Positions 1 through 52,439 of a stretch of DNA of 52,439 bases are shown here, piece by piece (position 1 is the stretch's first letter; every line of letters starts with the position of its first letter). Where the stretch lies: contig JACORV010000119.1 in the NCBI GenBank assembly GCA_016179225.1, positions 1 through 52,439 on the forward strand, written 5' to 3'. The position numbers and the translations under genes were made by a program. The notes beneath the pieces were generated by a model, which was not told the origin of the DNA, made no database searches, and was given only the letters and a program-made list of their open reading frames with translations. The DNA is from Gemmatimonadota bacterium (GTDB lineage: Bacteria; Gemmatimonadota; Gemmatimonadetes; Gemmatimonadales; JACORV01).

Positions 1-1593
1 GCCGACTTGGTCGTCTACGGCCGGGTCTGGACGGGCGACAGCGCGCGGCCGTGGGCGGAAGGGGTCGCCGTCCGGGGCGCGGAGATCGTCGCCGTCGGCT
101 CGCGGCGCGAGATCGCCCCGCTGGTGGGCCGGGGCACGCGCGTGCTCGACAACGGCCGCGCGCTGGTCACGCCCGGCTTCGGCGATTCGCACGCGCACTT
201 CATCAGCGGCGGTTTCCAGCTGGCGTCGGTAGACCTGCGCGATGCGGACACGCCGCGGGAATTCATCCGCCGGATCGCGGAGTTCGCGCGGCGCCAGCCG
301 GCCGGACGCTGGATCCTGGGCGGGGACTGGGACCACGAGCGGTGGGCGGGCTCGCCGCTCCCCCGCGGCGACTGGATCGATTCGGTGACGCCGAACAACC
401 CGGTCTTCGTGAACCGCCTTGACGGTCACATGGCGCTCGCGAACGGGGTGGCGATGCGCCTCGCCGGGCTCACCCGCGAGACCCGCGACTTGCCGGGCGG
501 CCTCATCGTCCGCGACTCGGCGACCGGCGAGCCGGCCGGCGTGTTCAAGGACAACGCGCAGGGCCTGATCGCTCGCGCCATCCCCGGTCCGAGCGCGGAC
601 CAATTGGACACGGCGCTGGCGCTCGCGATGCGGCACGCGGCCGAGTACGGCGTGACCAACGTGCACGCGATGGGGAGCTGGGGCGACTTCAACGCCTTCC
701 GCCGCGTGCGCGCAAGGAACGCGCTCACCACGAGGGTCTACGCCTTCGTGCCGCTCGCCACGTGGCGGATGCTGGCGGACACGGTGCGTGCCCTGGGCCG
801 CGGCGACGAGTGGCTGCGCTGGGGCGGGCTCAAGGGCTTCATGGACGGCTCCCTCGGCTCGACCACGGCGGCGTTCTACGAGCCGTACCTCGACGCGCCG
901 GCCAGCCGCGGGCTCCTCGTCGTCGACTCGGCCGGGATGCGGGGGACCATCCTCGGCGCCGACAGCGCCGGCCTGCACATCGTCGTCCACGCCATCGGCG
1001 ACCGCGCCAACGCGATGCTGCTCCGGTTCTTCGCCGACGCCATTCTTGAGAACGGCGCCCGCGACCGCCGTTTCCGGGTCGAGCATGCGCAGCACCTGAG
1101 GCAGGAGGACATCCCACGCTTCGGGCGGCTCGGAGTCATTGCGTCCATGCAGCCCTACCACATCATTGACGACGGGCGCTGGGCGTGGAAGCGCCTCGAT
1201 CCGGCCCGCCTCGTGGGCACCTACGCGATGAGCTCGCTCCTCGAGACCGGCGCGCGCCTCTCCTTCGGCAGCGACTGGACGGTGGCGCCGCTCGACCCGA
1301 TCTGGGGGATCTACGCGGCCGTTACGCGGCGGACGCTGGACGACCGCAATCCCGGCGGCTGGATCCCCGAGCAGAGGCTCAGCCTCGACCAGGCGCTTGG
1401 TGCGTACACCTCCGGGGTCGCCCACGCGGGGTACCAGGACGATCGCGTCGGGGTGTTGCGGCCCGGCATGCTTGCCGACCTGGTGCTGCTGGACCGCGAT
1501 CTCTTCGGGGTAGCTCCCGAGACGATCAACCAGGCCCAGGTGCGCGCCACGATCGTCGGCGGAAGGGTGGTTTACGAGCGGCCGGCTCGCTGA
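1..1593 (+). CDS. Amidohydrolase-family metal-dependent hydrolase (YtcJ-like); 5' end outside the window
   Basis: ORF 7..1593 remains open in the same frame back to nt 1 (..ADLVVYG). Translated motifs [23 protein letters not shown] and SFGSDW fit the metal ligands of amidohydrolase_3 TIM-barrel enzymes. Confidence 0.8.
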
Positions 1594-1601
1594 GCGGTCG
1601 A

Positions 1602-3764
1602 ATGTTGAAAACGGCCGTCCAAGCCGTAGCTTTCGGACCCATGGCCACCCGCTCCAAGACCGAGGTCGCGGCCCGGCGTCTCACCAAGCGCGACCTGCTC
1701 GACATCTACCACTTGATGCTCCTTTCCAGGCGCCTGGACGACAAGGAAATCCAGCTCAAGCGGCAGAACAAGATCTTTTTCCAGATCTCGGGCGCCGGCC
1801 ACGAGGGGGTGCTGGCGGCGGCGGGCAAGGTGCTCCGCGCCGGATACGACTGGTTCTACCCCTACTACCGCGACCGGGCGCTTTGCCTCGCCCTCGGCAT
1901 GACGCCGACCGAGATGCTGCTCGAAGCGGTCGCCGCGGAAGCCGATCCCAACTCGGGCGGCCGGCAGATGCCGTCGCACTGGGGCCACAAGGACCTCAAC
2001 ATCGTCAGCCAATCGAGCCCGACGGGGACGCAGTGCCTGCAGGCCGTGGGGTGCGCGGAGGCGTGGCTGCGGTACGACCGGATCAAGGAGATTCCCGAGC
2101 GGGAGGCGAAGTCGCACGGCGACGAGGTCGTCTACTGCTCGATCGGTGACGGGACGACCAGCGAGGGCGAGTTCTGGGAGGCGCTCAATACAGCCTGCAA
2201 CCTGAAGCTTCCCGTCCTCTTCATGGTCGAGGACAACGGCTATGCGATCTCCGTGCCGGTCGAGGTGCAGACGGCCGGCGGGTCGATCTCGAAGCTCGTG
2301 TCGGGCTTCCCGGACCTGTTCGTGGAGCAGGTGGACGGGTGCGACCCGATCGCCTCGTACGAGACGGTGAGCCGGGCCGTGGCGTACTGCCGCGCCCGCA
2401 AGGGTCCGGCGCTGGTGCACGCGAAGGTCATCCGTCCGTATTCCCATTCGCTGTCGGACGACGAGGTGATGTACCGGCCGCCGGAGGAGCGCGAGCAGGA
2501 CGCGAAGCGGGATCCGCTGAGGCACTTCCCCGCGAAGCTCGTCGCCGAGGGCGTGGCGACCGCGGAGGAGATCCAGGAGATCGAAGCCGAGGTGGCGGCC
2601 GCCATCGACGCCGCGACGGACGCGGCGCTCGGTTCGCCCCAGCCGGCGCCCGAGACGACGCTGCGCTTCATCTACTCGCCTGACGTGGATCCGACGTCGG
2701 AGCAGTTCGACACCGAGGACGATCCGCAGTTCACCGGCGATCCGACGACGATGGTGGACCTCCTCAACGCCTGCATGAGGGACGAAATGTCGCGCGATCC
2801 GCGCATCGTCCTCTTCGGCGAGGACGTGGCGGACGTCTCACGCAGCGAGTACCTGGGCAAGGTCAAGGGGAAGGGCGGCGTCTTCAAGGTGACCTGGGGG
2901 CTGCAGAAGCTGTTCGGCCCCGACCGCGTGTACAACTCTCCCCTCGCCGAGGCGAACATCGTCGGCCGAGCCATAGGCCTCGCCACGCGCGGCCTGAAGC
3001 CGGTGGTCGAGATCCAGTTCTTCGACTACATCTGGCCGGCGTACATGCAGCTCAGGAACGAGCTGGCCAACCTGCGTTGGCGCTCCTACAACGACTTCAG
3101 CTCGCCGGTCGTGGTGCGCGTGACGTACGGCGGGTACCTGAAGGGCGGCGCCCCGTATCACTCGCAGACCGGCGCGTCGCTCTTCACGCACATCCCGGGC
3201 CTCAGGGTGATCTGCCCGTCCACCGCGCTCGACGCCAACGGGTTGCTGCGGACGGCCATCCGCTGCGAGGATCCGGTCATCTTCCTCGAGCACAAGCACC
3301 TCTACCGGCAGACTTACAACAAGGCGCCGTATCCGGGCCCGAACTTCATGATCCCGTTGGGCAAGGCGAAGGTCGTGCGGGAGGGGACCGACCTCACCGT
3401 CGTCACCTACGGCGCCCTGGTGCAGCGGACGCTCGTCGCCGCGAAAGAAGTCGAGGAGGCGTCCGGGATCAGCACGGAAGTCATCGACCTCCGCTCGCTC
3501 TCGCCGGTGGACTGGGAGACGGTCGGCCGGTCAGTGCGGAGGACGAACAAGGTGATCGTCGCCACCGAGGATGCGCTCTCCTGGGGCTACGGCGCCGAGA
3601 TCGCCGCCCGCGTCGCGGACGAGCACTTCGCCTGGCTCGACGCGCCGGTGAGACGGGTGGCGTCGCTCGACACGTTCGTCGCCTACGCCCCGCAGCTCGA
3701 GGACCACATTCTACCGCAGTCGAGCGACGTCGCCGCCGCGATTCGGGAGCTGGCCGCCTTCTGA
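1602..3764 (+). CDS. Fused E1 alpha/beta component of a TPP-dependent 2-oxoacid (branched-chain type) dehydrogenase
   Basis: This is the 3' part of track ORF 1185..3764; the upstream part is Arg/Pro-rich and overlaps the previous gene. First plausible start is ATG 1602 (alternative ATG 1641). TPP motif [39 protein letters not shown], then a beta-subunit-like half ([24 protein letters not shown]). Confidence 0.85.
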
Positions 3765-6700
3765 TGCCGGACGCGCGCGGCGCACGGCGCGCGCTGTTCG
3801 GCTCGCTGTTCTTCCTCTCCGGGGCGGCCGCCCTCGTCTATGAGCTGATCTGGGTCCGCCAGCTCTACCAGTTCTTCGGCTCCACCATCCATTCGGTTAC
3901 CACCGTCGTGGCCGCGTATATGGGCGGCCTCGGGTTGGGCGCGTATGTCTTGGGCCGGCGCGCGGACCGCGACGCCAATCCCGCGCGGCTCTATGGCGTC
4001 CTCGAGCTCGCGATCGGTGCGTTTGGGATCGCGTCACCCTTCGTCCTCTACGAGGTCGGCCGTGGGTATCTCGCCGTCGCGCGCACCCTGGAGCCCGGGC
4101 TGTGGGCGGCCACCGCGATCAAGTTCGTGTTCGCCTTCGCCGTTCTCCTCGTCCCGACGTTCCTCATGGGCGGCACGCTGCCCATCCTGACGCGCGCCTT
4201 TGCCGGCGAGCGGACCGATCACCTGCGACGGGAGCTGGCGCTGTTCTACGGGCTCAACACGGTGGGCGGCGTGGCGGGCTGCATGCTGGCCGGCTACGCG
4301 CTCATCGAGTACGTCGGGCTCCGGCAGTCCCTGATCGCGACCGGGTTCCTCAACCTCGCGCTGGGCGCCGCGGCCCTCGCGCTCGCGGGGCGAAGGGCGC
4401 TGGAGACGCCCGAGCCGGCGGCCGGCCGGGCGCCGGCCCTCGGCCCCGACCCCGGTGCCGACACGCGGCGGCTCGCACTGTGGCTGATCGCCATCACGGC
4501 CTTCGCGTCGCTGCTGTACGAGATCGCCTGGACCCGCGTGCTGGTCCTGGTGGTCGGCAGCTCGACCTACGCGTTCACGACCATCCTCGCGTGCTTCCTC
4601 TTCGGGATCGGCTTCGGCAGCCTCGTGGCGATCGGCCGTGGCTGGCCCTCGCGCGACCTGCTGATCCGGTCCGCCCTGATCCAGGGCGCGATCGGGGTGC
4701 TCGCCTCACTCCTCTTCCCGTTCTTTGGCGCGCTGCCCGTCTACATCGTCGGTACGTTGCAGGTCTCGTTCCTCACGCCCGCGGAGCTGCTGGTCCTGCA
4801 AGGGCTCGCGGTCGCGGTGGTGGTAGTACCGCCGGCGTTCGGCATGGGGCTCAGCTTCCCGATCCTCGCGGAGCTCGCGGCGGAACGGGCCGGGACGACG
4901 GGGCGAGCATCGGGCCGCGCGTACTTCGCCAATACTCTCGGCAGCATCGCGGGCGCGGTGATCACCGGGTTCCTATTGATCCACCTCATCGGCAGCGAGC
5001 GCACCCTCCAGCTGGGCGTGGTGGTCAACGTGAGCGCCGCGGCGGTCATGGCTTGGTGGCTGTACCGGGAGCGCGCGGCCGGCGGCCTCCCGGTTCCCGT
5101 CGAGCGCCTGCCGCTGGCGATCGGCGCGCTCGCGCTGGTCGTCACCTTCGCCACCCCCAGCTGGTCGCGGCGGCTCCTCGATCGCGGCCCGGCGATCTAC
5201 GGCAAGGAGGAGATGGGACGCTGGGAGCTGGGCAACTTCCTCCGCGGTTACGGCGCCGAGCAGTTGGTGTTCGACGAGGGATGGAACGCGGCGATTTCGG
5301 TCTGGCGGAACGGCAACGCGACCTGGCTCAAGAGCAACGGCAAGGCGGACGCCTCCAGCGTCGCCGACATGAACACGCAGGTGATGGTGGGACTGATGCC
5401 GGCGCTGGCGCACCCCGCGCCCCGGCGCGCGTTCGTGCTCGGGTTCGGGAGCGGCGCCAGCGCGCGGACGGTGGCGGACGTGCCGGGCCTAGAGCGGATC
5501 GACGTCGTGGAGATCGAGCGCGCGGTGCTGCGCGCCGCCCCGCACTTCGCGATCGTGAACCGCGACGTGTTGCACGATCCCCGCGTGCGCGTGATCGAGG
5601 ATGACGCGCGCAGCGCGCTCCAGCTGGCGCGAGAGCCGTACGACATCGTCGTCGCGGAGCCCACCAACCCGTGGATCGCCGGCGTGGCCGCGCTCTTCAC
5701 GCGCGACTTTTTCCGTGTGGTGAGCGCGCACCTCGCCGACGACGGGGTGTTCTCGCAGTGGGTGCAGACGTATCGGGTGCCGCAGGGCGTGATCTCCGTG
5801 GTAGTCGCCAACCTGCGGTCCGTCTTCCCGCACGTCGAACTGTGGTATGCGAATCCCAACGACCTCATCCTCCTCGCCTCACGGCGGCCGATCCGGTGGA
5901 GCCAGGCGCGGGTCGCCGCGCTGATGGCGCCCGGCACACCGCTCGCTCAGAGCTTCCACGATTGGCTGGAGATTGACCGGCCGTCGCAGCTCCTGGGTCG
6001 GTTCCTGCTCGGGGAGCGCGGCACCGCCACGCTGGCGGGAATGGCGCTCTTCCAGCACAGCGACAACCGGCCGTCGCTGGAGTTTGTCGCGGCGCGTGGG
6101 CTCCTCGGCAGCAGCAGCGTGGCCGCCACGTTCGACTCGCTGCTCGGCATTAGGGCCGCCGCCGGCGACACGCTGCCGCAGCTGGCCGACTGGCCGCTCG
6201 CGCCGGGTGAGTGGCAGGCCGCCTACGGGCGGGCGTTGCCGGCCACAAGCCGTCTCGCGCTGCCTTACGCGGAGGAGGCCCTCCGGCTCGCGCCCGCCGA
6301 CGCCGAGCGCCGCGGCGAGTTGGGGCGCGTGCTCGTCGACCGCGACCAGTTCCGGAGCGCGCTGAGCTACCTGCTCCCCGCGCTCGAGAAGCGACCCAAC
6401 GACCCGAGACTCCTGGTGGTCGCCGGCGTGGCGGCCGCGGCGGGCCGCGACCTCGCGGGCGCCCGCGTCTATCTCGAGCGTGCGCGGGCGAGCGGCGGAG
6501 ACTCCGTGTACGCGACGAGCGTGCTGGCGGAGATGTTGGCTGGCGAGGGCGACTACGAGCGCGCCGCCACCGAGGCGCTTCGCGCGCTCCGAGGCCTGCG
6601 CCCCACGATCGCGACGCCGTTCCCCAGCGCGCTGGAAAGCACGGTGAGAAAGCTGGCGCTCCAGGCGCCGCCCGCGGTGGCCGCCCCGGTGCTCGATGCC

Positions 6701-6874
6701 GCCGCGCAGACCCGGCCGTCATGGGATCTCGCGTTCCACGGGGGGGCGCGGGTGTACGCGCGCTGGGGCGGTGACCATTGCGGCCAGGCCGCCCGGCTGG
6801 TGGAGCAGCTGCCGCGGTTCGGTTGGACGGAAACCGAGGCGAACGGTCTACTGAGGCCCTGCGCGCGGCGCTGA
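3764..6874 (+). CDS. Polytopic membrane protein fused to a spermidine-synthase-like (class I SAM-fold) domain, with a TPR-like C-terminus
   Basis: Real start is ATG 3764, overlapping the previous stop (TGATG), inside track ORF 3077..6874. About 480 aa of hydrophobic helices come first. Then VLGFGSGASARTV..VDVVEIERAV..DDARSAL..YDIVVAEPTNPW (SpeE-like fold), then Ala/Leu-rich TPR-like repeats. Confidence 0.75.
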   Translation: MPDARGARRALFGSLFFLSGAAALVYELIWVRQLYQFFGSTIHSVTTVVAAYMGGLGLGAYVLGRRADRDANPARLYGVLELAIGAFGIASPFVLYEVGRGYLAVARTLEPGLWAATAIKFVFAFAVLLVPTFLMGGTLPILTRAFAGERTDHLRRELALFYGLNTVGGVAGCMLAGYALIEYVGLRQSLIATGFLNLALGAAALALAGRRALETPEPAAGRAPALGPDPGADTRRLALWLIAITAFASLLYEIAWTRVLVLVVGSSTYAFTTILACFLFGIGFGSLVAIGRGWPSRDLLIRSALIQGAIGVLASLLFPFFGALPVYIVGTLQVSFLTPAELLVLQGLAVAVVVVPPAFGMGLSFPILAELAAERAGTTGRASGRAYFANTLGSIAGAVITGFLLIHLIGSERTLQLGVVVNVSAAAVMAWWLYRERAAGGLPVPVERLPLAIGALALVVTFATPSWSRRLLDRGPAIYGKEEMGRWELGNFLRGYGAEQLVFDEGWNAAISVWRNGNATWLKSNGKADASSVADMNTQVMVGLMPALAHPAPRRAFVLGFGSGASARTVADVPGLERIDVVEIERAVLRAAPHFAIVNRDVLHDPRVRVIEDDARSALQLAREPYDIVVAEPTNPWIAGVAALFTRDFFRVVSAHLADDGVFSQWVQTYRVPQGVISVVVANLRSVFPHVELWYANPNDLILLASRRPIRWSQARVAALMAPGTPLAQSFHDWLEIDRPSQLLGRFLLGERGTATLAGMALFQHSDNRPSLEFVAARGLLGSSSVAATFDSLLGIRAAAGDTLPQLADWPLAPGEWQAAYGRALPATSRLALPYAEEALRLAPADAERRGELGRVLVDRDQFRSALSYLLPALEKRPNDPRLLVVAGVAAAAGRDLAGARVYLERARASGGDSVYATSVLAEMLAGEGDYERAATEALRALRGLRPTIATPFPSALESTVRKLALQAPPAVAAPVLDAAAQTRPSWDLAFHGGARVYARWGGDHCGQAARLVEQLPRFGWTETEANGLLRPCARR

Positions 6875-6884
6875 GCGCCGCCCA

Positions 6885-8810
6885 CTAGTCGCGCGTCAGG
6901 TTGGCGTCGCGGTCGGTGATCCTCCGCACCTCGCTTGCGGCCATGATGGCGGCGTCCACGTCGCGCGAGAGGGCGCGCGCCTGCTGGGTCGCGGCCGTCA
7001 GGTCGCCCAGCGCTTCCGCCACCCCCGCCGAGCGCAGCCGCAGCAGGTCGAACCGCACGTTCTGCATGGCGAGCAGGCACGACTCGAGCTGGGACGCGAG
7101 CGCGTTCTGGCGCGCCATGAGCTGCCCTACCTTCCGGCGCTGCTGCTCAAGCAGGGTGAGTCGCCGCTCCTTGTCCCCGGACGGCGGCTCCTGCTCGAGC
7201 GCGGCGATTCGCGCCTCGAGCTTCTCGACCGAGCCGGTGTCGATGTCCCGCTCGAGGGCGGACAGCGTGCGGGCGAGGTCGGCGGCCCGTTCGAGCAGCT
7301 GGTCCACGGTGGGCGCGATCTCCGGGAGCAGCTTGCGCTCGGACTTGGGCAGGCGCTCGAGCATCGCCAGCACCGCGGCGCGGTCGCTCCGTGCCTGCTC
7401 GATGCCCGCGGCGTGCGCGCCGAACTCGTCTGGCGTGGGCGGCTCGAGCAATCCGGTGCGAGTGGACCTGGCACCCACGGCATCGGGTGCGGGCGGACGA
7501 TGGATGACGTCGCGCCACGAGTAGCCGCTCGTCCACAGCTTCGCGAAGTCCTTGGAGAGACCCCAGCCCCAGAACACGATGGGGAAGAGCACCCAGGGTG
7601 TGTCGAGACCGGTGGTCGCGATGTTGAGGAGCACGAGCATCCCGTTCGCGGCCGCGTAGGTCGCGAGCCGGTGGCGGAACTTCGCGACCATGACCGGCTC
7701 GCCGCGCTGCCTGGCGCGCGCCTCGATCTCTCGCTCTTCCTTCTCCTTGTCCTGGAGCCGCCGCTGCTGGCGCTCCGCGCGCCGGCTGGGGCGACGACTG
7801 AGAGGCTCGGCTCGCTGGAGCGCGCGCCCCGCACGCTCCTCGGCGTGCCCCAGGGCGCGGCGGCCCGCGTCCAGCGCCCCACCCAGGCTGTCCAGCGGGT
7901 CGGCGGCCGCGGCGGGCCGTCGCCGGGTCGGCGCCCGCGGCGGCGGCGCGGTGTAGGTGTTGGTCTCGAGGGCGCGGCGCAGCGCGTCGGCCGTAGGCCA
8001 GCGGTCCTCGGGATCCTTCTCGAGACAGCGCATCACGATCTGCGACAGCTCCCTCGGCGTCTCGGGGCGTTTCCGCTCCACTGGCGTCGGCATCTCGGTG
8101 ATCTGCTTCATGAGGAGGGCGGGCACCGTCGGCGCCTGGAAGGGCAGCTCTCCCGTCAGCATCTGGTACGCCACTACGCCGAGCGAGTAGAGGTCGGACC
8201 GGCCGTCAAGCTCACGCTCCCCCGCCGCCTGCTCCGGGCTCATGAACGCGGGCGTGCCGATGGCGACGCCGGCTTCGGTGAGGGTGGCCCCTTCCGCCGA
8301 GAGAGCCTTCGCGATCCCGAAGTCGGTCACCATCACCCGCCCGCGCGTGCCCTCGAGGAGAATGTTGTCCGGCTTCACGTCGCGGTGGATGACCCCCTGC
8401 TGATGGGCGGCCGCGAGCGCGTCGGCGGTTTCGCGCATGATGCGGCGCGCCTCGTCGACCGAAAGGCGGCTGCGCCGCTTGAGCCGCACCGCCAGCGACT
8501 CGCCGTCCACCAGCCCCAAGATGAAGTACACGAGATCGTTGGCATCGCCGACCGTGTGGATGGGGACGATGTTCGGATGGGAAAGCCGCGCCGCCGTCTC
8601 CGCTTCGCGCATGAAGCGGGCACGAATGTCGGTGCGGTAGGCGAGCTCCGGCGGCAAGACCTTGACGGCAACCGGGCGCTTGAGCCGCTCGTCCTTCGCC
8701 CGGTAGACGACGCCCATGCCCCCGCGCCCGATCTCGCCTTCGATCGTGTAGGCGGAGCCCAAGGCACCGGCAAGGCGCAACTCGAGTCCGCGCTCGCCGC
8801 CCGCCGTCAT
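6885..8810 (-). CDS. Ser/Thr protein kinase with a 2-TM segment and a C-terminal coiled-coil domain
   Basis: Hanks motifs GRGGMGVVYRAKD..VAVK, HRDVKPDNILL, DFGIAK, SPEQ. Start chosen at ATG 8810 (MTAGGERG..) rather than the track start 8912. Two hydrophobic helices (LVLLNIATTG.., VLFPIVFWGWGL) are followed by a heptad-rich tail. Confidence 0.85.
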   Translation of the reverse strand: MTAGGERGLELRLAGALGSAYTIEGEIGRGGMGVVYRAKDERLKRPVAVKVLPPELAYRTDIRARFMREAETAARLSHPNIVPIHTVGDANDLVYFILGLVDGESLAVRLKRRSRLSVDEARRIMRETADALAAAHQQGVIHRDVKPDNILLEGTRGRVMVTDFGIAKALSAEGATLTEAGVAIGTPAFMSPEQAAGERELDGRSDLYSLGVVAYQMLTGELPFQAPTVPALLMKQITEMPTPVERKRPETPRELSQIVMRCLEKDPEDRWPTADALRRALETNTYTAPPPRAPTRRRPAAAADPLDSLGGALDAGRRALGHAEERAGRALQRAEPLSRRPSRRAERQQRRLQDKEKEEREIEARARQRGEPVMVAKFRHRLATYAAANGMLVLLNIATTGLDTPWVLFPIVFWGWGLSKDFAKLWTSGYSWRDVIHRPPAPDAVGARSTRTGLLEPPTPDEFGAHAAGIEQARSDRAAVLAMLERLPKSERKLLPEIAPTVDQLLERAADLARTLSALERDIDTGSVEKLEARIAALEQEPPSGDKERRLTLLEQQRRKVGQLMARQNALASQLESCLLAMQNVRFDLLRLRSAGVAEALGDLTAATQQARALSRDVDAAIMAASEVRRITDRDANLTRD

Positions 8811-8971
8811 TGTATCAGAACCGGCATTTGGGGCATAGATTAGTGCCAGCGTACGAGATGGGCAACCACAGCCTGCCACATTGGCACGGGTTCCCTGGTC
8901 TTCGGGTGGCACAAACGCTGCTCAAGAGGTGTTGAACCGCCTGAGTTGGATACCATTGCTGCGAGCCGCCA

Positions 8972-11413
8972 ATGAGCGAACGCTTGACGCTTCCCGTCCT
9001 TCCGTTGCGCGACATGGTCCTCTTCCCCGAGGTCACGACGCCGGTCAGCGCCGGCCGGCGCGGCACGCTGCGCGCCATCGAGCAGGCGCTCAAGGACGAG
9101 AAGCGCCTGATCTTCACGATCGCCCAGCGCGAGAACACCGAGCAGGTCTCGCCGGCGAACCTCTACGCCATCGGCACCGTCGCGCGGATCGGGCAGATGC
9201 AGCGGGGCCTGGGCGGCGTGCAGCTCATCCTGCACGGCGAGTTCCGGGCCACGGCGCTCCACTATCAGGAGCGCGACGGCTACCTCGAGGCGATCGTGCG
9301 CGAGGCGGAGGACATCCCGCCGAACGATCCCTCCGACGCGCTCTTTCAGGCCCTCTACAAGGAAGCGCGCGAGCGCGCCGCGGAGCTCGGTCAGAAGAGC
9401 GGGCTCCCGGAGGACGTCGTACAGCAGGTGCTCGATTCGGTGACGGACCCCGGGAAGTTCGCGGACCTCGTCGCCGGCTACCTCGAGATCAAGACGCCGG
9501 AGCGGCAACAGTTGCTGGAGACGCTCGTCGTGGAGAACCGGCTGCGCCAGGTGCTGGTGCACGTCCAGCGGCAGATCGCCGTGAGCGACGCCCAGGAAGA
9601 GATCAAGTCGCAGGTCCAGGAGGAAATCGGCGAGCGGCAAAAGGAGCTGTACCTGCGCGAGCAGCTCAAGGCGATCCGCCGTGAGCTCGGCGACAGCGAC
9701 GACGAGAGGGAGGCCGACGAGCTGCGCCAGAAGCTGGAGAAGCTGGAGCTCCCCGAGCCGGCGCAGAAGGAGGTCGAGCGCGAGCTCGCCCGTCTCGAGC
9801 GCACGTCAAAGGAGTCCATGGAGGCGCAGGTCATCCGGACGTACCTGGAATGGATCGCCGAGTTGCCGTGGAGCACCCGCTCGGAGGACTCGCTCGACCT
9901 GTCTCGGGCCGAGCAGGTATTGGAAGAGGATCACTACGGGCTCAAGGACGTGAAGGAGCGCGTGCTGGAATTCCTGGCCGTGCGTCAGTTGCGGGAGGCG
10001 GCGCGCCGGGCCGGCGAGGGCGGACACGATGAGGGAGCGGCCCGGGAGATGCCCGGCCAGGACGATGACCGCCTGCCGGCCAAGGGGCCCATCCTGCTCT
10101 TCCTCGGCCCGCCGGGGACGGGCAAGACGTCCATCGCGAAGTCCATCGCGCGGGCGATGGGCCGCAAGTACGTGCGCATCTCGCTCGGCGGCGCGCGCGA
10201 CGAGGCCGACATCCGCGGCCACCGGCGCACCTACGTCGGCGCGATGCCGGGGCGCATCATCCAGGGGATGAAGCAGGCCGGGACCAAGAACCCGGTCTTC
10301 CTGCTCGACGAGGTCGACAAGCTCGGGGTGTCGTTCCAAGGCGATCCGGCCGCGGCGCTGCTCGAGGTGCTCGACCCGGCACAGAACGACTCGTTCACCG
10401 ATCACTACCTCGGGGTGCCGTTCGACCTCAGCGAAGTGCTGTTCATCGCCACGGCGAACTTCGCGCAGAGCATCCCGGGCCCGCTGCTCGACCGGATGGA
10501 GTCGGTGGAGTTCACCGGCTACACGGAGCACGAGAAGCTGGCGATCGCCCGGCAGTACCTGATTCCGCGGCAGCTGAAGGAGAACGGCCTCGACACCGAG
10601 ACGCTCCAGATCGACGACGCCGCGGTGCGGTCGGTCGTCAGCGGCTACACGCGCGAGGCAGGCGTGCGGCAGCTGGAGCGCGAGATGGGTCGGTTGGCGC
10701 GGAAGGTGGCGCGGCGGATCGCGGGCGGCGCGCAGCGGCGGGTGACGATCGCCGAGGCCGACGTGCGAGAGCAGCTCGGCCGTCCCAAGGTGCATCCGGA
10801 GCGCGCCGCCCTCGAGGACACCGTCGGCGTTGCGACGGGGATGTACTACACACCCTCCGGCGGCGACATCATGTTCGTCGAGGCCTCACTCATGCCCGGC
10901 AAGGACGAGCTCGTGCTCACGGGGCATCTCGGCGACGTGATGAAGGAGTCGGCCAGGGCCGCCCTCACCTACGCCAAGACCCACGCCGCGGAGCTGGGGT
11001 TCCCGGCCGAGGCGATCCGCGACCGGGACGTCCACATCCACGTCCCGGCGGGCGCGATTCCCAAGGACGGTCCGTCGGCGGGGGTCACCATGGCCACCGC
11101 GCTGATCAGCGCGCTCACGGGCCGTCCGGCGCGGCACGACGTGGCGATGACCGGCGAGGTGACGTTGAGCGGCCGCGTGCTGCCCATCGGCGGGCTGAAG
11201 GAAAAGGTCCTCGGCGCCGCGCGCGCCGGGATCGCTGAGATCGTGCTGCCGAAGGAGAACGAGCCCGAGCTGGACGACCTCCCGGAGGAAGTGCGCCACA
11301 CCCTCGTGTTCCATCCGGTCCAGGAGCTCGCCGAGGTGCTGCAGGTGGCGCTGCTCAGCCGCGAGGCGAAGGTCGTTGACGAGCTGGTCGGGGCCGCCGG
11401 AAAACCTCGCTAG
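8972..11413 (+). CDS. lon: ATP-dependent Lon protease
   Basis: N-terminal LON domain ([13 protein letters not shown]), Walker [17 protein letters not shown], catalytic PKDGPSAGV, and a full-length 813-aa ORF. Confidence 0.95.
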
Positions 11414-11441
11414 AAGCGTCAGACAAGACGGGGCGTTCAAA

Positions 11442-11507
11442 GTTGAAGTGGAGAAGGCGTTGAACGCCTTTTTCTCTTCAACCTTCAACGCCCTTTTCTC
11501 TTCAACC
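11442..11507. terminator. Terminator hairpin after lon, embedded in a 24-bp tandem repeat
   Basis: AAGGCG-TTGAA-CGCCTT (11454-11470) is extendable by outer GTTGAAG/CTTCAAC arms and followed by TTTTCTCTTC. Unit TTGAACGCCTTTTTCTCTTCAACC (11460-11483) repeats as TTCAACGCCCTTTTCTCTTCAACC (11484-11507), 22/24 identical. It lies between convergent lon and the minus-strand lipoprotein gene. Confidence 0.7.
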
Positions 11508-11512
11508 GCCTT

Positions 11513-12406
11513 CTAGAAGCAGTACCGAATCCCCAGGCTGGGATAGTACATGCCGAAGGCGATGCACATTTCGTCCTCGGAGGAGAGGCCCCAGCGCACG
11601 GTGACGCTGTCGTCATTCCGGTAGGTGCACGAGAAGCGCAAGCCCTGGTTCCCCCCGACCACGAGCGGCGCGTCGTCCGGGAACCGTACGACCAGCGGGT
11701 CGTTCCACTGGTAGCTGTCGTACAAGTGCCGGAGCGAGTCGCCGGTGGTCACGTCCACCAAATCCATCCCGAATGCCCGGCCCCGCCGGTGCATGTGCGA
11801 GGCGAGCAGAAAGACGTCCACGCCGGCCGGGAGCGGGCAGGTCTTGCGCGTCGTGTACGTGCTTTGCGGCGGGATCGCGATGTCCTGGTTGAGGAAGAAG
11901 AGAACGTCCGCCCGGTCGCGTACGGCGCCGCTGTCCACGTAGTCCAGATTGACGACCGCTTCGCCGGTGATCGCCGTGTCCGCGCCGTTGATGTAGTGGG
12001 ACTCGAGGATCAGCGAGGAGCCCCGCGATAGCCGCATCGCCACCCCCGGCGGCAGCGCCTGCTCGCTCGCTTCGGTCTGGGCCCCGTAGACGACCGCGCG
12101 CGCGAGATCCATCCGGCAGTCCCCCTGATAAGCGCTCACCGGCACCAGCGACCGATACAGCAGGAAGTGGTGACTGCCCTGGCGCATGCGCGAGACGAAG
12201 CGCTGAACGTCCACGTCCGCGTCCCCAGGGAGCGTGAGGTAGCGGCACTGCGTCTTCTCGCTGTTGGGCGGCACCGGGAAGGGAGCGATCGCAAGCTGCA
12301 CGCCGAAGCCGGGCGCGGGGAGGTCGAGCCCGAGCGGCGCGCCCGAGGGGTCGCCGCCGCAGCCGAGCGTGAGGCCGAGAGCCAGCGCGGCGCAGGCGTG
12401 TCGCAT
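11513..12406 (-). CDS. Lipoprotein with a PHM/DBH-like (copper type II monooxygenase-like) histidine/methionine pattern
   Basis: Start chosen at ATG 12406 (MRHACAALALGLTLGCGG, lipobox-like LTLGC) inside track ORF 11513..12730. His/Met pattern is HH (79-80), H (137), HxH (204/206), M (280). The spacing resembles the CuH/CuM sites of peptidylglycine alpha-hydroxylating monooxygenase. Confidence 0.6.
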   Translation of the reverse strand: MRHACAALALGLTLGCGGDPSGAPLGLDLPAPGFGVQLAIAPFPVPPNSEKTQCRYLTLPGDADVDVQRFVSRMRQGSHHFLLYRSLVPVSAYQGDCRMDLARAVVYGAQTEASEQALPPGVAMRLSRGSSLILESHYINGADTAITGEAVVNLDYVDSGAVRDRADVLFFLNQDIAIPPQSTYTTRKTCPLPAGVDVFLLASHMHRRGRAFGMDLVDVTTGDSLRHLYDSYQWNDPLVVRFPDDAPLVVGGNQGLRFSCTYRNDDSVTVRWGLSSEDEMCIAFGMYYPSLGIRYCF

Positions 12407-12444
12407 CAGTCCAAGCTGATCGTGGGCTCGAGGGGCGTCAAGCG

Positions 12445-14472
12445 TCACCACCGGAATCGCCGCAGGAGCCGCTGTGCGATGGCTCGCGCGCTCGGCTCCG
12501 TCCCCTCGAGGAAGTACTCGGTGTACGAGGCGTCGGTCGAATCGTTCGGCGCCAGTGCGCCGTCGCTGCGGCGCACGCGCACCGCCACCAGGCCCGGCGG
12601 CGGCTGCCATGGGTCCGGCACAGGAAGATGCCGGTAGGCTTCGCGCGCGAACAGGCTCCAGATCGGCGCCGCCAACGTGCCGCCGAAGGCACCGCGGGCG
12701 ATCGTCTGCGGACGGTCGAAGCCTAGCCACACCCCGGCCACCAGGTTCGGCGTGAAGCCCACGAACCAGACGTCCGCATTGTCGTTGGTCGTCCCTGTCT
12801 TGCCCGCCGGCGCTAGGTTGTCCGGGAGGCCGGCGCGCCGAGCCGCCGTACCCGTGCCGCGGTTCACGACGTCCTGGAGGATGTTCACCATCTGAAAGGC
12901 GATGCGCGAGTCGAGCACCTGCACGGGCGAGGGCGGCGGCGCCTCGTAGATAGGCAGGCCGGCGGCGTCTTGAACGAGCGTGACGATGCGCGGGGGCGCG
13001 TAGGCACCGAGGGTGGCAAAGGCGCCGTACGCGCCGATGAGCTCCAGCGGCCGGACGTCAGCCGCGCCGATCGCGGTGGCGGCGAAGGGCGGAATCTCTG
13101 TGGTAAGCCCCAGGCGGCGCGCGGTCGCGATCACCGAGTCCAGGCCGATACCGAGTGCGAGGCGGATAGTGGGGATGTTGATCGAGCGCGAGAGCGCCGT
13201 GCGCAGGGTGACCGGACCACTCCACGATCCGTCAGCGTTCTCCGGCGTCCATCGCGTGCCGTCGCCCTTGGGCAGTGAGAGCGGGGCGTCGCTGATGGTG
13301 GTAGTGGGCAGCACGCCCTGCGCGAGCGCCGTGGCGTACACGAACGGCTTAAACGCCGAGCCTGCCTGACGGCTGCCCTGCGCCGCGCGATCGAACTCAG
13401 AGTCTCGGAAGTCGCGACCGCCGATCAGCGCCAGCACGTCACCCGATCGCGGATCGAGCGCGACGAGCAGCCCCTGGAGGTACGGCGTCCGGGCGGTGCC
13501 AGGCCGGGCCTGCGGCGTGCCGTAGCGCGGCCAGCGGTAGCCCGGCATGCTCTCGACCTGCGCGAGGCCAAGGGCGAGCGCGCGGTTCGCGGCCTCCTGG
13601 AGTGCGGGATCGATGGTGGTCATGACGGTGAGCCCGCCGCTGTTCACGGTGCTCAGCCCGTACCGGTCGACGAGCCACTGCCGTACCCACTCGACCACGT
13701 AGGGGGCGCGCACGCTGAAGCCGTCGTCGGGGACGACCCGCAGGGGCTGGAGCATGGCGGCGCGCAGCTGCGCCTCGGTGATGTACCGCTGGCTCCTCAT
13801 GAGCCGGAGCACGACGTTCCGCCGCTGGAGCGCGCGGTCGGGATGGGCGCGAGGGTCGTAGTCCACCGGGGACTTGGGGAGCGCGGCGAGGGTGGCGGTC
13901 TGCGCAAGCGTAAGCTCCGCCGCGGGCTTTCCGAAGTAATGGCGCGCCGCCGCCTCGATGCCGTACCACCCGTGCCCGAAGTTGATGTAGTTGAGATATG
14001 CTTCCAGGATCTCAGCCTTGGTGTGGCGGCGCTCGAGCGCCCGCGCCAACTCGGCCTCGCGCAGCTTCCGTGAGATCGTGATCTCGCGACGGTCCACTAT
14101 GTCAGGGAACATCGTCCCGACGAGCTGCTGGGTGATCGTGCTGGCGCCCCGCGACCCGAACCCGCGCAGCAGATTGTCCCGAATCGCTCCGACGACGCCG
14201 ATCACGTCCACGCCATCGTGCTGGTAGAAACGGCGGTCCTCGGTCGCGACAAATGCCTGGCCCAGGTGCGGGGGAAGGTCAATGATCCGCACCCAGCTCC
14301 GTGCCTGCGGGCCGATTTCCGCAAGGAGACCGCCCTGGCGGTCGTACACCACGGTGGCGAGCGGTGGCCGGACGATGGTCACCGCGGTGTCCCGCCCCTG
14401 TGCGGCCCCCACGGTGGAAGCGGCCACCAACCATACGGTTGACAGCGCTAGGAGTCGCTCAACGCCACGCAC
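12445..14472 (-). CDS. Class A penicillin-binding protein (glycosyltransferase GT51 plus transpeptidase)
   Basis: GT51 motifs EDRRFYQHDGVD, GASTITQQ, RKLREA. Transpeptidase motifs SAFKPF (SxxK), SRSIN (SxN), KTGTT. GTG start at 14472 overlaps the upstream TetR gene by 14 nt. Confidence 0.9.
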   Translation of the reverse strand: MRGVERLLALSTVWLVAASTVGAAQGRDTAVTIVRPPLATVVYDRQGGLLAEIGPQARSWVRIIDLPPHLGQAFVATEDRRFYQHDGVDVIGVVGAIRDNLLRGFGSRGASTITQQLVGTMFPDIVDRREITISRKLREAELARALERRHTKAEILEAYLNYINFGHGWYGIEAAARHYFGKPAAELTLAQTATLAALPKSPVDYDPRAHPDRALQRRNVVLRLMRSQRYITEAQLRAAMLQPLRVVPDDGFSVRAPYVVEWVRQWLVDRYGLSTVNSGGLTVMTTIDPALQEAANRALALGLAQVESMPGYRWPRYGTPQARPGTARTPYLQGLLVALDPRSGDVLALIGGRDFRDSEFDRAAQGSRQAGSAFKPFVYATALAQGVLPTTTISDAPLSLPKGDGTRWTPENADGSWSGPVTLRTALSRSINIPTIRLALGIGLDSVIATARRLGLTTEIPPFAATAIGAADVRPLELIGAYGAFATLGAYAPPRIVTLVQDAAGLPIYEAPPPSPVQVLDSRIAFQMVNILQDVVNRGTGTAARRAGLPDNLAPAGKTGTTNDNADVWFVGFTPNLVAGVWLGFDRPQTIARGAFGGTLAAPIWSLFAREAYRHLPVPDPWQPPPGLVAVRVRRSDGALAPNDSTDASYTEYFLEGTEPSARAIAQRLLRRFRW

Positions 14473-15061
14473 AGTAGTCCGCCAGGAGCTGCGTGAGGGT
14501 TTGCTCCGATCCTTCTGCCGCGGGATGCGAGCCGGACGCTACATCATCGAGCTCGAGCGCGACCAGGCCGACGGCCGCGGCGGTCGCGACCGCGCTCACC
14601 GCGCGGGGGTCGATGTCGTCTCGGAAATAGCCGCGCCGCTGCCCTTCGGCCACGGTCGTTCTGAGTCGCGTGAGCACGCGATCCCTCCACTCGCGGACCA
14701 GCGCCGCGGCCGCCGCGGGGAAGGCCTGGTCGTTCCGGGCACCTGCTACAATCCCCACGATTCCGGGCGACGCGCGAAGTCCGCTTAGCAGGGCGGTGAC
14801 CGCCGCCTTTATCTCGGCCGCCGGCGACTCGCCCGGGTCGGCCTGCACCTGGAGCCGACCCAACAGGCCGGCGACGGAGGCAGTGAAGAGGCCCTCCTTT
14901 GACTCGTAGTAGTGAAAAAGGAGCTGTTTGTTCACCCCAGCGGCCTCGGCGATGCGCTCGACCCGCGCCCCGGCGTAGCCAGCGGAAGCGAACTCGTCCT
15001 CCGCCGCACGCAGGATGTCTGTCTTTCTCGATCGGCCGTCGCCCGGCACTCGCCCTCTCAA
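14459..15061 (-). CDS. TetR/AcrR-family transcriptional regulator
   Basis: N-terminal HTH ILRAAEDEFASAGYAGARVERIAEAAGVNKQLLFHYYESKEGLF. Start is TTG 15061 or GTG 15049. Confidence 0.85.
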   Translation of the reverse strand: MRGRVPGDGRSRKTDILRAAEDEFASAGYAGARVERIAEAAGVNKQLLFHYYESKEGLFTASVAGLLGRLQVQADPGESPAAEIKAAVTALLSGLRASPGIVGIVAGARNDQAFPAAAAALVREWRDRVLTRLRTTVAEGQRRGYFRDDIDPRAVSAVATAAAVGLVALELDDVASGSHPAAEGSEQTLTQLLADYCAWR

Positions 15062-15073
15062 CCGGTCGGTTGA
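15058..15073. promoter_or_regulatory. Candidate TetR operator: perfect 7-2-7 palindrome TCAACCG-GT-CGGTTGA
   Basis: The palindrome was read directly. It lies at or just upstream of the TetR start (9 nt upstream if GTG 15049 is used). Confidence 0.4.
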
Positions 15074-15194
15074 TTGAACCTAGGCAGCGGCCTACGGATC
15101 GTCAACGCCGCCTGGGAGCAGACCGAGGCATCCCGCTGGAAGATCTTCCAGTTCATGACGGACTCCGTAGCAGGCAAGGGCGAACCAGCGCAAG

Positions 15195-15554
15195 TTAGCC
15201 CGGAGCGGACGTACCTTCCGCCGAGGCGGCGGCGAACGCGCGTACCAAATCCTCGATCATCGACCGAAGCGCCCGCAAGTCGGACTCGGATACGCCGCCA
15301 CCCGAAGCGAGCAGCCGCTGGATCCCCTGCTCGGCCGTGCGACTCCCGTCGCTGATGCCGGGAAAGCCGTACGATCCGCCCGAGCCCGCGAGTTTGTGCA
15401 GCGCCCGCCCCAACTCGTCGAGCGCGGGGCGTTCACCGCACTCGACGCGTTCGAGCAGCGCCCAGAGCTCGGAGATTCGCAGGGGCGCATCCTTCAGGTA
15501 TTCTAAGCGGAGCTTCCGAAGGGCTTCAGCCAACGCGTCGTCGCCAGAGGTCAC
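15195..15554 (-). CDS. Stand-alone Hpt (histidine phosphotransfer) domain protein
   Basis: HKLAGSGGSYGF phospho-His motif in a 119-aa helical protein; GTG start. Confidence 0.75.
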   Translation of the reverse strand: MTSGDDALAEALRKLRLEYLKDAPLRISELWALLERVECGERPALDELGRALHKLAGSGGSYGFPGISDGSRTAEQGIQRLLASGGGVSESDLRALRSMIEDLVRAFAAASAEGTSAPG

Positions 15555-15584
15555 GCGGCTCCCGTTGCGAACGGTCGCAGCAAC

Positions 15585-16295
15585 TTAGGGCCGCCCAGGC
15601 GCCGGGGCGAGTTCGCGGCGCAGGAGGTGCCGGAGAAACGGGACCACGCCTGGGGACCGCGTCGCCATGCCGGATGCTGAGCCGTCCGTACCGATCGTTC
15701 CGCAGACAGCTGCGACGCGATCGGCCACGACAACCATCGGTTGACCACCCCAGTACGAGATCAACTCCTTCCAAGCGACGGAACGGACTGCCGCGTTGCG
15801 CGGCGCCGGCTCGCTCAGAGCCAGGGCACGAACGCTCACGCTTCTGGCGGCCGCGCGCTCGAGCGTTGGATAAAGCGCTGCGGCCCACGGCCCGATCACC
15901 GCGAGCAGCTCGTCGTTGGCCGACGCAACACAGCGATCCGCATGGGAGAGCAGCGACTCCGCGTCGGCGATGGGCTCGAAGCTCGATGCAAATTCACCGT
16001 GGCCTGTGCTGGTGAGCTCCTTCAGGTGCTGCTCGAGCGAGGCCAGATCACGCCGAACGGCGCGCTCGAGCTCCGCCACGAGTGTCGCCGGGGGGACCGG
16101 AATGAAGCGCGGCGGCTTGGCAGCAGTCCGGCGGGCTGCCCCCCTGCGAACCAGGCTCTCGAGGGCCTGATAGGCATTGGCGCGCGCGAGACCAGTGATC
16201 TTGGCTAGGCCGTAACCGGTCGCTGGACCTGATGTTACGAGAGCGGCGTAGGCTCTGGACTCGGTCGCGGTAAAGCCGAAACGCTCGAGGGGCAC
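15585..16295 (-). CDS. TrmB-family transcriptional regulator
   Basis: Winged-HTH N-terminus FGFTATESRAYAALVTSGPATGYGLAKITGLARANAYQALESLVRRGAA; GTG start at 16295. Confidence 0.75.
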   Translation of the reverse strand: MPLERFGFTATESRAYAALVTSGPATGYGLAKITGLARANAYQALESLVRRGAARRTAAKPPRFIPVPPATLVAELERAVRRDLASLEQHLKELTSTGHGEFASSFEPIADAESLLSHADRCVASANDELLAVIGPWAAALYPTLERAAARSVSVRALALSEPAPRNAAVRSVAWKELISYWGGQPMVVVADRVAAVCGTIGTDGSASGMATRSPGVVPFLRHLLRRELAPAPGRP

Positions 16296-16335
16296 TATAG
16301 TAGTAGTTACTAAAGCTACTACGGCAAACTGTCAA
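16296..16335 (-). promoter_or_regulatory. Near-consensus sigma70-type promoter with an overlapping inverted repeat, directly upstream of the TrmB-like gene
   Basis: Minus strand reads TTGACA (16335-16330), 17 nt, TAGTAA (16312-16307), 11 nt, GTG start. GTAGTAG (16300-16306) and CTACTAC (16316-16322) form a 7-bp inverted repeat spanning the -10. The region is an AT-rich island. Confidence 0.55.
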
Positions 16336-16345
16336 CCCCCAAGCG

Positions 16346-17359
16346 CTACATCGCGGTCAGCTCCCAGCCCGCGATGCGAGCAACGAGGGCCATCCGAAAC
16401 GTGACGTCCACGGAGCGCGCTTCCGCGCGCTTGCTGTCGATCTCCAGCGGGAAGGCGTGGTAGGCCCAAGGCGCAACGCGCTTCGGCATGGCGCGGAGGT
16501 TCTTGGGATGCCAGACGCCATCGCTGTCGCTGTCCTTGCGCAGGCGTGACCAGAGCTTGGGCGCGGAGCTGGAGTGGTGGAGCACTCCGAGCCGGGCGAG
16601 TAGCTCGAGCCAGTGCAGCGCGAACGGCAGGTCGTCGGTGTGGCCGGACGCGTTCACGTGCAGCGGGTCGCCGAGGAGCAGGAAGTTGGGCTTCAGCGCC
16701 CTCTTTCCGCAGACCACGGTGAACAGCTTTTTCGGGGGTGCGTTCTCGAGGTAGGTGCCGAGGCGCTCGACCAAGCCGGCGCGCTCCCGCTGGACTGCCG
16801 GCAGGTAGGCCATGAGCGTAACCGAGAACACCGTCGGAGGATAGGCGCGCGGGTGGAGGATCCAGCTGCGCCCGCTCCTCGCAAACGGGTCTGTGGCGAG
16901 TTCGCTCCGCAGGAACTGCGACAGCTCGTTGGCGACGCGGTGCGCCGCGCCGCGCACCCGCGGGTCCTCGCCCAGGCCCGCGTGCGCGAGCGCGGCGGCC
17001 GCGGCCTCCCGGACGACTCCCCGAATCCAGGGCTCAGCGCCCGGCTCCGCGGCCCCGTACTTCTGGTACTCGAAGAGCAGCTTGGGATCGTCATCCCGTG
17101 ACAACAGCCTGAACAGCAGCCGATTCGCCAGCTTGAGCGGCCGGCTCTCGTGATTCAGGCCGAGCTCGATCAGGCGACGGTACTGGTGGATCGTGCCGAC
17201 ATCCTTGATGCCGGCCGCCTTGTTGGGCGCGATACCCAGGAGATTGCCGCCCCAAGCACCGTCATCCTTCTGCTTCCTCACGACCTGTCGGGCTCCGGGG
17301 TACCCGTCCAACTCCGCCCGAAGCGCCTCGAGCTGTGCGACATCGAGGACACCGGACAT
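16346..17359 (-). CDS. Hypothetical protein (possibly alpha/alpha-toroid, prenyltransferase/terpene-cyclase-like repeats)
   Basis: 337-aa ORF with coding-like composition. DGAWGG and DGVWHP repeat-like motifs are the only hints. No confident family assignment. Confidence 0.5.
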   Translation of the reverse strand: MSGVLDVAQLEALRAELDGYPGARQVVRKQKDDGAWGGNLLGIAPNKAAGIKDVGTIHQYRRLIELGLNHESRPLKLANRLLFRLLSRDDDPKLLFEYQKYGAAEPGAEPWIRGVVREAAAAALAHAGLGEDPRVRGAAHRVANELSQFLRSELATDPFARSGRSWILHPRAYPPTVFSVTLMAYLPAVQRERAGLVERLGTYLENAPPKKLFTVVCGKRALKPNFLLLGDPLHVNASGHTDDLPFALHWLELLARLGVLHHSSSAPKLWSRLRKDSDSDGVWHPKNLRAMPKRVAPWAYHAFPLEIDSKRAEARSVDVTFRMALVARIAGWELTAM

Positions 17360-17519
17360 GATCTCCGTTGCCGTACGGTATCGGATAGCCGGGCAGGCGT
17401 TGGCGAGCAGCCACGAAACGGGAACCTGGTGGGACGTGGGGAGCGGGAGAGTCAGGGCGCCGCCTCCTGCCGGTCGGGGTCAAACGGCGCGCAAACTTAC
17501 CTGGTCGCGGGGCGGCGGG

Positions 17520-18455
17520 CTAGTGGGTGTCGGCGGTTCCCTCGCCCGGTAGGCTCGCGAGGAACTCCGCGATGAGGCCTGCCACTTCGGTTGGCCTTTC
17601 GACGTGCGGGCGATGCCAGCTGCGTTCGACGACCCGGAACTCGGCCGTGGGGAGGGAGGCCGCGAGGATACGGCCGCGGCTCACCGACACGGTAGGGTCG
17701 TAGGCGCCCCAGATGATCAGGGTGGGCGTGCGCAGTAGCCGCGCACGCTCGTGGTCGAGGTAGGCGAAGTCGAACTCGCGCAGCACCGCCTGAAGGGCCG
17801 CCAGATAGGCGGGGTCGCCGGACGCACTATACGCTAGGTCGCTGTCGGACTCGGCGAGCCAGGCGGGGTTGTGGGCGCCGGAGAAGCGCATCCGGAGCGC
17901 CACGTATTGCGCGACGCTGTGCCGCACGGCTCGACGTGCCCTCTCGCTCGCGTTCTCGGCGCCGCGCAGCCAGGGCTCTGCGACGACGGCCGGATCCACG
18001 AGGACGAGCCCGCGCACCCGTTCTGGGGCCGTGAGGGCTGCGGCCGCCGCCACCGCGCCGCCGAGCGAGTGCCCTACCAGCACTGCCCGCTCGAGACCCA
18101 GCGCGTTCATGGCGAGAAGAACCTTGGTCGCGAGGGAGTCCGTCGCGTACCCGGTGGCAGGCTTCGATGAAAGGCCGAACCCCGGAAGATCCAGCGCCAC
18201 CACATCGGCCTGCCTGGTGAGCCGGTCGTAGACACCCTCCCATGCCAGGAGAGATTCGCCGTAACCGTGAAGGAGGACCACCGCGGGTCCGGAGCCGGCC
18301 CGAACGGCGCGCAGCCGCAAGCCGGCAGCGGTGACGTACATCGCGCGATGCCGAGGCGGGCGCGACCCTCGTTCCTGAGGCGAAGTCGTCAGGCCGGCGG
18401 CGAGCGCGGCGAGGCCAACCATCAACAGGCGGCGTGGCTTGGACGGAAGGCGCAC
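17520..18455 (-). CDS. Alpha/beta-fold hydrolase (secreted or lipid-anchored)
   Basis: VVLLHGYGES, nucleophile elbow GHSLGG, C-terminal H in SWHRPH; N-terminal signal-like segment. Confidence 0.8.
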   Translation of the reverse strand: MRLPSKPRRLLMVGLAALAAGLTTSPQERGSRPPRHRAMYVTAAGLRLRAVRAGSGPAVVLLHGYGESLLAWEGVYDRLTRQADVVALDLPGFGLSSKPATGYATDSLATKVLLAMNALGLERAVLVGHSLGGAVAAAAALTAPERVRGLVLVDPAVVAEPWLRGAENASERARRAVRHSVAQYVALRMRFSGAHNPAWLAESDSDLAYSASGDPAYLAALQAVLREFDFAYLDHERARLLRTPTLIIWGAYDPTVSVSRGRILAASLPTAEFRVVERSWHRPHVERPTEVAGLIAEFLASLPGEGTADTH

Positions 18456-18459
18456 GATG

Positions 18460-19356
18460 TTATGGTTGGAGCCCGTGGACGCGAAGGCGCGTCAGCACGG
18501 CGTGGCTCCCGAAGCCGCGCTCGGACGTCAGTACTAGGCGTGCGGGTCCGTCGAACGCCACCGCCTCGCCTTGGGCCTCGACGACCGGGATGGGAATGCC
18601 CTCCGGCGGGGTGAGCGGCACGTCGAACGCTTCGCTTCCGCGCTTGAAGAAGTGCAGGCTCACGTACGTGCGCACCACGAGTACGTCTCCGTCCGGCGAG
18701 AGCGCAGCGCCGGTGACGAGCCGACCTCGCACCAGATCAACCGAGACGGGCAGGGCGAGCGAGCGCTCGAGAACGACGGCGCCACCCTCGCCCGACCTCG
18801 CCCGGAAGAGCGAAGCCTCGCCGAAAAAGTCCTTTGTCACGAGCAGCAGCGCGCCTCCACGGTCCACGGCGAGGGCCTCCGCGTCGCGCGGATGATCGGG
18901 GTAGCGAAGCACGATGGAGTCCAGCACCGGTGCGATGCGGAGCGTGTCGGCCGGCGAAGAAGGCGGCTCCGGCTCCGGCACCCGGTAGATCACGAGGTAG
19001 GGCCGCGACGCGCGGTTGTCGCCGATGTCGGCCACGTAGAGGCAGGTTTCCGCGGAGACGACGCAGGGTGCGATCGCCAGGTCTTCCCAGTCCACGTTCC
19101 GGGCACCCGCCACGCGCACAAAGCCGAGATCCCTGCCCGTGGAGTCGGTGGCGTACAGCACGGCGTCGTCACCGGAATCGTTCAGAGTCCAGTACACGCC
19201 TGGTTGCCGGTGGCTCGGGGCGACGCCGGAGCTCTCGGTAAGTCGCGGCGCCGCCAGCACCGCGGTGTCGAGCAGCGTGACTCGGGGCCGCTCCTGGGCC
19301 GCGGCGCCGCCCACGCAGGCCAGGGCCGCGGCGGCGAGGATGGTCTGCCGTGCCAT
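18460..19356 (-). CDS. Secreted hypothetical protein, probably a beta-propeller (phytase-like/SdiA-regulated-like)
   Basis: Signal peptide MARQTILAAAALACVGGAAAQ. Motifs ESSGV..WTLNDSGD..DWEDLA and repeated beta-strand patterns. The family call is tentative. Confidence 0.5.
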   Translation of the reverse strand: MARQTILAAAALACVGGAAAQERPRVTLLDTAVLAAPRLTESSGVAPSHRQPGVYWTLNDSGDDAVLYATDSTGRDLGFVRVAGARNVDWEDLAIAPCVVSAETCLYVADIGDNRASRPYLVIYRVPEPEPPSSPADTLRIAPVLDSIVLRYPDHPRDAEALAVDRGGALLLVTKDFFGEASLFRARSGEGGAVVLERSLALPVSVDLVRGRLVTGAALSPDGDVLVVRTYVSLHFFKRGSEAFDVPLTPPEGIPIPVVEAQGEAVAFDGPARLVLTSERGFGSHAVLTRLRVHGLQP

Positions 19357-19432
19357 GGGTCGCGCAGCTTACCCGCTTCGCGTGGGGGTCGCAATCCTTG
19401 CCCGTCCGCGCCCGGCCCGGCATTTTCTCAGG

Positions 19433-21478
19433 ATGGCTACGTCGTTGCTCCAGCGCCCGGTCGAGCGCCGGTCGGACCAGGTTCGCCTGTCGGGGCGCAT
19501 TCTCTACCTCTGCGACGACCCCGGGCTCCTCAAGCGTCAGCTCGACGGTGAGGATCTGGAGTGGACACCGGCGATCGCGCTGCGCGACAACATCTCGACG
19601 GACGAGATCACGCCGGCCTACATCTGCTACTACTTCGACGAGACCCTCGGCGAGTTCCCGTACCTCGGCCTCAAAGCCGGCGACCAGTTCCCGATCGCGC
19701 GCGCCAGCGTGAAGCGGGGCCGCTTCGTGGCATCGGTGGCCGGGAAGCGGCGCGGCAAGGGCAGCTCGCGCGAGCAGTCGCCGTACGCCGAGATGTGCGC
19801 CGGTATCCAGCTCGTCGTGGGCGAGAGCATCGAGCGGATCTACAAGGAAAACTGCCAGAACCTCGGGGTCCTCACCAGCACCGATTTCTCGGTGCTCGAG
19901 CGCCTGAAGAGCGGCGAGCCGATTCCGCTCTCGGTGTTCACGGAGGGTGAGGGCGAGATCACTCGCGGCATCATCGAGTACGGCGGGCTCTTCAACTACA
20001 ACGTGGCGCGGTTGCAGGGTAGGGTCCGCGTCCCGGCGATCACGACCGGACCGCGGCCGATGACGATCGGCGAGAAGATCTTCGCGCGGCATTGGGTGGT
20101 GGATGCGGCGGCCGGCAGGATCGGGGTTCCGGCGGTGCGGCCGGGCGACGAGGGGTTCGTGGTGACCGACATCAGGTTCAGCCACGAGTACGTGACGCCG
20201 ATGGCGGCGATCTTCTTCGAGCAGTTCGTCGGCCAGGACGAACCGCTCAACGATCCACCGTCGATCTTCTTCTTCCGCGACCACCTGACGTTCCTGAACC
20301 AGGTGATGCGCCCCGAGCACGTCGAAATGGGACTGCTCGACGTCGCGGCCCAGTTGGAAAAGAAGCAGCGCGAATTCGCCCAGGCCAAGGGCGTTAGGCT
20401 GTACGGGCAGCTTCAAGAGCGGCTGAACCTGCACGGCGCGGTCACGGCCGCGGGGTCCGAGGCGATCTGCCACTCGAAGATCCTGGAGGCGCACGCGCTG
20501 CCCGGGCAGATCATCATCGGCAGCGACTCCCACACCCCCCACGCCGGGGCGGTGGGGTGCGTGGCCTTCGGGGTCGGGACCACTGCGGTATTCAACAGCT
20601 GGATCACCAAGGACGTGCGCGTGCAGGTGCCCAAGTCCTTCCGGGTCACGATCCGCGGCCGGAAGCCGGAGAACGTGACGGCGAAGGACTTCATGCTCCA
20701 GATACTCCGGCACCCCTACGTCAAGAACGGCGACGCCATCGGGCAGATCGTCGAGTACGCGGGCGAGGCGGTGGAGGCGCTCTCGGTGGATGAGCGCGCG
20801 ACGATGACGAACATGGCCGCGGAGGTCGGCGCGTTCACCGGCATCATCGCGCCCGACCGGAAGACCGTGGACTACCTCGTCGAGGCGCGCGGGATGAGCC
20901 GCGCGGAGGCGGAGCGGCTGTGCGAGGGGCTCTGCTCGGATCCCGGCGCCGAGTACGTCAAGGAGATCGAGATCGACGCCTCCGCGCTCAAGCCCATGAT
21001 CGCGCTGCCGGGCGACCCGGGCAACGGCCTCTACATCGAGGAGCTCGGCGAGCCGGTTAGGATCGACATCGCCTACGCGGGCTCGTGCACCGCGGGCAAG
21101 CGCGAGGACATGGACATGTACGCGCGCGTCTTCCGCGAAGCGGTTGACCGCGGCCAGAAGGTGGTGCCCGGGATCCTGTGCTACATCCAGTGCGGCTCAC
21201 AGGACGTCTTCCGCTACTGCCAGGCGCAGGGGTACGACCGGATCTTCCGCGAGGTGGGCGCGACCTTCATCGAGCCCTCGTGCGGCGCGTGCATCAACGC
21301 GGGACCGGGCGTGTCGCGCCAGAAGACCGACGTCACCATCTCCGCCATCAACCGGAACTTCCCGGGCCGCTCCGGCCCCGGGCAGCTGTACCTCGCCTCC
21401 CCGTACACCGTCGCCGCATCGGCCCTGAGCGGCTACATCACGGCGTGGGAGCCGGAGCGGGCCGCCGCCGCGGTGTAA
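19433..21478 (+). CDS. Aconitase/isopropylmalate-isomerase-family Fe-S hydro-lyase with an N-terminal swivel (LeuD-like) domain
   Basis: Start is ATG 19433 (MATSLLQRP) inside track ORF 19139..21478. LeuD-like ISTDEITPA..GKGSSREQSP is followed by a catalytic core with GSDSHTPHAG, AGSCTAGKRED and PSCGACIN. Confidence 0.8.
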   Translation: MATSLLQRPVERRSDQVRLSGRILYLCDDPGLLKRQLDGEDLEWTPAIALRDNISTDEITPAYICYYFDETLGEFPYLGLKAGDQFPIARASVKRGRFVASVAGKRRGKGSSREQSPYAEMCAGIQLVVGESIERIYKENCQNLGVLTSTDFSVLERLKSGEPIPLSVFTEGEGEITRGIIEYGGLFNYNVARLQGRVRVPAITTGPRPMTIGEKIFARHWVVDAAAGRIGVPAVRPGDEGFVVTDIRFSHEYVTPMAAIFFEQFVGQDEPLNDPPSIFFFRDHLTFLNQVMRPEHVEMGLLDVAAQLEKKQREFAQAKGVRLYGQLQERLNLHGAVTAAGSEAICHSKILEAHALPGQIIIGSDSHTPHAGAVGCVAFGVGTTAVFNSWITKDVRVQVPKSFRVTIRGRKPENVTAKDFMLQILRHPYVKNGDAIGQIVEYAGEAVEALSVDERATMTNMAAEVGAFTGIIAPDRKTVDYLVEARGMSRAEAERLCEGLCSDPGAEYVKEIEIDASALKPMIALPGDPGNGLYIEELGEPVRIDIAYAGSCTAGKREDMDMYARVFREAVDRGQKVVPGILCYIQCGSQDVFRYCQAQGYDRIFREVGATFIEPSCGACINAGPGVSRQKTDVTISAINRNFPGRSGPGQLYLASPYTVAASALSGYITAWEPERAAAAV

Positions 21479-21506
21479 ACGCCCGGCGCCGCGCTGGCGC
21501 AGGGCG

Positions 21507-21530
21507 GTAATTTATCGTAATTTTGCGATA
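21507..21530 (+). promoter_or_regulatory. AT-rich promoter/operator region of the ArsR-family gene (possibly leaderless)
   Basis: GTAATTT direct repeat at 21507-21513 and 21517-21523. Inverted repeat TATCG (21513-21517) / CGATA (21526-21530) abuts ATG 21530. The -10-like TAATTT lies 6 nt before the ATG. Confidence 0.35.
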
Positions 21531-21817
21531 TGACGGCCCACGGTAGCGAGCCCGGGCTGCGGGTGGCGAAGCTGTGCAAGGCCCTCGGCCACCCCGCGCG
21601 CGTGGCGATCGTGCGGTACCTCAAGGCGCGACGCGGCGCGCCGACGTGCGGCGAGATCGTGACCCAGCTCCCGCTCGCCCAGTCGACGGTTTCGCAGCAT
21701 CTCCGGGTGCTACAGGAAGCGGGCTTCGTCACCGCGCAGGACGAGCCGCCGCGGGTACGTTACCGTCTCGAGCTTGCCGCCTTCGATGAGTTCCGGCGCG
21801 CGCTGGCCTCGCTCTAG
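21530..21817 (+). CDS. ArsR/SmtB-family transcriptional regulator
   Basis: [13 protein letters not shown] and [28 protein letters not shown]. Confidence 0.85.
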
Positions 21818-24159
21818 CGCGTTTCGCGCGCCGAGGCGCGGAGCGCGTTGAAGAGCAGCGGGAACGTGGCTTGGCTCTGGCCGCGGTACTGGGGCCGGAA
21901 ACCGAACAGGACCACCTTTCCCCGGCCGCGCCGCACCTCGACGAGCGCCCCCTTGCCGGCGATCTGCGCGGCCCCGAGAACCCACCCCGACAGCAGCACC
22001 TCGCCCGCCGCGGTCGGGTAGCGGCCGACGATCCGCGCACGGGTCGGGTCGCGGACGTCGAACGCTGGCCCCGACTCGAACCACGCGATCGTTTCCGCCG
22101 GCATGCCTTCGGCCAGGGGGTGGTCGGTGTCGAGCCGCAGGCGGAAGATGCTTCCGGGTGCGTAGAACTCGAGGTTCGAGAGACCATCGAGCGCGTTCGT
22201 TACCGGCAACTCCAGCGCCGCGATCGCGAACGCGCACGCGTCGTTGAGCGCGATCAGCGTGCCCCCTCCGTCCACGAAGTCCCGCAGCCCCTGCACGCCC
22301 GAAGTGCCAAGCCCTCCCGCGAACCGGGCTGGATACCGCCGGGGCGAGAGGCCTTCCACGATGGCCCGCGGCGACATGTCCGGCAGCACGATGGCGTCGA
22401 GGCCCGCGCCGAGGTTGCCGGCTCGGATGCTCGAATCCACGAGGCTCTCGTAGGGGATGCCGTAGAGGTCCAAGATCCACCGGGTCCAGCCCTCGTCGAT
22501 CGGCGCGGTGTACGAGCGGTAGAGGCCTACGCGCGGCGCGGCGGGCGCGCGCGGGCCGCCGGCGGACGACAGCCCGGGAGCGCGGAACACCGGCACGGGC
22601 GCCGTCACCGGCGCCGAGAGGCCGACGGCGAGACTCTCCGGCGCGGCAATCACGCGGACGCCTAAGAGGAGCGGCAGCGTGTGCGCCGTGACGTCGTACG
22701 GGCGCTTCGGAGGACCGCCGGGGTAGTCGCGCAGGTCCGGGTAGACCTGACGTTCGAGCAGGGCCTTCGCGAAGGCCGCGTACGGCTGCCGCAGCGGCAC
22801 CACGTAGGTGCCGGGGGTGTACCGGTCGCGTCCCAGCGAGAACGGGACCAGCGCCGAGCGCACTTCGACCTGCCCGTGCCGGAGGATCTGGAGCAGCGTC
22901 GCGAGCGCCGTCTGGTCCTGGTTCGCGGTGGGAATCACGTAGGCGTATGGCCAGTCGGGCCAGCCGCGCGCCGCGCGCAGGCCGACGCCGTAGAACCCGC
23001 GCAGCCACTCGTCGCGGTATCGTGCCGCGTGGTCCAGCATGGCCATGGCTCCCGCGGTCTGATAGCGGACGATGTCGGCCAGCGTCCACCGTCCGCCCGG
23101 CCACGGCGCCACGAAGTTCCAGGTCGCGGTGCGCGGATCCACGCCAGGCTCCGGCCGCAGGCTGTCGAAGGGCACCGTGATGGACGTGGCGAGGTCGGCG
23201 CTCGCCGTCTCCGTCAGGATGCGCACCGCGCCGTGGTAGTGCTGGAAGGCGCGCGCCGGCGTCCACATGTCGTAGATGGAATTGAGCGAGATACCGGCGA
23301 GCCCGTCGGCGGTCAGCCGTCTCGCGATATGCACTCCCAACGCGTTGACGCTCTGCACCAGCAGCGGGTCGACGTTGGGCTCCACGGGGTCCAGGTAGGG
23401 GGGGACGAACATCCGCGGCCCCTCGCTCCCCATCTGGTGAATGTCCATAGTGACCTGCGGGTGCCACACGCCGTACAAGCTGTCCACGACCATACGCGTC
23501 TCGACTTGCGTAAACGCGTACCAGTCACGGTTGTTGTCGTGCCCGGTGTAATGGTGATAGAGCTCCGGCGGGTCCGTGCCTTCCGCCCCGGTGCCGAGGG
23601 TCTGGTTGTACCACCGGGACACGATGGTGACGCCGTCGGGGTTCGCCGACGGCACGAGGATGACGACCGTATTGTCGAGAATCCGGCGGACCTCGGGCGT
23701 GGCGCTCGACGCGAGGCGGTAGGCGATCTCGAGTGGGGCGAAGAACCCGCCGACCTCGTCCGAATGAATGCTCGAGGTGATCAGCACGAACGTCTTGCCT
23801 TGCGCGATCAGGCGCGCCGCCTCGGCTGAGTCGCGGACGAGGCGAGGGTCGGCCAGCCGGCGCTGCGTGTCGCGGAGCGCGGCGAGCCGCGCGAGGTTGG
23901 CCGGGCTCGAGATGAAGGCCACCATGAACGACGCGCCGTTGGTGGTCTTGCCGATTTCGCGTGCGATCACGCGGTCGCTCGCGGCGTCGAGGGCGCGGAA
24001 GTAGCGCGTGATGGCGTCCCACTCGACGAGCCGGCGTTCGGCTCCCGGCGCGAAGCCGAGCACGGCGGCGGGGGCGGGCACAGGCCGTTGCTGGGCGGCC
24101 GCGGGGCCGGCGGCAGCCAGGGCGGCCAGGGCGATCAGCGACGCGACGAAAAGGTGCAT
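21814..24159 (-). CDS. Secreted M14-family zinc carboxypeptidase-like protein with a large C-terminal extension
   Basis: Signal peptide, [10 protein letters not shown] (HxxE zinc motif), [12 protein letters not shown], and a 781-aa ORF. Confidence 0.75.
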
Positions 24160-24187
24160 GGCGATGCTCGCGGTAGGTGGAGAAAAG

Positions 24188-24228
24188 CTTCGAGCCTCGT
24201 TCCGACGCTTCCGGAACGAGGCTCGAAG
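24188..24228 (-). terminator. Strong hairpin terminator downstream of the OmpA-like gene
   Basis: Perfect 17-bp stem CTTCGAGCCTCGTTCCG / CGGAACGAGGCTCGAAG with a 7-nt loop. On the minus strand it is followed by CTTTTCTCC. Confidence 0.75.
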
Positions 24229-24252
24229 TTCGTTCGGTCTGCCGCTATCGCG

Positions 24253-25914
24253 CTACGAGACGCGCTTGAGCTGCACGCGCCGGTTCTGCGCCCGGCCGGC
24301 GGCCGTGGTGTTGGGGGCGATCGGGCGATCCGGACCGACGCCGACGGCGACGAGAACGCTGCGATCGACTCCCTTGCTGACGAGGTAATTCGCCACCGCG
24401 TCGGCCCGGTTCTGCGAGATGCGCCGGTTCAGCGCGACCGCGCCGCGGTTGTCGGTGTGGCCCTGGACCTCCCAGCGCGAGCCCGGGGTCGCCACGATGG
24501 CGGCCGCGATCCCGTCGAGGGCGGTCCGCGCGGCCGGCAGGATCTCCGCCGTGCCGGCGCGGAACTGCACCCGCAGCACCATCTCGCTGCCGACCGCCGG
24601 TAGCTCGGCGAGCGGGCAGCCGCTGGTGTCGACCCGGCGGCCGGCGGGCGTGTTGGCGCACCGGTCGTTGGCGTCAATCACGCCATCGCCGTCCGCGTCA
24701 CGCGCCACGGGGCAGCCGTTGGCATCCACCTGCGTGCCGGCGGCGGTGTTCGGGCAGCGGTCGGTGTTGTCCGCTACGCCGTCGCCGTCACTGTCGCGCG
24801 GGCACCCGTTGGCGTCCACCGGAGTGCCGGCGGGCGTGTTCGGACAGCGGTCGCTGTTGTCCATCACGCCGTCGCCGTCGCTGTCGCGCGGGCACCCGTT
24901 GGCGTCCACCGGAGTGCCGGCGGGCGTGTTCGCGCAGCGATCCAGGTGGTCGGCCACGCCGTCACGATCGGTGTCGACCGGGCAGCCGTTGGCGTCCACG
25001 CGAACGCCGGAGGGCGTGTTCGGGCAGCGGTCGAGGTTGTCGGCGATGCCGTCGCTGTCGGTGTCGCGGGTGCAGCCGTTCGCGTCCACCGGCGTGTTGG
25101 GCGGCGTGTTCGCGCACCGATCGAGGCCGTTGAGGACGCCGTCGCGGTCGGTGTCGGACGGGCAGCCTCGCACGTCCACCGTGGCGCCGCGCGGGGTGCT
25201 GGCGCAGCGGTCGCGCCGGTCCGCGACGCCGTCGCCGTCGGTGTCGCGCGGCGGCCCGCCGCCGGCGAAGTACGACACGCCGAGCGTGGCGGTACCGTTG
25301 TAGGCAGGATCCGGAGTCTCGTCGTAGTTCTCGTACGCGATCCGGCCCTCGAGGCGCACGGCGAGGTTCTCCCCGACCATCGAGCGGACGCCGACGCCAG
25401 CATGGCCACCGAAGGTCGCGGTGATGTGGCTCCCGTTGCCCGAGAAGCGGGTCAAGCCGGCGCCCACAGTCGCGAACGGACTCATCTTGCGATTGATGTC
25501 CATCGTGTAGGTGAGGGCGCCGAACGGTGAAATCGCCGTCGCGCCGTTGCCGGTCGCGAACCCGGACCCGGCGCTCACACCGATGTTCTTGGTAAAGTTG
25601 TAGCCGACGCGGGCCACGCCGCCGGGCATGATTCTGCTGGGATCAGGGTCGGCGATACCGGCACTCGCGAGGGAGCCGTTCAGCGCCTGGTCGATGGTCA
25701 TGAGGCCGCCGGAGATACTCAGCTCGATGCTCCCCTCGCGGTGGGCCGCCATCATCGCCCGGGCCGCGGGACGCTGTGCGGGCTGAGCCGCCGGCCGCTG
25801 CGGCGGAGGTGTCGCCGGTCGCGCCGGAGGTTGCGCCGGCCGCTGCTGGGCCATCGCCAGCGTCGGCACGAACGCCGCCAGCGTTCTCGCAGCCAACAAG
25901 AATCGGTTACGCAT
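24253..25914 (-). CDS. OmpA-family outer-membrane protein with an N-terminal beta-barrel, thrombospondin type-3 (calcium-binding) repeats and a C-terminal OmpA domain
   Basis: Signal peptide, porin-like Gly/aromatic region, about 9 repeats of D.D.DGV.D..D.C.NTP, and an OmpA-C motif VQGHTDNRGAVALNRRISQNRADAVANYL. Confidence 0.9.
   Translation of the reverse strand: MRNRFLLAARTLAAFVPTLAMAQQRPAQPPARPATPPPQRPAAQPAQRPAARAMMAAHREGSIELSISGGLMTIDQALNGSLASAGIADPDPSRIMPGGVARVGYNFTKNIGVSAGSGFATGNGATAISPFGALTYTMDINRKMSPFATVGAGLTRFSGNGSHITATFGGHAGVGVRSMVGENLAVRLEGRIAYENYDETPDPAYNGTATLGVSYFAGGGPPRDTDGDGVADRRDRCASTPRGATVDVRGCPSDTDRDGVLNGLDRCANTPPNTPVDANGCTRDTDSDGIADNLDRCPNTPSGVRVDANGCPVDTDRDGVADHLDRCANTPAGTPVDANGCPRDSDGDGVMDNSDRCPNTPAGTPVDANGCPRDSDGDGVADNTDRCPNTAAGTQVDANGCPVARDADGDGVIDANDRCANTPAGRRVDTSGCPLAELPAVGSEMVLRVQFRAGTAEILPAARTALDGIAAAIVATPGSRWEVQGHTDNRGAVALNRRISQNRADAVANYLVSKGVDRSVLVAVGVGPDRPIAPNTTAAGRAQNRRVQLKRVS
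24612..25250 (-). repeat. Coding tandem repeats (TSP3 modules), including a recently homogenised 90-bp unit
   Basis: 24791-24842 and 24881-24932 are identical over 52 nt at a 90-nt period (one 30-aa module). Flanking modules are more diverged. Confidence 0.85.
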
Positions 25915-26194
25915 GGTAATTCTCCCGGAGAGGTTGGTCCGTCTCGTGCTCAGTTACCGCAATTCACTGCTGTAATGTCTTCGGTGGAATCGTCCGGCGC
26001 TGCGGCCGTCCGCCCGCCACCTGCGATCGCGTCGTCGCCCACCCGCCGCAGCGTCAAGGATTATGGCCGCCGCGAATGGACAGCGCAAGCACCAGCGTGG
26101 ACCCACCCATTTCGGAGAGGGGGTCGCACCCCTCACAATTCTACGTGTCCCGTGGTGAACCGCAACCCCGCCAGGGCTCAAGCCTAAAACCCCG

Positions 26195-28306
26195 TCACCC
26201 CTTCACGAAACGCGCGGCGCCAGCGAGTTGCTCGGCGCTCCGGGAGAGCTGGATCGCACTTCGGGACAGGTTCTCGATGGCGTCGAGCTGTTCGGCGGCG
26301 GAAGCGGCGACCACCTTAGCCTCGGAGGCGGATGTCTGGGCTGCCTGGCCCAGCTCCGTCAGCATCCTCTGCATCTCATCGGCCTGGGCCGTGTTCCGGC
26401 GGGGGAACTCCACCATCCGCTCCGAGAGGCGCGCGGCGGTCTCGCTGGCCCGCACGATGGATTCCAGGTCCGCGATCCACTGATTGGCCGCCGCCGCGGT
26501 GTCGCCGATTTCGCGCCGCATCCGTTCGAGCAGCTGGGCCGCGCGGTCGAGCACCCGCCGCGTTTCCGCGGTGGTCTTGGTCGCGCGCGCGGCCTCCCGG
26601 GCGCTCTCCTCGGCGAGCCGGCGCACCTCGTCGGCCACCACCGCGAACCCCGCCCCGTGCGCGCCGGCGCGGGCCGCCTCGATTGTCGCGTTGAGGGCCA
26701 GCATGTTGGTCTGATTCGCCACGGCACCAATCGTCTCGGCGAACCGTCCCACCTGCTCCGCCGCTTCCCGCAGCCGCCCCACCTCGGCGGCGCCGTGTTC
26801 GACCGTCTCGCCAATGCGCTCGAGGTTGCTCGCCGTCTTCGCGGTGGCCACACGAATGGTCTGGGCGGCCTGCTCCATCTCCTGCGCCGCGCGATGCGTC
26901 TCGTTGCCGGCGGCCGCCGCATCGTGGGCGCTCGCGCGCAGCCCGACCATGGCCTCCTCGGCGCTTTCGACCAGGGTCGCCGCCGCCACTGCGCCGGTTT
27001 CGGCCCGCTGGGCCGCAGCCGTCACTTCCTCCGAGCTGGCGTGGATCTGCTGGCTCGTCGCGGTGAGGTGCTCGACGTACATCGCCGTCTGCTCGGACGA
27101 CTCGATGAGCGGCGCCACCAGCGCGTGGAGGCTGAGGGCCAGCGCGAGGTTCGGCGCGAGGGAGGCCAAGAGCAGCGCGTCGACATCGCGGTACATCGAG
27201 GGGTCGCCGTGCCGGATGCTCCACGCGCCGATCAGCTTCTCCCCCTGATAGAGCGGAATGAGGATCTCGGAGCCCGGTCGCTCCCAGTCGGCCGACGGCG
27301 CCCCCGATTGGCGCAGGCTGCTGGCGACGACCGGCCCGCGGCGCCGCAGCGCTTCGCCGGTGAGCCCCTGGTCGGCGGGCAGGCGACTCCCCCGCGTGTG
27401 CTCGGCACTGGTATCGGCGATTAGCTCCAACTCGTGCTTTGCTTCGTCGTAGCGCGCGAAGCCCATGTGCTCCCAGGGCATGAGCCGGCGGGTCAGATCC
27501 TGAATGGTGGCGAAGTTGCGGTCCAGGTTGATGTCCGCCGCAATCGCGCTCGAGAGTCGCTGGATCAGCCGCAGCTCGTCGGCCCGCACCCCCATCCGCG
27601 CGACCCACAGGACCAGCGCGGTGAGGCCGAGGAGCGTCACGCCCAGGGCGATCTTGTAGCTCGCGGGCGCCGCCATCACCGAGACCGCGAACCACCCCAG
27701 CGCGAGGCCGGCACTCAGGGCGAAGACCACGCCTTCCCAACGTAGCGTGAGCCGGGCATCCACCCAGGCGACCGCCTGCGAGAGCGCGAGCTCCAGGTAA
27801 AAGGTCGCGTTCACCACTATTGGCAGCACAACGACCAGGGCGAGGAGGGGCAAGCCGTTCGACGGCCAGAGCGCCGCCGGCCCGTACGCACCGCCGATCA
27901 GGTCGTAGAAGAAGCCGACGGCCGCGCTGCCGAAGGTGAGGTGTCCGACGTTGATGAGGGCGGCACGTGGGGGGAGTTTCCGGAAGACCAGATCGCCTGC
28001 CGGCATGCCGAAGAGAGCCACCAGCGCGCCCCAGGCCCAGCCGTGTCGCAGAATCGCGAAGAGCACCACCGCCAACACGAACGACGCGAACCCCTTGCCG
28101 GGCAGGGGCAGACCGAACTCCCGGGTGGCCGCGGCGGCGACCACCGTGAGCGCAAGCTCGACCCAAGGGAACGGCGCCGGGAGGCTCGACGTCCAGATCG
28201 CGGCGACAATCGCGAACACGGCACCGGTCACGACGCCGATCTGGATCAGCGTTTCTCGGCGGACCGCAGTTTCCTGGTCGAAAGTGTTGTCCAAGCTCAG
28301 CTCCAA
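26195..28306 (-). CDS. Methyl-accepting chemotaxis protein with a polytopic N-terminal membrane domain and a GAF-like domain
   Basis: MCP signalling hairpin [35 protein letters not shown]. About 8 predicted TM helices at the N-terminus, with a GAF-like middle region. Track start 28306 is a TTG. Confidence 0.85.
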
Positions 28307-28321
28307 CAGCGCCTTTCGTGC

Positions 28322-28341
28322 CTGACTGATTGCTCAGTCAG
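28322..28341. promoter_or_regulatory. Perfect 8-4-8 palindrome CTGACTGA-TTGC-TCAGTCAG in the MCP / selW-like divergent region
   Basis: Read directly; it lies 16 nt upstream of the MCP start. A near-identical copy lies at the TetR gene (32886-32905). Confidence 0.5.
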
Positions 28342-28504
28342 TAAGCCTCATTCTCGTTTGTCGTGGATGGCGCGCCCCGATGAAGTCGGAAACCAGAGGC
28401 CTGCCAGGTTAAGGCGCAAATCGGGGCGCGTCAAGCGACGGACTGTCGTCGGCGCGGCCGCGGTGCTAGAGTGTGAGCCGGTAATGGGCCAAGTGAGGAG
28501 TGCG

Positions 28505-28732
28505 ATGCGGGTGCGCATCGAGTACTGCGTCGTCTGAAACTACGAGCCGCGCGCCGCCGGTCTGGCGGCGGAGATTCGGCAACGGTACCCAGGCGCGGAG
28601 ATCGCGCTCGAGGAATCCTCGGGCGGGGTCTTTGAGGTGGCCGTCGACGGGCAGCTGATCTTTTCGAAGAAGGCGCTGGGGCGGCATGCCGAGCCGGGGG
28701 AGATCCTGACGCTGATGGCACCGTGCGCATAG
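28505..28732 (+). CDS. SelW/Rdx-family selenoprotein (75 aa; TGA 28535-28537 read as selenocysteine)
   Basis: GAGGAG lies 4 nt upstream of ATG 28505. Translation is MRVRIEYCVV-U-NYEPRAAGLAAEIRQRYPGAEIALEESSGGVFEVAVDGQLIFSKKALGRHAEPGEILTLMAPCA. It has the Rdx-family CxxU motif and the GG.FEV.VDG.LI.SKK..GR..EP signature. The frame stays open to TAG 28730-28732. Confidence 0.75.
28552..28570 (+). other. SECIS-like hairpin downstream of the in-frame UGA
   Basis: CGCCGCC-GGUCU-GGCGGCG: a 7-bp perfect stem beginning 14 nt after the UGA, with a G-initiated apical loop about 24 nt from the UGA. Confidence 0.55.
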
Positions 28733-29802
28733 CGCTCTCCACGGGCGGCGGGGACGCGCCGGGGCTGAACGCGGTCATCCGGGGAGCGGTCCTGGCCGCC
28801 GTCAGCAGGGGCTGGTCGGTGTACGGCATCCAGCGCGGCTACGGCGGGCTGCTCGGCAACGACCGCGTGGTCTCCCTCGGTGCCGACGAGGTGCGCGGAA
28901 TCACGCACGTGGGCGGCACGATTCTCGGCACGACCAACCGTGGCGATCCGTTCAAGTGGCCGACGCCGCAGCCCGACGGGTCGATCAAGGAGGTCGACCG
29001 CTCCGACGACATCCTGGCCGCGTTCGCGGCGCATGGCTTCGACGCATTGGTGACGATCGGGGGCGACGGGAGCCTCCGCATCGCGCAGAAGCTCTATGAG
29101 AAGGGCCTTCCCTTGGTGGGCGTGCCGAAGACGATCGACAACGACGTGAGCGGGACGGTGATGACTTTCGGCTTCGACACGGCGGTGTCCACGGCCACCG
29201 ACGCGCTCGACAAGGTGCACTCGACGGCGGAGAGCCACGACCGGGTGATGGTGGTCGAGGTGATGGGACGCTACGCCGGGTGGATCGCGCTCAACGCCGG
29301 GCTGTCGGGCAGCGCGGACGTGATCCTCATTCCCGAGATCCCGTTCGACATCGAGAGCGTGTGCCGCAAGATCCGGGAGCGCGACGCGCGGGGCCGCCGG
29401 TTCAGCGTGGTGGTGGTGGCGGAGGGTGCGACATCGAAGGGTGGCGGCCACGTGGTACAGGCATCCGCGGCGCCCGGCGGGATGGAGCGGCTGGGCGGGA
29501 TCGCGGCCGTCGTGGCGAAGGAGATCGAGGTGCGGACGGGCAAGGAGACGCGCGCGCTCACCCTCGGGCACCTCCAGCGCGGCGGCACGCCGACGACATT
29601 CGACCGCCTGCTCTCGCTGCGGTTCGGCGCGGCGGCGATCCGGTGCATTGCCGGCGGGACGTTCGGCGTGATGGTCGCGCTCACGCCGCCCACGGTCAGC
29701 TTCGTGTCCCTCAAGGAAGCGCTCGCGAAACCCAAGCTGGTGCCGCTCGACGCCGACACGATTCTGACGGCGCGCGAAATCGGCGTCTGCCTGGGCGACT
29801 GA
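28723..29802 (+). CDS. pfkA: 6-phosphofructokinase
   Basis: STGGGDAPGLNAVIRG, TIGGDGS, PKTIDND, MGRYAGWIA. GTG start overlaps the selW-like gene by 10 nt. Confidence 0.9.
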   Translation: MRIALSTGGGDAPGLNAVIRGAVLAAVSRGWSVYGIQRGYGGLLGNDRVVSLGADEVRGITHVGGTILGTTNRGDPFKWPTPQPDGSIKEVDRSDDILAAFAAHGFDALVTIGGDGSLRIAQKLYEKGLPLVGVPKTIDNDVSGTVMTFGFDTAVSTATDALDKVHSTAESHDRVMVVEVMGRYAGWIALNAGLSGSADVILIPEIPFDIESVCRKIRERDARGRRFSVVVVAEGATSKGGGHVVQASAAPGGMERLGGIAAVVAKEIEVRTGKETRALTLGHLQRGGTPTTFDRLLSLRFGAAAIRCIAGGTFGVMVALTPPTVSFVSLKEALAKPKLVPLDADTILTAREIGVCLGD

Positions 29803-29808
29803 GCGCGC

Positions 29809-32361
29809 GTGCATCCCGCCCGAGACCACTACCTCCCACCGGATCGGCAGGCCTTCCACGCGGCGCGGCCCGCCACCGGTCGCGTCGTGGTCATCGCGCC
29901 CACCCGCGCGGCGTGCGAGACCATCGAGCTCGCGATGGGTCTCTATCTCGAGACGATCCTGGAGGCCGAGCACGGCGAGGAGCTGCGCGAGCTGGCGGGG
30001 AGCGGGGACGGCTTCGGGATCGTGGCGGGGACCGGGACGGGCAAGACGCTCGGGATCCGGCCGATGGCCGAAGCGATCCTGTGCGCGCCGCTCCGGGTCG
30101 GCGTGGTCAATCGCGAGCGGGAGGCGACGCCGGAGACGCCGACGTGGAACGTCGTGATCGTCACGACCGGGATCGCGCGGCGCTGGTTCCAGGCGGGCCT
30201 CATCACCGGCGACGACACGCTGGTGGCGGACGAGATCCACCAGACGTCGGCCGAGCTCGAGCTCTGCCTGGCGCTCGGCAAGCGCGCGGGTTGCCGCTTC
30301 ATCTGGCTTTCGGCCACCGTGGACCCGTCGTTCTACGCGCGGTACCTCGAGTCGCGTCGGGTCATCGAGAGCAGCGCGTTCGACCCATTACTGGCCGCGC
30401 GGGTTCGCGTGGCGCCGATGCCGGTGGGCGAGTTTCTGGACGCCAGGTTTCTGCGGCGCGTCGTCCGGGAGCGTAGGGGCGTGGCGGTGTTCGTCCCCAC
30501 GCGCGCGGAGGTCGAGGCGCTCGCGGGCGGCATTGGGGCGCGGTGGCCTGCCCTAACCACCGCGTTCTACCACGGCGGTGAGCCGATCCGCGTGATCCGT
30601 CCCTTTCTCGACGGCAGCGCGCCCAAGCCGTACCTGCTCGCGATGACGGCGGCGGGGCAGTCGGCGCTCAACATCCGCGGGCTCGACACGGTCGTGATCC
30701 TCGACGCGCGATACCAGAACGTCGTCTCACGCGGCCGGAACGTGCTGACGCGCATGCCGCTCGGCGCGAACGAGATCCTGCAGATGGCGGGGCGCGTGCA
30801 CGGACGCGTGGAAGGCGGGGAAGTCACTATCCTGACCGACCGCGACCTCGACTTCGCGACCCTCGAACCTCAGCCGCCCGAGTTTCAGCTAGCTGGAGAC
30901 GCGGAACGAGTTGCGCTCACCTGCGCGGCGCTCGGTGTGGACGCGCGCGACCTGGAGCTCCCCGTGGCGCTCGACCGGCGCGCCTACGCAGCGGCGGTAC
31001 AGTTGCTCGAGGCACGCGGCATCGTCGAGAACGGCGCCCTGACGGCCTACGGCGCCGAGGTCGAGGCGTTGCCGGTCGAGCGTCCGTGGGCCGAGCTCCT
31101 CCTGCATGGTGACGCCGAGCTCGTTCCGGCGATCGCCGTCGTGGCGGCCGTGGAATCCCTCCACCGCATGACCCGCGAGGAACGCATGCTGCGCGGGCTG
31201 GTCGTTCCCGGATCGGATCACCTCACGGCCTACAACCTCTACGCGGAGGCCGTGAACCGCCACGGCACGGTCGGCGAGGTCTACGGGCTCGAGCGGCACG
31301 TCTTCGGGCCCTCGCTCGACGAGTGGGCCGAGGAGCGGGGCGTGCTGGTGAAGGCCATCGAGGACGCGGCGCTGGGGTTCGCGTCGGTTTATCGCGCGCT
31401 CGAGACGGCGCTTCCGCCGCGGCTGGCCTACGCGAACGAGCGCTTGCTAAGGCGATTCCAGGATCTCGTCGCGCGCGTGATGCCGCTCGACCTCGTCATC
31501 GACGAGCAGACGGCCACCGGCGATCCGGTGCGGGTGTCCCGGACGTCGGTGTGCGGGGCATGGGGGGGCGTGGCGGGCGCGATCCGCTACTTCGCCGACC
31601 GCTTCGGGGTGCCCCGGGCCGCGGTCGAAGGGACCCAGCTGCCCTACGATCTGATCCGCCATTACGCGCGCGCCGAAGCGCCCGAGGTCATATACGACCC
31701 GCGACACAATCGCACGCCGCTCGTGGCGCTCCGGCGCCTGCGCTATCACGGCTTCGAGCTCGACAAAGAGATGGAGGTCCTCGACCGGATTCCGTCGGAG
31801 CTCCTGGGGTCGGCGCGCGCGGCCCTCGTGGACGCGGTGATGACCGGGGCCGCGCGCCACAAGGACGCCCGGGTGCTGCGTCACACCCTTGAGCGCCTGG
31901 GGGAGCTATACCGGCGCTCGGGCGGCGCGCTCACGAACGCATCCGGCGCGGCTGTACGCACCGCGCTGGGCGCGCGGCTCAGGGATCTCGTGCGGTACGA
32001 CGACTTCTTGCGCGCGGACCTGGCGCTCTCGGTGGACGAGTTCGTGCCGAAGGAGCAGCGGCGCGCCCTCGAAGCGCTGCCGTCGTGGGTGGACATCGCC
32101 GGCGAGCGATGCCCGGTCGCCTACGAGATTGACGGCGAGCGGGCGATCGCGCGGGTGCGGGTAAAGGAGGGGCTCGCCCGCCGGCTGACGCCCGAGGACC
32201 TGCCCCCGATGGACCGGCCGCTGGTGTTCGCCGTGGTGCGCGGCAAGCACGCAGCCATCCGCGCCGCATCGCTGGAGGAGCTCCGGCGCGAACTCAGCGC
32301 CGGGTCGCGGATTGGCCCGCGGCAATCAGTGCGAGCCAGAAAGCGTCGTAGGCGCTCCTGA
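29809..32361 (+). CDS. DEAH-box ATP-dependent helicase (HrpA/HrpB-like)
   Basis: AGTGTGKT (motif I), DEIH (motif II), SAT (motif III), QMAGRVHGR (motif VI), and a long C-terminal helicase-associated region. Confidence 0.8.
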   Translation: MHPARDHYLPPDRQAFHAARPATGRVVVIAPTRAACETIELAMGLYLETILEAEHGEELRELAGSGDGFGIVAGTGTGKTLGIRPMAEAILCAPLRVGVVNREREATPETPTWNVVIVTTGIARRWFQAGLITGDDTLVADEIHQTSAELELCLALGKRAGCRFIWLSATVDPSFYARYLESRRVIESSAFDPLLAARVRVAPMPVGEFLDARFLRRVVRERRGVAVFVPTRAEVEALAGGIGARWPALTTAFYHGGEPIRVIRPFLDGSAPKPYLLAMTAAGQSALNIRGLDTVVILDARYQNVVSRGRNVLTRMPLGANEILQMAGRVHGRVEGGEVTILTDRDLDFATLEPQPPEFQLAGDAERVALTCAALGVDARDLELPVALDRRAYAAAVQLLEARGIVENGALTAYGAEVEALPVERPWAELLLHGDAELVPAIAVVAAVESLHRMTREERMLRGLVVPGSDHLTAYNLYAEAVNRHGTVGEVYGLERHVFGPSLDEWAEERGVLVKAIEDAALGFASVYRALETALPPRLAYANERLLRRFQDLVARVMPLDLVIDEQTATGDPVRVSRTSVCGAWGGVAGAIRYFADRFGVPRAAVEGTQLPYDLIRHYARAEAPEVIYDPRHNRTPLVALRRLRYHGFELDKEMEVLDRIPSELLGSARAALVDAVMTGAARHKDARVLRHTLERLGELYRRSGGALTNASGAAVRTALGARLRDLVRYDDFLRADLALSVDEFVPKEQRRALEALPSWVDIAGERCPVAYEIDGERAIARVRVKEGLARRLTPEDLPPMDRPLVFAVVRGKHAAIRAASLEELRRELSAGSRIGPRQSVRARKRRRRS

Positions 32362-32884
32362 GCGTGTCGCGGGGATCGCCGGCCGCGAGAGCCAGCGCCA
32401 GACCGTCGAGCAGAACGAGGATCGCCCTGGCGAGCTCGTCGGCGGGAGCCGGCGGGCGCACTCCCAGCTCGCGAAACAGACCGGGCAGCCTCGCGGCCAC
32501 GCGGCCCTGCTCGCCAGCCCGCTCGGCGGCTACCACGGCCGCGATGTCGTGGTTGGCCCGCGCATGCAGGATCAGCTCGCACCAGGCGGCCTCGAGTGGG
32601 TGGTTCGCGAGGTTCTGGACGCTGCTCCATACGGCGTCGAGCGTCGCGAGGCCGCCCGACTCCGAAAACGCCTTGGCGCGCCAATTCGCGCGCGTTCGAG
32701 CGAGTCGCTCGGCTGCCGCAACCAGCAACTTGTCCTTGGTGGCAAAGTGGTAGTGAACGAGGGCGGAAGACACCTGGGCACGGGAGGCAACACTTCCGAT
32801 AGTGAAAGCGTCCAGCCCGTCGGCTGCTATGGCGCCAACGGCAGCCTCGATGATCCGCTCCCTCGTCTCGGCAGAGTTTTTCAT
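32294..32884 (-). CDS. TetR-family transcriptional regulator
   Basis: Start is ATG 32884 (MKNSAETRERIIEAAVGAIAADGLDAFTIGSVASRAQVSSALVHYHFATKDKLL) inside track ORF 32294..32956. Confidence 0.85.
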   Translation of the reverse strand: MKNSAETRERIIEAAVGAIAADGLDAFTIGSVASRAQVSSALVHYHFATKDKLLVAAAERLARTRANWRAKAFSESGGLATLDAVWSSVQNLANHPLEAAWCELILHARANHDIAAVVAAERAGEQGRVAARLPGLFRELGVRPPAPADELARAILVLLDGLALALAAGDPRDTLRSAYDAFWLALIAAGQSATRR

Positions 32885-32885
32885 G

Positions 32886-32905
32886 CTGACTGATGAGTCA
32901 ATCAG
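32886..32905. promoter_or_regulatory. 8-4-8 palindrome CTGACTGA-TGAG-TCAATCAG (one arm mismatch) abutting the TetR start
   Basis: 16/20 identical to the palindrome at 28322-28341 and has the same architecture. It begins 2 nt upstream of the TetR ATG. Confidence 0.5.
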
Positions 32906-32964
32906 CTCCACGGAGCCTGTTTTGTCAAGGCGGCCTGCGTGAGCTGGACGGTCCATGCGGCGCG

Positions 32965-33204
32965 TACTTCCTTTCCATCTGCGCGCTCGGCCGGACGGCT
33001 TCGAGCCTGGTTGCCATGTATGTCTACCTTCAGCCCCTGATCACGTCCGTCGCGGCGCCCCTGCTACTCGGAGAGCAGGTCACTGCTCGCGCAGGCGTGG
33101 CCGCCGGCCTCATCTTCGCGGGGCTGGCACTGGCGACCTGGGGGGAGCAGGCGGCCGGCCGACAGCTCGGGGCGGCCTTCCGACCCCCCTCAGAGGGAGT
33201 GTAG
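32965..33204 (+). pseudogene. C-terminal remnant of an EamA/DMT-family transporter
   Basis: Only about 75 aa (..LGRTASSLVAMYVYLQPLITSVAAPLLLGEQVTARAGVAAGLIFAGLALATWG) resemble the last two helices of an EamA domain. The preceding approximately 220 aa of a normal DMT protein are absent and there is no credible start. Confidence 0.5.
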
Positions 33205-33275
33205 GGCGTCCCAGAGCGAAACCACCCCGGTCCTACACCCGTAGTGAAAGCGGCTGAAAAACCGGGCGAGAACTC

Positions 33276-33692
33276 ATGGTGGAACCTGCTGTGAACCCTG
33301 ACATGCTGGTCAGCGCGCTCGACGCCGTCAGCGACGCGGTCGTCGTCTGCGACGGTGCGGGAGCGGTAGTGCACGCCAATCGCGAGGCGCGCGAGCTGTT
33401 CGGACGCGCCGTTCCGTCGAGCCGCGCAGACGTGATGCGGCACCCGCTCGCGGCGGTCGCGCGGGAGCAGAAGCTCGGGGGCGCGGCGGTCGTGGTCATT
33501 CCGCGTCCGCGCAATTCGCTCACGCTGGCGGAGCGCGAGCGGCAGGACATCGAGCTTGCGCTGGCGGAGTCGGCCTGGCAACTGGCCGTGGCCGCCCGCA
33601 AGCTGGGCATCAGCCGCACGACGCTGTGGCGGCGCCTCAAGCAATACGGGCTTTCCCGTCCTGATCGGCTGATCCCCTTTAACGCGGAATGA
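33276..33692 (+). CDS. Small regulator: PAS-like N-terminus plus a Fis-type HTH (HTH_8)
   Basis: C-terminal ERQDIELALAESAWQLAVAARKLGISRTTLWRRLKQYGL. Stop overlaps the next start (ATGA). Confidence 0.7.
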   Translation: MVEPAVNPDMLVSALDAVSDAVVVCDGAGAVVHANREARELFGRAVPSSRADVMRHPLAAVAREQKLGGAAVVVIPRPRNSLTLAERERQDIELALAESAWQLAVAARKLGISRTTLWRRLKQYGLSRPDRLIPFNAE

Positions 33693-35857
33693 CGCTCGGG
33701 CTGGCCCTCGTTTTCGCGTGGCAGGCCTGGGCTGTGCCGTACCAGGATCCTGCTACGGCCTTGCTCATCGCCCGGGCGCGCGAGCGTCATCGGCAGCTCG
33801 ACGCGGCGGTCCAGAACTATCAGGCGACCGTCCACACCCGCATTGACGCGAACGTCGGCCGCGGGCGTTTCGCGCGGCTGATCCCGCTGGCCGCCATCGA
33901 ACAGGAATCGGAGCTTTCCTGGCAGGCGCCCAACGACGTACGCGTCGTGGCGATCGGACAGCGGACCCGGACGGCCCTGGCCGGCACCCACGTCGAGGCC
34001 GCATGGACGCGGCCGTGGTTCATCCCGCGCTTCCTCGGCGACAGCATCCGGCTCCTCGACGAGGACTTCCCGAACCGCGCGGCCATCCATCCGCTCGCCG
34101 CGGGCGCCGAAGGCTTCTACAGGTACGCGATCGAGGATTCGCTGGAGCTCGCGCTCCCGGGGCGCACGGTCCGGGCGGTCGGCGTGAGGGTCACTCCGAC
34201 GCGCGCCGACGCCGCGCTGATCGCCGGTGAGATCTGGCTCGACGGGGAGACCGCCGAGACGGTCCGTCTCACGTTCGCGTTCGTGGGTCGCCGGCTGTGG
34301 GCCGATCCGGAGGGGAACACGCGGCGAGACAGCGTTCGCGCGGACCGGGCAAACGCGATGGGGATGCGCGTCCTGCGTGTGACGGCGGACCTCGAGTACG
34401 GTCTGTTCGAGAACCGGTACTGGCTTCCGTTCCGGCAGTCGCTCACGCTGAACGCGGAGCTCCCGTGGGTCCAGAACCTCGTCGTCCCGATCCACTTCAT
34501 CACCTCGTTCCGCAACGTGAGGGTGAATCGAGGCGCCCCCATCGGCTTCACGATGGCGCTGCCGGACACTGGGAGCGCGGAGCGTCGGGAGCCGCTGGAC
34601 GACGGTGAGCGCAGCGAACGCCGCCAGCGTCGGCGCGAGGACGCCGACTCCGTCTCGCGAGTGCGGCGCGCGCAGGGGTACGCAAGCGGGGGGCGGTGGC
34701 CCGGCGGACGGTACGAGGTGGTCGTGCCCCCCGACTCGACGTTGCGTGCGTACGACCGATGGACGGATTCGATCCGGCTCGGTCTGGAAGCCGAGGACGT
34801 CCAGCGGCTCGAAGAAACCGGTCGCGAGCTGATGCGGACGCTCGAGCGGCTACCGGTGGACCTGACCGGCCGCCCGAGGTTCGGCTTCGCGGTGGATCGC
34901 TTCGCCGACCTCGCGCGTTACAATCGCGCCGAGGGGCTGTCCTTCGGCGTCGGCACCTCGTGGCGCCTCGGCGCACCGTTCCTCTCAGCGAACGTCCGTG
35001 GCCGGTACGCGTTCACCGACCGGCGGCTCCAGGGTTGGCTGGGCCTGCGCCGCGACGCGCCGGGCGCGCGCTCCGAGGTGGCACTGGTCCGGGAAATGTG
35101 GGACGCCGATCCACTGGCGCCGGGCCTCACCGTCGGGAACTCCTTCTCCTCGCTGTGGTTCGCGCACGACGACGGCGCGTACGTCTTCATCGAAGGCGGC
35201 GAGGCGCGGCACCAGCGTCCGTGGGGCCGCCGCGCGGATCTCACGTTGGAGGTGCGTGCGGGCCGGGAATCTGCGCCGCGGCGCCTCGCGAGGTCCGCCG
35301 TCAACGATTTCCTCGGCGGCAGCGGCGCGTTCCAGCCGAACCAACCGGTGATAAGCGGGACGTTCGTGACGGCGAGCGCCGCGGCCGCGGGCGGAAACCC
35401 GGCGCTGTCGTGGCGGGCCGGCCTCGAAGCCACCGCGGGCGACCGCACCTTGGGGCGTGCGTGGCTGTCGGCGACCAGGCGCGCACCGCTCCCGCTGCGG
35501 CTCGACGTGACGGCGTACGGCGCCGCGGGCGCCAGCGTCGGCGACAGCGTGCCCCAGCGGTTGTTCCGTCTCGGCGGCGCACGGACGTTACGGGGATACG
35601 CCGCGGGGGCTCTCCAGGGCGCATCGGCCTGGTCGCTGGGCGTGGACGTGGGGTTGCGGCGGCGTTTCTTCTCGCCAGTGGTCTTCGCCGACGTCGGGCA
35701 AACGGCACCGCATGGCCTATCGTTCACCGGCGATCCCTCCGCGTCGGCGGGCATCGCCATCTCGGCATTGCGCGGCACCGCGCGCCTCCAGGCGGCGCGT
35801 CCCCTGGAGCGCGGAGCGGGCTGGCGATTCGACCTGATCTTCGGAGCTCGCCGCTAG
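33689..35857 (+). CDS. Hypothetical outer-membrane protein, Omp85/surface-antigen-like C-terminal barrel
   Basis: N-terminal signal-like segment. C-terminal region has alternating beta-strand patterns, RLFRLGGARTLRGYAAGAL, and a terminal aromatic-rich strand. The family call is tentative. Confidence 0.55.
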   Translation: MTLGLALVFAWQAWAVPYQDPATALLIARARERHRQLDAAVQNYQATVHTRIDANVGRGRFARLIPLAAIEQESELSWQAPNDVRVVAIGQRTRTALAGTHVEAAWTRPWFIPRFLGDSIRLLDEDFPNRAAIHPLAAGAEGFYRYAIEDSLELALPGRTVRAVGVRVTPTRADAALIAGEIWLDGETAETVRLTFAFVGRRLWADPEGNTRRDSVRADRANAMGMRVLRVTADLEYGLFENRYWLPFRQSLTLNAELPWVQNLVVPIHFITSFRNVRVNRGAPIGFTMALPDTGSAERREPLDDGERSERRQRRREDADSVSRVRRAQGYASGGRWPGGRYEVVVPPDSTLRAYDRWTDSIRLGLEAEDVQRLEETGRELMRTLERLPVDLTGRPRFGFAVDRFADLARYNRAEGLSFGVGTSWRLGAPFLSANVRGRYAFTDRRLQGWLGLRRDAPGARSEVALVREMWDADPLAPGLTVGNSFSSLWFAHDDGAYVFIEGGEARHQRPWGRRADLTLEVRAGRESAPRRLARSAVNDFLGGSGAFQPNQPVISGTFVTASAAAAGGNPALSWRAGLEATAGDRTLGRAWLSATRRAPLPLRLDVTAYGAAGASVGDSVPQRLFRLGGARTLRGYAAGALQGASAWSLGVDVGLRRRFFSPVVFADVGQTAPHGLSFTGDPSASAGIAISALRGTARLQAARPLERGAGWRFDLIFGARR

Positions 35858-35893
35858 GCAATCGCGCCGCCGGTTCGTAGGTTCCTTCCCCAG

Positions 35894-36415
35894 ATGCGAC
35901 GGTCGGGCTGGATCATCATCGCGGCGACGGGGTGCGCGGGCGCCCTCATCTCCTGCTCGGGGGACTCGGGGCCGGAGGCCGGGGACGGCGCGCGCGCGGG
36001 ACGGCTGCACTTCGAGCGCGAGGGTCGCGGTGCCGCGCGTCTCGTCGCGGCGCCAGCGCGCGCGACGTACTGCGCATCGGACAGCTCGCTGGTGATCGTG
36101 GCGGTGGATCGCGAGTGGACGGGAGGTGTCGCGATGCGGACTCCCTGGCCTCTCACCGGGCCGCGCCCGTTCACCGTTCGAAGCGGTCTGGAGGGAATCG
36201 GCACGGCGTCCCTCGCGCTCCGGTCGATGGAGGACAGCGTAGGGCCCGCGCTCGTCGCGGTGAGCGGGACGGTGCGGATGGAGGCCGCCGCCACCCCGAC
36301 CGGGCGACTGGATGTCGTCGTGGAGGCGTCGGACGGCTCGCCGGTGCGGGTAAGCGGGACCTTCCGCGCGGTCCCGATCACGGCCGGCTGTGCCGGGGAC
36401 CGACCACCCCGGTGA
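35894..36415 (+). CDS. Lipoprotein, unknown function
   Basis: MRRSGWIIIAATGCAGALISCSG (lipobox LISC). 173 aa. Stop overlaps the next start (GTGA). Confidence 0.6.
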   Translation: MRRSGWIIIAATGCAGALISCSGDSGPEAGDGARAGRLHFEREGRGAARLVAAPARATYCASDSSLVIVAVDREWTGGVAMRTPWPLTGPRPFTVRSGLEGIGTASLALRSMEDSVGPALVAVSGTVRMEAAATPTGRLDVVVEASDGSPVRVSGTFRAVPITAGCAGDRPPR

Positions 36416-37386
36416 CGCTTCCGCGGGCGCTGAGCGATCGCGACGGCGCGGCGGGCCTCGCGGTCGCCCTCTTCACGCTCACCGCTCTGCTCGCGTTCGG
36501 CGCGGAAGGCTCTGCGCGATGGCCGTGGGTCGGTTTTCTCTGGCTTGCGGCGGTGCCGTTCGTGGCGCTGCTCCTGCCGGAGGTGCAGCGCGCCTTGCGC
36601 GAGGCGCTCGCCGCGCGACCGGCGATGGCTGGACGGATCGGTGCCGGCCTCGTCCTCTATGGCGTGACGGTCGCGATCGCGGGCGGCACCGGCCCCTGGT
36701 ACAACCTCCTGCTCTGGCCCGTCTGCATCGCGATCGCGATGGCGGGCGCGGGCGCCGGCGGCGACGCGGAGCCCTCGGGTGGCCGCCTCCTCCTCAGCGC
36801 GCTTGGCATCTGGGCGCTGGCGGGCCTGTTCGATCGCGCGCTCCGCATTCGCGTGCCCGGCGGCACGCAAGTCGGGCTCGCGTACCTTGCCGCGATCGAT
36901 CTCGGACTGTTCCTCTTCCTGGTCGTGCGGCCGCTCAAGAGCTTCGACGTACGCGTCGGGCTGCGGGCGCGGGAGCTCGGCATCGCGCTTCTGGCGGTCG
37001 CGGCGCTCGTCGCGGTCGTGCTCCCGCTTGGCCTCGCCATCGGATTCCTCCGCCTGGAAACGCGGTGGGAGGGCACTGTCGCGGCGGCCGCGCGACTGAT
37101 CGGTCTGATCCTGTTCGTGGGCCTGCCGGAAGAGCTGCTGTTCCGGGGACTGATGCAGGAAGGCTTCTCACGACTCTGGACGCCGCGGATCGGCCTCGTG
37201 GTCGGGTCGGTGGTCTTCGGCCTGTCGCACATCGTGAGGCCGTTCCCCAACTGGCAGTACGCGCTGCTGGCGACATTCGCGGGTCTGGCGTACGGTTTGG
37301 TGTACCAGCGGACGCGGAAGCTGTCGGCGTCGGCGGTGACGCATGGCACGGTGGACTGGATCTGGAGCACGTTCCTCCATTCCTAG
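36412..37386 (+). CDS. CPBP-family intramembrane glutamic endopeptidase (CAAX protease/Abi-like)
   Basis: Start is GTG 36412 inside track ORF 35932..37386. Multiple TM helices, with EELLFRG, FGLSH and HGTVD motifs. Confidence 0.8.
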   Translation: MTLPRALSDRDGAAGLAVALFTLTALLAFGAEGSARWPWVGFLWLAAVPFVALLLPEVQRALREALAARPAMAGRIGAGLVLYGVTVAIAGGTGPWYNLLLWPVCIAIAMAGAGAGGDAEPSGGRLLLSALGIWALAGLFDRALRIRVPGGTQVGLAYLAAIDLGLFLFLVVRPLKSFDVRVGLRARELGIALLAVAALVAVVLPLGLAIGFLRLETRWEGTVAAAARLIGLILFVGLPEELLFRGLMQEGFSRLWTPRIGLVVGSVVFGLSHIVRPFPNWQYALLATFAGLAYGLVYQRTRKLSASAVTHGTVDWIWSTFLHS

Positions 37387-37435
37387 CGCGCTGACCTCCG
37401 CGCGCCCCGGCGCCCAGGACGACTCGGCGCTCTGT

Positions 37436-38509
37436 GTGGTGCACCTCGACACGGAGCGCGGGTGGCGTGGAGGCCAGCGCCAGGCGCTGTGGCTCGCGCG
37501 CGCGCTGTCCGCGCGGGGACACCGCTCGATCGTGGCGGCGCGGCCGGAGGGCGAGCTCTTCGGGGCGGCGCTGGCCGCGGGGCTGGAGACGTGGCCGGCG
37601 ACGCCGCGCTTCGAGGTCGATCCGGTGGCCGCGTGGCGATTGGGGGCGCGCCTGGCCGAGGCGGGCGCGGACATCCTTCACGCGCACAGCGCGCATGCGG
37701 TGGGGCTCGGAGCGCTCGCGACACTGCGCGCCGGCACCGCGCTCGTTGCGACCCGGCGCGTGGACTTTCCCCTGCGTCCCAACGCCGGCACGCGCTGGAA
37801 GTACGGCCGGGTAGCCGGGCTCATCGCGATCTCGACTGCCGTGCGCGACGTGCTGGTGAAGAGCGGGATGGCAGCGGAGCGCATCACGATCGTGCCGTCC
37901 GGTGTGGACCTGACGCGAACGATCGACCCGGCTCCGGCCTCGACGCTCGAGGCTCTGGGGGTGCATCCGGGCGCTCCGCTGGTAGTGATGGTGGCGGCGC
38001 TGGTGCCGCACAAGGCTCCGGTGACGTTCGTGCGCGCCGTCGCCGCGGCGGTCGCTGCGGGGACCGCGTTGCAGGCGTTGCTCGTGGGTGACGGGCCGCT
38101 GGCGGGGGAGGTCCGCGTGGAGCGCGACGCGCTCGGACTCGGTGACACGCTGCACCTCGCCGGCCAGCGCGGCGACGCGGATGCGCTCATTGCCGCGTGC
38201 GACGTCTTCGTTTTGAGCTCGCGAGAGGAGGGTCTGGGCACCGTGCTGCTCGACGCGATGTTGTGCGGCAAACCGGTTGCGGCGACCGCCGCGGGAGGGA
38301 TTCGCGACGTGGTGGAGGAGGGGGTCACGGGCCTGCTGGTTCCCGTGGGCGACGCGTCGGCGCTGGGCGCGGCCATCGCCGGCCTTTGCCGTGATCCGGA
38401 GCGCCGTGCCGCCATGGGCGCTGCGGCGAGAAGCCGGGTGGGGCGGTTCGGGTTGGAGCAGACGGCCGCCGGGACGCTGGCCGTGTATCGGCGCGTCCTG
38501 GGCCGGTAA
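37436..38509 (+). CDS. Glycosyltransferase family 4 (GT-B fold)
   Basis: SSREEGLGTVLLDAMLCGKPVAATAAGGIRDVVEEGVTGLLVP (E-x7-E region). Start is uncertain: GTG 37436/37439 (VVHLDTERGWRGGQ) is preferred over ATG 37343, which would overlap the CPBP gene by 44 nt. Confidence 0.8.
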   Translation: MVHLDTERGWRGGQRQALWLARALSARGHRSIVAARPEGELFGAALAAGLETWPATPRFEVDPVAAWRLGARLAEAGADILHAHSAHAVGLGALATLRAGTALVATRRVDFPLRPNAGTRWKYGRVAGLIAISTAVRDVLVKSGMAAERITIVPSGVDLTRTIDPAPASTLEALGVHPGAPLVVMVAALVPHKAPVTFVRAVAAAVAAGTALQALLVGDGPLAGEVRVERDALGLGDTLHLAGQRGDADALIAACDVFVLSSREEGLGTVLLDAMLCGKPVAATAAGGIRDVVEEGVTGLLVPVGDASALGAAIAGLCRDPERRAAMGAAARSRVGRFGLEQTAAGTLAVYRRVLGR

Positions 38510-38524
38510 GGCGAGGGGCGGGCG

Positions 38525-39244
38525 ATGGGTCGGGCGCGCGTCTCGCGGTCGGGCATTCCGCTCAACGCCTCGCCCCAAACGCACGAGCGCGTGCTCTCCT
38601 GGTTCGCGGACTGGCCGCGCGGCCGGGTCTTCGACTGCCCGGCGGGCGGCGGCGCGCTCACCTACGAGCTCGCGGCGATGGGCTTCGCGGTGGTCGCCGC
38701 GGACATCGACCGGCGGGCGGGTCGTGGCGTGGGCCTGCGGCTGTGCGCGGACCTGAGCCGGCCGCTCCCGTTCGCCGGCGGGACCTTCGACTACGTCGCC
38801 TGCGTCGAAGGGATCGAGCACCTGGAGCGGCCGGTGGACGCGCTGCGCGAGATGCGCCGCCTGCTGCGACCCGGCGGCCGGCTCGTGCTCACCACGCCGA
38901 ACGTGCTCCACCTGGCGTCGCGGGTGCGGATGCTGCTCACGGGCTTTTGGAGCTCCGCGCCGCGGCCGTGCGACGCGGGGGCGCCGACGGGCCTCGAGCA
39001 CATCATGTTGCTCACGCAGCCGATGCTCGCCTACTTCCTGGCGCGCGTGGGCTTCAGCATCGAGCGACTCGAGGCGAGCCGCACGGTACGGAGCAGCGTG
39101 CCGTGGGCCTGGCTCGTGGGGCCGATTGGGATCGCGACGCGCGTGGCGCTGCGGCGGCCCGCCCACCGAGCCACGTCCCACGCCCTGCTCTCACGCGACC
39201 TCCTTTTCGGGCACGCGCTGCTTTTCACCTGTCGGGCGGTGTAG
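38525..39244 (+). CDS. Class I SAM-dependent methyltransferase
   Basis: VFDCPAGGGALTYELAAMGFAVVAADID, FDYVACVEGIEHLERP, LRPGGRLVLTTPN. Confidence 0.8.
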   Translation: MGRARVSRSGIPLNASPQTHERVLSWFADWPRGRVFDCPAGGGALTYELAAMGFAVVAADIDRRAGRGVGLRLCADLSRPLPFAGGTFDYVACVEGIEHLERPVDALREMRRLLRPGGRLVLTTPNVLHLASRVRMLLTGFWSSAPRPCDAGAPTGLEHIMLLTQPMLAYFLARVGFSIERLEASRTVRSSVPWAWLVGPIGIATRVALRRPAHRATSHALLSRDLLFGHALLFTCRAV

Positions 39245-39284
39245 CTTTGGCGGCGGGCACGCGTCAGTGGAGGCCGTCCACCGC

Positions 39285-40028
39285 ATGAGCGCCGTCGCCG
39301 GTCCGCGCGGCATCACCTTTCAGCCCGACATCTATCCCAAGGTGCTGTCGCTCCTTCCGGCCCAGCCCGGCGCGCGCGTGCTCGACGTCGGCGCGGGCGA
39401 GGGGTACTTCGCCCGGCTGGCCGCGGAGCGCGGCTACGTCGTGGAGGCGTGCGACTTCCAGCAGCAGCTCTTCAGGTGGCCTGGTGTCCCGTTCCACCAG
39501 GCGGACCTGAACGAAGCGATCCCGCTGCCCGACGAGTCGTTCGATTGCGTCGTTTCGATCGAGGTCCTCGAGCACCTGGAGAACCACACGCGCTTCATGC
39601 AGGAACTGCTGCGCGTGACACGCAGGGGCGGGACGATCATCCTGACGACGCCGAACGTGCTCTCCATCCCATCCCGCTGGCATTTCTTCCTGTACGGCTA
39701 CACCGATTGCGCGCCGCTCCCGCTCGACCCCACGCGGGACGACTACTACATGCAGCACATCAATCCCATCAGCCTGCCGGAGATCCTGTTCCTCCTCGAG
39801 CGGTTCGGGGGCGAGCTGGTCGAGCTCCACACCAACCGCATCCGCAAGAGCGCACGGCTACCGATGCTGCTGCTCTATCCGTTGCTGGCGCTGGCGCTCC
39901 GGGGCAAGCTGCTGAGGCGCAAGTACGCCGAGGCGAAGCCGCTGCACCTGCGCCACCTGCGATGGATGCTGCACCGGGCGAACCTGATGGGGCGGATCAC
40001 CATCGCCGTGGGGCGACGTGTCCGGTGA
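39285..40028 (+). CDS. Class I SAM-dependent methyltransferase (paralogue of 38525..39244)
   Basis: Start is ATG 39285 inside track ORF 39126..40028. VLDVGAGEGYFARLAAERGYVVEACDF, FDCVVSIEVLEHLENH, RRGGTIILTTPN. Confidence 0.8.
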   Translation: MSAVAGPRGITFQPDIYPKVLSLLPAQPGARVLDVGAGEGYFARLAAERGYVVEACDFQQQLFRWPGVPFHQADLNEAIPLPDESFDCVVSIEVLEHLENHTRFMQELLRVTRRGGTIILTTPNVLSIPSRWHFFLYGYTDCAPLPLDPTRDDYYMQHINPISLPEILFLLERFGGELVELHTNRIRKSARLPMLLLYPLLALALRGKLLRRKYAEAKPLHLRHLRWMLHRANLMGRITIAVGRRVR

Positions 40029-40836
40029 GCGGGCGGTGATTCCGGCCGGATTCCAGGAGCATGCGGAGGCGATGGTCGCACTCGCGCAGCGGCTCGAGGG
40101 ACATCTGACCCCCAAGGAGGTCCGGTTCCTCAGCCTCCTCGCGGCGGTGCCGACGGCAGCGGGCGAGGTGCTCGAAATCGGCAGCTTCAAGGGCAAGTCC
40201 ACCATCGTTCTGGCGAAGTCGGTCGGGCTCGCGGGGGGCGCGCGCGTTGTCGCGGTGGACCCACTCACGCTGCCGTCGGCAACCGACCCCGGCATCGGCG
40301 ACGCGAGCGCCTTGCCGGCCACGCTTCGCGGCAACCTGCGTGCGCACGGCGTGGAGGGCTCCGTGGAGTTCCACGAGATGCGCTCCGAGGACCTCGGGCG
40401 CACGTGGGACCGCCGGTTGCGGCTCTTGTGGATCGACGGCGATCACACCTACGCTGGCGCTCGCCGCGACTTCGAGACCTTCGCTCCGTTCCTCAGTCCG
40501 GGCGCCATCGTCGCCTTCCACGACACGCTCCACCGGTTCGATGGTCCGGTCCGCATGGTGTGCGAAAGCCTGCTGCTGTCGGACCGGTTCGGCGTGTGCG
40601 GTGTGTGCGGCTCGATCGGGTGGTCGCAGTTCCTGGGCGATGCACGGCGGGTCGAGCAGCACTGGCCGGCGAAGCGGCGGCTGTACGGACAGCTCAGTCG
40701 GCTGATCCCGCACGTCGCGACGCACCGGTCGGGCGGCGGCTTGAACCGCCTCTGGTTCGAGGTGAAGCGCGCGCTGGTGCCCCACGGCGACGTGGATCCC
40801 GCCCGGTGGCTGTCGTCGCTGCAGCCGGGCGCGTGA
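40018..40836 (+). CDS. Class I SAM-dependent methyltransferase (Methyltransf_24 / O-methyltransferase-like)
   Basis: VLEIGSFKGKSTIVLAKSV and LLWIDGDHTYAGARRDFETFAPFLSPGAIVAFHD. GTG start overlaps the previous gene by 11 nt. Confidence 0.75.
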   Translation: MSGERAVIPAGFQEHAEAMVALAQRLEGHLTPKEVRFLSLLAAVPTAAGEVLEIGSFKGKSTIVLAKSVGLAGGARVVAVDPLTLPSATDPGIGDASALPATLRGNLRAHGVEGSVEFHEMRSEDLGRTWDRRLRLLWIDGDHTYAGARRDFETFAPFLSPGAIVAFHDTLHRFDGPVRMVCESLLLSDRFGVCGVCGSIGWSQFLGDARRVEQHWPAKRRLYGQLSRLIPHVATHRSGGGLNRLWFEVKRALVPHGDVDPARWLSSLQPGA

Positions 40837-41591
40837 CGCCTCGGCTCAGCGCCGTCCTCATCACGCTCAACGAGGAGCGGCGAATCGGCGCGTGCCTCGA
40901 GAGCGTTGCGGGGCTGGCGGACGAGATCGTGGTGCTGGACACCCTGTCCACGGACCGAACCGTCGAGATCGCGCTGGCGGCGGGGGCGCGGGTGGAGCGT
41001 GCGGCGTTCGAGGGTTTTGGGCCGACCAAGCAGCGGGCGCTCGACCTCGCCCAGGGCGCCTGGGTGCTCTCGATCGATGCGGACGAGCGGGTGACACCGG
41101 CGTTGGCGGCGGAGATCCGGCGCGTGGTCGAGAAGGAGGACGCCGCGGACGGTCACTGGATGCGTCGCGACGTCTACTATCTCGGCCGGCGGATGCGGTT
41201 CGGCGGTCTTGGCCGCGACTGGGTGTTGCGGCTATTCCGGCGCGGGCGTGGGCGTTTCACGGCCGCTCGCGTCCACGAGCGTGTCGAAGTCGAGGGCCGG
41301 ACCGCGCGGCTTGCGGGCCTCCTCGAGCACCATACTTGCGCCACGCTCTCGGAGCACCTCGCGAAGGTGGAGCGTTACTCCTCACTCAGGGCCGAGGAGC
41401 TGGCGGCGCGCGGCCGGCGTTACCGTCCGACCGACGTCCTCAGGGTGCCGGTGGAGTTCGTGCTCCGCACGGTGGGGCGGCTCGGAGTGCTCGACGGCAC
41501 GCCGGGCGTGGTGTACGCGGCGGTCTCGGCGTACGCGAAGTGGCTCCGTTACGCGAAGCTGCTGGACCGTGAGCGGTTGCCGGCGCGTTGA
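40833..41591 (+). CDS. Glycosyltransferase family 2
   Basis: Start is GTG 40833 (GTGA overlap) inside track ORF 40404..41591. SAVLITLNEERRIGACLESV, VLDTLSTDRT, SIDADE. Confidence 0.8.
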   Translation: MTPRLSAVLITLNEERRIGACLESVAGLADEIVVLDTLSTDRTVEIALAAGARVERAAFEGFGPTKQRALDLAQGAWVLSIDADERVTPALAAEIRRVVEKEDAADGHWMRRDVYYLGRRMRFGGLGRDWVLRLFRRGRGRFTAARVHERVEVEGRTARLAGLLEHHTCATLSEHLAKVERYSSLRAEELAARGRRYRPTDVLRVPVEFVLRTVGRLGVLDGTPGVVYAAVSAYAKWLRYAKLLDRERLPAR

Positions 41592-41640
41592 GCCCGCGCC
41601 GGTCGGTCGGGCACGAGGTGCCGCGGCACGGCCTCCGCGG

Positions 41641-41716
41641 CTAGATTAGACGCTCGCGATGGACCCGACCTACTACCGCAAGGGCTTCGGTCTCAGGGAC
41701 GTGATCCAGGCTGCGC
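41641..41716 (+). repeat. Diverged duplicate of the ispH upstream region plus its first approximately 18 codons
   Basis: CTAGATT, then 13 nt, then GGACCCGACCTACTACCGCAAGGGCTTCGGTCTCAGGGACGTGATCCAGGCTGCGC. This aligns with 42587-42661 (about 88% over the 56-nt coding part). Confidence 0.8.
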
Positions 41717-41734
41717 GGACTGGTGACGACCACG

Positions 41735-41860
41735 ATGCCGCTGCCCGATGCGTCGTTCGAACGCGTCATCGGCATCGAGGTGATTGAGCACGTGGAGAAC
41801 CGCACGCGTTTCGTGGACGTCGTGCGCTCGGAGGACGTTTCGCAGAGATCGTCGCCATGA
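41735..41860 (+). pseudogene. Internal fragment of a class I methyltransferase (paralogue of 39285..40028)
   Basis: MPLPDASFERVIGIEVIEHVENRTRFVD matches IPLPDESFDCVVSIEVLEHLENHTRFMQ of the intact gene, and roughly three-quarters of aligned DNA positions match by eye. It lacks both the SAM-binding N-terminus and the C-terminus. Confidence 0.65.
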
Positions 41861-42579
41861 ACCTCTGGGAATGTCTTCACTTTCTGCATCGCGCATGGAG
41901 GTACCGCTTGCGGGCCGAGCGTGATGAGATCGGCTACCTCCTGCGGCGCGAGTTGCGCGGCCGGACGGTGGTGGACATCGGCGCGTGCCGTGGCGTCTAC
42001 AGCTACTGGATGCACCGCGCGGTCGGGCCCGAGGGATGGGTAGTGGCCTTCGAGCCGCAGCCCGAACTGGCCGTCGATCTCGAACAGCTCAAGAGGGTCT
42101 TTCGTCTGCGCCGGTTGCAGATCGCGAACGTCGGTCTCTCGGCCGCCCCGGGAACGCGCACACTAGTGCGTCCTCGGAGGAACTGGGGTGGCGCGAGCCT
42201 CGAAATCAGGCCCTCCGATGACACGGACAGCTTCGAGGTCAAGCTGACAACGTTGGATGCGTTCTTTCACGGCCATCCCGGCCGCCCGGTACGGTTCATC
42301 AAGTGCGATGTTGAAGGGCACGAACTACAAGTCTTCAGGGGAGGCATGCAGCTGCTCCGCGAGGACCGACCGGATCTCCTATTCGAGTGTTTCGACCAGA
42401 AAGTGGAGAGCGGCGAGGTCATCAAGCTGCTCGCGGAACTCGGCTATGAAGGTCACTTCTTCTTCAGGCGGACCCTGGTCCCGTTCGACCGCTACGCCTC
42501 CTTGAGGCAGGCGATCGACCAGCCGTACTTGAACTTCGTGTTTACCCCGCGCGAGGCGCGTGACAGGCACGACCGCTAG
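41857..42579 (+). CDS. FkbM-family methyltransferase
   Basis: VVDIGACRGVYSYWM and FIKCDVEGHELQVFRG. Confidence 0.8.
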   Translation: MNLWECLHFLHRAWRYRLRAERDEIGYLLRRELRGRTVVDIGACRGVYSYWMHRAVGPEGWVVAFEPQPELAVDLEQLKRVFRLRRLQIANVGLSAAPGTRTLVRPRRNWGGASLEIRPSDDTDSFEVKLTTLDAFFHGHPGRPVRFIKCDVEGHELQVFRGGMQLLREDRPDLLFECFDQKVESGEVIKLLAELGYEGHFFFRRTLVPFDRYASLRQAIDQPYLNFVFTPREARDRHDR

Positions 42580-42586
42580 GGATCCG

Positions 42587-42661
42587 CTAGATTGCCCGGC
42601 GTGACGGACCAGACCTACTACCGTAAGGGCTTCGGTCTCAAGGATGAGATCCAGGGCGCGC
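42587..42661 (+). repeat. Partner copy of the duplication (the authentic ispH 5' region)
   Basis: See 41641..41716. Confidence 0.8.
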
Positions 42662-43812
42662 TGACGGAGGACTACCACAGCGCGCTGGTGGACGAAGTGC
42701 GCGCGCGGGGGTACGCGCTCACGGCGGACGACCTAACGGTGCGGCTCGCCAAGGAGTTCGGCTTCTGCTACGGCGTGGACCGCGCCGTCGAGTACGCCTA
42801 CGAGACGCGCACCAAGTTCCCGGCCAGGCGCATCTACCTCGTGGGCGAGATCATCCATAACCCGCATGTGAACGCCAAGCTCGCCGCTATGGGCGTCGTG
42901 CTCCTCGGGCGGACGGCGGAGGGCGACTTCGACCTGTCGGCGGTGACCGTGGACGACGTCGTAATCCTCCCGGCCTTCGGTGTGACGAAGGCCGATTTCG
43001 ACCGCTTGCGGGCCGTCGGCTGCGTGCTGGTGGACACGACGTGCGGCTCGGTGCTCAACGTCTGGAAGCGGGTGGAGAGTTACGCTCGGGATGGCTTCAC
43101 GGCGCTCATCCACGGCAAGTACACGCATGAGGAAACCAAGGCGACCGCGTCGCAAGTGACGAAACACCCGCACGGCCGTTACCTGGTGGTGCGGGACATG
43201 GGCGAAGCGCGGTTGGTCTGCGAATTCATCGAGCGCGGCGAGGGCGGGGAGGCCTTGCGGGAACGGCTCCGAAAGGCGGCGTCGCCGGACTTCGATCCGA
43301 CCCGCGACCTCCAGCAGGTCGGGGTGGCGAACCAGACGACGATGCTGTCGAGTGAGTCCCTCGCCATAGCGGCCGAGGTACGGCGGGCGATGGTCGCGCG
43401 CTATGGCGAAGGGGAGGCGCGCGAGCGGTTCCGCAGCTTCGACACCATCTGCTCGGCGACCCAGGACCGGCAGGACGCGGTGCTCCGGATGCTGGAGTGG
43501 GGCGTGGACGTCGCGGTCGTCATCGGCGGGTTCAACTCCAGCAACACCACGCACCTCGCCGCGCTGTGCGCGGAGCGGGTGCCGACCTACCACGTGGAGG
43601 ACTCGGCGGGCATCGTGCCCGAGACGCGCACCATCCGGCACAAGCCGGTGGGAGCGCACGTGGCGGTGGAGGCCACCGACTGGCTGCCCGCGAGCGCGCG
43701 GGTCGTCGGGGTGACGGCCGGCGCTTCGACGCCGAACAACAAGGTCGGCGAAGTGATCGAGCGGATCTTCGCGACGCGGGGGATCGAGGTGGCGGAAGCC
43801 GTGAGCCGGTAG
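42601..43812 (+). CDS. ispH: 4-hydroxy-3-methylbut-2-enyl diphosphate reductase (long form with N-terminal extension)
   Basis: Three cluster cysteines in FGFCYGVDRAV, TTCGSVLNVW and DTICSATQDRQ. Start is GTG 42601 (MTDQTYYRKGFGL) or TTG 42592. Confidence 0.9.
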   Translation: MTDQTYYRKGFGLKDEIQGALTEDYHSALVDEVRARGYALTADDLTVRLAKEFGFCYGVDRAVEYAYETRTKFPARRIYLVGEIIHNPHVNAKLAAMGVVLLGRTAEGDFDLSAVTVDDVVILPAFGVTKADFDRLRAVGCVLVDTTCGSVLNVWKRVESYARDGFTALIHGKYTHEETKATASQVTKHPHGRYLVVRDMGEARLVCEFIERGEGGEALRERLRKAASPDFDPTRDLQQVGVANQTTMLSSESLAIAAEVRRAMVARYGEGEARERFRSFDTICSATQDRQDAVLRMLEWGVDVAVVIGGFNSSNTTHLAALCAERVPTYHVEDSAGIVPETRTIRHKPVGAHVAVEATDWLPASARVVGVTAGASTPNNKVGEVIERIFATRGIEVAEAVSR

Positions 43813-43814
43813 GC

Positions 43815-43868
43815 GGGAGCCGGGAGCCGGACCCTTCAGCGCGCCACCCAAGGTACGGCTCCCGGCTC
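43815..43868. terminator. GC-rich inverted repeat between convergent ispH and dnaE2
   Basis: GGGAGCCGGGAGCCGG (43815-43830) pairs with CGGCTCCCGGCTC (43856-43868) around a loop of about 25 nt. There is no U-tract, so an intrinsic-terminator function is uncertain. Confidence 0.35.
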
Positions 43869-43878
43869 ACGGCTCCCG

Positions 43879-46800
43879 TCAGTGAAAGTCATGCGACTCC
43901 ACGAACGCGGCGCCGGCCTGCGGGCTGAGCGCCGCGAACTTCTTTCCACGCACGTTGAGCACGCCCTGCTCCTCCTGGAGGATGCCGCGCACCAGGAGCA
44001 GGGGTGAGCGTATGACGAGCCGCCGGTTGGCCTCGAAGAGCCTGGGAGTGATGACGACGTTGGCGAGGCCGGTCTCGTCCTCGAGCGTCACGAAGCAGAA
44101 CCCCTTCGCCGTGCCGGGCCGCTGGCGGCAGATGACGATGCCGGCGACGGTCACCCAGTCGCCGTCGCGCTGGCGCGCGAGGTCGGCGGCGGTGGTGACG
44201 CCGCGCGCGCGCATCACCTCGCGCAGATGGCGCATGGGGTGGCCGGCGGGGGAGAGGCCGGTCACGCGGTAGTCCGCTTCGGTGAGCTCGACCGGCGCGA
44301 GCTGAGGCAGGGGGGCTGGCCGACGGTCTTGCGCCACGGGCGCGAGCGGGCCGGCTGCGCCACGGGCATGTTTGAGCAGCTCCCAGAGCGCCGACCGGCG
44401 GTTGGACCACAGGCTGCCGAAGGCGCCCGCCTCGGCGAGTGCGCGCAGCTGAGCGACGTTGAGCCCGCTCGCGCGTACCCATCCATCGAGCGAGTCGGGG
44501 CGTCGGCCGTCCAGGAGCGGCTCGAGCCGCTCTCTCGCCTTCTCGCCGAGGCCGCGGATGTAACGAAGGCCGATGCGTAGCGCGCGACGAGGGACGAGTC
44601 CTGCGCGGTCCGGCGGGCGCCGTGCGTGCCGTCCGACCGCCGGATCGCGCAGGGCTCGTCCCGAGGACGCGCGCTCGTCATCCGACTCCACGGTGCAATC
44701 CCACGCGCTGCGCATCACGTCCACGCCGCGCACCTCCACGCCGTGACGCCGCGCGTCCTCGACGATCGTGCCCGGCGCGTAGAAGCCCATGGGCTGCGCG
44801 TTGAGGAGCGCGCAGGTGAACTCGACCGGGTAGTAGTGCTTGAGGTACGCAGAGGCGTAGACGAGGAGCGCGAAGCTCGCCGCGTGGCTCTCGGGGAAGC
44901 CGTAATCCGCGAAGGCGGCGATCTGGTTGAAGATGCGACGCGCGACGTCCGGTTCGATCCCGTTCTTCGCCATGCCGTCGATCAGCTTCCGGCAGATCTT
45001 CGCCATCCGCTCGTGCGAGCGCTTGTGGCCCATAGCCCGGCGCAGCTCGTCGGCCTCGCCGGGGGTGAAGCCCGCCGCGGCGATCGCCACCTGCATCCCC
45101 TGCTCCTGGAAGAGCGGCACGCCGAGGGTGCGCTCGAGGATCGGCTCGAGGGAGGGATGCGGGTAGGTGACGGGCTCCTCGCCGGCGCGGCGCCGCAGAT
45201 ACGGGTGCACCATCTCGCCCTGGATGGGGCCGGGGCGGATGAGCGCCACCTCGACCACGAGGTCGTAGAACCTGCGTGGCGCGAGGCGGGGCAGGGTGTT
45301 CATCTGCGCGCGCGATTCCACCTGGAAGACGCCCACGGTATCGGCGCGGCAGAGCATGTCGTAGACGGCGGGGTCGTCCATCGGGAGCCTGGCGAGATCG
45401 ATGACGCCGCCGCAGTGCACGCGGATCAGCCGGATCGCGTCCTGGATCAGGGTGAGCATGCCGAGGCCGAGCAGGTCGATCTTGATGAGCCGGACCGGAT
45501 CGAGGTCGTCCTTGTCCCACTGGATGACGGTGCGCTCCGGCATCGCGGCGGGCTCGATGGGCACGACGGCGGCCAGCGGCTCCTTCGAGAGGACGAAGCC
45601 GCCCACGTGGATCGAGCGGTGGCGCGGGAGCTGGTGCAGCCCGCGCACGACTTCGGCGAGCATGTGGACGCGGTGGTCCTTGGGGTCGAGGTCGGCCGCG
45701 GCGGCGCCGCCTCCGAGCAACCTCTCGCCGGTCTCGCGCGCGCCGTCGCGGTCGGCCTCGTCCGCGAGCTTTTCGGCCTGCTGCACCGAGAAGCCGAGGA
45801 CCCGCGCGGCGTCGCGCACCGCGGCGCGGCCACGGTAGGTGATTGCCTCGCACACCATGGCGGCGTGGTCGCGCCCGTAGCGGCGGTAGACGTACTGGAT
45901 GACCTGCTCGCGGTCCCGGTGCGCGAAGTCGATGTCGATGTCGGGCGCCTCGCGCCGCTCCTCGGAGAGAAAGCGCTCGAAGAGCAACTCCATCCCGACC
46001 GGGTCGATCGCGGTGATGCCGAGGCAGTAACAGACGGCGGAGTTGGCCGCGGACCCACGCCCCTGCGCCAGCACGCCGAGACGGTTCGCCTCGCGCACGA
46101 TGTCCCAGACGATGAGGAAATAGCCCGGGAGGCCCAGACGCTCGATGACGTCCAGCTCGTGGCGGATCTGCTGGCGGTGACGAGCCGTGAGCCGTGAGCC
46201 GTACCGTTCGCGAGCTCCCGCGGCCACCAGCGAGGCGAGGTAGTCGTCGGCCGTCACGCCGGGCGGGAGCGGGAAGGCGGGGAGCGCGGGGGTGAGCTGG
46301 CCCATCCGGAACGCGCACCGCCCGGCGATCTCGCGCGTGGCGGCGAGAGCGTCGGGGTAGTGGCGCCAGTGGTGCGCGGTTTTCTCGGGGCGCTTGAGGT
46401 ACCACTCGCCGTTTGGCCGGAGCAGGGTGCCCGCCTCGTCCAGCGTGGCCTGGTGGCGGAGGCAGGTGAGGGCGTCGTGCACGAGGCGCCCCTTGGGCGT
46501 CGCATAGTGGACGTCGTTCGTCACCAGCCAGGGGAGGTCGAGCGAGCCGGCGAGCGCGATGAGCTTCGGCACGACGGCGCGCTCGGAGGCGAGCGCGTGG
46601 TCCCAGCACTCGACGGCCACGTTGCCCAGGAAGACCTCGGCGAGCCGGCCGAGGAGGGCGCGCGCGCCATCGTCGTCGTCCTTCGCGAGGCGCTGCGGGA
46701 CCTCGCCGAACGGACATCCGGTGAGGCAGAAGAGTCCCGCCGCGTGCCGCTCGACGTCGTCCCAGGACACCGCCGGCGCGCCGCGGTCACCGGCGCGCGC

Positions 46801-47085
46801 GAGGGTGACGAGGCGCGAGAGGTTCCGGTAGCCCGCCTCGTCCATGGCGAGCAGCGTCAGGTGGGACTTTGCGACGGTGGCCTCGAGCCCGATGAGCGCC
46901 TCGACGCCGTACTCCCGCCCCGCCTCGGCCCAGCGCACCGCGCCGCCCAGATCGTCGTGGTCGGTGAGCGCGATCGCCGTCATCCCGATCGCGGCCGCGC
47001 GCGCGATCAGCGTCTCGGGGTTCGACGCGCCGTCGAGGAGGGAGAACCCCGAATGGCAATGCAGCTCGACGTACTCGGCCGCCAC
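43879..47085 (-). CDS. dnaE2: Error-prone DNA polymerase III alpha-like subunit DnaE2 (ImuC)
   Basis: PHP domain ELHCHSGFSLLDGAS, Pol III alpha core and an OB-fold tail. It follows imuA-imuB. GTG 47085 lies 1 nt after the imuB stop and is preferred over track start 47157. Confidence 0.9.
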   Translation of the reverse strand: MAAEYVELHCHSGFSLLDGASNPETLIARAAAIGMTAIALTDHDDLGGAVRWAEAGREYGVEALIGLEATVAKSHLTLLAMDEAGYRNLSRLVTLARAGDRGAPAVSWDDVERHAAGLFCLTGCPFGEVPQRLAKDDDDGARALLGRLAEVFLGNVAVECWDHALASERAVVPKLIALAGSLDLPWLVTNDVHYATPKGRLVHDALTCLRHQATLDEAGTLLRPNGEWYLKRPEKTAHHWRHYPDALAATREIAGRCAFRMGQLTPALPAFPLPPGVTADDYLASLVAAGARERYGSRLTARHRQQIRHELDVIERLGLPGYFLIVWDIVREANRLGVLAQGRGSAANSAVCYCLGITAIDPVGMELLFERFLSEERREAPDIDIDFAHRDREQVIQYVYRRYGRDHAAMVCEAITYRGRAAVRDAARVLGFSVQQAEKLADEADRDGARETGERLLGGGAAAADLDPKDHRVHMLAEVVRGLHQLPRHRSIHVGGFVLSKEPLAAVVPIEPAAMPERTVIQWDKDDLDPVRLIKIDLLGLGMLTLIQDAIRLIRVHCGGVIDLARLPMDDPAVYDMLCRADTVGVFQVESRAQMNTLPRLAPRRFYDLVVEVALIRPGPIQGEMVHPYLRRRAGEEPVTYPHPSLEPILERTLGVPLFQEQGMQVAIAAAGFTPGEADELRRAMGHKRSHERMAKICRKLIDGMAKNGIEPDVARRIFNQIAAFADYGFPESHAASFALLVYASAYLKHYYPVEFTCALLNAQPMGFYAPGTIVEDARRHGVEVRGVDVMRSAWDCTVESDDERASSGRALRDPAVGRHARRPPDRAGLVPRRALRIGLRYIRGLGEKARERLEPLLDGRRPDSLDGWVRASGLNVAQLRALAEAGAFGSLWSNRRSALWELLKHARGAAGPLAPVAQDRRPAPLPQLAPVELTEADYRVTGLSPAGHPMRHLREVMRARGVTTAADLARQRDGDWVTVAGIVICRQRPGTAKGFCFVTLEDETGLANVVITPRLFEANRRLVIRSPLLLVRGILQEEQGVLNVRGKKFAALSPQAGAAFVESHDFH

Positions 47086-47086
47086 T

Positions 47087-48793
47087 TCAATCCCACCACC
47101 CTTCGACGAACCACTTCCGCTCCTTCGGCGACCGGAACAGCAACCAGAGCGCGCCACCCGCGGCGCGTGCCGTGTAGTAGTCGCGCGGCGGCCCGGTGGC
47201 CCGGCCGTCCCACCAGCGGGGAGCGAGCCGCTCCGGTCCGCACCAGTCGGTCACATCGTGCCAGACGTCTTCGTGCCGGAACGCTTCGAGCCCACCACGG
47301 CCAAGCCGGACGCGGATTGGTACCGGTGTTTCGAGCAGTCGGAGCGCGGCGGCGGCGGCCGGCGCGTCGTCGGGGCGGGTGTCGTGCGCTCGCGGCGGCG
47401 GACCGCACGCAGGGCGCCGCCGCTCGCGCCCGACACCCGCCCCTCCTCGCGCCATCGCCGTTTCCACCCACGTGCCGCCGTCCTGTGGCAAGTGCCCGTC
47501 GCGCTCCTGTGGCACGACGACCCCGTCGCTGCCCTCGCTGCCGCGGATGCGATCGAACGCGGCCACCAGCGCGCCCGGATCGACCCAGCGCGACGCGAGG
47601 AGGTTCCCCTGCTCGCCGGAGGCCGGCGCGGTGACCGCGGCGCCGAGCGCGAGGCCGGTGACGGGCTCCGGCAGATGCCACTTCTCGAGCGCGCTGCGGC
47701 AATGATCGAAGAGCGCGTCGGCGTGCGAGGTGGGGCGCGCGGGCCGCACCGCGCGCACGGCCTTCGAGCCGTCGTCGAGGTGGAGCGTGAGCGCCAGCTC
47801 GCGCGCGGCGAGCCCCCGGGCGCGGAGCGCCTCACCCAGGGAGGCGAGCGCGCCTCGGAGCACGAAGAGCAGCGGCTCGGCCGTCGCGACGGGGCCGCCC
47901 AGCTCGACCTCGATCACCGGGAGCGCGTCGTCGCGCGGCGTGGACGGTCCGCGCGGATCGATACCGCGCGCCAGCCGGTGCGCGGCGAGCCCCTGGGGTC
48001 CGAAGCGCGCCTCGACCTCGTCCGCCTCGAGCGCGGCGAGCTGGCCCACGGTCCTAAGACCGAGCGCGGCGAACGTGTCGGCGAGCTCCTCGTCGAGCGC
48101 GAGGAGGGCGAGCGGGAACGGCGCGAGGAACGCGGCGTCGGTGCCCGGGGTCACGACGGCGACGACCGGCGAGGAGGTGGCGGGGCCGCGCCGCAGCGAG
48201 CACTCACGGGGCGCAGCAAGGCGCGGCCCCACCCCGACGAGCGCAAGGTCGTCGCCGTCGTACGTCGCGGCGTAAGCCGCGATGGCCGAGTCGGCGATGC
48301 CGACGCGCGGCTCGCCGTAGCCGAGGCCGCGCGCGAGGCTGAGCAGCTTCCGCGCGAGGGCTTTCTCCTCGCCGAGGCCCGCGGCGTCCACCCACCAGAC
48401 GCCATCCGCAGTCGGCAGACGCGCAGACGCACAGACGCGCAGTGGGCCGCCTTCCCACGCCACGCGCGGGCTGGCAGCGAGCAGCGCGGTCGTCACGTCG
48501 AGCGCGGCGCGCGAGACCTTCTCGTCGTCCCACGGCAGGGCGACTAGGTCGGCGACGAGCGCCTGCGCCTGGGCGAGGGCCATGCCGGTGGCCACGCCCC
48601 GGCGCGCGGCTTCGGCGTCGGCCGCGAGGACGCGGGGCTTGCCGCGGACGTCGGTGAAGACGGCGGTCGGAAGGTCAGGCGGTCGGGCGGTCGGCCGTGC
48701 CGCGTCGCTTGGACCGCCTGTCCGCCTGCCCGCCAGACCGCCTGTCGCGAACCGCCCAATGCGAACGCAGGCGATCCGGCATCGGTAAGCCAA
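47087..48793 (-). CDS. imuB: ImuB (Y-family polymerase-like, catalytically inactive type)
   Basis: Position between imuA and dnaE2. Y-family-like N-terminus (RIACVRIGRFA .. RVLAADAEAARRGVATGM). 568 aa. Confidence 0.8.
   Translation of the reverse strand: MAYRCRIACVRIGRFATGGLAGRRTGGPSDAARPTARPPDLPTAVFTDVRGKPRVLAADAEAARRGVATGMALAQAQALVADLVALPWDDEKVSRAALDVTTALLAASPRVAWEGGPLRVCASARLPTADGVWWVDAAGLGEEKALARKLLSLARGLGYGEPRVGIADSAIAAYAATYDGDDLALVGVGPRLAAPRECSLRRGPATSSPVVAVVTPGTDAAFLAPFPLALLALDEELADTFAALGLRTVGQLAALEADEVEARFGPQGLAAHRLARGIDPRGPSTPRDDALPVIEVELGGPVATAEPLLFVLRGALASLGEALRARGLAARELALTLHLDDGSKAVRAVRPARPTSHADALFDHCRSALEKWHLPEPVTGLALGAAVTAPASGEQGNLLASRWVDPGALVAAFDRIRGSEGSDGVVVPQERDGHLPQDGGTWVETAMARGGAGVGRERRRPACGPPPRAHDTRPDDAPAAAAALRLLETPVPIRVRLGRGGLEAFRHEDVWHDVTDWCGPERLAPRWWDGRATGPPRDYYTARAAGGALWLLFRSPKERKWFVEGWWD
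48661..48743. repeat. Two inverted arrays of four octamers (AGGCGGNC / GNCCGCCT) forming an 83-nt imperfect palindrome at the imuA stop / imuB 5' region
   Basis: 48661-48692 reads CGGCGGTC GGAAGGTC AGGCGGTC GGGCGGTC. After a 19-nt spacer, 48712-48743 reads GACCGCCT GTCCGCCT GCCCGCCA GACCGCCT. 25/32 positions are complementary. Confidence 0.8.
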
Positions 48794-49502
48794 CCGTCAC
48801 CTCCACGGCGCGCGGGGCGCCGCCTTTCTCGATCGTGACGCGCAGCGTGCGCGGTGCGGGCCACGCGCCGCCCTGGCCGGCGAGTGCGGGGATGAAGCCG
48901 GCCGCGTCGGTGCGCGAGTGGACGGTGAGCACGAGCGTGGCGAACGGCGGCCGGCGAGGACGCGCCCGGGGCTCGCCGAGGCGAGCACTAACGGGGCGCA
49001 GCCCGGCGAGTCCCGGGCCATCCGAGCGCAAGGCCGCCGTTCGCACCACCAGCGCCGTGCCCTTGTCCCGCGCGATGCGCTGGAGGCGCAGGGCGACGCG
49101 GCGCGCGGGCGCCGGCGCCTGGTCCACGATCACGAGGCCGAAGGCGCCGCTGCGCAGAAGCACGTCCGTGCACCACCACGCGCTCTCCGTCGCCTTCGGC
49201 CGCACCACCCAGAACGGGCCGAGGACGGCGAGGTGCGCGGCGGCTTGCGGCGCTAGCGTTCGCTCGGCGTCCACGAGCGCCACACCCTCGTCGGCGCGGA
49301 GCGTCGCCTCCGTGAGGGCGAGGAGCAGCGCGGTGCCACCGGTGCCGAGCGGCGCGTTGAGCGCGGTGATCTGCCCGCGCGGGACGCCCCAGGGGAGCGC
49401 GGCGTCGAGCGCCGGGACGCCGAAGGCAACACCGCGGCGCCCGGCCGGGAGGAGGCGCTCGATCTCTTTTGGCAGCAACAACTTGAGGCTCAGTGCGGTC
49501 AT
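48675..49502 (-). CDS. imuA: ImuA (RecA/SulA-like component of the imuA-imuB-dnaE2 mutagenesis cassette)
   Basis: First gene of the cassette. GQITALNAPLGTGGTALLLAL (degenerate P-loop) and GLVIVDQ. The 3' 119 nt overlap imuB in another frame. Confidence 0.75.
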   Translation of the reverse strand: MTALSLKLLLPKEIERLLPAGRRGVAFGVPALDAALPWGVPRGQITALNAPLGTGGTALLLALTEATLRADEGVALVDAERTLAPQAAAHLAVLGPFWVVRPKATESAWWCTDVLLRSGAFGLVIVDQAPAPARRVALRLQRIARDKGTALVVRTAALRSDGPGLAGLRPVSARLGEPRARPRRPPFATLVLTVHSRTDAAGFIPALAGQGGAWPAPRTLRVTIEKGGAPRAVEVTVGLPMPDRLRSHWAVRDRRSGGQADRRSKRRGTADRPTA

Positions 49503-49525
49503 GCGTGGTCTTCGGCTCTCCCCAC

Positions 49526-49554
49526 GATGTACCCGAATAAAACCCGAAAGTCAA
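49526..49554 (-). promoter_or_regulatory. imuA promoter with an AT-rich direct-repeat operator candidate filling the spacer
   Basis: Minus strand reads T-tract, TTGACT (49554-49549), TTCGGGTTTTATTCGGG (17 nt), TACATC (49531-49526), 23 nt, ATG. Confidence 0.5.
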
Positions 49555-49675
49555 GGTCAAAAAAAGAGACGTGCCAAGCCATGAACACCTTTTCACCCGG
49601 CCTCCCTCTACCCGCGACAGCGGCCTTGCGCACTTCCGGGCCGCTTCGGTAGCCTGTCGAGTGTAATCCGCCTCT

Positions 49676-49692
49676 AACTGCACGAACTGCAC
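49676..49692 (+). repeat. Left copy of a 17-bp perfect inverted repeat AACTGCACGAACTGCAC
   Basis: Exact reverse complement of 50161-50177. It lies 16 nt upstream of the HTH ORF start. Confidence 0.85.
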
Positions 49693-49708
49693 ACTCGCGG
49701 GGGGCGCC

Positions 49709-50116
49709 GTGAGGCGCCTCCGAGTGCGTCCGCCCACGCTCCCGGCGACCCTCCTGCGAGACGCGGTCGCGCGCCAGCTCGCCACCGTGTCGCTGCGCGG
49801 GGCTGCGGCGGAGATCGGGCTCAGCCCGAACGCGCTCCGCAACTTCCTGAACGGCGCCGAGCCGCGGATCGCGACGCGGGCCAAGCTGGAGCGCTGGCTG
49901 GCGAGTCGCCGCATGCGGGAACGCGGCCCCGGCGTCGGGCGCCTCGTCGAGCTCCTGGGCGAGCTGGGCGCCGAACTCTCTCCCGGGCAGACCGCAGCCC
50001 TCGGCGAGCATACGGTGCGCTTCCTCGTCAACGCCTACGAGGCCCGGCGCCTCCCGCCGCCGCGATGGGTGCGGGAGTTGGCCAACCACTACAAGACTTC
50101 GCACCACGGGTCCTGA
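49709..50116 (+). CDS. Small HTH-containing protein, unknown family, divergent from imuA
   Basis: 135 aa. GTG start is preceded by GGGGGG. The HTH-like segment is SLRGAAAEIGLSPNALRNFLNG. Coding-like composition. Confidence 0.55.
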   Translation: MRRLRVRPPTLPATLLRDAVARQLATVSLRGAAAEIGLSPNALRNFLNGAEPRIATRAKLERWLASRRMRERGPGVGRLVELLGELGAELSPGQTAALGEHTVRFLVNAYEARRLPPPRWVRELANHYKTSHHGS

Positions 50117-50160
50117 GCGCGCCGAGTTGACCGCGCGCGATGGCCGAGCGTAGGTTAGCC

Positions 50161-50177
50161 GTGCAGTTCGTGCAGTT
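50161..50177 (-). repeat. Right copy of the 17-bp inverted repeat, followed by palindrome TGCAC-CCCT-GTGCA (50177-50190)
   Basis: GTGCAGTTCGTGCAGTT. Located between a TTGACC-N18-TAGGTT promoter-like pair (50125-50154) and the receiver gene start. Confidence 0.85.
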
Positions 50178-50194
50178 GCACCCCTGTGCACACC

Positions 50195-50590
50195 ATGACG
50201 GACCTTCTCGACCGGCTTGCCGCCCGCCCGCGCGTCCTCGTTGTGGAGGACCAGCCGCAGCTGCGCGCTGCCCTCAGCCGGTTCCTCCGGCTGAAGGGCT
50301 GCGACGTCGAGGCCGCGGCGGACGGCGCGGAGGGCCTCGTGAAGCTGACTTGCTACCATTTCGACGCCGTGGTGAGCGACGTCCAGATGCCGAAGCTCGA
50401 CGGGCCGGCCTTCTACGAGCACGCTGTGGCGTTGCGCCCATACCTCCGGCGGCGGTTCCTGTTCTGCAGCGCCCTGCCGCCTCCCCCGTCCCTCGCGACG
50501 GATCCCGCGCTCCGCTTTTACGCCAAGCCCATCGAGCTGAGCGACCTTTGGGCGAGGCTCAGCGACCTGCTCGGGGAGCAGCAGCCTTAG
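50195..50590 (+). CDS. Stand-alone response-regulator receiver (CheY-like)
   Basis: VLVVEDQPQLR, VVSDVQMPKLDG, and AKP near the C-terminus. Start is ATG 50195 or GTG 50186. Confidence 0.8.
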   Translation: MTDLLDRLAARPRVLVVEDQPQLRAALSRFLRLKGCDVEAAADGAEGLVKLTCYHFDAVVSDVQMPKLDGPAFYEHAVALRPYLRRRFLFCSALPPPPSLATDPALRFYAKPIELSDLWARLSDLLGEQQP

Positions 50591-51603
50591 AGCGGCATCT
50601 CCCACTGGATCGCTTCCTCCGCCCGCTGGCCCGTTGATCCGCCGGCCCGCTCGTCCGCCGCCTCGAACCCGACCTTTCTCTGCAGCCGCGCCACGCGCCG
50701 CTTGAGCGCGGCTGTGTACGCCGGCGTGACGAAGCCCCGCGCGTCGAACGCCCGCTCGTAGCGGTCGAGCAGTGAGGGGAACTCCTGCGCCACCACCGGC
50801 AGGAAGCGGCGACGGATCGGCGGGTACAGCCGCAGCGGGTCGGCGCGGGCGAATGCCGCGCCGGCGTCCTTCGCCCCGCGCATCAGCGCCTCGAGGTGCG
50901 GCACGTCGTCGGTGATCCCCGGCAGCACCGGCGCGATCAGCACCCCGGCGTGGAGCCCCGCCCGCACCAGCTTCGCGAGCGCCTCCAGCCGCACCGCCGG
51001 CGTCGGCGAGCGGACCTCGAGCTTCCGAACCAACAGCGCGTCCATGCTGATGAGCGAGACGATCACCGTGACGCGGCTCCGTTCGGCGAGCCTGAGCAGC
51101 ACGTCCACGTCGCGCGTGACGAGCGGCGACTTCGTGATGATCCCGACGCCGAGCCCGCGGACCTGCGCCAGCCGCTCCAGCACTCGCCGCGTAATCCGGA
51201 ACGTCCGCTCGGCGGGCTGGTACGGGTCGGTCGCGGTGCCGATGACGATGGTGTGGCCGCCCAGGCGCGAGGGCCGCGCCGTGAGCGCCGCGATCTCCGG
51301 CGCCGCCACCTTCACGAAGATCTGCCGCTCGAACGTCTCGTCGTCCCAGACGGCGGGACCCAGCGCGCCCCTCGCGCTCCCCCGCTCGACGACGTACCGG
51401 TGGGCGTAACGGGCGTAGCAGTACGAGCAGCCGAACTCGCAGCCGACGTACGGGTTCAGCGACCAGAAGTTCATCCCCGTCTGCTGCGGCGAGTTCAGGA
51501 CGGACTTGATCGGCAGCTCCACGAACCGCGTTCCGCGCCGCCGCTCATCAAGCACGGCCCAACCCTGGCCGCCTGACCGCCTGTCCGCCTGACCGCCTTC
51601 CAT
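50587..51603 (-). CDS. Radical SAM protein of the SplB-like 'DNA repair photolyase' (COG1533 / Rv2578c-like) type
   Basis: Start is ATG 51603 inside track ORF 50587..51684. NPYVGCEFGCSYCYARY contains the CxxxCxxC motif. Confidence 0.8.
   Translation of the reverse strand: MEGGQADRRSGGQGWAVLDERRRGTRFVELPIKSVLNSPQQTGMNFWSLNPYVGCEFGCSYCYARYAHRYVVERGSARGALGPAVWDDETFERQIFVKVAAPEIAALTARPSRLGGHTIVIGTATDPYQPAERTFRITRRVLERLAQVRGLGVGIITKSPLVTRDVDVLLRLAERSRVTVIVSLISMDALLVRKLEVRSPTPAVRLEALAKLVRAGLHAGVLIAPVLPGITDDVPHLEALMRGAKDAGAAFARADPLRLYPPIRRRFLPVVAQEFPSLLDRYERAFDARGFVTPAYTAALKRRVARLQRKVGFEAADERAGGSTGQRAEEAIQWEMPL
51567..51598. repeat. Four tandem octamers GGCCGCCT GACCGCCT GTCCGCCT GACCGCCT in the 5' end of the radical SAM gene
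   Basis: Same octamer family as 48712-48743. 51575-51597 matches 48712-48734 at 22/23 positions. Confidence 0.8.
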
Positions 51604-51746
51604 CACGCACACCTCCCCCACCCGCAGACCGGGCAGTAGATGCACCCGTTGGCTGGCACCGTTCCAGCGCCGCAGTCGGGACACGGAGAAGCCGGTGGCC
51701 TTCCGCTCAGCGATTTCGGAACTTCAATCATGGCAAGCGGTTCCAT
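51603..51746 (-). CDS. Small zinc-ribbon protein (47 aa, two CPxCG knuckles) translationally coupled to the radical SAM gene
   Basis: MEPLAMIEVPKSLSGRPPASPCPDCGAGTVPANGCIYCPVCGWGRCA. The stop TGA overlaps the radical SAM ATG (TGATG). This is the tail of track ORF 51603..52013. GC3 of the first 20 codons is low, so the exact start is uncertain (alternative ATG 51731). Confidence 0.55.
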   Translation of the reverse strand: MEPLAMIEVPKSLSGRPPASPCPDCGAGTVPANGCIYCPVCGWGRCA

Positions 51747-51758
51747 GTAACGACCCCA

Positions 51759-51787
51759 ACTATCTTCGGTTTTTATTCGGGTTTCCA
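51759..51787 (-). promoter_or_regulatory. Second copy of the AT-rich direct-repeat element, again filling a 17-nt promoter spacer
   Basis: Minus strand reads TGGAAA (51787-51782), CCCGAATAAAAACCGAA (17 nt), GATAGT (51764-51759), 12 nt, ATG 51746. The element is inverted relative to the imuA copy. Confidence 0.45.
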
Positions 51788-51897
51788 GGGTCAATATAAG
51801 CCATGGGCACGACGGCGCAAGGGTGTGTAGCCGGGGCTTCCGGAGAGGGCTATTTTGGGCGGGCCCGAGCCCACCGATCCGACCGGGAGGAACGCCC

Positions 51898-52439
51898 GTG
51901 CCGTTCAGCCTGCTGCCGCGTGATGAAGAGTTCTTCGATCTCTTCGTCGAGGTCGCGCGCCGAAGCCACGAAGCCGCCGGGCACCTGGTCGGGCTCTTCG
52001 GCGACCCGGACAAGGCCCTTTACCACGCCGAGCAGATCAAGCGGCTCGAGCACGAGTGCGACCAGTTCACCCACGAGGTGGTGAACCGGCTCGACCGCAC
52101 CTTCATCACCCCGATCGACCGCGAGGACATCTACCGTCTCGCCTCGGACCTCGACGACGTCATCGACGTCATCGACGGCGTGGCACGCCGGGCGCAGATC
52201 TTCCGGGTGGGGCCCGCGCCCGAGGGCGTCAAGCTCCTCACGGGTGTGATCGAGAAGGCGGTGGGGGCGCTCACCGGCGGCGTCGAGCACCTCAAGCAGC
52301 GCGACGGCGTCATGAAGGCCTGTATCGAGACCAAGCAGCTCGAGGAGGAGGCCGACGCGATCTACCACGACGCCCTCGGCCGGCTCTTCGAGGAAGAGCA
52401 CAACGCGATCGAGCTGATCAAGTGGAAGGAGATCTACGA
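51898..52439 (+). CDS. DUF47 (PhoU-like, YkaA-type) protein; 3' end outside the window
   Basis: Absent from the track because the ORF runs off the window. GGGAGG lies 7 nt before GTG 51898. Translation is MPFSLLPRDEEFFDLFVEVARRSHEAAGHL..FITPIDREDIYRLASDLDDVIDVIDG..LIKWKEIY. It explains the shadow ORFs 51850..52401(-) and 51803..52084(+). Confidence 0.8.
   Translation, partial: MPFSLLPRDEEFFDLFVEVARRSHEAAGHLVGLFGDPDKALYHAEQIKRLEHECDQFTHEVVNRLDRTFITPIDREDIYRLASDLDDVIDVIDGVARRAQIFRVGPAPEGVKLLTGVIEKAVGALTGGVEHLKQRDGVMKACIETKQLEEEADAIYHDALGRLFEEEHNAIELIKWKEIY

Follow-up and report, generated by a model that had tools for sequence, protein, structure and literature searches.

The selW locus and neighbouring genes

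The window, by which is meant the whole stretch of DNA that was analysed, comprises 52,439 nucleotides of a Gemmatimonadales genome and has a GC content of 70%. On its forward strand, positions 28505..28732 hold a gene of 75 codons and a TAG stop that is annotated, from Pfam, NCBIfam and comparative data, as a SelW-like (Rdx family) selenoprotein gene, hereafter selW. Ten sense codons (MRVRIEYCVV) beginning with ATG at 28505 precede an in-frame TGA at 28535..28537, and from this TGA the frame is open to the TAG at 28730..28732; when the TGA is read through, the product has 75 residues (MRVRIEYCVVUNYEPRAAGLAAEIRQRYPGAEIALEESSGGVFEVAVDGQLIFSKKALGRHAEPGEILTLMAPCA). The TGC at 28526..28528 encodes Cys8, the first residue of a CxxU motif, which is Cys in all 81 sequences compared and forms an invariant column (C8) of the homologue alignment. 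The TGA is predicted, from its conservation in orthologous loci and its replacement by Cys codons in Cys-form homologues, to encode selenocysteine (Sec) as residue 11. A Shine-Dalgarno-like GAGGAG (28495..28500, forward strand), read directly in the sequence, lies 4 nt 5′ of the ATG; among orthologous loci, a GGAGG-like motif is present 5′ of the start in L020, L026, L043, L046 and L077 and absent in L001, L005 and L013. Within the coding sequence, beginning 14 nt after the TGA, is a hairpin (28552..28570, forward strand) predicted to be a SECIS element, in which a 5′ arm CGCCGCC (28552-28558) and a 3′ arm GGCGGCG (28564-28570) form a perfect stem of 7 bp around the loop GGUCU (28559-28563). 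The initial annotation had claimed the open reading frame from ATG 28505 through the in-frame TGA to the TAG, the Shine-Dalgarno sequence, the hairpin with its spacing and a 10-nt overlap with the GTG start of a pfkA gene, and all of these were confirmed in the sequence.

The overlapping gene is pfkA (6-phosphofructokinase; 28723..29802, forward strand), identified by Pfam PFK (E=2.6e-104) and NCBIfam NF002872 (367.7 bits versus a cutoff of 253); since the Pfam match begins at residue 2, the GTG start at 28723 is well placed, and the first 10 nt of pfkA are shared with the end of selW. Six nt after the pfkA stop begins a DExH-box helicase-like gene (29809..32361, forward strand) that encodes 850 residues with the motifs GTGKT, DEIH, SAT and QMAGR. 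Its matches to Pfam DEAD and Helicase_C are sub-threshold only and it has no NCBIfam match, and the encoded protein looks like a member of a divergent, uncharacterised DExH-box helicase-like family. By tblastn, at least 45 loci have the helicase-like gene downstream of selW/pfkA, and it is probably the third gene of the selW-pfkA unit. A unit of selW-like, pfkA and DEAH-helicase genes had been proposed by the initial annotation; the tight spacing, the leading position of selW and the identity of pfkA stand, whereas the third gene is of the DExH type (DEIH) and has weak Pfam matches only.

Among the 80 best orthologous loci, pfkA lies directly 3′ of selW on the same strand in 68 (PfkA identity 54-84%), and where pfkA is missing (12 loci), selW is followed by the helicase-like gene. 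At their junction, selW and pfkA overlap by 4 nt in 20 loci and by 10 nt in the window and two loci, and they are separated by 1 nt in 11 loci and by 3 nt in seven; approximately 47 of the 67 measurable junctions fall between a 10-nt overlap and a 5-nt gap, the commonest arrangement being the 4-nt overlap of the ATGA type. Junctions as tight as these suggest that a glycolytic kinase is translationally coupled to a selenoprotein gene. A scan of 28250-32600 for promoter and terminator consensus sequences found none, so a selW-pfkA-helicase operon is predicted from spacing alone.

Divergent from selW across an intergenic region of 198 nt, a block on the reverse strand encodes a GAF-domain methyl-accepting chemotaxis protein (26195-28306), conserved 5′ of selW in 41/80 loci, and an OmpA-family outer-membrane protein with thrombospondin type 3 repeats (24253-25914), conserved 5′ of selW in 65/80 loci. 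The syntenic block that the window has in common with Gemmatimonadales loci consists of genes for an M14 peptidase, the OmpA/TSP3 protein and the GAF-MCP protein (opposite strand), followed by selW, pfkA and the helicase-like gene. Elsewhere in the window, three consecutive reverse-strand genes at 43879-49502 encode a RecA-like protein (48675-49502), a Y-family polymerase-like protein that contains an IMS_C domain (47087-48793) and another DNA polymerase III alpha, the second (43879-47157), an arrangement resembling the imuA-imuB-dnaE2 damage-inducible mutagenesis cassette. A forward-strand open reading frame of 1265 residues (3077-6874) has a spermidine synthase-like domain at residues 769-924 as its sole Pfam match.

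Family membership and fold

With U written as C, the full product matches Pfam PF10262 (Rdx) with E=1.4e-21 and 76.9 bits (cutoff 22.6), the NCBIfam equivalog NF041051 "SelT/SelW/SelH family (seleno)protein" with 103.5 bits (cutoff 88) and TIGR02174 with 65 bits (cutoff 34.2). The 64 residues after the TGA, taken alone, match Pfam Rdx at 4.7e-14. A sequence search of the PDB with the product returned Rdx proteins only, plus one designed repeat; the matches include MIEN1 (2LJK), Atu0228 (2FA8), SAV_2001 (3DEX) and mouse SelW (2NPB), and residues C8-V-V-U11 align with the CxxC of homologues and of the PDB Rdx proteins. By these sequence models, membership of the product in the Rdx family is secure, and the SelW/Rdx assignment made in the initial annotation holds above the curated cutoffs of PF10262, NF041051 and TIGR02174 alike.

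The fold was tested on a proxy, the natural Cys form P0002, which is 76% identical to the window protein. The AF2 model of P0002 (pLDDT 92.9) has the topology β1-(CxxC)-α1-β2-β3-β4-α2, with the CxxC located between a strand (E2-8) and a helix (H14-27). When this model was compared with the PDB by Foldseek, the top 23 matches were all Rdx proteins, followed by thioredoxins. Six bacterial SelW-related crystal structures of the Cys form (Agrobacterium Atu0228, 2FA8; Streptomyces SAV_2001, 3DEX; Pseudomonas, 2OKA and 2OBK; Bordetella, 2OJL; Vibrio, 2P0G) have the same fold as the model, with TM 0.83-0.90, rmsd 1.1-2.1 Å and the CxxC in the same β1-α1 loop; these proteins have Cys where the window protein has Sec, and identity is 26-40%. 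We know of no demonstrated biochemical function for any of these crystallised bacterial proteins. Mammalian selenoprotein W (2NPB) and MIEN1/C17orf37 (2LJK) belong to the same Rdx family and have CxxU or CxxC at the same position (TMq 0.69-0.75 with the P0002 model; Foldseek TM 0.69 for mouse SelW), but they are longer and only about 28% identical to the window protein. As modelled on its close Cys homologue P0002, the product is assigned a thioredoxin-like β1-α1-β2-β3-β4-α2 fold.

Conservation of the in-frame TGA

Orthologues were collected by scanning one genome per species (GTDB), which gave at least 449 relatives, and the best 80 were analysed. All 80 are labelled Gemmatimonadales or Gemmatimonadota except one bin labelled Methylomirabilota, and their products are 61-79% identical to the window protein. 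TGA occupies the Sec codon in 80/80 orthologous loci, and in 80/80 the start codon (ATG in 73, GTG in five, TTG in two) is positioned exactly 10 codons 5′ of the TGA. The read-through open reading frame has 72-84 codons in 79 of the 80 loci, and neither a frameshift nor a second stop occurs anywhere among the 80 orthologues. Column entropies at the three codon positions are 1.83/1.83/1.84 on the 5′ side of the ATG, 0.57/0.41/0.94 in codons 1-10, and 0.62/0.37/1.21 in codons 12-70, after the TGA; equal coding periodicity on both sides of the TGA and a flat profile 5′ of the ATG indicate protein-coding selection on both flanks. The initial annotation had named the lack of a conserved frame downstream of the TGA in related genomes as evidence against its reading, and both the frame and the TGA are kept in 80/80; that U occupies the position of the second Cys in CxxC homologues is likewise borne out by TGT or TGC at the same codon in the Cys forms.

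A protein search identified 520 homologues, of which the best 120 include 24 with CxxC, 29 with "CxxW" and 66 that are truncated so as to start just after the site. The expectation that standard gene callers would miss a gene of this kind is correct insofar as most of these entries were truncated (66/120) or called with W (29/120), but several of them have already been given the name "selenoprotein W-related", a label that JGI applies to many of the truncated homologues.

The hairpin downstream of the TGA

In the window by itself, the hairpin is no more than would be expected by chance: its folding energy is unremarkable at 70% GC (z = -0.44; 60 of 200 shuffled sequences fold at least as well), and four of the seven stem pairs, which join the first two positions of Ala codons, follow necessarily from the peptide A-A-x-L-A-A. 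Its significance comes from comparative data only. A gapless alignment of the 60 nt from the TGA was made for 80 sequences (the window and 79 loci), all rows of which are distinct. In the helix formed by columns 18-24 with 30-36, 94.1% of cells pair, versus 16-58% for controls in which the 3′ arm is shifted by 1-3 columns, and four of the pairs have changed on both sides among the aligned sequences. RNAalifold, unaided, predicts the same helix, and over the 60 nt that follow the UGA it predicts no further conserved one.

Only the pairs between two third codon positions, namely 18-36, 21-33 and 24-30, are informative. The outer pair 18-36, between the third positions of Arg16 and Ala22, where changes are synonymous, is G-C in 44 sequences, A-U in 23, C-G in five and unpaired in eight. 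With 0.84 bits, it has the highest mutual information of 1378 variable third-position pairs in the gene, the next best being 0.34 and the whole set having a mean of 0.085 (sd 0.052); a value so far above those of all other third-position pairs cannot be explained by shared ancestry. Pair 21-33 is never broken (C-G in 73, U-G in six, G-C in one), and pair 24-30 is invariant. Even where the peptide has changed, as in L043 and L071, in which Ala residues of the two arms have been replaced by Ile and Met (ATC...GAT), two pairs are kept.

Codon choice is very unusual in the loop and its surroundings. The codon for Gly19 is GGT in 60/61 sequences against a background of 10-12%, Ser at residue 19 is encoded by AGT in 18/18 against a background of 1.5-3.6%, Leu20 is CTG or TTG and never CTC (35-49% elsewhere), and Ala21 is GCG in 78/79. 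Residue 19 may be Gly, Ser or Arg, yet its codon is always N-G-U/G, and the retention of this codon shape while the amino acid varies indicates that the constraint acts on the RNA and not on the protein. The loop has an invariant G26, with U27 after it in 78/81 sequences, and the consensus of the hairpin is 5′-N GCC RCC [R G U Y U] GGC GGC N′-3′. As judged from the alignment, the hairpin at 28552-28570 is selected as RNA. The proposal of the initial annotation that it is a functional SECIS-like element is thus supported by covariation at synonymous sites and by rare codons fixed in loop and stem. The covariance-model check that accompanied that proposal did not favour it: no Rfam SECIS family was matched by the whole window at the gathering threshold or by 28520-28620 at E<=10, both searches giving chance matches only.

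The SECIS element of E. coli fdhF is a hairpin that starts 11 nt after the UGA, has conserved loop bases G23 and U24, and is described as contacting SelB through G23 and a bulged U17 (PMC8659212). Like it, the window hairpin is located in coding sequence just after the UGA and has a small loop with G followed by U (G26 U27); unlike it, the window hairpin has a stem 14 nt from the UGA, a loop G-U that is one codon farther away, and seven perfect base pairs with no equivalent of the bulged U17. Among the hallmarks of fdhF-type elements (11-nt spacing, bulged U17 and G23-U24), the window hairpin has the loop G-U only. The comparative evidence presents it as an element that works like a bacterial SECIS and is not a sequence relative of the fdhF type. 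Eukaryotic SECIS elements are located in the 3′ UTR and have a structure different from that of bacteria.

Cys-form homologues

A true Cys codon (TGT or TGC) is found in place of the Sec codon in L081-L092. Cys forms are rare; JGI metagenomes scanned for the pattern yielded only two. Among about seven Cys-form lineages examined, the hairpin is intact in three (L087, L088 and L089), so the presence of the hairpin alone is no proof of Sec use. In four Cys-form lineages the hairpin is degraded, by changes of a kind never seen among 81 Sec forms. The loop is GGCCU in L081 and L083, the latter also having a broken closing pair; L084 and L091 have two mismatches and the loop GCGCU; L092 has the loop GCUCU; and in the main Cys clade, Gly19 has been replaced by Ala, with loss of the invariant G26. 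This pattern is suggestive of relaxed constraint on the hairpin after conversion of Sec to Cys, the hairpins of the Cys forms looking like the "remnant SECIS" structures that Zhang et al. 2006 (PMC1794560) described, although the sample is small and clade-structured. The neighbourhood of the Cys form L081 lacks pfkA, and a helicase-like gene is next instead.

Alternative explanations

A CxxC Rdx gene could decay into a pseudogene from which nothing functional is made if its second Cys codon mutated to TGA; the change from TGT or TGC requires a single base, true Cys forms exist in close relatives, and no Sec machinery is seen in the window. So explained, however, the TGA would have to have been retained in 80/80 species-level genomes that encode proteins 61-79% identical without any frameshift or extra stop, under purifying selection with codon periodicity on both sides of it and with a hairpin that is under selection at the RNA level; nor are the orthologues copies of one assembly sequence, all 80 rows being distinct. 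The probability of decay is close to nil. Extremely unlikely, too, is an internal start from which the sequence after the TGA alone is translated into an Rdx fragment without the CxxU. The 66 truncated entries among the top 120 database homologues, which begin near 'MAAEI', were called in this manner, but the window frame contains no ATG, GTG or TTG from the TGA to Val45, and a restart there would produce 31 residues only, without β1 and α1. Furthermore, codons 1-10 are conserved as coding sequence, Cys8 is invariant, the start is fixed in 80/80 loci, and strand β1 (residues 2-8) is predicted by the model to be integral to the fold. The conserved TGA, the conserved start and the coding conservation on both flanks exclude a pseudogene and a downstream-start gene alike.

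The deposition of 29 of the top 120 database homologues with W at the site raises the question of whether the UGA is translated as something other than Sec, either by genome-wide reassignment (code 4/25) or by near-cognate read-through with Trp, Cys or Arg. The W is an artefact of the code used in gene calling, as illustrated by P0010, a JGI call in which both the Sec-TGA and the stop TGA were read as W, the DNA having TGA at the site and at the real stop. TGA is the stop of 12 of the 28 predicted genes of the window, including pfkA, and 64/80 selW orthologues themselves terminate in TGA approximately 65 codons past the Sec-TGA. These stops exclude genome-wide reassignment, and the two meanings of TGA within one gene require a local signal. 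In addition, the site aligns with the redox Cys of CxxC, a classic Sec/Cys pair, and under reassignment a dedicated conserved hairpin would have no purpose; a reading as an amino acid other than Sec is very unlikely. Another alternative grants the insertion of Sec and supposes that the peptide RAAGLAAE gives rise to the hairpin at 28552-28570 only incidentally, the true SECIS being elsewhere. In its favour, 4/7 of the pairs are fixed by the first two positions of Ala codons, the hairpin is kept by some Cys forms and its folding energy is unremarkable. Against it, the strongest constraint and the most atypical codons are found precisely in the three wobble-wobble pairs and the loop, codon 19 remains N-G-U/G whether it specifies Gly, Ser or Arg, and RNAalifold finds no other conserved helix within 60 nt of the UGA, which leaves a by-product exceedingly improbable.

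Predicted selenocysteine insertion and its machinery

It is very probable that the locus is a real gene for a SelW-like selenoprotein, in which an in-frame UGA specifies Sec and the SECIS looks functional. On translation, UGA 28535-28537 would be decoded as Sec, with the hairpin 14 nt downstream presenting the apical loop R-G-U-Y-U; binding of SelB to this hairpin and incorporation of selenium are predicted from sequence features. The product would be a 75-residue thioredoxin-fold Rdx redox protein with the active site Cys8-Val-Val-Sec11, which presumably functions as a small oxidoreductase that cycles between the selenenylsulfide and the selenol/thiol. As the first gene of a tightly packed selW-pfkA-helicase unit, selW may be co-transcribed with the other two.

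Pfam searches of 40 open reading frames of the 52-kb window revealed no selA, selB or selD, and ARAGORN found no tRNA-Sec (selC) in the window and the 80 loci, which yielded one tRNA-Val only. Approximate probes for E. coli SelA, SelB and SelD gave no tblastn match in the window and loci (approximately 0.77 Mb of flanks). The Sec machinery is not linked to selW; from the evolutionary signature of the gene, we infer that it is present in the organism. A search of the window for a second selenoprotein gene, defined by an in-frame TGA flanked to either side by coding signal, returned only selW, the stop of pfkA and an antisense artefact, and the same search of 0.77 Mb of loci returned nothing convincing. 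In the literature searched, which included Peng et al. 2016 and its supplements, nothing relevant was found on the use of Sec by Gemmatimonadetes, Gemmatimonadota or Gemmatimonas.

Comparison with known SelW-like selenoproteins and implications

SelW-like selenoproteins with the CxxU motif have been identified in Geobacter sulfurreducens, Desulfotalea psychrophila, Campylobacter, Desulfotomaculum, Symbiobacterium and the Sargasso Sea metagenomes, in which they constitute the most abundant selenoprotein family with 48 genes, and they have few Cys homologues in organisms that use Sec (PMC1088965, PMC1794560). Their genes are often missed or truncated by annotation (PMC4607533). The window gene has in common with the known bacterial members the curated HMM family, the CxxU motif, the small size and the SECIS hairpin shortly after the UGA; it differs from them in belonging to a Gemmatimonadales clade for which no published description was found, in being part of a conserved selW-pfkA pair, and in having a SECIS loop of R-G-U-Y-U. 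The family has long been known, bacterial SelW-like selenoproteins and their loss in annotation having been described since 2005 and a curated NCBI model being in place, and its members rank among the most abundant selenoproteins of bacteria. Mild novelty lies in the order-wide clade in Gemmatimonadales, in the SECIS consensus of that clade and in the conserved coupling between selW and pfkA.

The coupling of selW and pfkA might be functional in either of two ways: the efficiency of Sec insertion at the UGA, and with it the supply of selenium, might gate the translation of PfkA by translational coupling, or the SelW-like protein might be a dedicated redox partner of PfkA. Such a function is unlikely; if true, the role as a partner of PfkA would give the SelW-like family, which is without a function, its first physiological target.

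In annotation, selW should be presented as a selenoprotein gene with a transl_except at 28535-28537, not dropped or truncated. The selW data set also provides a clean teaching example of an RNA element that shapes codon choice within a coding sequence, and the lineage-specific SECIS consensus (NGCCRCC-RGUYU-GGCGGCN′) may be used to seek further selenoproteins of Gemmatimonadales. The Gemmatimonadales are a largely aerobic soil lineage, and the presence of selW predicts a full Sec-decoding machinery in this organism and apparently in most members of the order.

Follow-up and report, generated by a model that had tools for sequence, protein, structure and literature searches.

A TTCGG direct repeat as the probable LexA box of Gemmatimonadota

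We analyzed a 52,439-nucleotide stretch of DNA from a Gemmatimonadota bacterium (the window) and found a 17-bp direct repeat, TTCGG-N6-TTCGG(G), that is probably the SOS operator (LexA box) of the phylum. Judged from sequence comparisons, we put the probability of this reading, including the mechanism proposed below, at about 0.85. The motif is conserved in relatives, is associated with translesion genes throughout the phylum and is present at lexA, and the corresponding LexA proteins have the canonical features of the family. A preliminary description of the window had proposed a LexA-type operator occluding the imuA promoter, a proposal that the conservation in relatives and the sites at lexA and recA strongly support. 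The element is ordinary in kind and appears to be a previously undescribed SOS box of the phylum; our literature searches found no LexA motif described for Gemmatimonadota and no occurrence of the motif string TTCGG-N6-TTCGG.

Two copies of the repeat in the window

The window has a GC content of 70%, and the homologues of its ImuA are named Gemmatimonadales or Gemmatimonadetes. Pfam and NCBIfam bore out the earlier gene calls of imuA, imuB, dnaE2 and the radical-SAM gene (Table 1), while the start codon of imuB is uncertain because its reading frame overlaps imuA. The rest of the window is without lexA, recA or another classical SOS gene, and searches with E. coli, B. subtilis and Patescibacteria queries found neither lexA nor recA in the window or in the translesion-gene loci that we fetched.

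Table 1. Genes, predicted operators and promoter elements of the window
Feature	Position	Strand	Description
dnaE2	43879..47157	-	Error-prone Pol III alpha homolog; Pfam PHP, DNA_pol3_alpha, finger, HHH_6
imuB	47087..48793	-	Y-family polymerase-like; Pfam IMS_C, IMS
imuA	48675..49502	-	RecA-like, 275 aa; first gene of imuA-imuB-dnaE2; Pfam RecA, NCBIfam ImuA_translesion
imuA -10 (putative, sub-consensus)	49526..49531 (49531-49526)	-	TACATC; sequence read
LexA box 1 (predicted)	49532..49548	-	TTCGGGTTTTATTCGGG; direct repeat TTCGG-N6-TTCGG occupying the whole 17-nt imuA promoter spacer
imuA -35 (putative)	49549..49554 (49554-49549)	-	TTGACT; sequence read
XRE-type HTH protein	49709-50116	+	135 aa; Pfam
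Receiver-only response regulator	50186-50590	+	Pfam
Radical-SAM protein	50587..51684	-	Rv2578c/PA0069 (SplB-like, COG1533) type; Pfam/NCBIfam
Zn-ribbon ORF	51603..51746	-	47 aa, CxxC...CxxC; first gene of the second operon; 48-58% identity in relatives
LexA box 2 (predicted)	51765..51782	+	TTCGGTTTTTATTCGGGT; on the gene's strand ACCCGAATAAAAACCGAA
Zn-ribbon/radical-SAM operon promoter (putative function)	51793..51821	-	CTTGCG (51821-51816), N17, TATATT (51798-51793)
DUF47/PhoU_div gene	from about 51898	+	

On the minus strand, the region upstream of imuA reads TTTTTTT-GACC-TTGACT-TTCGGGTTTTATTCGGG-TACATC, followed after 23 nt by the ATG at 49502. The sequence agrees with the preliminary description in that the repeat, here TTCGGG-N5-TTCGGG with an 11-bp period, fills the spacer between the two hexamers. 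A strict sigma-70 scan called no promoter in this region, as TACATC lacks the final T. The relatives have TAnnnT at the -10 position (e.g. TATGGT, TACTGT, TATTGT and TACCTT), and a TTGnnn hexamer directly adjoins the repeat in 10 of the 26 Gemmatimonadota matches listed in the species-wide scan described below, and likewise in the lexA promoters.

The 18-mer at this site, TTCGGGTTTTATTCGGGT (49531-49548, minus strand), recurs with one mismatch as TTCGGTTTTTATTCGGGT on the plus strand at 51765-51782. Allowing up to three mismatches, we counted exactly two copies in 52,439 bases against an expectation of 0, and 100 dinucleotide-preserving shuffles of the window gave no match; the earlier claim that the 18-mer is present only twice in the 52 kb thus held when mismatches were tolerated. 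The relaxed core with one mismatch was found eight times elsewhere in the window, compared with 4.5 expected, which is the level of chance. The flanks of the two copies have no similarity outside the 18-mer, so the copies are neither a duplicated segment nor a mobile repeat, and the unlike flanks and the expectation of 0 copies together rule out chance or a repeated mobile element as their origin.

The second copy (site 2) lies ahead of an operon in which a Zn-ribbon ORF precedes and overlaps the radical-SAM gene. A frameshifted radical-SAM gene was considered and ruled out, the upstream piece being a separate conserved Zn-ribbon ORF of 47-49 aa. Site 2 starts 10 nt past the -10 element, ends 18 nt ahead of the Zn-ribbon ORF and is oriented, relative to its gene, opposite to site 1. 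It had earlier been described as the spacer of a TGGAAA-17-GATAGT promoter; that pair is present in the window but is not kept in relatives, and we dropped it in favor of CTTGCG-N17-TATATT, a promoter kept in the form CTTGCG-N17/18-(T/C)ATATT in L001, L002, L005, L006, L011, L012, L014, L135 and L136. The site itself is kept in L135, L136, L011, L012 and L014, and also in L170, L238 and L249. SplB is a documented member of the SOS regulon in several phyla (PMC8565304).

Site 2 and its homologues lie in an intergenic region common with the DUF47 (PhoU_div) and PHO4 genes, and this location, together with the 11-bp period, would fit a Pho-box-like site for an OmpR/PhoB-family regulator of the divergent DUF47-PitA phosphate transporter operon. 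We consider such a role highly improbable. The conserved -10 region of DUF47 is reached about 70 bp or more downstream of site 2, and the radical-SAM promoter directly precedes the site; no phosphate genes are found near site 1 or near most of the Gemmatimonadota sites, and only the radical-SAM-proximal sites adjoin DUF47-pit, whereas those at imuA, dnaE2 and lexA do not. The motif is, moreover, found at lexA and recA.

Conservation in relatives and across the phylum

Close relatives were found by their ImuA protein, not by the motif. In the closest of them, L135 (84% ImuA identity), imuA is preceded by TTGAGC-TTCGGTGTTTCTTCGGG-TATGGT, in which the TTCGG cores and the position are the same as in the window and three central bases are changed. 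The same pattern held for the relatives in general, with invariant TTCGG cores and a variable centre. L137 has a half-degenerate copy of the repeat before imuA, and in L011 and L012, whose gene order is the same, imuA is not preceded by such a site.

A clade of ~65% identity has the operon order Zn-ribbon, radical-SAM, imuA, imuB, and so on, divergent from DUF47-PHO4 and preceded by four pentamers in 11-bp phase, A-TCGGT-TTATAT-TCGGT-TACATG-ACCGA-ATAAAT-ACCGA. This four-unit composite, TCGGT-N6-TCGGT-N6-ACCGA-N6-ACCGA, was found in L001, L002, L006 and L137 and is placed within and just after the CTTGCG-N17-TATATT promoter (e.g. L006 4795-4834). In L011, L012, L014, L135 and L136, the distal pair alone is left, ACCCGAA(G/T)AAAA(A/C)CCGAA, just downstream of CTTGCG-N17/18-(T/C)ATATT, and this pair is homologous to site 2 of the window; at the radical-SAM promoter, L011, L012, L014 and L136 have ACCCGAAGAAAA(A/C)CCGAA. 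Conservation ahead of imuA had been proposed as a check on the element, and at the level of the cores the relatives provide it, ahead of imuA or of the first gene of the operon.

The relatives also bear on the possibility that the binder is the XRE-type HTH protein encoded nearby, which the adjoining receiver-only response regulator may control. The HTH gene is divergent from imuA at a distance of 206 bp, and the HTH-RR pair, inserted between the radical-SAM gene and imuA, is common to the window, L012, L135 and L137. The same operon, however, keeps the repeat in relatives without the pair (L001-L009, L136), and the repeat also occurs throughout the phylum and beyond it. Another conserved repeat, GTGCAGTTCGTGCAGTT, stands before both the HTH gene and the RR gene (49676-49692 and 50161-50177) and is the better candidate for the HTH operator. 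We regard binding by this protein as very unlikely and rejected it as the explanation, since the motif occurs without the gene and the gene has its own GTGCAGTT repeat. The window's HTH protein had no relative in the PDB and no NCBIfam match.

An exact-pattern scan with TTCGGKTTTTMTTCGGGT of 185,579 genomes, one per species, returned at least 120 matches. The pattern demands a T-rich centre and a terminal T, and the architecture statistics below are biased accordingly. Gemmatimonadota accounted for 26 among the 120 matches listed, from Gemmatimonadales and Longimicrobiales and at loci with a GC content of 42-75%; the chance expectation for a T-rich 18-mer in such GC-rich genomes is far below 1. 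Using tblastn with the window's proteins and Pfam, we placed about 23 of these 26 sites ahead of translesion or radical-SAM genes. About 21 of the 26 are straight upstream of imuA, imuB, dnaE2 or Zn-ribbon/radical-SAM genes; the 23 also include L148, where the site precedes a Y-family polymerase, and L176, where it precedes an ORF of 96 aa found repeatedly between imuB and dnaE2 in cassettes of Longimicrobiales. In L185 the site, with three TTCGG units, precedes dnaG; in L168 it precedes a holin-X-like gene, and in L208 it is near an NfeD/ClpP-like gene.

In about 17 of the Gemmatimonadota sites, TTCGG is oriented toward the gene, many of them between TTGnnn and TAnnnT hexamers, while about 6, like site 2 of the window, have the reverse orientation and stand just downstream of a -10. 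The occurrence of both orientations favours a site recognized by a protein at the DNA level. Neither recA, uvrA nor any other canonical SOS gene was among the Gemmatimonadota matches listed for the exact pattern, and the regulon seen in this way therefore centres on translesion synthesis.

The motif at lexA and in other phyla

The lexA loci were reached by protein, independently of the motif. We seeded a search with the LexA of L142, used one of the proteins that it found to search representatives at 50% identity, and among these picked those whose DNA-binding domain resembles that of Patescibacteria and whose amino-acid composition is of the high-GC type. P0285/P0391 is annotated as 'transcriptional repressor LexA [Gemmatimonadales bacterium]', and its relatives with 80-94% identity, several of them named Gemmatimonadales or Gemmatimonadota, were traced to 18 contigs. 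The evidence on lexA is thus drawn from Gemmatimonadales other than the window's own genome.

All five distinct upstream sequences (L258, L266, L267, L268 and L269) contained two TTCGG-N6-TTCGG sites at most 70 nt from the lexA start, and the motif was found nowhere else in each 8.6-kb lexA locus; in a first-order Markov control, matches occurred about once per 317 kb. The gene is divergent from trpC in four of the five. The first site exactly occupies the -35/-10 spacer and the second comes after the -10, as in CTTGCTC-TTCGGTCAGTATTCGGG-TACCTT-AG-TTCGGAATCCGTTCGG (L258), CTTGCGG-TTCGGGCTGTGTTCGGG-TACCGT-TA-TTCGGGCTCTCTTCGG (L266) and CTTGCCC-TTCGGCTGGTATTCGGG-TAATGT-AA-TTCGGCCTCTGTTCGG (L268). 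An autoregulated lexA is the hallmark of LexA boxes.

The centres of the lexA operators are GC-rich, and position counts over 24 sites gave TTCGG-N4-T-N-TTCGG as the conserved determinant. AT-richness, which the preliminary description had counted as part of the element, is confined to the operators at translesion genes. The persistence of the TTCGG cores despite the GC-rich centres also speaks against a chance repeat, an effect of promoter UP or spacer composition, or a transcribed RNA element. A T-rich sequence, and a site 2 that would fall in the 5' UTR, could suggest an origin of this kind; given the expectation of 0 copies, the occurrence in both orientations relative to transcription and the lack of any Rfam match, we find it barely credible, and the conservation data already contradict it.

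The Gemmatimonadales LexA combines a LexA_DNA_bind (PF01726) and a Peptidase_S24 (PF00717) domain, and the alignment shows conservation of the VAAG cleavage site, the serine of GDSM and the lysine of TVKK. The recognition helix is SLATVHEHL; as SLATVHEHLTNLERKGYI in the Gemmatimonadales proteins, it is nearly identical to SLATVHEHLGFLEDRGFI of the motif-associated Patescibacteria LexAs, at an overall identity of about 40-43% between the two groups of proteins.

Outside the Gemmatimonadota, 94 matches were among those listed, and about half of them look like chance matches inside genes. TTG is found at the -35 position in 43 of the listed non-Gemmatimonadota matches, 23 of which also have TAnnnT at the -10. 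Patescibacteria (Shapiro-, Kerfeld-, Curtiss- and Saccharibacteria, and others) and doubtfully labelled MAGs supply most of the TTG-bearing matches. Patescibacteria and related MAGs usually have the identical sequence inside a promoter of the form TTGACn, 17 nt, TATAnT. The motif precedes lexA by 5-128 nt in L158, L252, L196, L228, L233, L223 and L229, frequently as two copies, and recA by 50-138 nt in the Patescibacteria loci L155, L221 and L234; in L193 it precedes a Y-family polymerase. At lexA and recA of Kerfeld-, Shapiro-, Saccharibacteria and other CPR MAGs it takes the form TTCGG(G/T)TTTT(A/C)TTCGG. A conserved gene of 86-96 aa lies downstream of the motif in many of the non-Gemmatimonadota loci. 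Placement at lexA, recA and a Y-family polymerase in these genomes is the signature of a LexA box.

The preliminary description had suggested that canonical SOS genes be inspected for the motif, and there it is: at lexA in Gemmatimonadales, and at lexA and recA in Patescibacteria. Its view of the element as lineage-specific had to be abandoned, the same 18-mer and the same promoter architecture being found in candidate-phyla-radiation genomes. Use of the motif by two further groups was considered and found no support. For Planctomycetota, the motif in L142 is 582 bp from lexA, and in L276, the one related lexA locus scanned, the motif is absent near lexA, so that the matches look like chance. 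Among viral contigs, just 1 of 126 matches has the promoter architecture, and we interpret these as chance matches, not as use by phages.

The sites at lexA also weigh on the proposal that another conserved regulator, dedicated to translesion-polymerase cassettes (e.g. of XRE or WYL type), binds the repeat and has lexA as merely one of its targets. Such a regulator would agree with the exact Gemmatimonadota matches listed, which are almost all at translesion-synthesis genes and none at recA, and small XRE-HTH genes do lie downstream of the motif in some other phyla (L199, L245, L180 and L217). The sites are not, however, regularly accompanied by any gene for a candidate regulator. Each Gemmatimonadales lexA locus examined has two copies, the Patescibacteria lexA and recA carry the motif, and two phyla with the motif also have the same LexA recognition helix. 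We therefore consider a dedicated regulator improbable and LexA the likely binder.

Proposed regulation and comparison with known LexA systems

We infer that LexA physically binds the sites, where transcription starts and that DNA damage induces the operons, and propose the following model. In the uninduced cell, a LexA dimer would sit on the two TTCGG units, which are 11 bp apart and on one face of the helix. At imuA, LexA bound in the spacer between TTGACT and TACATC would exclude RNA polymerase. At the radical-SAM operon, where the site is reversed and lies at roughly +4 to +21, past CTTGCG-N17-TATATT, LexA would instead sit over the start site and block open-complex formation or promoter escape. 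Upon DNA damage, RecA-ssDNA filaments would stimulate self-cleavage of LexA at the conserved Ala-Gly bond, and both operons would be derepressed, supplying the ImuA-ImuB-DnaE2 mutasome and an SplB-like radical-SAM repair enzyme. More speculatively, the near-consensus, AT-centred operators of the mutasome, set against the weaker double operators of lexA, may make the derepression of mutagenesis tight and late.

A wider proposal has two parts, which we advance only jointly and tentatively, as a possibility that we think rather doubtful. Gemmatimonadota and Patescibacteria may have in common one LexA specificity class, defined by the helix S-L-A-T-V-H-E-H and by TTCGG-N6-TTCGG in a 17-bp spacer; and an ancestral SOS operon (Zn-ribbon, radical-SAM, imuA, imuB, dnaE2) may have been split in the window's lineage by an XRE-HTH and receiver module with its own operator (GTGCAGTT x2), which could put the mutasome under dual control by the SOS response and a phosphorelay. 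A shared LexA class, if true, would mean either that a direct-repeat LexA lineage is very old or that lexA passed from one phylum to another, the translesion genes being re-captured afterwards.

Gemmatimonadota are an abundant soil phylum, and the mutagenic ImuA-ImuB-DnaE2 polymerase drives stress-induced mutation. The repeat offers a concrete candidate SOS box for the phylum, from which a predicted damage-inducible regulon could be read in any Gemmatimonadota genome with TTCGG-N6-TTCGG. A direct-repeat specificity and a recognition helix common to two phyla also provide a data point on how LexA has repeatedly changed or exchanged its motif, with the translesion polymerases kept as core targets.

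The palindromic SOS boxes, CTGT-N8-ACAG of E. coli and CGAAC-N4-GTTCG of Gram-positive bacteria, are inverted repeats, whereas the element described here is a direct repeat and would belong to the minority of LexA motifs with this form; the regulator family, the target classes and the proposed logic of promoter occlusion and RecA-stimulated self-cleavage would be the same. The Gram-positive half-site GTTCG overlaps TTCGG, and in the alignment the B. subtilis helix SSSTVHGHL resembles SLATVHEHL.

LexA has evolved direct-repeat motifs several times (PMC7739468), and binding of LexA to direct repeats has precedents in Alphaproteobacteria (PMC8565304) and Balneolaeota (PMC7739468). In Balneolaeota, a lineage of the FCB group, the direct repeat TTACACATATTTTWTACATA was validated by EMSA, and translesion polymerases and a radical-SAM protein belong to its regulon (PMC7739468). 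Like the Gemmatimonadota element, this is a direct-repeat LexA motif, but the two are unrelated in sequence. The LexA box of Alphaproteobacteria (and Acidobacterium), GTTC-N7-GTTC, is a direct repeat with an 11-bp period and controls imuA-imuB-dnaE2 cassettes (PMC8565304, PMC3919608). The preliminary description had likened the element to this box, and the comparison stands for the 11-bp geometry but not for the conserved bases: the units are conserved as TTCGG across the 24 sites, and the base preceding each unit, inspected in the scan matches and the lexA promoters, varies, so that there is no conserved GTTC, whereas the alphaproteobacterial box needs GTTC and not GG.

The nearest counterpart is in Patescibacteria, whose direct-repeat LexA motif (Sanchez-Osuna, Barbe & Erill, Environ Microbiol 2017, as cited in PMC7739468) is among the instances that the citing paper lists. 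Judged from the genomes scanned here, it is almost certainly the same motif: the lexA, recA and Y-family operators of Patescibacteria have the same 18-mer, mostly in TTGACn-17-TATAnT promoters, and the LexA helix matches that of Gemmatimonadales. The two systems differ in phylum, and the targets seen in Gemmatimonadota are dominated by the imuA-imuB-dnaE2 and radical-SAM operons.

Gene order around the HTH and receiver genes

Comparison of the window and three relatives' loci recovered by ImuA protein (L012, L135 and L137) with the other relatives (L001-L009 and L136) indicates that the XRE-HTH and receiver gene pair (window 49709-50590) is an insertion. By the same sequence comparison, the insertion splits an ancestral operon of Zn-ribbon, radical-SAM, imuA, imuB and dnaE2, which is unbroken in L001-L009 and L136. 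After the split, imuA has its own predicted promoter and LexA box in the window and in L135. The first gene of the operon overlaps the start of the radical-SAM gene and encodes a Zn-ribbon protein with a weak Pfam match, to Auto_anti-p27; its link to the operon is missed by simple ORF lists.

The inserted genes are each directly preceded by a copy of a second direct repeat, GTGCAGTTCGTGCAGTT, present twice in the window versus zero expected. The repeat is kept in L012, L135 and L137; L011 and L012 have no conserved element ahead of imuA other than this repeat. We consider it a candidate operator of the neighboring XRE-HTH protein.

Further genes behind predicted LexA boxes

Proteins of one 83-97-aa family (PVSV...W.GR.Y.I.K.GLHH) are encoded immediately after predicted LexA boxes in candidate-phyla-radiation genomes. 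Their genes are often divergent from lexA, and the family looks like an uncharacterized core SOS gene of these genomes. Longimicrobiales cassettes recurrently carry, between imuB and dnaE2, an ORF of 96 aa that encodes the motif WRIDDEWW; this ORF was also found alone behind a predicted box, and Pfam gave no match for it. Outside the translesion cassettes, Gemmatimonadota sites near other genes (L185, L168 and L208) point to possible extra regulon members.

Coordinates of features in the window and in related or scanned loci (L numbers)
Feature	Location	Strand	Remark
Zn-ribbon ORF, CxxC...CxxC	window 51603-51746	-	47-49 aa, conserved
GTGCAGTTCGTGCAGTT, copy 1	window 49676-49692	-	upstream of XRE-HTH gene
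GTGCAGTTCGTGCAGTT, copy 2	window 50161-50177	+	upstream of receiver-only response-regulator gene
GTGCAGTTCGTGCAGTT, relatives	L012 3835-3852, about 4306-4325; L135 about 2812-2828; L137 about 6805-6821
PVSV...GLHH family	L143 1418-1675; L171 3536-3823; L152 2053-2301		about 25 other loci among matches listed
WRIDDEWW ORF	L176 2892-3182; L160 1442-1705; L159 4130-4381; L156; L157
Gemmatimonadota site	L185 7821-7849		precedes dnaG (primase); three TTCGG units
Gemmatimonadota site	L168 750-767		upstream of holin-X-like protein gene
Gemmatimonadota site	L208 1351-1368		near NfeD/ClpP-like gene
TTATCCACA near motif	L155, L158, L191, L196, L198, L220, L223, L226, L228, L229, L233, L252
TTTTATTCGGG array	L183 1115-1198
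Composite operator	L006 4795-4834; L001 253-292; L137 4637-4676; L241 1463-1503

Surroundings and arrangement of the predicted operators

Among the matches listed, 12 of the 94 non-Gemmatimonadota loci contain a DnaA-box-like TTATCCACA within about 70 nt of the predicted LexA box, often joined to a TTCGG unit to give TTCGGTTATCCACA. The repeated matches to the scan pattern in Paenibacillus azoreducens come from tandemly arrayed copies of TTTTATTCGGG, an 11-mer; the array looks like an unrelated microsatellite.

In the Gemmatimonadales lexA loci (L258-L275, around 3930-4000), lexA is divergent from trpC (IGPS); as only about 70 bp separate the genes, two predicted LexA boxes fill most of the shared intergenic region. 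The predicted operator of relatives can also be composite: it then consists of two direct and two inverted pentamers, all four phased at 11 bp, and the -10 element TATATT forms the center of the first pentamer pair.
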